Shown here in pieces: positions 1-55,455 of a stretch of DNA of 55,455 nucleotides (its first letter is position 1; each line of letters opens with the position of its first letter). The DNA comes from Perkinsus chesapeaki ATCC PRA-425. Taxonomy: Eukaryota; Protista; Perkinsozoa. The position numbers and the translations under genes are program-made. The notes below the pieces were generated by a model. It ran no database searches. It worked only from the letters and a program-made list of their open reading frames with translations, and was not told the DNA's origin. The DNA is taken from positions 1-55,455 of the forward strand of contig JAAPAO010000193.1 in NCBI GenBank assembly GCA_013115145.1, written 5' to 3'.

Positions 1-2
1 TA

Positions 3-3000
3 GTGATACGGAGGAGGAGATATAATAGAAAGGAGTTTGATAGGAAATATGTTACTAGTGATACGGAGGAGAGTCGATGTTCGAATGTCATGTTACGGAA
101 TAGCTATTCGTATGAAATAGCTGATAGTCTATCAATGATAAATAAGATAACAGTAGATCTGCCTGATCAGGCATCGCTCATCGAGGAGCTTCACCAGCGT
201 GTACACCTTATTAGTAGGATAGTAGAACAAGATGACCAGGCGGAGATTCCAGACTGGAATGATGGGGACAACCTTCTTGTGTCGGAATGGCTAGCACGCA
301 ACGGCTTCGCGCTCACCGTAAAGGACGTGATGAGATCTACCGAAGGTAAGGATGAAGTATGCGACTTGTTGATTGGTCTTCACCACGCTTAAAATACGAC
401 TTGCTTAACAACTTGGAAGCCGCGAAATTGGATATCTAGGTTGGGCCTTTACTTCGGAGCTCTACATATCTCCAATGTGAATGATGAAATTGTATTATTG
501 CAGATGACACTATTCCCAAATTGATAAGCTTGGAGCGTTTCAATAACCTTGTGGAACTTGAGATGATGGGAAGTGTAGATGAATGCATGGAGGGGACTGA
601 GAGAGCCCTAAGTTTAGCTACAGACAAGTGGGACAGAAATTGTGTCAGTCACTGCAACATGTATGCGAGCCGTCACAGCAAATACGTTTATATTTTCAAC
701 TCGGAATTTACGACGCTGTTATAGTAGAGTATACTATAGGTAGTAGGTAGTATACTATAGTAGAGTACTACTACTATATATAGCAGTAGCTTCGGACTCT
801 CACGGTTCCGGCACCCAACACCGGCGGTGACCGGTGTGCTCATCTCTGTGCTGACATGACTAATCGGACGGGATATCTTCACTTCCACGCTCACAGTCGT
901 GAAGGAGGTGTTCCAAGAAAATATACAAGTGACATTTCAGTGTTGCCTTGTTAGGAAATTCGGCGAGGGTGTCATTCGAGGCGGATCTGGCGGTTGCGAA
1001 TGAGATACTAGATATTAAAAATGGTCTGGAGAAAGGAGATGTTAGTCTTGCTGTTGAATGGTATAAAGCTCATAGGAGTAGGATAGAGAAGCTGCAGAGA
1101 GAGGCAGAGAATCAGGTGGGAGAAGGGACTGCAGAAGGCAGTTGAAGACTTTGGGGTTATCAGCAATAGTTAGATTAATACTACCAACAGTTAGATTAAT
1201 ATTCCCAACAGTTAGATTATTATCACCAACAGTTAGATTATCATCCGTGATCGCGGTAATATGAAATGTAACATCGACTTCATAGTTATAGTTGCTGCTT
1301 TTTTCACGGTTACACGGCGCAAGCGACGCCAGGAATCGATGCTGTGCCACCTGGGACCGGAATCGGCAGGCGAAGTTATTTTATAAATACGTGTGAGATT
1401 GATTAATCGATTTCAGTTGATCAACCAGCCACTGTATTATGTGATAAGGGATCGAAACCTACAAGGAGATTATCATTTACCTTGTGATGGTCACCTATCT
1501 CAGGAAGCCCCAAAAGATTCTTCAGAGGTTGACTTGCTAGCTGCCTTACATCTCTACGAGTTAACCAGGATTATGGAAGGGTCCGATGATGATCGATTTG
1601 TCAAGGGAGTTGAATATCTCAAAAAGATTGCCTCAAGTGGAGACATCTCTGGTAGCGACCGAATCGTCATTCTCTCGTTCTCGCCGAACGATTCTAACCA
1701 TGGTGCTTTCAGATGCGATGATCGGTCGTATGTGTCGTTCTTTAAGTTGTGGTGTTCGGAGCTGCTGCCCGCATCGCCATTCCGTGGGCGAGGACACTTT
1801 ATGGTGCATTCGTAGCTCTTCCAGTTCGAAAGCTCACAGGTGGGAGTGACCGATTTTGGGGCGAGAAGAATCCAGGAACTGCGCACAGTTCACTGTATTG
1901 TTTCCGTGGTGTGCAAGCGAATGCCCGCCGCTTCAACCGGCTCAGCTCTCATCGGCAATTGGCCGAATGCTCAGTGCGATTTGGAGCAGAAGTAGGGGAT
2001 GATATACTAGTGGTTATTTGGGGTGTTAAGGTATTAGTAGATATTATGGAGCTGGTATTATTTTGGAAGTATTAATTGAATTCATGGGCATCTTCCATCA
2101 AATTGAATTACGACTCAAACCAATGATTGGACTAACTTTAATTGATTTGATTCGAAGCTGTTAATTTTGCAATCAGGATGAAAGCTGTGATTGATTCTTT
2201 CGACAAGTATGCCTCATTTGCCTATTATAGCGAGGAAATGGTCTCTGGAGGTGTCCCCTCCTCCGGGCCAATGTTGGAGAAGCTTGTCAGGGTAAGCTAC
2301 TTTAAACCTCCTCTCTGCCTCGACCATCGCTGAGATCTCTCACCGAATATAAAATGCCTCTTTGAAGTCAAAAATCTGCTGTTATTACCCTCGCCAACCT
2401 TACAAGTGACAACATTTGTACGTTTTTCGAAATCTTGTGGAATTGATGGTATATCACTATAATTGGTCCCCGGGCCGCCGGGCTGCATTCCCTTCTTCCA
2501 CTGGGTTGGCTTCGTAAAGGAACTGTAAGTTTATTGCCTGCCATCGGTCTTAGTCTGGTAACCTCCGATCGGCGGAAGCGTTCGGTTTTGGCAGGCTGGA
2601 ATTTTCGCATTAGCAAGTCCGACATGCCTGACCAATACCAACGTTACCTGTCCGTGCTGTGATCCTCTTTGCCATTCCTGGGGACTTCAACCTGGCATGG
2701 AGCATCCCACCAGACTGCGGAGTCACTTCGTATGCCCGTATACGGGCATGATAATGGTGAGTTAGGAACGCCCGTGGTGAGGTCGATGGCATCGGGGATG
2801 CTTGTCTCCACAGCTTGTATGTCACGCTGTGCGGACCTGCTCTGTTTTATAAAGCTTATCCAGTATCGCTTTATTCGGTTGAGGTTTTGCTGTGGGATCA
2901 TGGGCCGATAGGCTAGGGTCTACCTACTAGACTTCCTTGTATGTTCCGAAGCGCTTTCATATTGAGGCGCGGAGCGTGGTATCATTGATAGTAAGACATG

Positions 3001-3422
3001 GTCAGCTACACACGATAAGATACGACGGTTTTGGTCATATTCCGAATCGATCGACAAGCTAGTGTCGAATATAGAGCTAACATGGCTGAGCGATGGATTG
3101 AGTCAACGTTCTGTGTGTTTGGGCATGTGGGGCTCTCACGTATTCAGACCAACAATGCGTCCCTCAAAATGTTTGTCGTGCCTCGGTGTCTTGCGGGTTA
3201 AAAGGGAGCAGTCGTGGGGATTTAGGATGCAGATGAAATAGTCTGGTCACTCAGGACCAGGCATCGGCGAGTCCGACAGGTCATGTCCTTTCGGCGTACT
3301 GCCTGGGGCTCCTTGAAAAGGCTGATGGCTCCGCGAGATCTGGTGAGGATAAAACAGTAAGATGTCCGGTGACGGGCATGGAATATTCTATCCAAGATTA
3401 CACCAGGACTTTTTCCACTTGA
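3..3422 (+). CDS. MAEA: GID/CTLH ubiquitin-ligase subunit, MAEA/Fyv10(Gid9)-like; multi-exon, probably 5'-partial
   Basis: LisH-like LLVSEWLARNGFALTVKDV (ORF 3-392). CTLH-like ANEILDIKNGLEKGDVSLAVEWYKAHRSRIEKLQ (948-1145). CRA-like LHLYELTRIME...VKGVEYLKK (~1540-1630). Last exon reads GHVLSAYCLGLLEK...KTVRCPVTGMEYSIQDYTRTFST with TGA at 3420-3422, resembling the MAEA C-terminal CPxT motif. Confidence 0.65.
1165..1246. repeat. 21-bp tandem repeat, ~4 degenerate copies (AACAGTTAGATTAATATTCCC-like), intronic
   Basis: Four consecutive AAYAGTTAGATTA cores at 21-bp spacing; they produce the NLTVG repeats in minus ORF 1042-1350. Confidence 0.85.
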
Positions 3423-3554
3423 TAAGAGAGCGATGTCGAGTTTGTCACAGCGGGATGTAATCCTTCGTATGATACGAATCGTATCCCAGTGGGACTCTCA
3501 CTGCAGATCGAAGGGAAACAGACCATGAGACGTGTGGCCAATTAGATCAGTTAC

Positions 3555-3687
3555 TACACTATTTGAAGATCTAATCAGTAAAAGCCAAGACCAAATTAGT
3601 TAAAGCCCGGAACAGATTAATAAAGCCAAGACCAAATTAGTTAAAGCCCGGAACAGATTAATAAAGCCCAGACCAAATTAGTAAGAG
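3555..3687 (+). mobile_element. Solo arm of the CAC-terminal TIR family with 20/21-bp subterminal repeats
   Basis: TACACTATTTGAAGATCTAATCAGTAAAAGCCAAGACCAAATT followed by AAAGCCCGGAACAGATTAAT / AAAGCCAAGACCAAATTAGTT units; same family as 20292, 20831(-) and 55337. Confidence 0.7.
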
Positions 3688-3866
3688 GGCTTGTAAGCAG
3701 AAGGCTTCAAGGACTTTCATTCAAGAGAATTTTACGATTCATTCTCTGTGCTGAGCCCATGATCATCATCCTATCTGAGACATGGTGACGATGAAATGGT
3801 TGCAAATCAATTGTTGATGATCAGATTAAGATAAGATTCGCTCAATTCCTCTGATTTTGTGTCCAC

Positions 3867-6800
3867 ATGATGTCTATCGAAGGAAAGTAGGCCTCCATTG
3901 TTTGTATTATATTCGAGTTATTCTAATAAAGAGTACACGCCTCAGCACGTCCGACAGGCGAGCACTGCATCACGACAAACGGGTGGAACTGTTTCTGTCA
4001 TTAGTGACTTGAAGTAGCGTCATCGAATTGAAGTTGGCTCCTCACATGCATCCTCTGGGCAGTAGTCTTCTAGTCAACGACAGTCTCTTCTTCATTGTGG
4101 GGACACTGCCCAACCATTGTTGGACTGTCCAACGCTCAGTGTCACACTGAGCGTGCGCCTGGTCTGCTGTTGTGTCGCACAAGCTCCGGTGCGATAACGC
4201 GTTACGCACAGCACTGTTGATATAGGGTGAGAACCAGGGTACGACGATGCCGGCAGAGCAGGGTTGTTCACACTGCTAGGAGGCAGCTAGCAAAGAAAAG
4301 ACCTCAGTTTAACGAAGGTCTCTCATAGATTCTCAACAGTTCATTCCCGACCTCGAACATTGAATGGATAAGGCCTCTCCTACGTCGACAGGCAAGAAGA
4401 CAACCGCCACATCATCGGTATGCGAAATCCTACTGCAAGCACGCGAAGTGTTGACAATCAGTGTCAGGCGGACTCCGGCTCCTCCGGGCGTCCAGACGCT
4501 GCACCGCTCAGCTCCTGTGCATCCGCTCATCTGGTCGGCCCTGATGACCGAGCTGTCCTCCCGGTGATAAAAGCCGCCGAGCTCGAGGCTGGCCCCAACC
4601 GCTTGGGCCTCATGTGCAGTTCGGGAATTTTCGAAGGCAAATTCATGTAGGAAGTCCGGAAATATCCTGCCACCCACCCAACTGACCCAGTTACGTCAAC
4701 GAGTACTCAACGGGAGAGGCATTCGGGAGTGACGAGTCTGCGAAGGACGTGTCGGTGTGAGTTTCGTTTTCTAGCCAGGTGTGACTTGGATTCCAGAAAG
4801 TCGTTTATCTACGAGGGGCTCCATCGTACCCGACTGTGGGGTTGCTTAACCGAACATTCTCGTCTAGGTACGTTGAAGGAGTGGATCTATCAACCAGACA
4901 CGCTACCGTCAGATTTCACCAGCAAACTTCCCAGTACTACATGGAGACTTTGAGTCAGGGGGAGCTGTCAGTTTCGAACTGACCCTCGACTTTTCATACC
5001 AAAGAAAAGCTCTGCTCGCGGCTAGCTTGGGATACTGACTGTTGACATCTGCGGAAACACTGCCTTTCTTGCATCTCATATATTTATCTTTTGTGTCAAG
5101 GAAGCACTATACTGCACTGCGGACCTTCTCGGAGCAACTGCATCATTTCCTTCTCGCTCTGTGTAAGGTATTTCCTCCAAGATCTGTCGCATCAGCACAA
5201 TGGGAGTGGTACTTGGATCAAAGTTCGGTAATGCTCCTTGCTTGCAACATGTTCATGGTGTCTCCCATGGTCAGGTGGGACCGGTGTGTTGAGCTAGCCG
5301 CTGGCCAGGAGATCACCATAGGAGGATCAATTTTGAAAGTAAGGACGGCACTGTGTGAATCACACAGTGTCATTCTCCGCTCCATGAGGCGGCCCCCTCG
5401 ACCGATGTGATCCCTGGAAAATGTTACCTCTGGTTTAGGTCACTGGTGGCCCGGCTAGTGATTCAGTGCTGGGTGAGTGGTTATCGATGTACAACCTGCG
5501 AAGGACGGAGCCATCTCTGGCGAACATGCACCCAGTGGGACGACGATAGCGAAGCTCACTTGTGTCCGGTTGTGATATGAATAATGAACGCTGGTCTCAC
5601 CGCATTAGACCGGGAGCTCTATATTGTCACTTTTATCAGCCATGGTTATCTTATCATCAACAGATCAACAGTATAGAACTGTTAATCTGTCGACTCGGCG
5701 ATTTAAATTGTTATTCCGGGATCTATTCGACCTTGTATCCCCGAGTGACTCCCGCTTATCGATATGCGCAAGTGGTACCAGTGGAATTTGCACTCAACGC
5801 CAGCCAAGGATATAGCATATGCTTCTGCGACTGGATTTCCTACTCTCCTCCGCAGAAGGTACTTTACTAGTTTAGGACATTCAGCTTCTCGTGGTCGACC
5901 TCAATGTCGAGTTGTCCATGCTGAAGTGCGATACCTTCTGTATTATCTGACGCGAGCCTATCGTGTTCCTTTTTGAGGGACAATGTTCGCGTGGCTACCG
6001 ATAACATCGGTCATCGGCTGTATAATGCATTGCTTTGTCTGAAGGTTCTTAAGAGTATCAAAAACTGCGGCGATCTACTTAAAGTATACGAATGTCGAGA
6101 CGAGATAACTGCGTCAGGTCAGACCGGGCTCGTCCTTTGTGAAAAAAGTGGCGAGCCGTCATTCAGGGCTATAATCGCAGTCAGTCGTGGTGCATCTGGG
6201 AACTTGAATTGCTTTGCCAAATCGCTGGATTGACTGCAATTTCTACTAGAAACTTTCTAGTACTGGGAAATGCAGAAAATCCCGCGGAGTTCTCTTGAAC
6301 TTCTCTGCAATTTTCTAAGCTGACCAGCGATATTAGCCCAACATGGNNNNNNNNNNNNNNNNNNNNNNNNNNNNNNNNNNNNNNNNNNNNNNNNNNNNNN
6401 NNNNNNNNNNNNNNNNNNNNNNNNNNNNNNNNNNNNNNNNNNATGGAGGGCTGTGTATAACCCAACATGGAGGGCTGTGTATAACCCAACATGGAGGGCT
6501 GTGTATAACCCAACATGGAGGGCTGTGTATAACCCAACATGGAAGGCGGCAGCCCTTCGGCTAACGGCCTAGAAGGCCACATTGGCGCGATCATATGGAA
6601 TACTGTTATATTCAGCCGATGCCTGTGCTGCACTTGGTAGCGGTTATGAATCTGATTGTCCAATGGCTATGCATGAGAGAACACCTCTCATAGGAGCTAT
6701 CTGTCAGTTAGTACCACACTGCTGCCACGGGAAGCTGAAAGACTTCGAAGAGCGATCTCCGAGATCCCCTCAATGTTCCCAGCACAGAGACTAAAAAGCA

Positions 6801-9800
6801 GCAACGCGTGAGGCTGCCTAGTCCGTCATTGCATCGTCCGATTCCTCAACCTTTAGCCGATTCATGGAATCCGTCCGATTGATGAACGGAGATGAGGAAA
6901 TTGCATGTAGCGGAGCCTCGTCGGAGCACTATCAGCACCTCGTCTCAGGCGTCCATTTGAGCGGCGGAACGATCGTACTTGAACCGAGCGAGAACACGGA
7001 AGACGCGATGTGATGTCCTCCATTCATATAGTGTACATAGAATGCAATTGTAGGCAACCTTCGGAAAATAGCCGTGTCGGATCTGTGGGAGGGAGAAACT
7101 CAGAGTTGAAGACAAGTACGGTCGAAAAGCTGATCACGTTGGCCTCCCTGTTGTTAATATAAAGGCGGCTATGGCAAGAACGTCCGCAAAGGGACACTAA
7201 AAGTCGCACCCTGTCGCGAGACCAGCAAGGAAGGAAAAACTGTAGGCAACAAGCGTGTAGTTACTCTTCCTCAACAGCTCGACTGTTTGAATCATTTGAA
7301 CATTGGAGAGTTTAATGAGCTTATTCATGCTAGTGATTGGCTATGGTTTCCAGCACGATTCTAAAATATATAATACTATAGTCTAAGAAGATCTAAATAT
7401 CGTAATAAAGTATACCTAACTTGAAGTTCACTGATTATGATAAAAATATAATGCTATAAGGAATATAATATTGTACTGTATGACTCGAACACATATTTGT
7501 GCAAGTCAGACCCGGTGCCATTGGACTAAACGAGAGTGCTTACAAATAGCATTTATACACGGAAGATATTACGCACACCTGAGCGAGGTAAGCCTCCCAC
7601 TGTCGATACATCTATCCATGGCAGCCACCCTGTTTCGTTGCGTTGGCGATTGCGAATTACAAGTCTCGTGTCTTCTGTGTCACAGTCTGTGGAGACGCAT
7701 GCTCTACCTGAGTCTTATGAACTGCTTTCAGCTTTCTATCGGGTCGAGTCAGACGGTGTGGCTGAAACTCAGCCGAGAACAGCCGCATTGGCTTCAGTTA
7801 GGGGACGAGTTCCGTATCGGAAAGTTGGTGAGTCGTGGGATACCCACGGAGGCGATGATCTCCCGGATATCACGCCCCATCTTATGTGGCTCATTACCGT
7901 GTAAAACTCAGGACTTCGACCATTCTGTGTAGAACATGAAGTTGAATGGCTCGTGGGCTCTGATTTGACTGCTCTACACATTTGGCTACAAATCGAAGTC
8001 TACTGCAAAGCAGCGTCGTAGGCTTCAAATGGTAGCGTACAATAGTTCGAGCCATAGCTTCAATATAGAGGGATGTACAGTGTACACTGTAGACCCTATA
8101 GCGACCTGATTAAAACGAACGCCATTCGGCTGTTGCTCCGGCGAACGGGAACGTTTCTAATCTTCTGGAAGTTCCTAGAGCTCAGTTCCTCTGAACAACG
8201 AGTTGCGGAAGGATCAAGGAATCCAATTCCAATTCCAAAGCTCTCAGACGTTCACAGCTTGTCGATTCCATATCGGAGTATGTCACGAGCAAGGCTACAG
8301 ACCTTCTATGGAGGACGAAGACATATGCATACAGGTAATTAGCCGAGGTCGAGCGACGCGAGCTACATCTCATCCACCTCAGGATCTCGCCATTTCCAAC
8401 TTGAAACCCTGTAGTTGGTTTGCAGTGTAAGCAAGTCTGCTGCCGGTCTTAGTATCTCCCTTGACGAGCGCTGTTGTAGATATGACGGACATGGAGGTCG
8501 CGAATGCGTTACTTTTTTACGAAAGTATCTGCATCTTTGCTTCATTGCACAACTCCACCAGCGAGGTGATTTGTTCGCACATCGCAGCACTGGGCAGACT
8601 TCTTCTCTGAGGAAGAGGCTTCTGCGTTTTCCCCGTCGACGATGAGATTGAGTGTGCTCTCAGGTGGTATTGACCGTTCCGAAGACATTCACGGAGATAT
8701 AATGGAATCCTTGCAAGGAGTGAGACTCCCTATGAGCAGTGCCATAAAAGCGTCACGAATCCTATGCTAGGCTTTCCAAGCGACAGACGAAGCCTTCATT
8801 CAGGAAGCAGGCAACAGGCAATGGTCTGTCGCTGCTGGTAGGTTTGCATGCCTTTTTTCGGCGGCCTGACTGGATGTCTTGTAGGTTGCGTGGCAGTGGC
8901 CGTTCTCATCATCGGTTCAACAATTTTCTGCGCGAATACTGGGGACTCGCGGGCGGTTCTATCTAGAAATGGAAAGTGAGTTCGAATGAGGCATAGTGCT
9001 TCTCATTGGCAACGAGTCGTGGCTCTTGGCTCGCGCCAGCAGTTCTGGCCCAGCACGCAGAACTGCTAACTTTGCGTCACAGTATATATCCCTTCCGTGT
9101 ACCTGCCAAGGGATATATAGCAACATTTCCACTCTACAGTATATTGCTTGTAGAGTAACCTCCTCTCTGTTCGAATCACCGTCGCCTCAATCTTGGAATA
9201 TCGATTGGGCGACTCTGGGACCCAGGGCCTGGAATCCAGAATCTGGATATCCCGACCACACAGCCTGCACAACCATCCGATCATCTATGGAGTGCCTTCA
9301 TTTCGTGGTGTGATTTTGCGACCATAGCGGTAGGGGACCATAGACAGCATTCTGATTATCTCCGTTGAGTGTCCTCGTTACGGTATTCGGCCGCGTTCTA
9401 CAGGGCGGTCGAGTTGTCTAACGACCAACGTCCATCGCGCCAAGATGAGTTCAAGAGAATCAAAGATGCGGGAGGATTCATCTTCTTCGGAAGAGTTTTG
9501 GGAAGGTGCGTTAGACCGCCCCTCACCTGCTGATGAGTTACAGGCTCGCGGTATCTCGCGCTTTTGGGGACATAGAGTATAAAACCGGCCTGCCGGATGA
9601 TCAGTCCCCCCTGGTCATCTGTGAACCCGAGATCCATGCTGATACTCTTCGGGTAAGCTCCGCCCACTGACGGATATTCATATATGACTCTGAACCAATA
9701 TTTGTGAACACTTGTTGACTGCGGTACGACTCGTAGCCTAAAAATTATGGTGCTGTCTACCACTCGGAATACTTGTGAAGCTAGACTTGGCGACGGAATC

Positions 9801-10271
9801 CGGACCAGTCGATTGACAGTGAAGCATTCGATCTCCGATTGAGTGCCTGTCTCTTAATCCCAACAGCATGGGACATGTCCCGAATCTGGCTGCAATTCCG
9901 CGACTTCTTTCAGGACGAAGATGAGTTCATCGTTCTTGCGTGTGATGGGCTGTTCGACGTCCTGTCATCCCAGGTTAGCAACTCCGACACTGTCTAGTCA
10001 CGTGAATAATTTCTTTTAGGAAGTTGTTGACTTCGTGAGAGGCCGCTTCTTGCGCATGTCTAAAGGAGAGCAAGATCCCACCACAGTGGCTCAAGTAGGT
10101 TTCTCGGGACAACTCGAATGCGCGTTAAAGATTCATCTGCTTCGCCCCTGCTTACATACACTCAGCGCCCCTTATCAGGAGCTCGTTCAAGAGGCTATTA
10201 TAGAAAAAGGCTCCCGAGATAATGTAACGTGCGTCATTGTGATGTTGAAAAAAATCCTTTCTAAAGCCTGA
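3867..10271 (+). CDS. PP2C/PPM protein phosphatase with N-terminal FHA-like domains; multi-exon; start and the FHA-to-PP2C junction are uncertain
   Basis: PP2C motifs: GYRPSMEDE (~8290), DGHGG (~8485), ANTGDSRAVLSR (~8935), GGFIFFGRVLGR / LAVSRAFGD (9470-9575), VLACDGLFDV (~9935), GSRDNVTCVIV, TGA ending at 10271. FHA-like pieces: DLSTRHATVRFHQQTSQYYMETLSQG (4870-4960), VELAAGQEITIGGSILKV (~5285-5340), GSSQTVWLKLSREQPHWLQLGDEFRIGKL (~7740-7830). Confidence 0.75.
6336..6538. repeat. 24-bp minisatellite (ATGGAGGGCTGTGTATAACCCAAC)n spanning an assembly gap, intronic
   Basis: Four perfect units at 6443-6538, N run 6347-6442, and a partial unit (CCCAACATGG) before the gap. Confidence 0.9.
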
Positions 10272-10516
10272 TAATGAACACTGAAGAGCTATCGATTTTC
10301 CCTGTTGTAAACGTGAAGGCTCGTGTTGTAAAGAATATAGCTATTTTCGGGCTTATGGGGCCAAAGTCTACCAATCTCTAGCTTCGTGCAGGGACACTGC
10401 GAAGTAAGTTTTCCGATGGGTCATTTCATCTAAGTAGCGTCGATGCGCCCTGACTTTCTTATCAACTTCCACACTGGAAGTTGCAGTAAAACCGGCTAAG
10501 AAATCATGGTTGGACG

Positions 10517-10784
10517 CTGGATTCTCCAGTGTGATACGCACTGTGATTGAAGACTATTAGTAATAGTCTTAATAGTAACCTTCAGTCGTAATAGTCTTTC
10601 ACGGTTCGTGATATACGAGTATTCGAAGTTTGGAAGTTAAGAGAGCTATTCGAAATAGCCTATTCCTCTCGGCCCGAGAGTCTCGGTCCGGCCCAGACCG
10701 AGAATTAATCCGCATTACGGGCCGTAATTTACGGCATGCCCAGACGGTCTGGGGTTATGATGACGGATGTGATGCGGATTAATT
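10517..10784. other. Short-palindrome (hairpin)-dense tract 1
   Basis: About 9 inverted repeats, e.g. AAGACTATTA-G-TAATAGTCTT, CTCTCGG-C-CCGAGAG, TCTCGGTC..GACCGAGA, and AATTAATCCGCAT..ATGCGGATTAATT enclosing TTACGG-G-CCGTAA and CCCAGAC-G-GTCTGGG. Confidence 0.85.
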
Positions 10785-10927
10785 GAGAGCAGGTGTGCAC
10801 TATATAACCCGCTATGGGCTACTCACACAATTCCTGTCTATCGCACAATTGTCACACCACGCTATTACTAGCTTTATTTACTCATCATATTCTACTCATT
10901 ACTCACTCTGTTTTACTGCTCTATCCG

Positions 10928-10969
10928 CCTTCGGATATACCTTATCCTTGTGGTGTTTATAACACTGCA
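10928..10969 (-). repeat. Left arm of a ~42-bp inverted repeat whose partner is at 13977-14018
   Basis: Reverse complement TGCAGTGTTATAAACACCACAAGGATAAGGTATATCCGAAGG vs TGCAGTATTATAAACACCGCAAGGATGAGGCATGCCCGAAGG: 6 mismatches in 42, all transitions. Confidence 0.75.
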
Positions 10970-11350
10970 GGCGTTTGTTCACGAACCTCTCCCACTAACC
11001 TTAACACAACATATTGACAGACATGATGACAACTCAACTGCCGCTACTGTTGAAAAGCAGCTAAAGCTTGTGACTCTAAGAGCTGTTGAAAGATCTAATC
11101 GAGGCTCTACGATCGATTACTAAACTGACGAATGCCGTCATTCGTGGAACGAAGTTGTGCCAGCGATCTCGCTAATTCGCTGGTGTTGTAATACAATACA
11201 GTACAATACAGTCACACAGTACCAGTTTGTAATACAAACTTTGTATATCAGTGTAATCAGTAAGATCTGTACTGAAAAATGTGTCATCAAAGTGATAAAT
11301 CGTCTGCGCGCAGATTCGCAACGGTCCATCAACTCGAGCTCGACTTGGAA

Positions 11351-13590
11351 TTACTTAGACGCTATTCTCATGACTGAAACGAAGGTTGCGGTTATTATGA
11401 ATGCAGTGATAACCACAAAAAGCCCACACCCCACGTAACGCTGAAAAGGGCTTGGTCTGAATATTTTAAAATAGAACCACATAGGACACAGGTATAACAG
11501 GCCTGAAAGCGAAATATCACGGCCAAAAATGGACTCCATTTAATGGAGTTTTAATTCGCGAGGAAAATTCGGAATTAGATTATCATTCTGAGTGTTATCG
11601 AGGGGAACGGGAAATCTCAGTCAAATATTGCTGAGAGTTTCGTCTGTCCCAGTTAAGAACACATGGAACTCCGAGAAATTTTTTAACTTCGAGCTTTTAA
11701 GTGACTTCGACCAAGTCGAAGGGTGGTAATTTCAGATTTGACAGCTCCATCTAGCTCACCCATGCTGGAGACACAGATAGTTAAAGCATGAAGTCATACT
11801 CGGAAAACGGAGATATCTTACACGTTGTTAGCGCGGCAGAGGCCAGCACTTGGAAATAAGCGAGTTCACTTTTCGCCAGCATTGCAGAAACTGCAATAAC
11901 TGCTACTAGCACAAGTCTGGTGGCCACCCTCCAAGCCTTGGTAGTCGTTAGAGCTCTTGTCCATCGGTGCGAACCCTGAGGTTGCTCAATGACTGTTGTT
12001 GACCCTTCAGAGCGTTGATTATATGGGCAGTTATATTCGCAACGTGGGAAATGCCTATTCGAGATCAAAGTCAATATATACTTACCAGTATTTGGCTGAT
12101 AGCCTTTTCAGTAGCCACCATTACCGCCACCATCTTGACTTGCGCCATAGAAAACATTCTTATCAATACAAAAATATACAAGGAATATGCCAACCACAAT
12201 TGGACACGATTCGGTCCGATACCACCTGCTGTAGACACATCACCCATAGCAATGAAGAGATTCAAAATGCAACTCACTGGTAAGGCTTGCTGGAAAGAAG
12301 TCGCTGCAAGGGCCATCACAAATCTGCATCCCTGCTACGCCCATAATATAAATATAGACCAGTGATATAATTTGACAAGTAGCCAGTATGAGACTGATTC
12401 GTCTGTTAGTTGTACCTGGATGTACGTAGTACTAAAAAGACTCTGAACGCCAGTCGAAGTGTCCACCTTTGACGCAGCCAATGTAAGGAGTCAAGGAAGG
12501 CAGGTCCCCGCAGGACCAGACCGACAAGCTAATAGCTGCAATGATGTGGGCTGCCACTGGCTCACGTGGAGGAATATTCTCAACCAGATGAGAGTCCGGT
12601 AGAATTGCGAATGAAGTGCCTACCTGAAGGAATGATACAATTTCATGGACTCTAATGTGTAGACCTACCCATGAACCCAAAGTCCCTATCGTTCCAAAAA
12701 CTCCTAATGCTCCCATTACAATAGTAACTTGTTTAAGCCGAGGGATCGCAATCGCGAGAATGAGTAGTAGCGAGAAGATAATGATCCAAATGTTAGCTGA
12801 GCAATGAGTGGACATGATATTTTATTAGTGGGCTTTACCGCTCATTGCCGGAGCGATAAGAGTGCCACAGACTCCAATCGCTCCTACAATTGTCGCAATG
12901 CTAGCTAAGTATTGGAAGCTGATGACCTGAAATGGGATGTTCGGGGCTGCTCATTATGAACTAAATAATAAATTTCGTTGGCAATCTTACAAAGAGGACA
13001 AAGATGCGGCCGAACCGACCTCCGCAATACTCAGCTAAGAAAGTGTACTCTCTTTCGAAGTATGGAACACCTTTCTCATCTCCATATGCGCAAACCTGGA
13101 GAGTCATAATACCGTACTATTAATACGGGTCGAGTCTACGATAACCAACTGAATCAAGACTACCAGGGGTCCAGTATCGTCTCGGTAGTTTGAAAAAGAC
13201 GTGAAATTTGAAAAGTTTTGGACCGAAACCAGGCAGGACGTCGATCTCTTGGAATTTATCTCATCGCTTACTTGTTCACTCTGGAGCACGGTCCTGAGGA
13301 CTTCAAGTGAAGTGAATGTTAGCGCCGATGTCAAAGCCGGCGCCACGAAAGATACCCATCCGGAAGTAGTGAACATATACGGGATAGAGATAGCTTGTGA
13401 AATGAGTGCATTACAGCAGGCGAAGAAGAACGCTCTGAAATGAAAACTTTTCGGCGAATGCAGTGCTTACGAAGGAGGGGTACTTCGGGGTTATGCTATG
13501 TGCAATCTGCTCACCAATCTTGCTCGATGGCGAAGATGAGTTACTGTCAGAATTGATACTTATCGAGGAGTCAGTCGTATACAATGACAT
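11351..13590 (-). CDS. Amino-acid transporter (AAAP/Aa_trans family), copy 1; multi-exon
   Basis: MSLYTTDSS... start at 13590. FFACCNALISQAISIPYMFTTSGW resembles the family TM1 GxGxLxxPYxF...GW. Further TM exons at 12432-12815, 12071-12365 and 11781-12074. Last exon GLLYLCPMWFYFKIF...RIASK, TAA at 11351. Confidence 0.8.
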
Positions 13591-13976
13591 TGGCGTGATG
13601 AGATACAACAGCTTGCAAAAACAGATGCCAAGTTCAAGGTGATGGTGGGGCGCGGCTCGCCGTGCACCCGTGTACGCATCGCATACTATGCGGAGCTAAC
13701 CTCTCAATCCTTCCACTAACCTCAAATTTCGTGCTGCATTGGGGACACCTGACTGTGTCCTTGACTTGTCCCGGGTGAAGTGCACTCAAATGTGACCAAA
13801 GATATTGTGGTTCTACCCGACAACTTTTGTTTATGAACTCATAGCAACAATGATGTGCTAGTGGATAATTGGGGACATTACATGTGTGCTGTCGCGCGGA
13901 AAGGCCTTATCCGAAAAGGTGAGTGCTACTCAGTGGGTAGGGAGGAAAGAGTGTACAAAACACCAGTGCATGCTGG

Positions 13977-14018
13977 TGCAGTATTATAAACACCGCAAGG
14001 ATGAGGCATGCCCGAAGG
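13977..14018 (+). repeat. Right arm of the ~42-bp inverted repeat (partner 10928-10969)
   Basis: See left arm; bordered by the small hairpins CACCAG..CTGGTG and TTACAGT-CT-ACTGTAA. Confidence 0.75.
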
Positions 14019-14735
14019 GATATAGATAATCGTTACAGTCTACTGTAAGTACAGTTAGCTTCGCTTACAGGGACATGAAAAAGGGGACAGAATGTATTAT
14101 TTCTGTGAATCATCATTACATAGGAATTCCGGAGATCGAGGTTGAGAAAACCTTGTTTGCAAGTGCAAATGACGGTACAGTTTTAGGTACCAGCGGGGTG
14201 GAAAAAGAATGGTGAGAGTAACTCTTAGCGAGATAGAACTGTACAACTCGACTCGCACATATTCTGTGCCACAGAACCATGCTTTGTGACCGTGAACCGT
14301 CACGACAGGGGAAAGATACGGCGACGTACCAATCGTACGGTCAATGAGGCCCATCAGTTGCTACGTAAGTTATGCGGTACCTGCGTTATCACCGAAGTTT
14401 AGAAGCACGATGCCGTTTTTCTTCTGTTAGAGGAGCAGATTGTAGCGCAACTACTCCATGAACTGTTGCGACACTCTTCGTGTTTGGCACAATAATTGCG
14501 CCACAATGCGCTCCACGTGTCTCCTTGTCTCTTAACAGCTCCTGGCTCTCCTGGGGGAGCGAATCCTGAAACAGTGCGTCCACCCGCAGGCCTGCAATGA
14601 CCCACCAACAGTAGGAAATGAGAGACTTCTAGGAACCAATTCTACTATTGAATAGTAACTATTCTGAAGTATGTTTCCCCTCATGGTTTGCAGAACGTCA
14701 GCAATAGGTGTTGCACATGAAAGCCGCTGTGTGAA

Positions 14736-15104
14736 GGTTCATGATGAACCGTTCATCCCGAGACGTGTTACACCCTGTAGCTTACAGGCTGTAACTTACA
14801 GGGCATCATGCGTAACTTCATAGGCGTCGTAACCCAACCGGCAGCCCGGCAATTGCCGGGCGGCCCAGTAAGGTACCCGCTCTGCCCGGCAAAGTCGGGG
14901 CGGCCCGTGAGAGTCCCCGGCGTTGCCCGGGTGGTGCCTGCGACCCCTCTAGTCGATTGTGTTTACACTGCACTATTACTGACCAGCTGTTAGCCTTACA
15001 GTATTACTGAGTAACTGTTACCCTAGTAGGGTGTACTACAGCCGCTGTAGTAGTCTACGACCCGTAGACTACGAGCTGCCCGAGCAGGGCATTGTGAGAC
15101 TCAC
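14736..15104. other. Short-palindrome-dense tract 2
   Basis: GGTTCAT-G-ATGAACC, CCTGTA-GCT-TACAGG, CTGTAA-C-TTACAG, GCCCGGCAATTGCCGGGC, CAGTA-T-TACTG, GTAAC-T-GTTAC, CCCTA-G-TAGGG, TACTACAGC-C-GCTGTAGTA, AGTCTACG-ACC-CGTAGACT, GTGAG-A-CTCAC. Confidence 0.85.
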
Positions 15105-16604
15105 ACTGTTAGTCCTGCGTTTTGCGGCAAAAGTTTGGCCTTGTAACGCAGCAATTATATACATTTCATAGCGTGTGTCACTCCCGCTATAATGTTCCCA
15201 CCGTAGAAACTCTGCGGCAGAAACATTCTCGCGAAGAATTTTTGTAGGCTGCGGCCGGCCCATGGTAAGAGCGGGTAAGCTCGGCCAGCGGCATGCCGGG
15301 CAGTCGTATGCCCTCGATAATAAGTTAGCTAACTGGCCTCTATCGGCCACTATCTAATCGAAATCGCTAAGGTATTGTCTAAATAATATAACCTCAGATA
15401 GGCGATTAGCTAAGTCACTTCACAACGTAGGTTGTTCAAGTCTGCAACTCCATTGTGACTCACAATTTGTGAGTCTGCTATTTCCGTTCGCAATGCGTCT
15501 ATCCTGCTCTCCTCCGCAATTGCCTCGTTGTGAACTGAGGCGACTGACTAACTTCGGCTCGCACGTGGCTATCCCAACGTATTGACTTCACCATCACGGT
15601 GCTAACGATTGGAATTGGTATCTCAGCAAGTCTTCTTCCCATGGAGCCCTTTTCTACAGACTGGAGTAGTCCGCTCAACACACATAACTCGTGCGGTATG
15701 ACATAAGGTGTCCGGATTACGGCCTCACTATCGAGTCGTTAGTGACTACCAGTGAGTAATCAGCATCGAGGTGACCTAGACTCGACCTTGATAAAGTCGC
15801 TGTTCAACTTGGACGTGGCTCGCAGGCCGATAACCTGTAAGCCAGCGAAGCCTTCTTAACAGCACTCTTACACCCCCACACTAGGGATTCAAAATACGGG
15901 ATTCTAGTCTGTTCCAAGTTCACGCAGCAAGGTTTCCCCTTGGGTGTTCAAGAGCACGGCGTGCGCTGGCGGGCCGCCCAATAGGAGTCAACAGCTATTG
16001 ACTAACGATCCGTCAGTGATGAATCGTACTTGGTGGTTTTCCAGATCCCGGTTCACGAAGCCTGGTTCAGTGCAACTAGTAGGCACATTGTCTCAATATA
16101 TCAACCCATGCAAGTCACTTAAGTACTTGAACGCAACTTGGCAAGGTTCAGTATATGAAAATCTACCTCTCAGAGGCATGGTTTAATGAACTCTAATACA
16201 GCTGCGCTGTAGCAGCTCTAGTGATCAACTATAATCAACCTTAGTATGTCTAATAAAATGACTATTAAGGGTGACCTACCGACGAGAAACGCGTATTTTT
16301 GGCTGAAGCCTCGCTGAAGCCAGCTACGCTTTTATCAAGGCAGTTCCATGGGTACACACGAGAAATTATGATACACGAAAACATTCACCTGTCTTATCTG
16401 CCGTATTGACAGCCACGAGGGGCCAGCCATAGAACAACGAGCGGAAAGCTATCAATGACAAGGTATTGGAACAGCGTGGTCGAACTTCGACCGTCGAAAC
16501 AGCACACACTGCATCATGTACATTGCCAATGGCAATTTGCCATTCTAATGATGGAGTTTTAATAGACCATCACAGCCTTTGATTCAAAGGTAGAACCGTA
16601 GCCA

Positions 16605-18604
16605 CTAATCCAAAATCCCCATCACTGAGACATAAGTAGCCACGATCATAAATGTAGAGGTCAGTGCGATCGATACGTAAATCATATATAATTTGGTGCC
16701 ATGTGGACCAGTGACTCTATAGTAGAACCAGATGGGGCACAAGTAGAGCAAACCTGTTGATGCAAACATGCGATTATGAGCAGCAACCGAGTAGGCCTAC
16801 ACGTTGTTAGTAGAGAAGATGTCACCGCTTGGAAATAGGCAAGTTCGTGTTTGACAAGGGCTGCAGCCACTGCGACGATTGCTACCAGTATGACTCTCAA
16901 GGCCAATCTCCAAGCATTGGAAGCCGCTAGGACTTCTTTTGAGAGCGACAAAACCTAAGGTTCTTAATGATACACTACTAATCTGTGTGGCTAAGATTTT
17001 CACAATCGAAAGAATTGCTTGAAATATTTCTCGCCACAAGAATATGCTGCCCTGGACTATCGACGCTAGTCACGGGATTTAAAAAAAAATAAATTTTCTG
17101 GGTAGGAAAGCCACTAAACTGGATAACCTTCTGTACTCCGTAATGTTACACATGAAAGGTTTGTCCGAAACACGTATGCCTATGCTTACCAGTATTTGGC
17201 TGATAGCCTTTTCAGTAGCCACCATTACCGCCACCATCTTGACTTGCGCCATAGAAAACATTCTTATCAATATAAAAATATACAAGGAATATGCCAAACA
17301 TAATCGGACACGATTCGGTCCGATACCACCTGCTGTAGACACATCACCCATAGCAATTAAGAGATTCAAAATGCAACTCACTGGTAAGGCTTGCTGGATA
17401 GAAGTCGCTGCAAAGGCCATCACAAATCTGCATCCCTGCTACGCCCATAATATAAATATAGAACAGTGATATAACTTGACAAGTAGCCAGTATGAGACTG
17501 ATTCGTCTATTAGTTGTACCTGGATGTACGTAGTACTAAAACGACTCTGAACGCCAGTCGAAGTGTCCACCTTTGACGCAGCCAATGTAAGGAGTCAAGG
17601 AAGGCAGGTCCCCGCAAGACCAGACCGACAAGCTAATAGCTGCAATGATGTGGGCTGCCACTGGCTCACGTGGAGGAATATTCTCAACCAGATGAGAGTC
17701 CGGTAGAATTGCGAATGAAGTGCCTACCTGAAGGAATGATACAATTTCATGGACTCTAATGTATAGACCTACCCATGAACCCAAAGTCCCTATCGTTCCA
17801 AAAACTCCTAATGCTCCCATTACAATAGTAACTTGTTTAAGCCAAGGTATCGCAATCGCGAGAATGAGTAGTAGCGAGAAGATAATGATCCAAATGTTAG
17901 CTGAGCAATGAGTGGACATGATATTTTATTAGTGGAGTTTACCGCTCATTGCCGGAGCGATAAGAGTGCCACAGACTCCAATTGCTCCTACGATTGTCGC
18001 AATGCTGGCCAAGTATTGCAAAAGTATCACCTGTAAGTGTAGGACTTGGGACAACTTCCTCTAGCCTACCATGTGGCGAATCTTACAACCAAAATGAAAT
18101 TGCGGCAGACTCGCCCTCCGCAATACTCAGCTAAAAAGGTGTACTCTCTTTCAAAACTGGGAATGTCTTTTGCATCCCCGTAGGAGCGAACCTGAGGAGA
18201 AACACTACAGATCGAGCTTATGATTACTCCTTGATGAAGGCTGCAAACTTGGTAGTAGCATGGAGATACGCTGGAATCTTCACCTGCTCATTCTGAAGTA
18301 CAATCCTGAGGAGCTCGCTTGAAACTAGAGTTAGCCCCGACGTCACAGCCTGTGCTATGAAGCATACCCATCCCGCAGTAGTAAATATATACGGGGTGGA
18401 GATTGCTTGGGATATGAGCGCATTACAGCAGGCGAAGGCAAAGGCCCTAAAGTGGAATTTGCGACCGTATTGCGTTGACACCTCGAGATTTTACCTGGGG
18501 GTGATGCCATGCTCAATCTGATCGCCAGTCTTCTTCACCGTCGAAGAAGCCGAATCACTCTCAAAATGAACAATTGCGGAAGACTCCTCCGAATACGCGC
18601 ACAT
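16605..18604 (-). CDS. Amino-acid transporter (AAAP/Aa_trans family), copy 2; multi-exon, apparently intact
   Basis: MCAYSEESS... start at 18604; AFACCNALISQAISTPYIFTTAGW; central exons near-identical to copy 1. Last exon GLLYLCPIWFYYRV...VSVMGILD, TAG at 16605-16607. Confidence 0.8.
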
Positions 18605-18784
18605 TAAGGTCGAAAAATACTGCACCACAAATCTTGCTCTCATAGGCCCCATGCCGCATTTTATATGATTGGAGAGTATTTCGTCAGGGGTAGGGACGTT
18701 CTGTCAGTCGTGGAGGGTAGGGACAGGGCGGCGTTGTCACGTCACTACTTGTGACTCACCAATGGTTGTGGTAGGAGGTTCCTG

Positions 18785-19157
18785 TATTCCTTCTACGTGT
18801 ACCGGTTTTTAGCTGTGTGCCTGCTATATTGTATGTAAATCGATTCCGTTCGGCCACATGTAGGTACGAGTCTCTACATCCCCTGCTGCTGTAGTCGGTC
18901 GCAGGCGTGGCGCTTTTAGTGCGAATTAGCTGAGTGCGCACGCGTACGGTGTGAGTCACAAAGAGAAGACTCGCCGTTTTGTCCGTGCTGTTGATGAGGA
19001 GTTAGCTTCACCTACGCTTCATTACTTGTCTTCGAGGTCTCAAGCTATCGTAGCTCGAAGCTACGTATATTGTCCGCCTGCTAAGCACTACTTCGTATAA
19101 AGCCTTTGGGATTGTGTTATCAGAGTCGCCCTTCGTCTACCGATAGTATCAATCGAC
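18785..19157 (+). repeat. ~370-bp dispersed repeat, copy A (possible solo LTR or non-autonomous element)
   Basis: Aligns to the reverse complement of 28975-29340; the shared core GAGGAGTTAGCTTCACCTACGCTTCATTACTTGTCT..GAGGTCTCAAGCTAT is almost identical; roughly 75-80% overall by eye. Confidence 0.7.
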
Positions 19158-19359
19158 GTCTGGATCACGACTCCGCCCACATGGTGTCATCAACCAAGAA
19201 GCTATAATCAGGGTGACATTCTTCATTCCTGCCGCGCAGTGCGCGGCACGAATGCTCACCTCATGAGTGTTGCCGAGACTGTGGATCATCCACTGACTGA
19301 ACAACTCACGAACGATTCCCGGCCCGTGTTTAATCTAATGAGTAGTTTGCTTCAGGGAT

Positions 19360-19647
19360 TCACCGCGAATATGTTATACTTGCTGGCTTAGATAATTTGA
19401 TAATAATATGCAAATCACTGGCCTTGTGAGCGTTCGTACAAGCCCAGTAACTCCGCCTCTTCTCGGCGTTTTGTCCTTCCATACGGTGGGACCGTTTGTA
19501 CGCAAGCAGAGGCTTTTCACCAAACGAAGAAACCCATTTCAACTGTTGGGTGTTAGTGTTAGACATATTTGTTTCAAACTTTGAAACGCTTCGTTGTTTC
19601 GAGATCCAAAAAGATTGGTATTCAAACGAGATAACTACGTACATCAT
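19360..19647 (-). pseudogene. Possible FLYWCH/Mutator-type transposase N-terminal remnant
   Basis: WVSSFGEKPLLAY...KRRSYWACTNAHK resembles the FLYWCH pattern (F..s..g..lL.....yW.C); the downstream frame is broken by stops. Confidence 0.3.
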
Positions 19648-19944
19648 GTACGGTAAATGAATAGTAAAATACTAGTCCACTCCTGCTGCAGGAGTACTGC
19701 ACTTAGATTACAGCAACTGGCTGTTGCTTAGATGTAATAGTTGGCGGTTGCCAGCTGCCCGATAAGTCTGTCGCGCGGCGCGACTCGCGCCAGCAATTCG
19801 TAGAGTATTCGCGTGTATACTTCCTTTACCTTTCGCTAGAGATTTGTGCGACGTGATGACTTGAAGTATTTGAGGCCCTCACAGTGAGGGTGTGACGCGG
19901 CACTATTGTCACAATAGTACTGTGTCAAACTTTGACAGTCAAAG
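19638..19944. other. Short-palindrome-dense tract 3
   Basis: CGTACAT-C-ATGTACG, ACTCCTGC-T-GCAGGAGT, AGCAAC..GTTGCT, GTCGCGC-G-GCGCGAC, CCCTCAC-A-GTGAGGG, ACTATTGT-C-ACAATAGT, TGTCAAA-C-TTTGACA overlapping CTTTGAC-A-GTCAAAG. Confidence 0.85.
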
Positions 19945-20291
19945 ATACCTTCGGACTCCTAAAGTTAGGAGTGCAGCGTGAGGTGCTTCAAGTTGAAGGC
20001 TTCAAGGCTTGAAGCCGGGAACCGTCTTATACGTAGTCGGACTACATATAAGACTCCGGTACTACGGTGGTCCTGACAAGTAGACACCTTATTTCGCCGA
20101 TTATCTTTCTCGCTCGCCCAGAAATGTTTCCGCGTGCAGTTCCGTAAGATTTTCACCGTAAGACTGACCGGGGGAGCTAAGTTTCGTCGTGTGCCAACTA
20201 ACTTAGCTTGTCGAACTCTTACAGTAAGAATAAGTTTTACTTGTGCAACAGTAAACTCAAAATACGGTGGTTACACAATGAAATAAAACTG

Positions 20292-20831
20292 CACCATTTC
20301 AAGATCTAATTAGTAAAAGCCAAGACCAAATTATTAGGAGCCCAGACCAAATTAATACTTTTTCAGATCAATTTAGTAACCTGCTCACCATAATGTCGGT
20401 AAAACCGCCTTTAGTATACGCCGTGTACCATTTCACGCACATGTGCATCACGTTCGGCAAATGGGTTGCAAACTGCAACCTATTTGGTCTGACCAACTTC
20501 GCCGATTGTGAGGCATGATTTGTGATCATCCTGATACTTTCGAAGGGGTAAGATGAGGTTACTGAGGCGATGATGTAGGTTGGTAACTCACATGGGTAGT
20601 GAAGAGAAACAATAACTGACGCAAACGATGCCAGAGGAGGCGTATGAATCATTCACCGCAGAATGGACTCTCTGATGGTGCTTTGAGCTTCCGTTCAATC
20701 TGGACACGAAATTGGTCTGGGCTTTTACTAATTTGTTCTGGGTTATATTAACTTGTTCTGGGCATTTACTAATTTGTTCTGGGCTATATTAATTTGGTCT
20801 TGGCTCTTACTAATTAGATCTTGAAATGGTG
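20292..20831. mobile_element. Non-autonomous TIR element (MITE/foldback-like), ~540 bp, with tandem subterminal repeats
   Basis: Left end CACCATTTCAAGATCTAATTAGTAAAAGCCAAGACCAAATT; right end is its reverse complement (..TTGGTCTTGGCTCTTACTAATTAGATCTTGAAATGGTG). Arms carry 2-5 copies of a ~20-bp AGCCCAGAACAAATTA-type unit. Flanks are TG (left) and TA (right). Confidence 0.8.
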
Positions 20832-20985
20832 TAGTTCATATTCGTGCAAGACAGAACAGCTACTATAGTGGGCCGAAGCCCAGCATTATTTCCGCATGAT
20901 CTCCTCTAGTGGGCACGGCTCACATTGGACCCGAAAAGCGTCAATGAGTCGTAATAACTATCATCCCGGCAAGTGTTTTCTTCAA

Positions 20986-23900
20986 ATGTTATTATTACAT
21001 TACACAAAGTGCGTGTCTCCACTTTGTTCCATATACCGTACCGCTCCTGCCATCATCTCGTCAAGATTACTAGCTACCTCAGCAGCCAAGTATAATGGCG
21101 TATTGCAAGCCTATCAGCATTTAGTGAAGAAAGGTAATAGGGGATGCACATTATATCTTAACAGTTCCGGACCTCAATTTCATCGGCGTAAAGCGCAAGC
21201 TGGATGAAGTGTGTATTAAGAGTGGTGATAAGTTTCAACATGTCACGCCAAGCTGCCTGGCCCAGACAGGCCAATATTCGTTAAATGCATTAGACGCTGC
21301 CCTCGGCCGGGGTCGACTAGCTTGTTTTTATCAGGTGACTTGAGTCCCGATGAGAAGCAAGAATCAGTTGTACGTAAACTGGATGGACTATCTGATAGGC
21401 TGTCAAGATATACACCAACATTTAACCAGCTCACTGACCAGGAGATGGCAGCGACTGCCTCAGGAACAGGTTATATAGTGGGGTGGTTAGTCTGGTGGTT
21501 TCTCTTGGCGTAGGACTCAAGTTCGATCCCATGTAAACTGAAGTTGAATATCCTTTTTCTCCACTATTCCAAGCCAAACATTTCATGCACGGTGTGATGC
21601 TAGATGCCATCCATCTTGGACCATTTTTCATCATTTCCGAATTCAGTCCTGGCTTTTCCTCGCGGAATTGCCGCGTGCTTTGAGCAACTTCTTAGCGTCT
21701 GCCTTCCCTCGTCAAATTTATCATGTACTAGTTGGCAGGTCAATCGACAGTAGAGCGGAATGGCGACCATAAGGCGACATCAAACGGGGGCTTATTCAGT
21801 CGACTTTTTGGCGGGCCGTCACAGTCTGTCTCCTCTCACCAAGTTCCGCCGCATGTAGCCTGCCGAGGGTGAGAGTATATAATTTCCGATGCCACTGATC
21901 CGGTGATAGGTTGTATCTGTGGGGAGGTTGCGGTAGCGGCAAGTCCATGCTCATGGACTTGTTCTACCATAATGTTGGTGTAAAGGAGAAAAAGAGAGTT
22001 CATTTCCATGAGTGGATGATGCAGGTACGAGGGCAGGAATTTATCGCGTTTCTGAATGGCTCGATTTTCCGTGTCAAGTTGATGGTATTAATTGCCGCTC
22101 TTTTCGACACATGGCAAATGCGGGCTATTTGGACGGCTGTACATTACTTAACCTATTTTGAATCTTTTAACGTCATTATGTCCCTATTAGGTCCATTCAA
22201 AACTCCACGAGTTCCAGCTTAAAAGCGCAAGTAGAATGGCGAAGTGTGATACAGCGTGGACTGCAGCCAGCGCAGAGGTGATATCGGCCCGGTCATTAAA
22301 GATAAATGATAACCTGATTAGCTCGGTATTCAAAGCCTCACTGCGGCGTTGATCTGTTCTGGGGATAATACAGTGATGTGTTGGAAAATATATTTCAATA
22401 CTTTTGAAATTGATAGAGAATTCGTTTTTTGGTGCTGGTCTACGAGGAGCAGGCCTCCGCGCACGTAACCTAGACATCGTGAGGCATTTCGGTTAGACTT
22501 TGTTATTGTTTATGAACTTCTCAGGCTCAACGGATGAGCCTTCAAGGAACTAATGGAGATAAACAGAATGATTTAATTGATCAAGTAGCTGATGAAATGA
22601 TGGCTGAGGCTTGGCTATTATGCTTCGATGAATTCCAAGTAAGTTGGGAAAGTTGCAACGAGCAATATGCCAGGACTGTCCTTTACATTATAAAGTAGTA
22701 TTACTCAATAATGGTGTATTAGGTGTAAATATTAATTATTATTGTAAGTAACTGCTTTCACAGACTATGTTAAATATGTTATCGAGATATTACACATACA
22801 TAGTTTTGTCGATAACAGTTATATTCTTTGGTGTTTTTCCCTATCCATTTCCCATTAACTACCCTCTACATCTCTATCTCTATAGTCTATACTTATCACG
22901 GATGCCTCGAAGTGAACTATGAAAGGGTATCTTGAGCCCAGTCGAACTGCCGAACTGAACCTCTAGCGCAGTTTAAATGCGGCATTTGGACGGCTTATGG
23001 AGATGCTGTTCTGATCAGGTCACATTTATATCGGATGCGGTCATCATGCGTCGATTGTTCAGCAAGCTGTTCCAGCGCGGCTGTGTGGTGATAGCGACAT
23101 CCAACCGACCTCCAGAGGATCTTTATAAGAACGGCCTCAATAGGGGCTTATTTTTACCGTTTATTCCGATGATTAATAGATTCACTGAAGTGAGTTGGCA
23201 TGATAAAGTGAAATTCATTGCCTGTTTGATAGGTTGTCAATTTGGATTCGGATGTTGATTATCGTTACATTATGGCACAGGCAGCGAACGCTGGCGATGA
23301 CAGGAGCGTCTATTTGGCTCCTTTGAGTGATTATAACAAACGTCTTTTGGAAGCGAAGTTCTATCGAATGGCTAAAAACGAAGTTATTACTCATCAAAAG
23401 TGAGCACGCCGTCACTCGTTATCCTTCCGTTCCTCCCACACACTGAATAGGGTTCGGTGTCAGTCAGAAAAAAACTAAGTCCTGATAGCTTTTGTTGCTC
23501 CTCGATGCTCTGGCTTGCAGAACTATAGCGATTATTCCCACAACGCTGCCGCCTATTTGGAGTCCTTTTCAGATTGGAAATCCAAGGCCGTCATTTGGAT
23601 GTTCGCCGAGCAGCAAAGCATACAGCGCTGGCCTGGTTTACGTTCAAAGAGCTTTGTGATCGACCACTGGGAGCGGCAGACTATTTGGCCATCGGTGAGA
23701 TGGGGAATGTTTGGGTGATTTGAGGGTTTTATAGGTAAGCATTATCATACCATATTTTTGGAGGAAGTTCCAGTCCTTACGATCAATGAGAGAGATCAAG
23801 TAAAAGTAGCCCCTTTCATCTGATTCTTATTCAATTTTTTAAGGTGCGACGGTTCATCACTTTGATAGACGGTCTCTATGAAGCGGGGACAAAACTTGTG

Positions 23901-24920
23901 TGCTCGGCTGCTGCTGAACCTGGTAAGATGCTCCTTGATCGCTGTAGGACTTCCGCAGTTCAATCACGAAAATCGTCGACCGTATCGAGTAGCGTCTTCA
24001 AATCTCAGTGGTGTGGAAATCTTGCACAGTTTTGTGGGATCCCCTTTTTCGGCATTTCTCGGCAACTGCATTCACATTCGGTTGCGCATCACCCAAGTAC
24101 ACAAAGAGGCTTTGAATGTGTTACTTCGGCCACTGCCAGTGGCCGAAGTAACACTTTCAACCAGTGGCCCACTGGTGGATGATTACTGGAATAACCTGTC
24201 ATTTTAGACCGAACTGTTGAGGTATCGAGGGATTCGTCGTAGAGGAACGCTACATTTTGCTGGAAATAGTGCATTGTCGCTCGGAGATGTGTTTCCAAGT
24301 GGACTGTCTGTCATGGTGCTGTATCCGTAACGCATTTCCCGGAGGCTAGAACAGTCCTTGGGCCGATCCTGCTATTTGCACATCTCCCTCAGGTGCATTG
24401 TTTTCCATCACTGATGAGGACAGGGCGAACTCGGCATTTGATGAGGTCTTTGCATGGGACAGAACTGTGTCGAGGCTGATGGAAGTAAGTGGCCGATTTA
24501 CCGGGCTCGCTTCATCTGTGTCGATGTCAGATGCAATCTGGCGAGTATCTTTCAGAGCATGCTCGGAAGCTAAGCGCTGATGAGATGCTTGGTCAATATG
24601 AGCTCAGCAACCTCTCGAAAGAGGATATGGACGACCTGTGGTTCAGGTAGCCCTCTGCATTCATAAGCTTTCACAGCCTCTTGGTCAGATATGATCGGGA
24701 TGACAGCGGATCAATTGATGCTAGCGAGCTCGCACTCCTTCTTGAAGATCTCACCGAGCACGTCGAGGGTCATCGTCACGTGCCTGCAGAAGTTGTTGTT
24801 GCATCGATGGATTTTCTCGACCTCGACAAGAATGGTGTTATTGATAGATCTGAGTTTGACCACTACTGTGAGAAGTATGGTTTAGCAATTACTGGTCCTA
24901 TCAAGTTAGGCGGATCTTAA
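20986..24920 (+). CDS. AFG1: AFG1/LACE1 (ZapE-like) mitochondrial AAA+ ATPase with a C-terminal EF-hand pair; multi-exon
   Basis: Presequence-like N-terminus then YQHLVKKG/DLSPDEKQ; Walker A LYLWGGCGSGKSMLMDLFY; RVHFHEWM; Walker B LLCFDEFQ; VIATSNRPPEDLYKNGLNR; ELCDRPLGAADY; RRFITLIDGLYE; FAWDRTVSRLMEMQS; then DRDDSGSIDASE and DLDKNGVIDRSE; TAA ending at 24920. Confidence 0.92.
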
Positions 24921-25290
24921 GTTAGTATTATGTTGTTTGATTTTGTACACTGTGACGTCCAGTCAAGTTTGTTCTACATTTCCTTGCGTCATTTTTATTG
25001 AGACACATGTTTGTATGATTCCTTTTATATAGCCTCAAGCTGCTTTGTGTTATATCAACATTCAATCTGGCTTCACATGCTGATGAAGCGTCTCCTAGAA
25101 TCCTATTAATCAACCCTAGATAGCGGGACCTGACCCGCTTCCCTTTATCCGATCCCTCGGTGCCGGTTTGACAATACCATCGTTGTCCGGATTTATATTG
25201 AGTCGCTGATGTGGATAATCTGGGAATTGAACTCGGATCATTGGCTAAGTGGGCTGAGCTCCTAACCATTTCACCATTACCGAAGTTTGT

Positions 25291-27035
25291 ATGTTGCTTG
25301 CGTCATCCCTTTCCATTGGTCTACTCTACCGTAGAACGTCGACAACATCGGTTTGTCGTCGGTTCAGAGGACTTGCTTGCCAAAGACGCCTTTTCGGCAG
25401 CTCGCTCGACTACTCGCCCATCGTCATTGCAAAGGTCTCGGAATCTCATGCAGCCCGCCAAAAGGAACTGTACCTCGAGGTGAGCAGCAGAGCTTCACCG
25501 AATACCCGACTATGGAGGGTTCAGGTGTCCCCCTCGCAAGCTTCTGACGACATCCGGTCACTTGTCGTGCCCATTCATCCTCAAGACGATGTTCGCTCAC
25601 TTTGTCAGGTAAACGTTCGGTTAGTTTGGGCATCGTCACACAGGGCGATGACTCGTTCTTGAAGGCTGGGGTGTTGTTGGTCTTACCTGTCATGTGGAAT
25701 GTGTTGCAGGGCACTCATTCGATTGTCCATAAATACATCGAACCGTTTAAGAAGCTTCTGTCTTAAGTTTAGACTCTCTAAAGCGGCTAAATCAGGCTAA
25801 GACCTTCAACACTATTTCGTCCGAGTCTCCTTCAACAATCATTTTTAAGCTTCCTGCTAGCATGCCTGCGGTTCCAACACGGGGGTATCGGTGTTAGTTG
25901 TGGAGTAAAATTCAGTTCGCCCACAACTTGAGGGTGTGTATTAGTACCCTTCCTACGAGGGGTTCAGAATCCCAGGGGATCTGCCACGGATCTGTGCTGG
26001 CATGCCGATTTGAGTGCCAGGAAGAACTTTCAACCCAAGGCTGATTAGGAGCACAGAAAACCTCAATGCGTGCGTGCAACTGTGTAGATCCCTAATAGCA
26101 AACTGCGCAACTATAAAGGACGGTGCAAAGATAACAAACATTCTTGCCTACCTAAGCTGACTAAGTCTACTGATATCCTAGCACAGCTAATCTCACACTA
26201 GTGCACACAGAGTGACATAGCCTATGCTAGTGGATAGACATTGACTACACATCTTCTACCCGTTTTTCTGTTAAACGTTCGTGTTGATAAATGTTGGTAT
26301 CTCAGAAAGTCGGAGCCTCTATCGGTTCCCCACAAGTTGACATACTTACCAGTCGACCAGCAAGCATCGTTGTTTCACCTGAAGAATCGGTATGGAAGCT
26401 CACGGATGTCGATGAAGGCTTCCAAGTATCTACGTCACGTCACACGCACTCGGACTCGCCACTTCTCAGCTACGTGTGACGCCGCCTTCTGGTGCCCAAA
26501 GCCAACCACAATCGATTGAAGTCCACTCGGGAAGGAGCGCCACTTGCGCTCCGCCGGGGAACGCCGCAAGGCTTGCAGAATTGAAGGAACAACGTCGACG
26601 GTTACAAGCCTTAGAAGGAGATATAAGAGAGCTTGCAATGAAGAAAACTAAGTGATTGAAATGATTGCCTATTTTATTTCTAAGCTGTTCGTAGTAAGTA
26701 TGCTGCTGGTGGTGTAGCGCTATTTTCCTTTGAATGGGCGTTGGTGTATTATGGCACATATTTCCTATATGGATGGGATGTTATGGAACCAATTACGGTA
26801 CCAATGCATCCACTTATTTACTGATTCATATCTTTAGTATTTGCTTGGCTTATTTGACGTTATCGTAACATACGGATTCTATATGTTTTGGAGGGAGGAC
26901 TATTCCCCGAAGACCTTTCATCAAGTGAGCCTCAATTACTAACAGGAATATGTACATTCGCTCGCCTACCCAATACGTGTCGAATTCTTTGGCGCTGAGG
27001 TCACTTGCTTGAGCTTTATTAGTAATAAAGCTTAA
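25291..27035 (+). CDS. MCU: Mitochondrial calcium uniporter pore subunit; multi-exon
   Basis: Arg/Ser-rich presequence MLLASSLSIGLLYRRTSTTSVCRRFRG; coiled coil LAELKEQRRRLQALEGDIRELAMKK; TM1 ALFSFEWALVYYGTYFLY, selectivity motif GWDVMEPIT (~26773-26798), TM2 YLLGLFDVIVTYGFY. The 3' end is approximate. Confidence 0.88.
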
Positions 27036-27546
27036 GTAATGAATTATTACGCCACCAACTTCGCAGAATTAATCACTCATACAGCCCGACGCGATTGAGT
27101 AAAGTATTCCGCATCCTTTTGGTTTTTTTATCGTGTGAAAAAACTAGTAAATGGGGATTATTCTATTGAATTGCATTGGGCAGTACTGTACTGCCAGTAC
27201 ATAAAGGATATGTTAGATATCCTCATATAGGGAAAGGGAAATTTGGAGGGAGTTCTGTCCATTTTCTTGCAGCGATTTCGTGCCCAATTGGGGTAGGCGG
27301 ATAGATATTTGAACGCTTTATTGTCGAGTGTGGTTGGCAGGTTATATACTCTCGACAGGAACGTATACTAAGGCATCAGCGAGGCTTTGATCCGAAAGTT
27401 AAAGATGCTGTGGAACACGAGATAAAAATGCTGGAAGATGAACTTAACGAATGAGCGCTTGTGTGAAGCTATGATACCTTTCATCCTCCCCTTCTTGATT
27501 CGCGTTATGGGAGTTGCTAGAGTAGCGTAATATTCGTTAATTTTTA

Positions 27547-27972
27547 ATGACATCCGCTTATCTTCTACTCATCTGTACCATTGTTATCGGGAATGCCTTT
27601 GTGTTTCCCGATGGAGTCTATAGGAGCCAACCTGGTGGGCACAATTGGATTGATATGGTTTGTGAATTCTCAAGAGCTGACAAAAGCGTTGATATCAACA
27701 TCAGATGTAACCCCAATGCATCTTACTTTGGTGGACTATTTTATGTGTACGAGCTTGAAGGGTATCCTAAAGTTGAAATTTACCACAGTTCGTTGTATGA
27801 CATCCCGTATCGTGCCATGCTATGGGAATATAACGAACATTGCGGTCCAGTGAAAGCATCAGCTCTAAGAGATGATCTTGCAGTGTTCGGATATTTCACT
27901 GATACTTTAGGGCTCATGACGACAATTGACGATTTGGCAGTTCCTCTTCATCCTCAATATTTTGGTGAATAG
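27547..27972 (+). CDS. Small putative secreted protein, 141 aa, single exon, function unknown
   Basis: Intact ORF with a signal-peptide-like start (MTSAYLLLICTIVIGNA) followed by FPDGVY; three Cys in the mature part; 5' half duplicated at 29617. Confidence 0.7.
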   Translation: MTSAYLLLICTIVIGNAFVFPDGVYRSQPGGHNWIDMVCEFSRADKSVDINIRCNPNASYFGGLFYVYELEGYPKVEIYHSSLYDIPYRAMLWEYNEHCGPVKASALRDDLAVFGYFTDTLGLMTTIDDLAVPLHPQYFGE

Positions 27973-28974
27973 GAAACTGCCAGTGATACGTAACTATGTT
28001 AATGTATTAGTTGTCAGACGTCAATTTCGTGGTGGTTGATACTTTATAGTCTCTATTTAGTTATTCTCTTGACTTGATCAGCGCTTTTCAACTTCACTTT
28101 CATCCAGCAAGTGCTGCTACATTCCATGTTTCGTGTTATCGAAGTCAACAAGGGAGAAAAATGCCAAGGAAAGTTCGGCAATTATGATCACCATATCAAC
28201 AGGGAACTAGCTAGGCCCAGCAGCTGTATGGAGTGTCCGCGGAAAGAGCACGTGTGTGCAGGTTTATTGATGAACGAAACACCAACAATCCTGGGATTCT
28301 AAACGCCACTTAATATATAACAGTATTGAACGAGCAAGCAAACACTACCGCTAGAGAGACATAACACAGTTCACAATATATGGTAACAAGTAATCATCAT
28401 CTTGTGGGGTAATATCTTAAGCCTTCCTACTGGAACCGGCACATGTGCGGCTCGCTGCTAGTTACGACGCACCCATTGTGTGATACATATTCGACAACCG
28501 CTGTAGATCACACAAGGCCTTGCGGCCGGGAATCGAATAGGGAGAAATACGCACGATTAAGCTCTGGAGAATGAGATAAGGATGCTTGAAGATGAATTGG
28601 AAAGCACGAAGTGCTTGGAGGTAAAGTTCGAGCCGGAGTCGGTTCGTCCCCCGTATATTTTTTCATATTCATCTTTGTGTTGCCACCACACAATTCTGTG
28701 GTAGACAGGGCACGCATTTGTATTCGAACCGACAAGATAATTGTTGTTGGACCATACATTGTTGTCATCTCGCCTCAAGTTTGCGGCGAAATCCTCACCG
28801 TGCGAAAACACGATTTTGTCCCTCTTGCTTTCCTGCACCATTTGTTTCCTCATGTCTGCATCGAACTTTGTTGCTGCTAGTTGTTACTCCCTGAGTCCAC
28901 ATATCAGGTCTTAGTACGAAGCCTGAGATGAAGAAGGTCTTGGGGACTCCTATCTGCCGGGATCTGTGCCGAGT

Positions 28975-29340
28975 CGAGAGCGGTTGATGCTATCGGTTGA
29001 TGCTGGCCGACCCTGGCAATACGATCCAAAGGCTTTGTACAAAGTAGTGCCTAGCAGGCAGGCAATATAGCTTCCAGGTACAATAGCTTGAGACCTCGGA
29101 GACAAGTAATGAAGCGTAGGTGAAGCTAACTCCTCACCAACAGCACGGACAAGAGATTCCGGCGAATCTTTGCTTTGCGACACAGCGACAGACAATAGCG
29201 CTGCGCCTGTGACCGACTACATCAGCGGGTGATCGCCAAGACTCGTAGCTACATGTGGCCGAACAAAATCGATTTACATATGATATAGCAGGCAGACAGG
29301 TAGTACCTGTAAGGTACAAAGTGTACAAGCAGAAGGAATA
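28975..29340 (-). repeat. ~370-bp dispersed repeat, copy B (inverted relative to copy A)
   Basis: Reverse complement aligns to 18785-19157. Confidence 0.7.
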
Positions 29341-29616
29341 CAGAAATCTGAGTTTCTGTGCGTTTCTGTGCGGTAGGAGGGTTCAAACCTCAAACCTTTC
29401 TGTGCGTGCGTGTTGTCCCAGCGCACGCGTGCTTTTCCTCACTTTGTTGCTCGTTGCCATAATTAGGCGGGCTGTAGCGAGACACAATATTGCGTTCAGT
29501 CCGGGGCGGCGAACCGACCACAGAGTGCTTGTGTGAAGCTATGATACCATTCATCCTCCCCTTCTTGATTCGCGTTATGGGAGTTGCTAGAGTAGCGTAA
29601 TATTCATTAATTTTTA

Positions 29617-29856
29617 ATGACATCCGCTTATCTTCTACTCATCTGTACCATTGTTATCGGGAATGCCTTTGTGTTTCCCGATCGAGTCTATAGGAGCCAA
29701 CCTGGTGGGCACAATTGAATTGATATGGTTTGTGAATTCTCAAGAGCTGACAAAAGCGTTGCTATCAACATCAAATGCAATCCCGCTCTATCCTCAGTCA
29801 TCTACGTGAGGACTGATTGCAAGGCAGTTATGATGCATAGATCGCGTTATTCATAA
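29617..29856 (+). pseudogene. Truncated paralog of the 27547 secreted-protein gene
   Basis: 29523-29780 is near-identical to 27453-27710; Trp34 TGG has become TGA (29716-29718); homology stops ~29785 and the frame ends at TAA 29854-29856. Confidence 0.8.
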
Positions 29857-30295
29857 AACTTGCCCTGGTTCTTGACCTTTCATTTTTCATCATCACCTTG
29901 CACGGCTTTTGGTTGATTGTTGGCGGGAATGCTCCCTCTGAGTTCGCGACATTGAGGTATCCAACATGGGGAATTCAGGAAGCATGTCCTGCATCGCACC
30001 GGACGGCCGCCACTCCACACAACATCGGTTTTAAAATACTTGATAGCATGCAACTTCATTGGACTTAATATATCATAATCTTCTTCAACCTTAAGGATAA
30101 TGCATACTGTAACTTGGCAAGGGCCCACTAGTTGGGTTAACCATTAGAAGGGAACGTGTTGACAGATTGACTGAGTATCTGCTACTGCTGTTGCTCCCAA
30201 TACTTCCGACACTAACACGCCCCATACGGCTGTAACTTGGCGGCTCTCTGGACAACTCGAAAGCACCTTAAAGCACACACTGGAGGAATCAATCA

Positions 30296-33220
30296 TTATA
30301 TCAACCCACCTGATGACGAGGATGAACCCATTTGATACATGTTGACGGCAGCAGCAGCAGGCATAGAATCTACTGAACGATCAGGAGAAGATTTCGGCGG
30401 CGGAAGTGACCTCGGATATCTGACCAGAGGAAGCCTTCTACAAATACACAGACTTAGCTCACGCGCCAAGGGGATTGGAGGCCGGCCTCTTTGGCTCGTT
30501 TTTATCATCATCAGAATCAATGCCACGGACTCTATCGGATCCTGAAGAACACATAGTGGTAGATTCAGCTGTAGCGCCTGTACCTTCTGATCCTTCAGGC
30601 GATGACATGAATTGATGTGGGTCCGTCTGAAGGGAACCTTTTAAGGGACTCTTATAGCCTGTCGCTACTTCATCTGGATTATATAAAATGATAATGTCAT
30701 TCGGAGGTTGCCCGTCGTCTTCCTCGAATACAACGTCTTTGCGTCCGGCAGTCCTCCGATGTATTCTCGCCGGAGAGACTAGATGCTCCGATCCCGACTC
30801 ACTCTGCATTTCCAAGGTCTCTGCTGGGACACCTTCAAACTAGAATGAAGCAGCAGCTCAGAAGTCCTAAGTTCACCTTCACTGTGGTGTACAATCCTGA
30901 TAACGCTGCCATCCCTCGAGGATTGACGTCCGTGTTTATGAGGGTGTAAACGAGTTACTTCGGTCTCAGCGTCACTGATCTGCCGATGATGCATTCGATG
31001 AACGCTGTAAGGGCAAGGTGTTCCCTCTTCAGGAACATCTGGGAAACAGAAGAATTCCACTTCATACCACCACAAATGGTCCTGTTGTGTGGCGTAAGGT
31101 AATCACACAAGCTGGAATGGTCTAGTTGGTTATGACGATCGCCTCACACGCGATAGGTCCCGAGTTCGATTCTCGGTTCCAGTATTCGCGGTCGTCTTCC
31201 CCTTACCTTCATCGGTAGTAGCTGCCGGACTTCTTACAGGGGTCGATACTTCGCTCGAAGCATCCTGCTCCTCCTCGGCGGTGCCTTCTTCAAGACTTCC
31301 TTCTTCCTCATGTTGTCGAACGTAATCTCGGTATGCCGGATGAACTCGGAACCTAATAACACCTACGCAACGCTATTCCGCATTGGTGGTACAATCGGCG
31401 GAGGAATGACTGGACAGTTCCTGTCATGCTCATCGCCATAAGGGCACCATCGAGGACTGTGTTCACTCGGCTCAACTCTCGATCCCGATAGTCTCCGAGG
31501 AAACTGAAATGTGGGTTCAGAAGAGTCCTCAGTGTCTGGCTGACTTTTTGATGGGGATGCCGTTATCCAAATGGAAGGCGAAACAGCATCTGAAGTGTCA
31601 AGTGAAGAATCCCTCAGGCGTCGCCGCTACAGGTTATTGTCGAGGATTATGGTACGGTCGAGATTTCTCCCGAGGCACTTCAAGTCTTTGACCAGAATAG
31701 TGGATTCTCTTTCATGATCAAAAAATTCCTGAGTTCGCATAGTTCCACAGCTGCTGCGTTGGATCTCACCGAACAGTGCTCGCGATAAAGCCTGTGCGAC
31801 ACTAACATGCCATGCGGGTCCAAGAAGTCCACAACTTGATCAGCTGGAAGGATATAAGTATTACCTCATCAAATCATATCTTACCGTAGCTCTTGCAACC
31901 GGCAGTGAAGATGACAATCTCAAATTTACTGGCCCAGTAGGAGAGATATACCCTCACCCACGGACGTAGAAATATGTACGCCTGATTGCAGTCGAAATCA
32001 GCAATCGCCTTCGCCGCCGATACCGACTGATTCAGAATTTTCTTTATCTGTTGGATCGGCATAAACTCGCATGAAGTGCTGACTGGTGCCCTCGGCCTCC
32101 GGATCGAGGCCTGAAAGAAGTTGCTATCATTTGCATCTTGGTGCGTAAGACGTGACGGTTCAGTGTCTCATTTTTTGTATTGCTCGAGTTTCAAGTCCAT
32201 AAAAACACTTACGAAGACCTTTTGTGATTTCCTAGCGCTTCCGCACGTGCTTTGGGTCACGTCGAACAGCTGTAGAGAAACACTCTGTGTTAATGATGTG
32301 GATGAACTGCTGCCAATTATCGCAAACATGCCGGATTATTGATGTTTATTAGTAGATAGCGCACAGTGTATAGTATCATTCAGGATATTAGTGAAGAGTA
32401 AGTAGTGAGCTCTTCTAAACCGATCTTATAGAGAGACGCCTACTACTTAGCCAGCAAAGGGAATCGAATTGGAGCCAGACCACCGCAGTTGAGGAGCTCA
32501 CCCGATTGATGGAGGAAGTCATAAGACATCAGAGTGAGGGTATCATCAACATCCAAGCATAATGTAGGCCTGTTAGGGTATTCAGGGGGTGGTCTGATGA
32601 CGAATAAACAAGAGAGCGGTATGGAATTTCCCACAGATAGGGCCAATCTTCCTCGTTGCTAACATCATGATCTTCACGTTTACATTGACGTAGCTAACAT
32701 TCGATGAGGTGCTACAATCATTTGGATTTACCTGCGCGATCGACTTGAATGCATGCAAAGACTGTTCGCAAACCTGAAAGGAGTCACCTGCGCAAATCAC
32801 CACACGAAAGAGAAATGCATTTACACTTGTCCAGTCAAATTCTTCCGCGTGCGCAATCCCCTCCTTGGGTAAAGGTCGAGGAAGATACCCGAGCCTCGAG
32901 GAATCATTCTGACTGTTGTAATGCGAGCCGTCAGGGGTCTTCGATCCCACGGAACTGTGGCGACTTTGTGCGGTTGATGGGCGTCGAGGGTCGAGTAGTC
33001 TGAAAAAGCTGGTAACCGACGATATAGCAAGGCCGCTTCGCGAATCCACCTTTACATCTTTGCTATTTTAGCTCCCAATAGTGTTATTTTCTTCCACTAT
33101 TATTGCTCATAATATCGCTATTTTCCCTATTATTGCTATTTTATTTCTAGTGTCAAGTTCTATTTTGTTCTATTTCTGAACTAGTGGCCTGAGAAATATG
33201 AACTCACCCATGATTTCCAT
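30296..33220 (-). CDS. CTD small phosphatase / NIF (SCP1/CTDSPL2-like, HAD family) with a long acidic low-complexity C-tail; multi-exon
   Basis: PTLCLDVDDTL (DxDxT), YIFLRPWVRVYLSYWASKFEIVIFTAGCKSY, HRLYREHC, VKDLKCLGRNLDRTIILDN, FHLDNGIPIK; probable start MEIM at 33220. Confidence 0.85.
31111..31184 (+). tRNA. trnV-CAC: tRNA-Val (anticodon CAC)
   Basis: Acceptor GCTGGAA/TTCCAGT plus discriminator A; D-loop AGTTGGTT; anticodon arm ATCGC-CTCACAC-GCGAT; T-loop GTTCGATT; 74 nt. Confidence 0.95.
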
Positions 33221-33339
33221 CGCCAACTTGCTCGAGTGTGTGTTGTGGCGGTAAAGTAAGGTGTGAAGATCCAACTCTCAGAGATGGTACTGCATAGGTT
33301 GATAGCATTCTATAGGAAATGCTGAGAGCTACTTTATGG

Positions 33340-34304
33340 TTAATTCAAATCTAGGGTGTTGCTATAATCCATTCCAATCGGTTTGCATACCGCTCCCTCC
33401 CCGTATTGACAAACATTGAAGCATAACACTCTGATGACAACACGATAATCATGATTGAGTTGCACAAATTGGCTTAACAAAGGACTCTTCACTGCTCGGG
33501 GATGACTGGATTTTTGTACCGCTGACGAAAAAGGCGTTTCCTTAGCGGAGCGAAGCGCCGACCCCACACCTTCGTATTGAATATGCATTTGGGTATTCAC
33601 TTGGGGAATACGTAACCCCACCGCAGCGCTTTCCAATTTCTATACAGCGGTGTTTCGCCTCTGACAAGAACGAGTCGTTCTGAACGACGGTAAAAGAGGA
33701 ATGAACCGGCAGCCAACCTGCCAGTGTTGGAAATGCCCGAGGATCCGCCAGCCCTTCTAGAAAACTGACAGTGAAATCATGAGCGTGTTAACGAGCTAAC
33801 AATCACCTATTGACGTGATGTGGCCAATCACATGCCTGCTTGTCGGAGGATATACAACTCCCTTTCAACCACACCTGATAAGTCGATAACAGAGGGCTTA
33901 TAATTACGGTTACTTCATGACCGGCCTCGGTAGTACTGATGGCTGGATCACTTTCCTTACCGATATTCCAAAATTTATGAGAGCCTCGAATTGGTCGATC
34001 TGTCAGTACTGCTAAAGCTTGCCTACCAACCCTATATGCCTGCACGCCTGCACAGGCGGACTTGATCTCCTCGCATCGACGCTGAGCCATCACGAGGCGC
34101 GCATACGGACTGTGGTCGAGGTTCCGAAGGACTACCTGGAATAATGTGGCGCGCGGTCACCAATCGTAGTAACCATACAGTGTTTTCTGTCTTCTGCCAT
34201 TCACAGCTTAATTTTGCCGCTTTCTCATCTACCGTTTGCTCATCGAGACTCTCCGGTGGACTTGGACGGTCATCTGGCGTCACGTCACGCGGGTGAGCAC
34301 TCAT
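33340..34304 (-). CDS. Hypothetical multi-exon protein; could instead be 5' exons of the downstream phosphatase
   Basis: ATG at 34304 (MSAHPRDVTP...), chained ORF pieces with GT-AG boundaries, no recognisable domain. Confidence 0.35.
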
Positions 34305-36983
34305 CCATTTTTGCTTCAGAAAATCGGATTTACTTGACCAGAGGTATACCTTCGCGGCATCCACGTGACACGAACGCCTCGCCTTCTTTCAAACCTTTTC
34401 CCTCTCTGCGTTGCTTAAGGCCTCCTGGGGCGCCAAAACTGTGTCCCAGTCCTCCCCACCGAGGGGGTCCATACCAGTAAGAGCGAAAATGCACATTCTG
34501 CACTGTGAATGGATGTACCTTCGGAAGGCGTCGAGACTTGATATGGAAGTGATATCATCAATACTTAGATATATAGATTGTCCGCTACTGAGTAATAATA
34601 ATTAACCAATATAATAAATATAAAAGACAGTATCCTATGGTGTTTATATTTTTATAGATTATTGATTATAAAAGACAAGAAGAATTGTAGGAATTTTCCG
34701 ATTCCAAATCTGAAGAAGATCGTACCGATTCTAACTTTCATAGACTTGGAAAGCTGAGGAGGTAGATCAAAACAATAAACTTATTCGGGTAACATCACAT
34801 ACTGATATCTAGAAGATCGGACAAAATGTTCTTTAACATTCCCCGGAGATGTCCACCAGCTTGTGTGTTCCAACCACAGGGTTTTGTTACTGGCAACAGC
34901 TTTCATATATCTAATAAATATTCCTAATAAATGGTCTTAGTAGGATAACATCACCCAGCGACCTCCCTTGGCCCTGAGAAATCATCGACATTGATGATAG
35001 CGCGGCGGTTGGGCAGTAAGGAATTGACTTCCGGGCAACCTCGGAATACCACGATCGCTCCGCCCTGGACGGGGCTCTGGAAGCCATCGGCGGAAGCATT
35101 ATTACTTGTAGGGCCCTTGAGATCTTGTCAGAGCAATAAAGCTCATAAGGTTCAATAGCAATGTAAAAAAGATATCTGCAAGGTTGGTATGTTGACTAAG
35201 TCTAAAGACAGTTACTGTTGTAATATGTCCTGTGGCGCTCCTACAGCCCTTTGGTCGTCCTTATTATGGAGGCAAGGGCCCATGCTATCAATTGGGTAAT
35301 GGTCCATTAACTCACGCACCTACACTTTACTTGCACTTTTGAACTATGCCAAAGGCAGTCTCCGAAACAATGCCGGTGAAATAGACCACTTGCGTTTGCA
35401 GGGATCGAAATTTTCGATGAATTTTCGTGGAACTCTGGACAATTTTCACCCCTTCGCACCGAAAGGGCATATCCTATCATCATGAGGAATACACGTACGT
35501 GTAGAAGGTTGACGTCGTCGTATGGACGACAATCCGAATTTCGCAACGATCGTGAGCGCCTGGAATTAGCTACTTATGGGATCTTACAAACTGAGCTCTT
35601 CCAGTGGGAGAGTCGCACGCACGCTGTAGATAAACTGCATTTTTGCTGCGTTTTTCGAAAGGTGTCTGAAAACATCCAATGTGCTACCGGCAGTATCAGG
35701 GTAATAGATGTACTTTAGTTGGTTTCCAGAATACGGGATCCTCAAAGAAGTAATCAGATATTAAAGGTGTTAGGATATGACTTGATACACCTAACCGTAT
35801 GGGAGTGTTAGCGATGCAAAGCAGAAAAGGCGGGCCCTTTGAGCATAGTACTAAGGGAGCGAAGTGATAACAAAGTTAGTCCTACTCAATAAAAGAAAGA
35901 CATTGAGATGAGACATGTTGAGGCCTGCATTCAGCAAATTGATATTTATATAATATACTAAATAGATATGAATAATACTATAATAACCCTTAATACTACT
36001 ATATAAATTTATAATAAAATCATGATGAATATAAAACTAACTTCATTACTACTATATATAATGATATACATTTTACTAACAATATACTGAATAGATATTA
36101 ATCACATAGTGAATAGTGAATACTAACAACCAACAAGTCGGACTTGTAGGATATTATAAATTACAACTTTTCCGATTCTAACTAACTTGGCTAATATATT
36201 AAAGTCAACGACTATTTTATGGATACAGCCCAAAACAGAGGGATATACTTTGTCACCTGCTTCAGCGGCTTCGGGTTGATGACCGTCAATAATAGAAGTT
36301 GCCGTAGCGTCAAACTGATAACATGGGACCTCATCATCATAAGAAAAGGTGATCCCACATGAGATAATATATTTTTATCTCTTATTCCGGGATGAAGATT
36401 ATCCGGTTCGATTTGTAAGGCAATCCATCGCTGCCCGGGCGGTTTTTTGTCATTTGTGTAGCCCCCAAAATTGACTAAGTGATGAACGACTCCGTCAGCT
36501 GAAGGAAATGTTAAGTTTTCCGGGGCGTCTGTATTGTTACGTCCGCCTACCCTCTGCTGCTCTGTGTCTTTCATGGGTATATTCACACTTTACTGGACAA
36601 GGGCTGTACAGCTGATTAGGTTGCTGCTGACCCCAGAAGGTATCGGCAAATAGTATCAATGCTGATCGCTGAAGGAAACGAATGATACGTAGCACGATAT
36701 AGACAACATTACAAAGTAATGCTCATATCAGGCTGCAATACCATCATAATTGGTATTGCTAGATTCCACTGTATGAGACACCAATAACGATAAAAGCATT
36801 GCGATATGTTCATTAGTTATACTATATGGCAATGGAAAGATTCACTCACACAAACTTGCTAATTGTCTGAGAAGTCTCTTGAGGGTGCATTCTGGTGTCG
36901 TTGGATTAAGAACGAGCCCGACCTTGAGGAATGCTCACGTATGATTTAATCGCCAATATGAATGCCCAGGAGTATCAATGCCC

Positions 36984-37669
36984 CTAAGGTTCTATTCGAC
37001 CATCGAGGCTCCCGTAAAGTACAATAGTCTTCCATAGGGAGTCGAGCCAAACGTTCTCAAAGCCACAAGATGGGGGGCAGCTACCACCGTATACTTCGCA
37101 CGAGAATACGAGATTTGGCCAGCGGTGTGCTAGGGCGAGAAATACCTTGGTTATGCCATCGAGGATGCGGTCGATATTTGCCGTTACTTTCCGTAGCATA
37201 GCATTAACGTATCGTTCATCAAGTCCTGTGGAGTTACGTTGCCAGGTGTGCTCTGTTGAAGTGTTTACCGTATCCCATCTTTTTCAATTCGGCATTGGTC
37301 ATGTGCGTTAATGATCTGACTGGAGCCATCAGGACAGGAACTACGCTGGCCTTCGATGGCTGAGGTGTCATCCGGAGAAGGCCACGTGGGTCTGCCGGAG
37401 AGTCTTCTCTGGCTTTCAATTGTGAACTCGTATCTTCGTCTGGAGGACTCCGGAACGCCCTGGATGGCGGGAGGTTTCTCCCTAATGAGCGATCGCATGA
37501 GTTTGATGGCCCAACTTATCGTGCAACTCGATAAGCGCGATGAGCAAGTCACTGACGGTTGCGAATAATCACAGGTGCTGGGAGCTTTCGCGATCGTCAT
37601 GGAATTCAGGAATCCAGGAGGGAACATTGCGAGTGTTTCTTCGTTTACTAGGAATATATTGACCTGCAA
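36984..37669 (-). CDS. Hypothetical protein (fragmentary)
   Basis: Overlapping minus ORFs in a GC-richer island; LTHMTNAELKKMGYGKHFNRAHL is weakly SAM-like. Confidence 0.25.
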
Positions 37670-38507
37670 GCTCTAAGCTATTTTTCAACACTACCAACAT
37701 TTCAAGGTAATCGAAGAGAGTATTTTGGCAATGCTGATTGAGAACTAATCACACTAGTGAAGTCAGCTTGCCATTATTTACCTACTATTGAAAAGGGTTC
37801 ACTAAGCGGTATTTAATATAAGCTGCTAGTGATGAAGTTGATCCTATCCTTTACATGTAGTGATACGCATACGCTCAGTTATATTAGTAAGTACATAATG
37901 CAGCATTATAAGAAATACGTTCACCTATTGGCGGCGCTACGGAACGATTATAAATATACTGAGAACTGTCCGGTACAAAAAGGACAATGAAGAGGTGTTG
38001 TCAAATTCCGCCGAGACCTACCACCATCAGAGGCTTCCTTTTTATATCGCTTCAGCTCGACAGACAAATCGATAATGGCCTAAAGAACTACCAGATTGGC
38101 TTCTGAGAGCAAAGAGCACTCCCTTACACCCTCAAGCTGCCTTAGACGTGCTGTAGTTGTCGAGTGAACGTAATAACTAAAACATGATAACAATACATAT
38201 ACTGTGGCAGTCTTACGTATTCATCATGACACATATCAATACCAGCATCATTAATACTATAACCGCTACCGCAAGGCCTCTCCCGACTGTGCTGGGCGAT
38301 TGCCGGGAGAGCGTACTGCGGACCATGAGAATGAAAAAAAAATGCAGCTACTAATTTTCATTGGTCCCATCGTAATAATCTCGGACGCTGTAATGAATCG
38401 CTCAATTGAAACGCCGACAGTTTCAAACTAACACAGATATATTCAAGGCTGCCCGTGCGTCATGGCAATTCGATGACCTACTAGTATCGCTTCCGACACG
38501 GATTGTC

Positions 38508-39852
38508 ATGTTTCGTGTGAGCCGAACTACTAGAACGTTTATCAAACATTAGTATCTATCTGAAGCAGATCCGTCTGGACTAACTCAGCCAAACATACCG
38601 TCAGTAACTGACTTTGTAAGTGCTGCCATCTTGGTGAATTATTTCCATTATATGATTCAATCACCCTTCGCCATTTACAGGATTCACTGTTTTCAGTCGG
38701 GGCCCCACGACACGCCCCCGCCGTCGCTGAGTTGCGCTCGCCCGTAACGGTAGGATATTCATGGATGAGCTGCACTTATAAGTACAGTGGCTAAGCCATC
38801 ACGCTCCACTATGATAGATCTATCATGGTCGAATTTCCACCAGAGTGAACCGTCAGAGAAAATAACGCAGCCAAACGTAGGAAGGTTCTGGCTGTTATCT
38901 TCGCACTGGTTGCTGATTAGATGTCTCATGTGGATGTAATCGACTTGGCTTACAGCAATGTAGGAACTGCTCGAGGAGATATTGAAGACAATCTTATAAC
39001 CCTCCGCAAGGAGGCAAGTGCCTAGTGTACTTCTCGATGATGGTGAAGCGTCAGTTACGTATTGCGACCGCGGAGCTGCAGGCTGCCGAGAAGGCTTTGG
39101 AAGCAGCCAAAAAGGAAAAGGACTTTGCAAGAAGTAAGACTCTGTCAAAGCAACAGAGGTTGATCGCTGTTGTGAAATAACAGATGCTGAGAAGACCAGA
39201 GATGCCCGCGCTACAATCGAGGCCAAAAGTGGCGTCGCTGGGAGGTTGAAAAAAGATATCAGAAAGTGACGTGGAGACAGCTTGTGTGATAGAGGTTTTC
39301 TCAGTTCAGAGGAAGTCCTTCGAAGGGAGTCCCCAATAACAAGTATCCTACAAAACTACTCCAGTGCGATTCCAACAGTTAAAGTGCTGAGAATGACAGC
39401 GTGCTGTCTGACTGGAGAAACACTGAGGATCCTACTGGAGGAGTTGGAGGGAAAACAGTGTCTACTTGAAGAGCTGGTACGTCTACTATCAGCGAGCTGC
39501 CGGGGCTGGTTTCCGATCGAACTGTGGGAGCTTTCAGGTACTCGATTGCAATGATTTTTCTGATCCTTCATGTTGTGATATAATCTCAAACATTATCAAC
39601 AGCAAGTCCTTGCCTTGTATCAAGACGCTCTCCATCAGGCATTGCGGCATCGACACTGAAGGGCTTTCCGTAAAGCTACCGAAGTTGACATGCTTATTAG
39701 TTTTTGCCCAGGCGATTCTTTCGTGTTTGGCTGCGCCAACTACGATAGAAAAGGTCGATCTCCGAGACAATCCTCAAATACCCGATAAAGTGATGAAAGT
39801 GGCGGTGGACAGCCTGATGCGATTCAACCAAAGAATCAAGATAGCATCATAA
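38508..39852 (+). CDS. Coiled-coil plus leucine-rich-repeat (RI-like) protein; multi-exon, start uncertain
   Basis: Coiled-coil exon QLRIATAELQAAEKALEAAKKEKD; LRR-like VKVLRMTACCLTG, LDCNDFSD, IKTLSIRHCGID, IEKVDLRDNPQIPD; stop ending at 39852. Confidence 0.7.
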
Positions 39853-40143
39853 CAATATTAGCAGTTTCAAAAGACGTTGCGTTATAGTTGATAAGTCGAA
39901 CACCAAATGACTGTTACTTTCGAAACCAGCCTGAGCAGATAGAAAGTATATCGACCAACGAGCACCCTGTTAATATAACACTCAAGGGACAATAGCAACA
40001 GATGCCTTGATTAAACAGAGTGTTAATTATTCTATAACGCAATCCACGAGATTGACGACGGTAACCCGCTAGAAACACATCGGTCGCTGGAATGAGCGTG
40101 CTTATAAAAATAACTGGTCAAACTGGGGTGCTTAGAAAGAAAT

Positions 40144-43100
40144 TCATTTATCTAAAAACTTAGTAGCTTGTTCGGTAGCTTGCAGTAAATCAACCTCCTG
40201 ATTACTCTTGATGGCGGAGATTAGGATGCCATCATCTCCTCCGCTCGTGGTTATTGCTGTATAACGTTCAACATCTGGTACACTCAAATGAGTTATTCTT
40301 CTAATGCCAGTAGACATATCCCAAATATGGATATCACCATTATTAGTAAGAACCAATAAACCGTATTTGTCAGAATTAGCAATGCCAGTTATTTTATTTG
40401 GTTCATGATTATAATTACCAATCTTAGCCTGGCGATGCCAAACACCATCATTATCAAGAGATAACAAGTATAAATTATTATCAGGTGTGGAAACAGCCAA
40501 ACTTCCCTCTGATAAGAATGCCATCTTCTCGACTTTAACAGGCATAGCCTGAGAACTGCCAGTGGAGGGATCTATGAGTCCTTCAGTCCCATTGGCAACC
40601 ATCACTTTTCCATACAGGCTGATGATATCACTCGGGTTCAGTTCCCGGTCAGGGTATCTTTTCGGCCAAATAGATATGCCATCAGTAGCAATGATTGCGT
40701 TGTTGTTGTCAACGGCCAAACCAATTGGAGTAAAAAAAGGTGGCAACGGTTCGGTGACAGAAGTAGAGCTGAAAACCGGGCCCGACAGGCCGGTACCGGT
40801 GGGAACGCCAGCGCACACGAGGATCCACCAGAGAAGTCTAAACGCAAAATGGGAAGGACAAATAAGGATAAATACAGTAACTTACCCTATGAACCAGCAA
40901 AATATGACAATAAAAGAAATTTGTTTATAAATAGACCAAGGACGGATGAGATACCGTGAGATACTGGCATGACGGCCGGTGTGATGCTGCTCGCATGGCT
41001 TGCGGAGAACGGTTTCGTCATCATCTGAACACCTGGGAAGCAGTGAGTTGGAAATATAGAAGGGATATCCTACCTTCTCGAGGATGATAACTCTTCAACA
41101 CTTTTACCAAAGCTTTTCACTTCATCATCCAGTCCACGGGAACGCTACACGAAGCGGGGGAATACGCGGACTGGCAGAGGGAGGAGACTCACCTTGTCAA
41201 AACACGATTCCTGCCATCTGTCTTCTGGCGCCTTCCCCTCACCGTAATGGACTTCCCACCATGTTCCTGAATGCACTAATTTCCATGCAGTAAAGAAAAA
41301 CCTCGCAGCAGCGGAAAGATTGGGCTTTGCTCGGAGGATCGAGTAACAGACGACGAAAAATCTGTGTAACTCACCTAAATCACCGCAACCGATCTCAGGT
41401 TTTTTGAGGCCTTCTTCCATCATGGTCATATCCAAATCACCTCTGAAAGTAGCCAATACCGCAGGTGTGGATGTTATGTATGAAAGTCACCTAGTTCGCT
41501 TAAAGTCCTTCTCAAGGTCAGTGATCCTGTTCTGACCATGAGCGGTGATATCATTCCAGTGCCTTCGCTCCGCCTTGATCAACTCTTCAATAGCGGTTTC
41601 TCTTCTTTGGCATTCGGTCAAATCGGTATCATCACCGCAATGTTTTTCGCGGTCTTTGTGGTCCCACTCGGAGTCGCAGGGCTTGCCAGTCTGAGATAAC
41701 GACGATCTTGACCATCGACAAGTAAGCCGTCACGACCATATTAGTTTTTTACTACTTCACGACAAATTCCAGGACAAAATATTACATTGTAAATTTTTTT
41801 ATCAAAAATTACTAGTATTGAAAAATGTTAAAAAATATATCAGAAGCTGAAAACACGCAAAGTATTTTTTCCGTTTATTGTCAATGAGTCACGGGAGCTA
41901 AGGAAACTTACCTCGATGCCACCCTCAGCCATTTGGCGTCGAAAGAAGTCATAGAAGGGGTTTTCATGCATTAGGATATCTTAACGGAAAGCGAGTACGA
42001 AGTGAGTGGTATTGGCATGAACCCACCCGAGGTCATACTGACAATATTGAACTTGCCGGGTACGATGCCAACTGACTCTAATCCTTGCAATATCAAATAG
42101 AGGTACCAGATAGCGTGTAGAGCGATGGAAGCCAACGCTACATCCTCTCCTGAATAACAAGACATCCGAGGCAAAAAACCCTTTCAAACCGATCGACGAG
42201 AGCCCACCTATAGACGTCCAGCCGGCATAGTCCATAGTGGCTGCGGCGGCCGCCGATAAAGGTGTCAGATAAACCAATACTAACATAACCAGAAGCTCAT
42301 TATAAGTGGAAATGATGATATCCATTCGGAGATGAAGCATTGCAGCAGTTGAGATAACAACAGTGAATGCCCAAGCTGCCCATGGCTCACGATCCCCCAT
42401 CATGGTAGACCTGATGAATGCGTTGAGGAAACGCAAGATTGCAAGTTTCACTTACCCCATCGCGAAGTCTGAAAGTGTCATCAACATTTGATTGGTGGCC
42501 AATACCATAAAGACTCGAGCGTAGGCATCATAACCTTGCCATGATTTCTGGATGCTTTCGAAAAGTGAAAAGTGTGAAACTGTGTATCTATCAACATTGG
42601 TATGAAATGCTCGGCAGGCGGATCAGCCCGACTTATCATTTTCATTGTGGAACATCATACCGTTCTCTCCGACATCCCTCGCGTCCTCGGGGGAGGAGCC
42701 AGCAGGACTAGACAGGTTTTTGGATAATCTCCGAAGGACTGGGATTCTGAAGATCTTCTTTAATGGATTGCATTCGAAGCGCTGAGAGGCAGAAATCAAG
42801 AATATGGAGCACCCTAAAGTCCCTATGTCATCGCGGAAGCCATGAAGCATACAACAAGTATGCGCCGTTGTGCATCCTAAACCGGTACTCTAAAAAAATT
42901 CTAGTGAGAGAACTTCCTTCACTAGAAATATATTTTCCTCTAGCTTTCTTTCAAGAAGAAACGTGAAGATCACAGCATCTGAGACGCTGCATCTCGTATT
43001 CCACTACGGTTTAAAATTCATCGCAAGGAAGACTTACCTCCATTGTATCTGCCGCATTGTCAATATCAGACATCGCTGGCAAGGGAAGCCTAATGGATGC

Positions 43101-43875
43101 AGATCACCAATGCAAAGGTGTCATATTGCGACTACCTAAGCCAGCGAGTGAGAAGTTTGACTTCGAGGGATTGTGCAATAATGGATGCGTGAAGGGAGAA
43201 TGAAACAGAGAGTAGCAGTAGGATAGTACAGATCGATAAGTTGAGAACCCTGAAATACATAGCTTGTAATACTGTGCAACAGAAAGACTTACCAAATGAA
43301 CCAAAGCCAAGGCGGAACGTCCTTCGGATCTGGTATATTAGGCTGAAGCATGCCGTCATAAATTGAGTGGATACTCACTGCCAGGGCAACTGAGTTCACC
43401 AGCAAGTAAGTGTCCATCCTAGAAATGGTGAGGCCAAAGAGATCTCTGAGATCTTCCCTATAGAGGCCGATCTGAAGCACAACCAACTTGTCACTATGCA
43501 TCCAGTTTATAATAACCGGTTGCTCGATACGAACTTTGCGGGCCGGAGACTTGATTTTCCCACAGGATCTCTGGTCGACAGTGAATCCGACTAAAGAGTG
43601 TGCTCTTGAACAGAGAAGCCTGTCAGTGGATGCATTTGCCCTAGGCTTGGAAGTAATGTACTTAGCATTGCTGACTGACTACTCGGATTTCCCTTGATAC
43701 TCCTTGAAGAGTAGGGACTTACTTGATTTATTCGCATATCTTGAACTTGATGGACCATCCATTGCCTCAACGTCTGATCAAGAATGAACGCGGCTTTGTT
43801 ATAGGAGAATAGTGCTCCTGCGGTAGTGCACGCCAGGGAAGCGCCTGAAACTGCTGCTGCAGTTGCGGCTGCCAT
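40144..43875 (-). CDS. Multi-pass membrane protein, paralog 1: Orai-like 4-TM core, extra TMs, coiled coil, TM and a beta-propeller-like C-terminus
   Basis: Start MAAATAAAVSG...LFSYNK at 43875; LYREDLRDLFGLTISRMDTYLLVN; LHASIIAQSLEVKLLTRWLR; KSWQGYDAYARV; GDREPWAAW. RPWSIYKQ...CWFIG splices in frame (GT ~40879, AG ~40837) to LLWWIL and the 224-aa ORF 40144-40818. Confidence 0.7.
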
Positions 43876-45489
43876 TATTAATATACATGCTAACAACAAG
43901 AAGTGTTTTCAAGTAGACCTCCATCTCCGCCTCAGGCGGTGTTGACCAGCCCCTGATGTGTCGGTTTTTTTCGAGTGCGAAAACCACTTGTTTCAAAGGC
44001 TATCGCTTCCACAGCACGAGCCTGAATTTTGTTCTGGAATCATTCCAGAATTGTCTCTCCTAGACTTCAGCAATGTAATACCGGTGTGACTGGCCGAATC
44101 CTCTCGAATGCTGCTGCAGTCGGCGGTGCCTGATGACGTGGACCGCCCCATCATGCGCGCGCAAAGCGTCGATTACCATTGAGGATCGGACAAATACTAG
44201 TAAAAATCGAAAATAGCGTGGCGTGCCTAACGCCCCGGAGCTCAAAACTACGGTGCTCGAACTATAGCGGAGGAAGAATGGAAAACGGTTTTGTTCGTGT
44301 TGAATGCACGCCTCGAACTTCGCCGGCCCAAAGGCTACTTGGCTAGTCTGGTGCTTTCGCATAATTGTACACTCAATGTGGGTCGGCGCTGCGAGGCGTA
44401 AGCTTCTCGAACACTGGCGACAGCCCTGGAAGAGACGCCAGCTTAGCGCGGTCTATCGCCCTAGAGCAGACGTCCGGCGATGTGACCACCACTCTCTCCA
44501 AGTCAGTCCATAATTCTATAAAAGCAGCCTCAGGGCCTGAGGCTCAGGCTGCCAGCCTGCCCTGGACAGAAGTTGTTCCTGGGAATGTAAGCTCGTGGAT
44601 CGAGCCTCGATCATCGAGGTGATTGAAAATGTGAACCGCTACCATCAGCCACAGATTCTTCGAGTGTACCGCTTAAGTAATGCTACTCATGGACAGCAGA
44701 CCAATACATTCTTCCCACACTCTCATACACTTACATATTGAAAGCCGAAAGCGACTCGATAGCGCTGTTGCGCTAAACTAAGATTGGAGGCAGCGCGCAC
44801 AAGATACCTGTTTCGTGACACTGCATCACAAGAAGGTTACACGATGTAACCATCATCCTCGGACCAGGGGCCCTGGCTGTTGTTTCCTAGGGCATTTCCG
44901 AGCCGCAATGAATGAAAAATCCCAGGAGCGCCACTGACAGTGTCAGCGATCACTCAGAGTTATTCACTGAGTGACTTTCACTCTGACAAACGAACTTGTC
45001 GTCTCACTCTCCAATAGTCAACCTGCATGGTAGAATGACGCATCTGATGTACTGCGCGGCAGACAAGCACCGGGAAGTCCCAGGCTCACACTTCGGTTGG
45101 AAAGGAGACTGACATTAGCAGAGTGCAAGGAGGAGAAGTTCTCCTGGAGAACTCAACAACAAACGCTATCATTCCCTCAACTGCCAACCATGACCAGCTT
45201 TAACACCGAGACTTTATTTTGAGAACGCTCGAAACTGGAGATTAATCGGCTTAGAACAGGCAGCGAAATCCTTCGAGTTTTCGCTAAACCAAGAATGTTA
45301 GGTCCACACCGTCAACTGTAAACGGACAGACAGCCCGCTGCTCCCAAAGGAAAAGCATCGTTACTAAAGTTACAGAAAATAAGGTACTTATGAGACATTG
45401 TGAATAGGTTTAAAATAGCAATAGAATGATAGCCATACTACATTTCATACGAAATATTGATATAAATAGCAAACGCGATACGAAAAGAT

Positions 45490-48400
45490 TCATCGTATCT
45501 GAGCATTCACCTGAACGGCTTGATGATTACTCTTGATGGCGGAGATTAGGATGCCATCATCTCCTCCGCTCGTGGTTAACGCTGTATAGCGTTCAACATC
45601 TGGTACACTTGAATGAGTTATTCTTCTAATGCCAGTAGACATATCCCAAATATGGATATCACCATTATTAGTAAGAACCAATAAACCGTATTTGTCAGAA
45701 TTAGCAATACCAGTTATTTTATTTGGTTCATGATTATAATTACCAATCTTAGCCTGACGATGCCAAACACCATCATTATCAAGAGATAACAAGTATAAAT
45801 TATTATCAGGTGTGGAAACAGCTAAACTTCCCTCTGATAAGAATGCCATCTTCTCAACTTTAACCGGCATCTTAATCTCCCGACCGTTTTCGTATTCAAT
45901 CAGCCTGTCCTCGCCACATGCGACAGCAACGGTGTTATTCAAATACTCGACGTCTGAGATGTCATGACCGAGCTCGAGCCGATCACTAACACGTGGCCAC
46001 AAACCAACTGCATCCGCTATAATGAGCGAGTCGGATAATGAATTACGTGAAGTCATACCCACAGGTACGAAAAAAGGCCCTGGAGCGCCGACGACAGGTA
46101 CTGCACCTTCAACTGAGGCTCGTAAATCTTTGCCAGTCGGAATGTTCAGGAGATCAAGCACGCACCAAATGATGCTGAAATATGAAACTACACAGCTTGT
46201 TTGATCGACCGATCCCCCACTTACCCAACTGTCCAGGCAACCACGACGACGGTGGAGGCTTGTTTATAGATGGACCATGGTCGAAGAGAATAATGCTGGA
46301 AGTCCATAGGAGCTCTGTGGTGACGATGACGCTTACTGTCCTTGCATGAAGACGTAGTAGACGTCGAAGTTGTCGAGGTCGATGAACTTGAGGATGAAGA
46401 TGATGATGACTCAGAGGAGCACTTAGTTGAGCCTTCGGACCTGTAAGCACAGCTACAGAGCATACAAAAGTCTACTGTATATTATCGAAGAAAGTCGATG
46501 CCAACAAATAGGGGATTAGTATGACTAAGCGGCAGCAAGGCCTCAGTCAGAGCGAACCAGACAAAAGATATCATTCTAACGACGTGCGAAGTTTCTTCTC
46601 TTCGGGTGTATTCACAGTCTATCAACATATGCACCGTTGTTCAGATCATCACTGACGTCTCCCTCCATGTTATACCTATCCTCTGGTTCTATGGATCCCA
46701 TCTCCAACTTCTCCACAGACTTCTTGAATTCCCTCACTTCATGTTCGAGACGATCGGTTTCGCCCGCGGAGCTTTCGGAGCTGAGGCCGCGAGTGGACGC
46801 AGACGACAGCGTGTCACTCTGCCAAAGGTAGCATCATCGTAAACTCTTCAGACAGGATAGTGTAGTGTCAAGAGAGGCATGCCCAAGGCAGACGTACTGA
46901 TACCAACTTACCATAGATCTCCGAAGTGCTGGTCTCCAACGTATATCCCCAGTGACACTATTAACGTAATAATCAGTGCGAGAACCCTCAGGACCTGAAA
47001 TGAGACATACTTCCCCGCCGGGGAAAGTTTCACCGGAAAATTCCCGTCGGAAATTATCTTCAAGCACGATCGGGAGCGTGCGTGCTTTGGAACGGGAAGT
47101 GAGAAGAGAATCATTTCATAGTTAAAATTTTCCTATCACGTGAGAAGTGAGAAATGACAAATGTACATCGCGGGCATGTTTTGGTGGGGCTGTAGTCGGA
47201 AAACAAATCCGATAGAGGAAGTTGTGGGATTCCAGAGTGTATATGTCACACCGTTTCTGACTCCAGTCTCACGAAAACGTACCCGTGAAGTACAAGTAAT
47301 AAATTCAGCGATCGAGGCCATTGGTCTACCGTTGGTCTTAGGCCGACCGTAGTGCAAGATTACAAAACTCGGGAGAGACGATGCGGAACGATCCTGACTC
47401 AAAACTATCGCCGCTTAAATCCTTACCGTTCGCTGAACAATCTCCAGCAAGCTTCACCCAATCCTGCTCCGACGATGTTTCCATCGATGAAGTGTCATCA
47501 CATACGTCATCATCATTCGAACTTTGCTCCGTTCGCTTAGCCAAGTCAAATTCATTCCTGGGATACATTAGTACAAGATTGCTCAACCAGCTTCGCTGAT
47601 TCAAGCTACTAAAACCGCCGAATCAAATTCGGTGTATCCTATTCAATGAGCTGCCCATCAATAGGTTCAAGGATATAGGTTAAGACATACTGTATTGTAT
47701 ATCCTTCGACCTACCTTCAGATTCCTATGTAAATGGCTAGGCAAATCCTGGACAAAAAGGGCAATTGAACAAAAAGGACAATATCAACTTCGGGAACGGA
47801 CTCTCTATTGAATAAACTAACCTAGTTATGGCCGTCAAACGAATAAAGAAAAATTTAGTCCTGACTCAGAACAGAAGTAGAATTCCTACTGCGGCGATGA
47901 CGAATACCACATTCGAAGTGCGAATCATTGCTTTTCAGCGTGATACGTGAAGCCCTAGCTATTACCTGATTTTCTGAAAATCGCTTTTCAAAGCCGCCAG
48001 TCTCCCATTCGGCATTCTTGGCAGCTTACTATCGTCCGCAAAAACCTTCGCCAATTTACTCTCTTCTTCTTCACATTTCCCCAGTAATTCCCCATCTGGA
48101 GTAGAGCCCTTCGTGAGGTCGCTGCTGCCCCATAGGAAATCGCCCGGATTCTCCGCCTACCAAAAATGTATACTGTATTAAACTGATACAAATGTAAACT
48201 AATATAACTAACATTTCACAACTCCAAGGTAGAAGAGGTCTTGAACTGCAGCAATTTTTATTGGTATTAATGAAACCATTTGGGGTTGGATACCCTAACT
48301 TCTAAAACGACAGTTGACAGTTCGAAGGTACAGGAGTAACGAAACCATTCGTGCTCAAAAGTTTTCCTCTGAGAAGCGACACCAGTTCCCCAAATTACTA

Positions 48401-51400
48401 CATCAATTCCAAGATCCCGTAATTCATCCTGGACAAAATGCTGCATTGAATTGTCACTCATAACATCTGAAAGAGGAGCGCGAGAATCCAACAGGAGAAA
48501 TCGGCAACAAGAAATGTTTAATTTTATTAATTCTGTGGTGCTCATTACCTGAAGAGATATCGACTGTATTGAACTTTTCTGGAAGGCCGCCCCGAGACTC
48601 CATGGCTTGGGCAAATACGAAACATATCCAAAGGTCATTTATAATAAATGATATTAGAGCCCATACACGACCTGAGATAAGACAGTCAAGGGGAACAAAC
48701 TACAAAAACGAAATGTCATTTCCGAAATATGTCATAGCGAAGGAGACCAGAAGAGACCGGTGGACAGGAAATCCTGGAAGGAGATTTCACGGAGCGTTGA
48801 CCGGAGATACTCGACCCTCATGATTTTAGATTTAGCCTTGTTTTGAGTAGGTAAAAGAAGATTCTGATTCCTGTGATTCTAGTTGCAAGCCATCCGAGCG
48901 AGATATTCTATCAGCCCATAGCCTTCGGAGTTAAATTACTATTTAAAGCTCTGCTCCTCTGATGGTGAAGTTCATCAGGGAGCCAGGACTTCATTGACGC
49001 CAGCGCAAAGCTAACACTAAAATCCAATGGCCCTCAGAAACTACGACTTTTGTCGATCTCCTTAGCTCTACATAACTACAATGAATGGTCCAAAGTGTTA
49101 TGAACAATACTGTAGGCTAATTTCTGGTAACTCTTAGAATCGCATAAAATAGATATTATATGGCATCTCTTCCCCTCCTCAAGATTTTTTATTCTATTAA
49201 CATGATTGTGGCTACGACGGTAAGCTATGACAGGCTACCGTGGGCCGGCAACAATCGATCATTCACCGCCGCGATGCCATCGCATCAACTACTAATACAG
49301 AATATACCTTCTCAAGATTCAAGTCTTGAATTTGGAGAATCTCAAACCCTCCGCACCCAAGCTACTACCTGCAACAAGCCAGCCGGCGTAGTCCAGTGTC
49401 GCCGCCACAGCTGCTGTCAATGGTGCAGCATAGATAAGCGCTACCATAACAATCAACTCCAACTTCGACAAAGTCAAGTTAATTCTAAAATGTAGCATCG
49501 CACCAGTTGCCACAACAACGATAAATACCCAAGCAGCCCAAGGTTGGCGGTCGCCGATCAGTGTGGACCTAATTGAAACTATCTCGGTCTGGGAAGCGCC
49601 TCTGAGCACAAGAAATCTAGAAATCCTCGAGCCGTCATTTCATCTCAGTACTTTCACATCCATCTGGATGAGACAGCTACTCGTCAAATGGTCGTACGCG
49701 ATTTCCTGGGCTCGTAGATATGCGGACACCTCCGTACGTGACCCTGAGTCTCACCGTTAGCAGTCGCTAAGGTCGCACGAGACCTTAGAGCGTCAAGTAT
49801 ATAACGGATGGGGTCCGCGGAATATTCACGAACTCTAGTCAATGAAGTTTAACAGTAACGGAGGGCTTTGAAAGTAGTATTGCTAACCTTCCCATTGTGA
49901 TACAGCACCGATCCGATCACTCTTACCCCATAGCAAAGACGCATAATGTCAATAATAATTGATTCGTTCCAACAGCCATGCATACCCGCGCATAAGCATC
50001 GTAACCTTGCCAGGATTTCTGCACATGCTCGAAGAGCTTAAAGTGAATGTGGTACCTAGGAAGCATTCAAGTTAGGCGGGCCGAGTGAAATGAAACTCCA
50101 GCTTCGTCGAACTATCGGCCAACAAAGGGAGATCTATCCGAGGTCCTCCGATAGAACGCCGTTTATACGAACCGAGGATCATCAATGACTTAACTTAATT
50201 TCGAGTCAAAACACTTTTTGACAAGCTTATCGTACAAAGAGGCAATACAAAGAGATGAAAAATCAGATTTAATGGCTCATCGAGGAATATCAGAATTCCA
50301 GAGCAGTCTTCTCACTGCTGTCGAATCCTAGGCTATACTACCTCAAGCTGTAAAGTATTAGATTTCAAATATCTCGGAATATCTTAGGTCGACCTTCGCA
50401 AGATGCTACATAGGTTGAACTTACATTCGATCTCCTTCCCCACTAACTCTCCCATCTTTATCAACCTTCGAGAATGCATCCATATCGGCCTTCTTACGAC
50501 GAGGATCGAATCGCTGCAGGCCGGGAATCCTCAGAATGGATGATACTGGACAACACTCGTAATCCTGACAAAGTCAAATAGACCGCTTGCATGAACTTCG
50601 TGTAATAGTTTCACAATTTTACACCGGCTGTATTTCAGAAAGCTGATCAGCTCTGTAACACAGTTAATGTAGTTTAAACGCTATATAGAATTCAGAGGGC
50701 AATTTTCTGGTGATTTTTTATTGCAATCGAAGCTCATTCTCAATATTTGGTATATTATTACTTCAACAGTAGCAGACGCAGCCGCTATATCCTCAGTTCG
50801 TGGCAAAGGCAACCTGACAATGAGCAATTACCGCACGCCCCGAAATGACATTTCCAATGCCATTTATTATTTCCCACACTTCAGTGCTGAGAAAATTCCC
50901 CGGAAATGGCTGCCTGATCTGACGGTAAGTTGTCGGAAATCTCACACACACGAGCTCCAAGAGAATACTAACTATAAAATAACAAGGTGCAACCCTGTTC
51001 TTGACCCGGCTATTCACGCACTCAACTCGAATGGAGAGAAGAACACCGTATCATTCAGCTATGGCCAATACGGCCTTATGGGCTGATTCTTAGAGCTCTC
51101 GAAATTCCGACAATTTAATTCTCGCTGTCCGAACTGGGAAAAGTGGTACATTCTCTCTCACAGATTTTACAATAACGAAACGGAGGGAGTTAAAACTGAG
51201 GCGCCGAAACCTTTGAAGTTCAAAAACAGTTGAAACTCGTCTCTGTTTTTCGCATTGCATGGAAAATTCCTTCTGGTTATTCTGAAAAGTTTTCCGATAT
51301 CAATTTTGCAGCTCCTCCGCAGCCGCGAAAGCTCACTGCGAGGCACTAGCTGCTGATACCAAATGTAACTATTGAGAATCCACCTCTGTGACGTTGGAAG

Positions 51401-53309
51401 TTTTCTTACCGAAACTTCCTCTTAGAACGGAGTCAAAATTTTCCTAGGGTCGAGAAGTTTTCCTACCAACCAGCACTCCCCAGTACCTCAGCCATTGAGT
51501 AAGCAGTTTAACTACCATAGCTTGGGCTGTGATCGATGCATGCAGTGATAACCAAACCGATATTAACAGGAAAATTGTAGCACCAGAAAGATCGAGACAC
51601 CTAGCAAGGGAACAAGATCCTTCGTTGTAGTTGTTGTCGACCGACTAGTACCAGTGCTGGGCCAGCCGGTCGGTCAGGCAGCAGTGCGCTACTGCTAGTT
51701 GGTTACCAAAAAGGTTAAATCAGCCCTGCACTGGGCGAAGTCAAATTTCACTAATCGCGCATGAGTTTTTTTTCCCGTTTTCCTTCAGGTTTTCCGACTG
51801 GCGACACGTTAGTACTACTGTACTTGATAAGCAGTTGTTCCTAGTCCTGGAGGGTTCGGATTTCCCATTCTAACCTAGCCTAAACGGGGAACCTGAGTCG
51901 TCCTACAGTGCGAACCAGGTCTACAGCACCAACTTTGAGTCGAATGTGAGTTTAGTATGAACTGGCGAAACAACCATTGCTGATCACGAATATGCCGAAT
52001 CGCCGAGGCCCATTCGGTATCCTACTTTTTATAATTCTTTCATGGCAATGGAAGATTGCAACAATACATGAAAACTGTACGAACGGGCTACCTAAAGTCT
52101 CCATTGGGTGTTGAAATGCTTGCTTTGATGTGAGAGTTGGAAATTTCTATCTCAATGAGATTGGCTATGATCAGCCAGTGGCTCCTGTGGGTTACTATAC
52201 CCGCGAAACTTCCTTTCCTCGGTAAGATATGGCCGATAGACCGAAGGCATACAGCCCGACACAGTGAAATAGAAAGTAGTAAAAACGAAACAAAGAATCG
52301 TCGGTAGTAAATCGACACAGTGAAATCAGCTACAGGCCCGGCCACAGTAAGATAGAATAAACCAACTAACGTTCCCAATTTCCTAGACAAAAGCAATCTA
52401 TAATTTTTCCGGAATCTACAACCCGACCTCGTCCTTTTAGTACCACATCCACCAAATCCATGGGGGATTGTTGTCCGGCAGCACACCATCGTAAAATAGA
52501 GCAATACAGAAGCCAAGCATTAAGGTGTTAACAACCAGATAGTTATCCATCTTAGAGATAGTCAAACCAAATAGGTCTCGAAGATCCTCCCGATACAGGC
52601 CGACCTGAAAAAGTCAACTTAAACCGTTTGCTGCCGCTCCGGAGACTCATAAGAGTTGCAGTAGTGAGTGACAGTTCACGGACGATGAAAATGATGCTCA
52701 TGAAAAATTGGCGTGCAAAGCGAACCGACCCTGTGAGACAGTCTCAACAAACATTCGTCTATTGTGATAGTAAAGTTCGCCAAACACTTCAAATATTAAT
52801 GATATCTGTCAGACAGTATTAATTTAATAACTTGATAACCATTAGATTTATATATTATTTTGATCTCATTAGATTTATATATTATTTTGATCTCATTACC
52901 TTTATATATTATTTTGATCTCATTAGATTTATATATTATTTTGATCTCATTAGATTTATATATTATTTTGATCTCATTAGATTTATATATTATTTTGATC
53001 TNNNNNNNNNNNNNNNNNNNNNNNNNNNNNNNNNNNNNNNNNNNNNNNNNNNNNNNNNNNNNNNNNNNNNNNNNNNNNNNNNNNNNNNNNNNNNNNNNNN
53101 TCATTAGATTTATGTATAATTTCGGTCTCATTAGTATAATTGTACCCCTCCAGCGCCCCTCCTCCTACCTGCTGTAACCTGATGTTCTGTATTTGATGTA
53201 CTTTCTGTTGCCGTAATGTATTATCAAATACAAACACATCTTTATTATAAGAAAATAAAGATCCGGCGCCGTTCGCCAGAGCAGCACCAGCTGCCGCTAA
53301 CTCAGCCAT
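45490..53309 (-). CDS. Multi-pass membrane protein, paralog 2, same architecture, longer introns and a WW-like / Ser-Thr-rich insert
   Basis: Start MAELAAAG...LFSYNK at 53309; VGLYREDLRDLFGLTISKMDNYLVVNTLMLGF (~52450-52610); LHASITAQAMVVKLLTQWLR (~51490-51600); KSWQGYDAYARV (~50000); GDRQPWAAW (~49550). RPWSIYKQ...AWTVG splices in frame to IIWCVLDLL and ORF 45490-46161. Confidence 0.7.
52840..53134. repeat. 27-bp AT-rich minisatellite (CATTAGATTTATATATTATTTTGATCT)n spanning an assembly gap, in intron 1 of paralog 2
   Basis: Six units at 52840-53001, N run 53002-53100, then a degenerate unit. Confidence 0.9.
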
Positions 53310-54174
53310 AGTTATATGAAGTACTGAAATAAATGAAATAATTTACTATACAAACAATGAAAGAAAAATTTGTTTCTTACGTGGGAAAAACTTTCATACA
53401 GCATTAACCTTCTCTACAATAGAAATTATAATGTAAAAAATTGCTTCAATTAAAAGGAAATAATAAAGGCACTATTCTTTTTCAGCCAGTCTGTCGATCC
53501 CGCCCTCAATAGCAAGCGGTCAGAAACGCGAACTAGCAATGCCTAAATTAAGTCTTCCCTGTAGAACAATGAAAAGTTCCAGGGCGTATTCAGAAAGTTT
53601 TAATGCATGTCAAACCTCCATTGCAAAAATCAGGATCAGCTGAATGATACGAATAAAATCAACGCGCCACCGTTCGTCAGCGTGGCGACTATTATTTGTA
53701 AATTTTCTATTAATATTTTGTCACTTTCACATCTTTACTTTTCAATGGATTACAGATAGCCCACTGGAGCGGTAATTTCCGACGTTGCAATTTCGTGGGA
53801 AGAAAATCGATGCCTTTTGCATGGGCGCATAAAGCGCGTAGATTTTGTTATAAGTCCCAAAGCCCATTGTGTGATCGATCTACAAATTCGCGAATGTATC
53901 CTAGTTCTTCTAGCGGAAGATACGTATTAGGAGACAGAGCACACAAACGTATCTTGAGCTGGCGTGAAACTGAGGAGTAACACTTCATCTTGAAAACAAA
54001 AATTCCTGAAATTCCGAAATCCTGCGAAACTTTTGAGCTTGTCAGCTCAAGAAAAAATAGCTTATAATATAATCGATATAGCTATATTAATTAGCTGAAC
54101 TGCAACGCAGACAATGACCGAGTTGCAGATGGACAAATTGATATGCATAAATTAAGTCATTGAAATATGATACT

Positions 54175-54587
54175 TCAATGGGGCAAATGAATGACATGCG
54201 GAGGAGCATCAGCGTCCAAGGTCGATACCTAAAACCGAGAAAGTTAAGAAATCACATACCGACAATCTGACCAGAAGGTTCTTAGTGGCGGTGTCGACCA
54301 GCACCATCCTGTGTCTGTTGACTCTACTGAATTCAGCGCATTCGAACTCACAGCTTTGAAGGTGTGTGCTGCTGCTGGATGACGGACCGAAAATCCATCT
54401 GAGCAACAGAAGAAGTTCGGCGAACTCGGCCCGAGAACGAGCTAACATCGATGGGGACAGACTCACACAATCTACCGCTCCACACAGCACACAAAATTTG
54501 TCTCTCGAACTTTGCTGTCAAACTCGAACATTGTTTGTACCTCCCGCTGTTAAGCACTGCAATTTTCTCACCGAATCGCTCTAGCAA
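54175..54587 (-). CDS. Hypothetical multi-exon protein; 5' end unresolved, may extend to ~55170
   Basis: ...QQQHTPSKL / RVNRHRMVLVDTATKNLLVRLS / VSTLDADAPPHVIHLPH-stop, joined across short GT-AG introns. Confidence 0.35.
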
Positions 54588-55336
54588 AATGCATTCTTTA
54601 ATTCAGGCGCAGAACTTTTTGCACCAAGAAGCGACGCAAAATCTGTGGGAAAAATCCCCAATTTTTCCTCCTTTAGCAACTGAAAATTTTCCCCAATTTT
54701 TCCTCTTTTAGCAGCACGCATATATTTCAACCCTCACGTACTCCTCGCCACTCAACGTCCATTTCCTTTCCTGTGAAGGTTCATTATACTGCCTTACAAC
54801 ACCAGCATTGCCTAAATGAGAATACTCATCATCATTGATGGTAACAATCCGACGGAGCACCATCGCACGAGTGCTTCTGTCCCCGACTAGAATGCCTCAA
54901 CGCCGCCCACTACTGTCGAGCAACTGATATGTCTACTCGGAATTTCACTACGGCCTGATATACTGGCTATAACTAGCAGCCTGGTCAAAGGGGACAGGCT
55001 GCACAAAACGGAGAAAAAGCAGACAACTCCAATACGGCTTACATAACATATAGAAGGCTCCTCCTTCGCGGTCTGTTCTTCCTCTAGCAGTCTTCATAGC
55101 TTCATTGTCGCCTTGCCTTTCACGAGGTGGATGAAGGCCAGGACCGGTGGCTCTGGAGAACGGGCGAAATTATTATACAGATAAAGAAGGAAGTAAAAAT
55201 ATATGATAGTTTTATACTAAGGGACGGAGCTGGGCGAATCGTCAGTAAATCCTGTTGGATAGTCGCAAGTTCGATCCCCACGCGTGTCCTGTCCAAAATA
55301 ATTTAGGAATTGACTATTATGGGATGATCTAATATA

Positions 55337-55455
55337 CACCATTTCAAGATCTGATTAGTAAAAGCCAAGACCAAATTAGTTAAAGCCCAGAACAAATTAA
55401 TATAGCCCAGAACAAATTGGTAAAAGCCCAGAACAAATTAATATAGCCCAGAACA
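55337..55455 (+). mobile_element. Left arm of another CAC-terminal TIR element, running off the window end
   Basis: TA|CACCATTTCAAGATCTGATTAGTAAAAGCCAAGACCAAATT followed by repeated AGCCCAGAACAAATT units. Confidence 0.8.

Follow-up and report, generated by a model that had tools for sequence, protein, structure and literature searches.

The window, that is the whole stretch of DNA analysed (55,455 nucleotides from the clam parasite Perkinsus chesapeaki), contains two adjoining multi-exon genes on the minus strand, P1 (40144-43875) and P2 (45490-53309), which are intact tandem paralogs. An earlier note on this DNA had described such a pair with a common exon order and motifs, and our exon models and tblastn comparisons of P2 open segments with P1 and with a third paralog, P3 (contig C3459), bear this out for all three genes, with E values of 1e-14 to 1e-90 that are far beyond chance. 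P1 codes from 43875 to 40147, with a stop codon reaching 40144; the mapping of its protein, P0001, to the genome is exact, with GT-AG at all borders. The P2 model runs from 53309 to 45490 and comprises 857 codons (2574 nt) free of internal stops. The NCBI annotation divides P2 into two genes, P0066, an N-terminal half that lacks exon 3 and some of exon 7, and P0002, which joins the last exon to pieces further downstream. A gene-conversion tract of 347 bp is 97.1% identical between P1 and P2 without gaps (blastn), and outside this tract P1 and P2 can hardly be aligned at the nucleotide level. The features, with their support, are listed below; TM stands for a predicted transmembrane helix.

40144-43875, minus strand: P1, whole gene, 16 exons (NCBI FOL47_003090; P0001, 862 aa)
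43875-43723, 43678-43517, 43471-43293, 43249-43136, 43089-43038, 42781-42633, 42587-42456, 42410-42208, minus strand: P1 exons 1-8
42149-42027, 41979-41912, 41690-41491, 41442-41375, 41266-41193, 41144-41074, 41032-40886, 40837-40147, minus strand: P1 exons 9-16
43293-43471, minus strand: P1 exon 3, LYREDLRDLF helix and TM1 (…RMDTYLLVNSVALAVSIHSIYDG…) (exon mapping)
40144-40837, minus strand: P1 last exon, second half of TM7, predicted beta-propeller and stop codon (junction and exon mapping)
45490-53309, minus strand: P2, whole gene, 15-exon model from this analysis (GT-AG throughout)
53309-53169, 52604-52444, 51600-51487, 50813-50762, 50564-50425, 50055-49927, 49568-49369, 48671-48549, minus strand: P2 exons 1-8
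48466-48402, 48156-47966, 47557-47427, 46994-46912, 46818-46676, 46440-46225, 46174-45490, minus strand: P2 exons 9-15
52444-52604, minus strand: P2 exon 2, the cytosolic LYREDLRDLF helix, conserved and continuous with TM1 (motif; 91% identical to P3)
51487-51600, minus strand: P2 exon 3, TM2 (…SVWLSLHASITAQ…LLTQWLR) (tblastn and model; absent from P0066)
49927-50055, minus strand: P2 exon 6, juxtamembrane WQGYDAYARV and TM3 (…MAVGTNQLL…) (motifs, tblastn, model)
49369-49568, minus strand: P2 exon 7, TM4 and TM5 (hydropathy peaks at model residues 257-275 and 284-302)
48549-48671, minus strand: P2 exon 8, TM6 and a conserved GGLPxKF motif (tblastn, family alignment, hydropathy)
47966-48156, minus strand: P2 exon 10, predicted cytosolic helical or coiled-coil segment (model)
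46912-47557, minus strand: P2 exons 11-12 (47557-47427 and 46994-46912), WW-like module (W…YYVNSVTGDIRWRP) (tblastn; weak profile matches)
46225-46440, minus strand: P2 exon 14, linker rich in Ser/Thr, the RPWSIYKQ motif and the N-terminal half of TM7 (junction, model, hydropathy)
45490-46174, minus strand: P2 last exon, second half of TM7 and predicted five-bladed beta-propeller (AF2, Foldseek, VIA)
45524-45870, minus strand: gene-conversion tract shared with P1 40199-40545 (blastn)
52840-53130: 27-nt minisatellite holding the assembly gap (TRF on one side of the gap, unit-like sequence on the other)

The best reading of P1 and P2 is as members of a family of protist membrane proteins that is invisible to Pfam. 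At least nine genes of this family are present in P. chesapeaki (exon matches on six contigs). P. olseni and P. marinus have several copies, and many further members come from eukaryotic contigs of environmental origin and from transcriptomes; separate searches returned 43 and 60 homologs. UniRef and NCBI records carry the name 'Pumilio domain member 4' for such proteins, which looks like a propagated misnomer, as none of 40 members has a Pfam PUF match. The earlier note had proposed that the pair combines the pore core of an Orai (CRAC) calcium channel with four transmembrane helices and a beta-propeller, and the two strings it quoted from P2 are indeed present, KMDNYLVVNTLMLGFCIALFYDGVLPDNNPP in 52613-52440 and YDAYARVCMAVGT in 50066-49926. 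The hydropathy profile of the P2 model, however, has seven peaks, and the core holds six transmembrane helices instead of four. Exon 2 carries an Asp at the position proposed as the equivalent of the Orai filter Glu, and it matches helix 2-86 in the AF2 model of P0062, where pLDDT exceeds 90 from about residue 60. Exon 3, present in P0062 and in the P. olseni ortholog P0064, is 114 nt long and therefore keeps the frame whether included or skipped. In the family alignment, position 229 is acidic (D/E) in 38 of the 40 members and R233 is found in 39.

Downstream of the core, exon 10 corresponds to helices 402-428 and 435-461 of the P0062 model (pLDDT 81-90), and exons 11 and 12 to a module that resembles a WW domain, an intracellular domain type that has two Trp with a spacing of about 20-23 residues, a YYxNxxT strand in the middle and a Pro at the C-terminal end. 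About 30 residues lie between the two Trp of the P2 module, the P0062 model has two strands at 478-497, and the motif is shortened in P1. The profile matches are weak and sub-threshold, both for the family profile against PRPF40A and Pin1-type WW domains (E 0.03-0.1, with PRPF40A at 0.03) and for Pfam WW (PF00397), which matches three of the 40 members with a best E of 0.014.

The last junction reads ...TTCATAGG|GTAAGT...TTTAG|ACTTCTC in P1 and ...ACAGTTGG|GTAAGT...TTTCAG|CATCATT in P2, a phase-2 GT-AG intron in both cases, whose removal completes the hydrophobic TM7; this conserved intron upholds the proposed in-frame splice from the RPWSIYKQ exon into a beta-rich last exon. The last-exon domain, 65% identical between P1 and P2, is modelled by AF2 (m617f690a744d) with 17 strands, pLDDT 81.4 and pTM 0.79. 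Foldseek gave at least 500 matches to this model at E<=0.001, with propellers throughout the best 50 and E 2e-7 to WD40 and BBS propellers, and the best VIA match was the five-bladed glutaminyl cyclase 3MBR (Z 17.2, 191 of 236 residues aligned); Pfam propeller families match at E 0.008-0.1. According to these models the last exon folds as a beta-propeller, as had been suspected, and has five blades. The helix count, the seven hydropathy peaks and the intracellular character of WW modules indicate that it likely faces outside or into a lumen, which agrees with the placement first suggested.

The splitting of P2 into P0066 and P0002 by NCBI, and a gap of unknown length inside the locus, could be taken to mean that the propeller exon is a separate gene or that the locus has been mis-joined, a reading that we consider highly improbable. 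The half helix encoded in the RPWSIYKQ exon is completed by the next exon, the intron of P1 and that of P2 lying at corresponding sites; P3 has the same exon order; and single products that contain both transmembrane core and propeller are P0001, P0064 and three complete ORFs from transcriptomes (P0096, P0098, P0099). The gap (53002-53100) lies in intron 1 of P2, between exon 1, which ends at 53169 (donor GTAGGA), and exon 2, which starts at 52604 after a CAG acceptor; it touches no coding sequence and is crossed by no reading frame. It falls within a minisatellite (at 52840-53001, period 27, 6 copies, 97% matches by TRF), and the identical exon 1-exon 2 join is found without a gap in P1, P3 and P0064.

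The relationship of the core to Orai is a more delicate matter, as tests at the level of sequence and of fold gave different answers. The earlier note looked to profile and structure searches for a match to Orai. The Pfam model PF07856 matched neither P0001 nor P0003 at E<=10 and none of 40 family members at E<=1, and Foldseek gave a best E of 0.3 and no Orai among the best 50 matches. The family profile found no Orai among PDB sequences at E<=10, nor did the TM1 exon alone with phmmer at the same threshold, which returned a chance match to MAGE-A4 (E 0.1). A six-frame PF07856 scan of the P. chesapeaki genome detected no canonical Orai, its sole match being an unrelated transporter-like ORF with 20.6 bits against a cut-off of 25. 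On sequence grounds, the likeness of TM1 to Orai is not beyond chance, and P1 and P2 are not placed in the Orai family.

Support at the level of fold was obtained with the AF2 model of P0062, an ortholog of paralog P3 and not one of the window's own proteins, in which pLDDT exceeds 90 throughout the transmembrane core. In a wide VIA search with this core, Drosophila Orai (4HKR_A) ranked first of 48,161 chains, with Z 10.9 and an rmsd of 3.1 A over 146 of 165 residues (88% of the chain). A second comparison gave Z 12.1 for 4HKS_A and 10.9 for 4HKR_A, with the next unrelated chain at 8.8; by VIA calibration, a Z below about 13 for helical bundles may reflect nothing more than a common arrangement. 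Neighbouring matches of similar aligned length had rmsd values of 4.3-8.5 A, and those at ranks 6-7, with shorter alignments, 3.1-3.8 A. The model thus fits the four-helix M1-M4 fold with a long cytosolic M1, and the core has two further helices. In ESM-Atlas features, Orai (PF07856) clusters are the nearest named family for both P0062 (0.87) and P0098 (0.89 and 0.87), two members with a mutual identity of about 30%, at scores below 0.9 that the tool itself regards as leads only; the closest non-self cluster (0.88-0.90) is from oomycetes. An Orai-like fold for the first four helices is therefore likely as judged from the models, and the original proposal of an Orai-like core holds in this structural sense and not as a sequence match.

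The proposed selectivity filter has a similar mixed standing. The first aligned pair, residue 52 of the P0062 model with 144 of the Orai chain, sets an offset of +92, by which Asp86 of P0062 would correspond to Drosophila Glu178 (human Glu106), provided that the helix aligns without gaps. Glu178 is the selectivity residue of Drosophila Orai (PMC11085791). The acidic residue claimed for the E106 position would thus be in register, but the family does not conserve it: across 40 homologs the column holds K in 11, E in 7, D in 5, A in 4, G in 4, C in 3 and other residues in the rest, with Asp in the three closest paralogs, P1, P2 and P3, and Cys in the P. olseni orthologs of P1. Conservation of the TM1 Asp among homologs, on which the earlier note had staked its claim in advance, is absent, and the conserved residues of TM1 do not cluster on any one face of the helix. 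With so variable a residue at the filter position, the family as a whole is unlikely to share the Ca2+ selectivity of Orai, and the claim of an Orai/CRAC pore with a selectivity filter is not supported.

Our preferred explanation, with a probability of about 0.6, is that P1 and P2 belong to a Pfam-invisible protist family whose Orai-like core, a remote Orai relative, has been extended by two transmembrane helices, a coil, a WW-like module, TM7 and a propeller. A conserved cytosolic helix (LFSYN…LYREDLRDLF) would continue into TM1, the first of six core helices, of which TM1-TM4 have a predicted packing like that of Orai M1-M4; a cytosolic helical or coiled-coil stretch would follow, then the WW-like module, the RPWSIYKQ motif, TM7 and a five-bladed propeller outside or in a lumen. 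From its fold and language-model likeness, as distinct from sequence statistics, we infer that the core is probably a remote, rearranged relative of the Orai superfamily. Such a protein would likely act as an oligomeric channel or as a channel-derived receptor, the outer propeller could bind a ligand or a surface, and the cytosolic coil and WW part could couple to partners. P1 and P2 are thus candidates for a type of channel or receptor that has not been described before.

Two other accounts have to be set against this remote kinship. The stronger, possible although we doubt it, is that the family is a lineage-specific group of seven-helix receptors or adhesion-type proteins without any evolutionary link to Orai, its likeness being that of a common up-down four-helix bundle with long helices. 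All sequence-profile tests and Foldseek were negative, as this account would have it, the Z scores of 10.9-12.1 lie below the ~14 that is the typical best for helical models by arrangement alone, the ESM-Atlas scores are leads, the filter residue varies, and the core has six helices against four. Yet the motif register of the earlier note, the top structural match among the 48,161 chains and the named clusters closest to two divergent members in language-model features all point to the same family, and the rmsd to Orai over most of the chain is lower than that of neighbours of similar aligned length. At the opposite extreme, P1 and P2 could be true divergent CRAC-type Orai channels in which the TM1 Asp serves as the Ca2+ filter, an idea that we regard as very unlikely. 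It would fit the Asp of P1, P2 and P3 at the register of Drosophila Glu178, the Glu or Asp that many other clades have in this column or at +2 or -4 residues from it, and a genome in which no canonical Orai was detected by the six-frame scan. Against it stand the Lys of 11 and the Ala, Gly or Cys of 11 more of the 40 homologs, the Cys of the P. olseni orthologs, the failure of PF07856, and the retention of the Orai Glu even in divergent diatom Orai (PMC11085791). Moreover, the origin of STIM lies close to the base of the animals (PMC7016017), and store-operated gating therefore cannot be assumed.

Compared with known systems, the last-exon domain shares its fold with the bacterial five-bladed glutaminyl cyclases 3MBR and 3NOK (Z 17.2 and 16.1) and matches GH43 propellers and six-bladed NHL domains at Z 12-14, at an identity of just 8-15% to known propellers, a likeness of fold that alone gives no function. 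The core resembles Orai (4HKR, 4HKS) in the predicted packing of TM1-TM4 with a long cytosolic extension of TM1, in the named clusters nearest to P0062 and P0098, in a cytosolic N-terminus, in the acidic residue at the outer end of TM1 in P1, P2 and P3, and, going by the string quoted in the earlier note, in a small/aromatic G-F pair in mid-TM1 at the register of G98-F99. Unlike Orai, the Perkinsus family matches neither the Pfam model nor Orai sequences, does not conserve the filter position, has two extra core helices and a conserved TM2-TM3 loop of ~100 residues, and adds the coiled coil, WW-like module, TM7 and ectodomain. The Orai inner pore has basic positions, such as human K87, which are unmatched here, the conserved Asp67 of the family occupying the place of K87. 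To our knowledge, a STIM partner is not expected outside animals and their close relatives. Among stramenopiles, diatoms and oomycetes have Orai classes far from the animal and plant types, which were identified by Orai similarity and keep the Glu178 equivalent (PMC11085791), whereas in the Perkinsus family this residue is not retained and PF07856 gives no match. Jiraiya/TMEM221 proteins are divergent animal Orai derivatives without the Ca2+-binding residue (PMC7016017); by description they are small proteins, confined to animals, that lack a WW module, TM7 and propeller, but they offer a precedent for proteins of Orai fold that may not be Ca2+ channels.

Stop-free segments of the minus strand from 40144 to 53309 form two series whose conserved blocks follow in matching order, and the gene models bear out the view of an earlier note that these are two paralogs with a common exon order and common motifs. 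They belong to an undescribed and modular family, the core of which is probably Orai-like in fold. The features concerned are:

40144-43875, minus strand: first paralog, P1
45490-53309, minus strand: second paralog, P2
52840-53130: 27-nt minisatellite in P2 intron 1, unit CATTAGATTTATATATTATTTTGATCT on the plus strand, enclosing an assembly gap at 53002-53100

P1 is the database protein P0001 (NCBI FOL47_003090, 862 aa), the best database match of the locus, and exact protein-to-genome mapping places its 16 exons from 43875 to 40147, with GT-AG at every border and a stop codon that ends at 40144. Its exon 2 (43678-43517, 162 nt, 54 codons) is missing from P2, from a third paralog on another contig (P3) and from the P. 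olseni ortholog P0059, and the frame is retained if it is skipped; this exon may be specific to P1 or reflect an artefact or choice of annotation. The P2 model, for which the paralogs and P0064, an ortholog from P. olseni, served as guides, has 15 exons from 53309 to 45490 and 857 codons, with GT-AG at all borders and no internal stops; its joined translation served checks of frame, hydropathy and pairwise identity, and searches used single exons or database proteins. The NCBI annotation divides P2 into two records: P0066, the N-terminal half, which omits the 114-nt TM2 exon (51600-51487) and shortens the TM4 exon through an internal acceptor, and P0002, which consists of the last exon and downstream pieces at 45149-45021 and 44540-44376. 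Comparison with P0064 supports one P2 gene, ending at 45490. The gap in the first intron is an N-run between exon 1 (end 53169, donor GTAGGA) and exon 2 (start 52604). Since it lies within a tandem array (six copies at 52840-53001, with unit-like sequence on the opposite flank too), no coding frame runs across it, and the join …RLQQ-VGLYRED… is identical in P1, P3 and gap-free P. olseni proteins, the finding of two paralogs is unaffected. Another N-run is present at 6347-6442 of the window, outside the region of the two genes.

The family comprises several Perkinsus paralog groups, a large number of unnamed proteins, 500-850 aa long, from environmental assemblies and several transcriptome ORFs. 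A family profile run against the P. chesapeaki genome found exons on six contigs, corresponding to nine genes, seven of them in addition to P1 and P2:

C1015: two genes
C3424: 750-3158 and 4317-7117, a tandem pair (region 750-7117)
C1850: 72204-74990 and 91873-96454, about 17 kb apart
C102: 64951-67531, one gene
C299: 43730-49658, one gene
C3459: about 40900-47760, one gene (P3)

Perkinsus members are labelled 'Pumilio domain member 4' or 'WW domain-containing' in the databases. A PUF domain is not detectable in those bearing the former label (P0001, P0059-P0066 and others in UniRef/NCBI), which appears to be a propagated misnomer, and no account of the family was found in the literature on Orai in Perkinsus, alveolates or dinoflagellates, or under the record name.

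Both genes join their core to the last exon in the same manner. The exon encoding RPWSIYKQ closes, in P1 as in P2, with a run of twelve hydrophobic residues and then the bases GG; GTAAGT comes next, and an acceptor (TTTAG in P1, TTTCAG in P2) lies 48-50 nt downstream. The junctions are 40886|40837 in P1 and 46225|46174 in P2. Across this junction the hydrophobic stretch continues in frame, as …CWFIG-LLWWILVCAGVPTG in P1 and …AWTVG-IIWCVLDLLNIPTG in P2. That the propeller exon is instead a separate gene is very unlikely, because the last intron is of phase 2 in both paralogs and, once it is spliced out, a seventh TM helix is complete, and because core and post-TM7 region occur within single products in P0001, in P0064 and in the complete transcriptome ORFs of the distant relatives P0096, P0098 and P0099. 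The same evidence upholds the earlier proposal that the RPWSIYKQ-TM segment is spliced in frame into a beta-rich last exon.

The propeller-like nature of that exon, likewise proposed beforehand, is supported by structure prediction. When single exons were searched against Pfam, weak propeller matches appeared on the last exons only. An AF2 model of the P2 last exon, built with 19 homologs, has 17 strands (pLDDT 81.4, pTM 0.79) and retrieves propellers with Foldseek at E 2e-7 and probability 1.00; structural alignment with VIA-align puts two bacterial glutaminyl cyclases with five blades at the top, 3MBR (Z 17.2, rmsd 3.3 A, 191/236 residues) and 3NOK (Z 16.1), followed by NHL and GH43 propellers at Z 12-14. 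The last-exon domain is a small propeller, probably five-bladed. Its profile recovered only five true relatives from 1.84 billion representative proteins, all of them Perkinsus-like, and hhalign found no significant similarity between a three-sequence propeller profile and two distant members, P0099 and P0081; homology of the propeller is therefore demonstrated only for the clade of P1, P2 and P3 and their close relatives. Within the two last exons, a 347-bp tract on the minus strand (40199-40545 in P1, 45524-45870 in P2) is 97.1% identical without gaps, and outside it the two genes are scarcely alignable as DNA. The P. olseni ortholog pair carries a near-identical stretch at the corresponding part of the propeller (83-100% per 30-residue window), whereas orthologs compared between P. 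chesapeaki and P. olseni are only 27-73% identical there. The pattern suggests that in both species the tandem copies have repeatedly undergone gene conversion with one another.

The hydropathy profile of the P2 model has seven maxima, near residues 66-88, 102-131, 227-245, 257-275, 284-302, 310-333 and 621-639. An alignment of 40 family sequences shows the following strongly conserved elements:

LFSYN: N-terminal motif
LYREDLRDLF: helix running into TM1
SxWLxLHASIxAQ: TM2, followed by an invariant R-L-P
TM2-TM3 loop: about 100 residues, with YE and RxP conserved
HFxLF…WQGYDAYARV: running into TM3, with the acidic residue in 38/40 and the Arg in 39/40
GLPxKF: after TM6

Downstream of the core are helical segments and then a WW-like module, which in P2 reads W…YYVNSVTGDIRWRP, spans exons 11-12 and is shorter in P1. 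Its matches are weak (PRPF40A WW at E 0.03 for the family profile against PDB sequences, and Pfam WW in 3/40 members). WW modules are normally intracellular. Because there are six core helices and a module of this kind, the N-terminus and the coil/WW part are likely cytosolic, and the post-TM7 domain would lie outside the cell or in a lumen.

Whether the core is related to Orai, as the earlier note had proposed partly on the strength of a TM1 motif in which an Asp takes the position of human E106, is a question on which sequence and structure have to be weighed together. At the level of sequence the resemblance did not hold. The Pfam Orai model PF07856 matches none of the single exons, P0001, P0003 or any of the 40 homologs, and the TM exons are without any Pfam match. 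Searches of PDB sequences with phmmer and with the family profile returned no Orai at E<=10 and only the weak WW matches; the TM1 exon alone, searched with phmmer against PDB, found no Orai and one chance match (MAGE-A4, E 0.1), so that, taken as sequence, the similarity of the motif lacks significance. A profile word-search aimed at intermediates bearing a precomputed PF07856 label recovered strong family members alone. Foldseek, run on the core model against PDB, likewise yielded no significant match. Nor is the Asp conserved: in the 40 sequences its column holds K in 11, E in 7, D in 5, A and G in 4 each and C in 3. In many clades an acidic residue does occur at this column, or else two positions further on or four before it. 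A helical moment computed on TM1 conservation picks out no single conserved face and is uninformative. In a six-frame scan of the P. chesapeaki genome with PF07856 no canonical Orai was detected. The scan gave a single sub-threshold signal (20.6 bits at C3120:9267-9413; L006 940-1983), which we rejected as chance, the 347-aa multi-TM ORF concerned being read as amino-acid-transporter-like.

Other comparisons favour an Orai core. P0062, the 573-aa P. olseni ortholog of P3 (the TM1 exons of P3 and P2 are 91% identical), was modelled with AF2 at pLDDT >90 in the TM core and compared, without Foldseek, with 48,161 PDB representatives. For helical bundles the tool's calibration treats a structural Z under about 13 as unreliable. 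With this reservation, the top rank went to 4HKR_A of Drosophila Orai (Z 10.9, rmsd 3.1 A, 146/165 residues), ahead of a runner-up at Z 9.6 and rmsd 5.5 A, and realignment of Foldseek's own candidates gave 4HKS_A (Z 12.1) and 4HKR_A (again Z 10.9), the next unrelated chain being at Z 8.8. The first aligned pair (model 52, chain 144) sets an offset of +92, which agrees with the motif register K65…G78-F79…D86 against human K85…G98-F99…E106; provided that the helix aligns without gaps, Asp86 of the model would fall on Drosophila Glu178, the selectivity residue of Orai (PMC11085791). In the ESM-Atlas, where scores below 0.9 are leads only, residues 1-365 of P0062 matched their own cluster, followed by one from oomycetes (0.88) and a streptophyte Orai cluster (0.87, 188/256 features). 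The transcriptome member P0098, which shares about 30% identity with P0062, scored 0.90 with the oomycete cluster and 0.89 and 0.87 with two Orai clusters, and its ten best named matches all lie within one family or clan. Each of these lines is weak by the calibration of its own tool; they differ in kind, and all indicate the family that had been named beforehand. We give an Orai-like fold, and probably a remote common ancestry, a probability of about 0.6-0.7, and regard a CRAC-type Ca2+-selective pore as much less likely. The proposal of an Orai/CRAC-like pore core is supported in part: the fold is likely, and the proteins fall short of Orai itself in the marks examined, the family model PF07856 and the filter glutamate.

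As to how such proteins work, we favour the idea that those of the P1/P2 type are oligomeric channels or channel-derived receptors, in which the outer propeller and the cytosolic coil/WW part would supply sensing and coupling. A more specific possibility, which we consider rather unlikely, is that they are self-contained, STIM-independent Orai-type channels, the extracellular propeller sensing a ligand or host surface and gating an Orai-like oligomeric pore through TM7 and the coil/WW part. If so, perkinsids and related protists would possess a branch of the Orai superfamily that is receptor-operated, and these proteins would be a candidate for the as yet unassigned Ca2+ or cation entry route of alveolate parasites. 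Motility, secretion and invasion depend on Ca2+ entry in these parasites, and in several alveolate lineages the channels that carry it are for the most part not known. A large Pfam-unmatched family with a predicted Orai-like core and its own outward-facing propeller and cytosolic adaptor modules offers concrete candidates for Ca2+ entry, and would extend the architectures of the Orai fold past the four-TM, STIM-gated form. Should the likeness of fold be superficial, this would still be an undescribed, expanded and modular family of surface proteins in a shellfish pathogen, and one in which gene conversion between tandem copies appears to be ongoing.

Published work describes Orai as widespread but patchy across eukaryotes. 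Among its divergent relatives, Jiraiya/TMEM221 is an animal offshoot without the Ca2+-binding residues (PMC7016017). The divergent Orai forms of diatoms retain the filter glutamate (PMC11085791), whereas in the Perkinsus family the corresponding column is variable.
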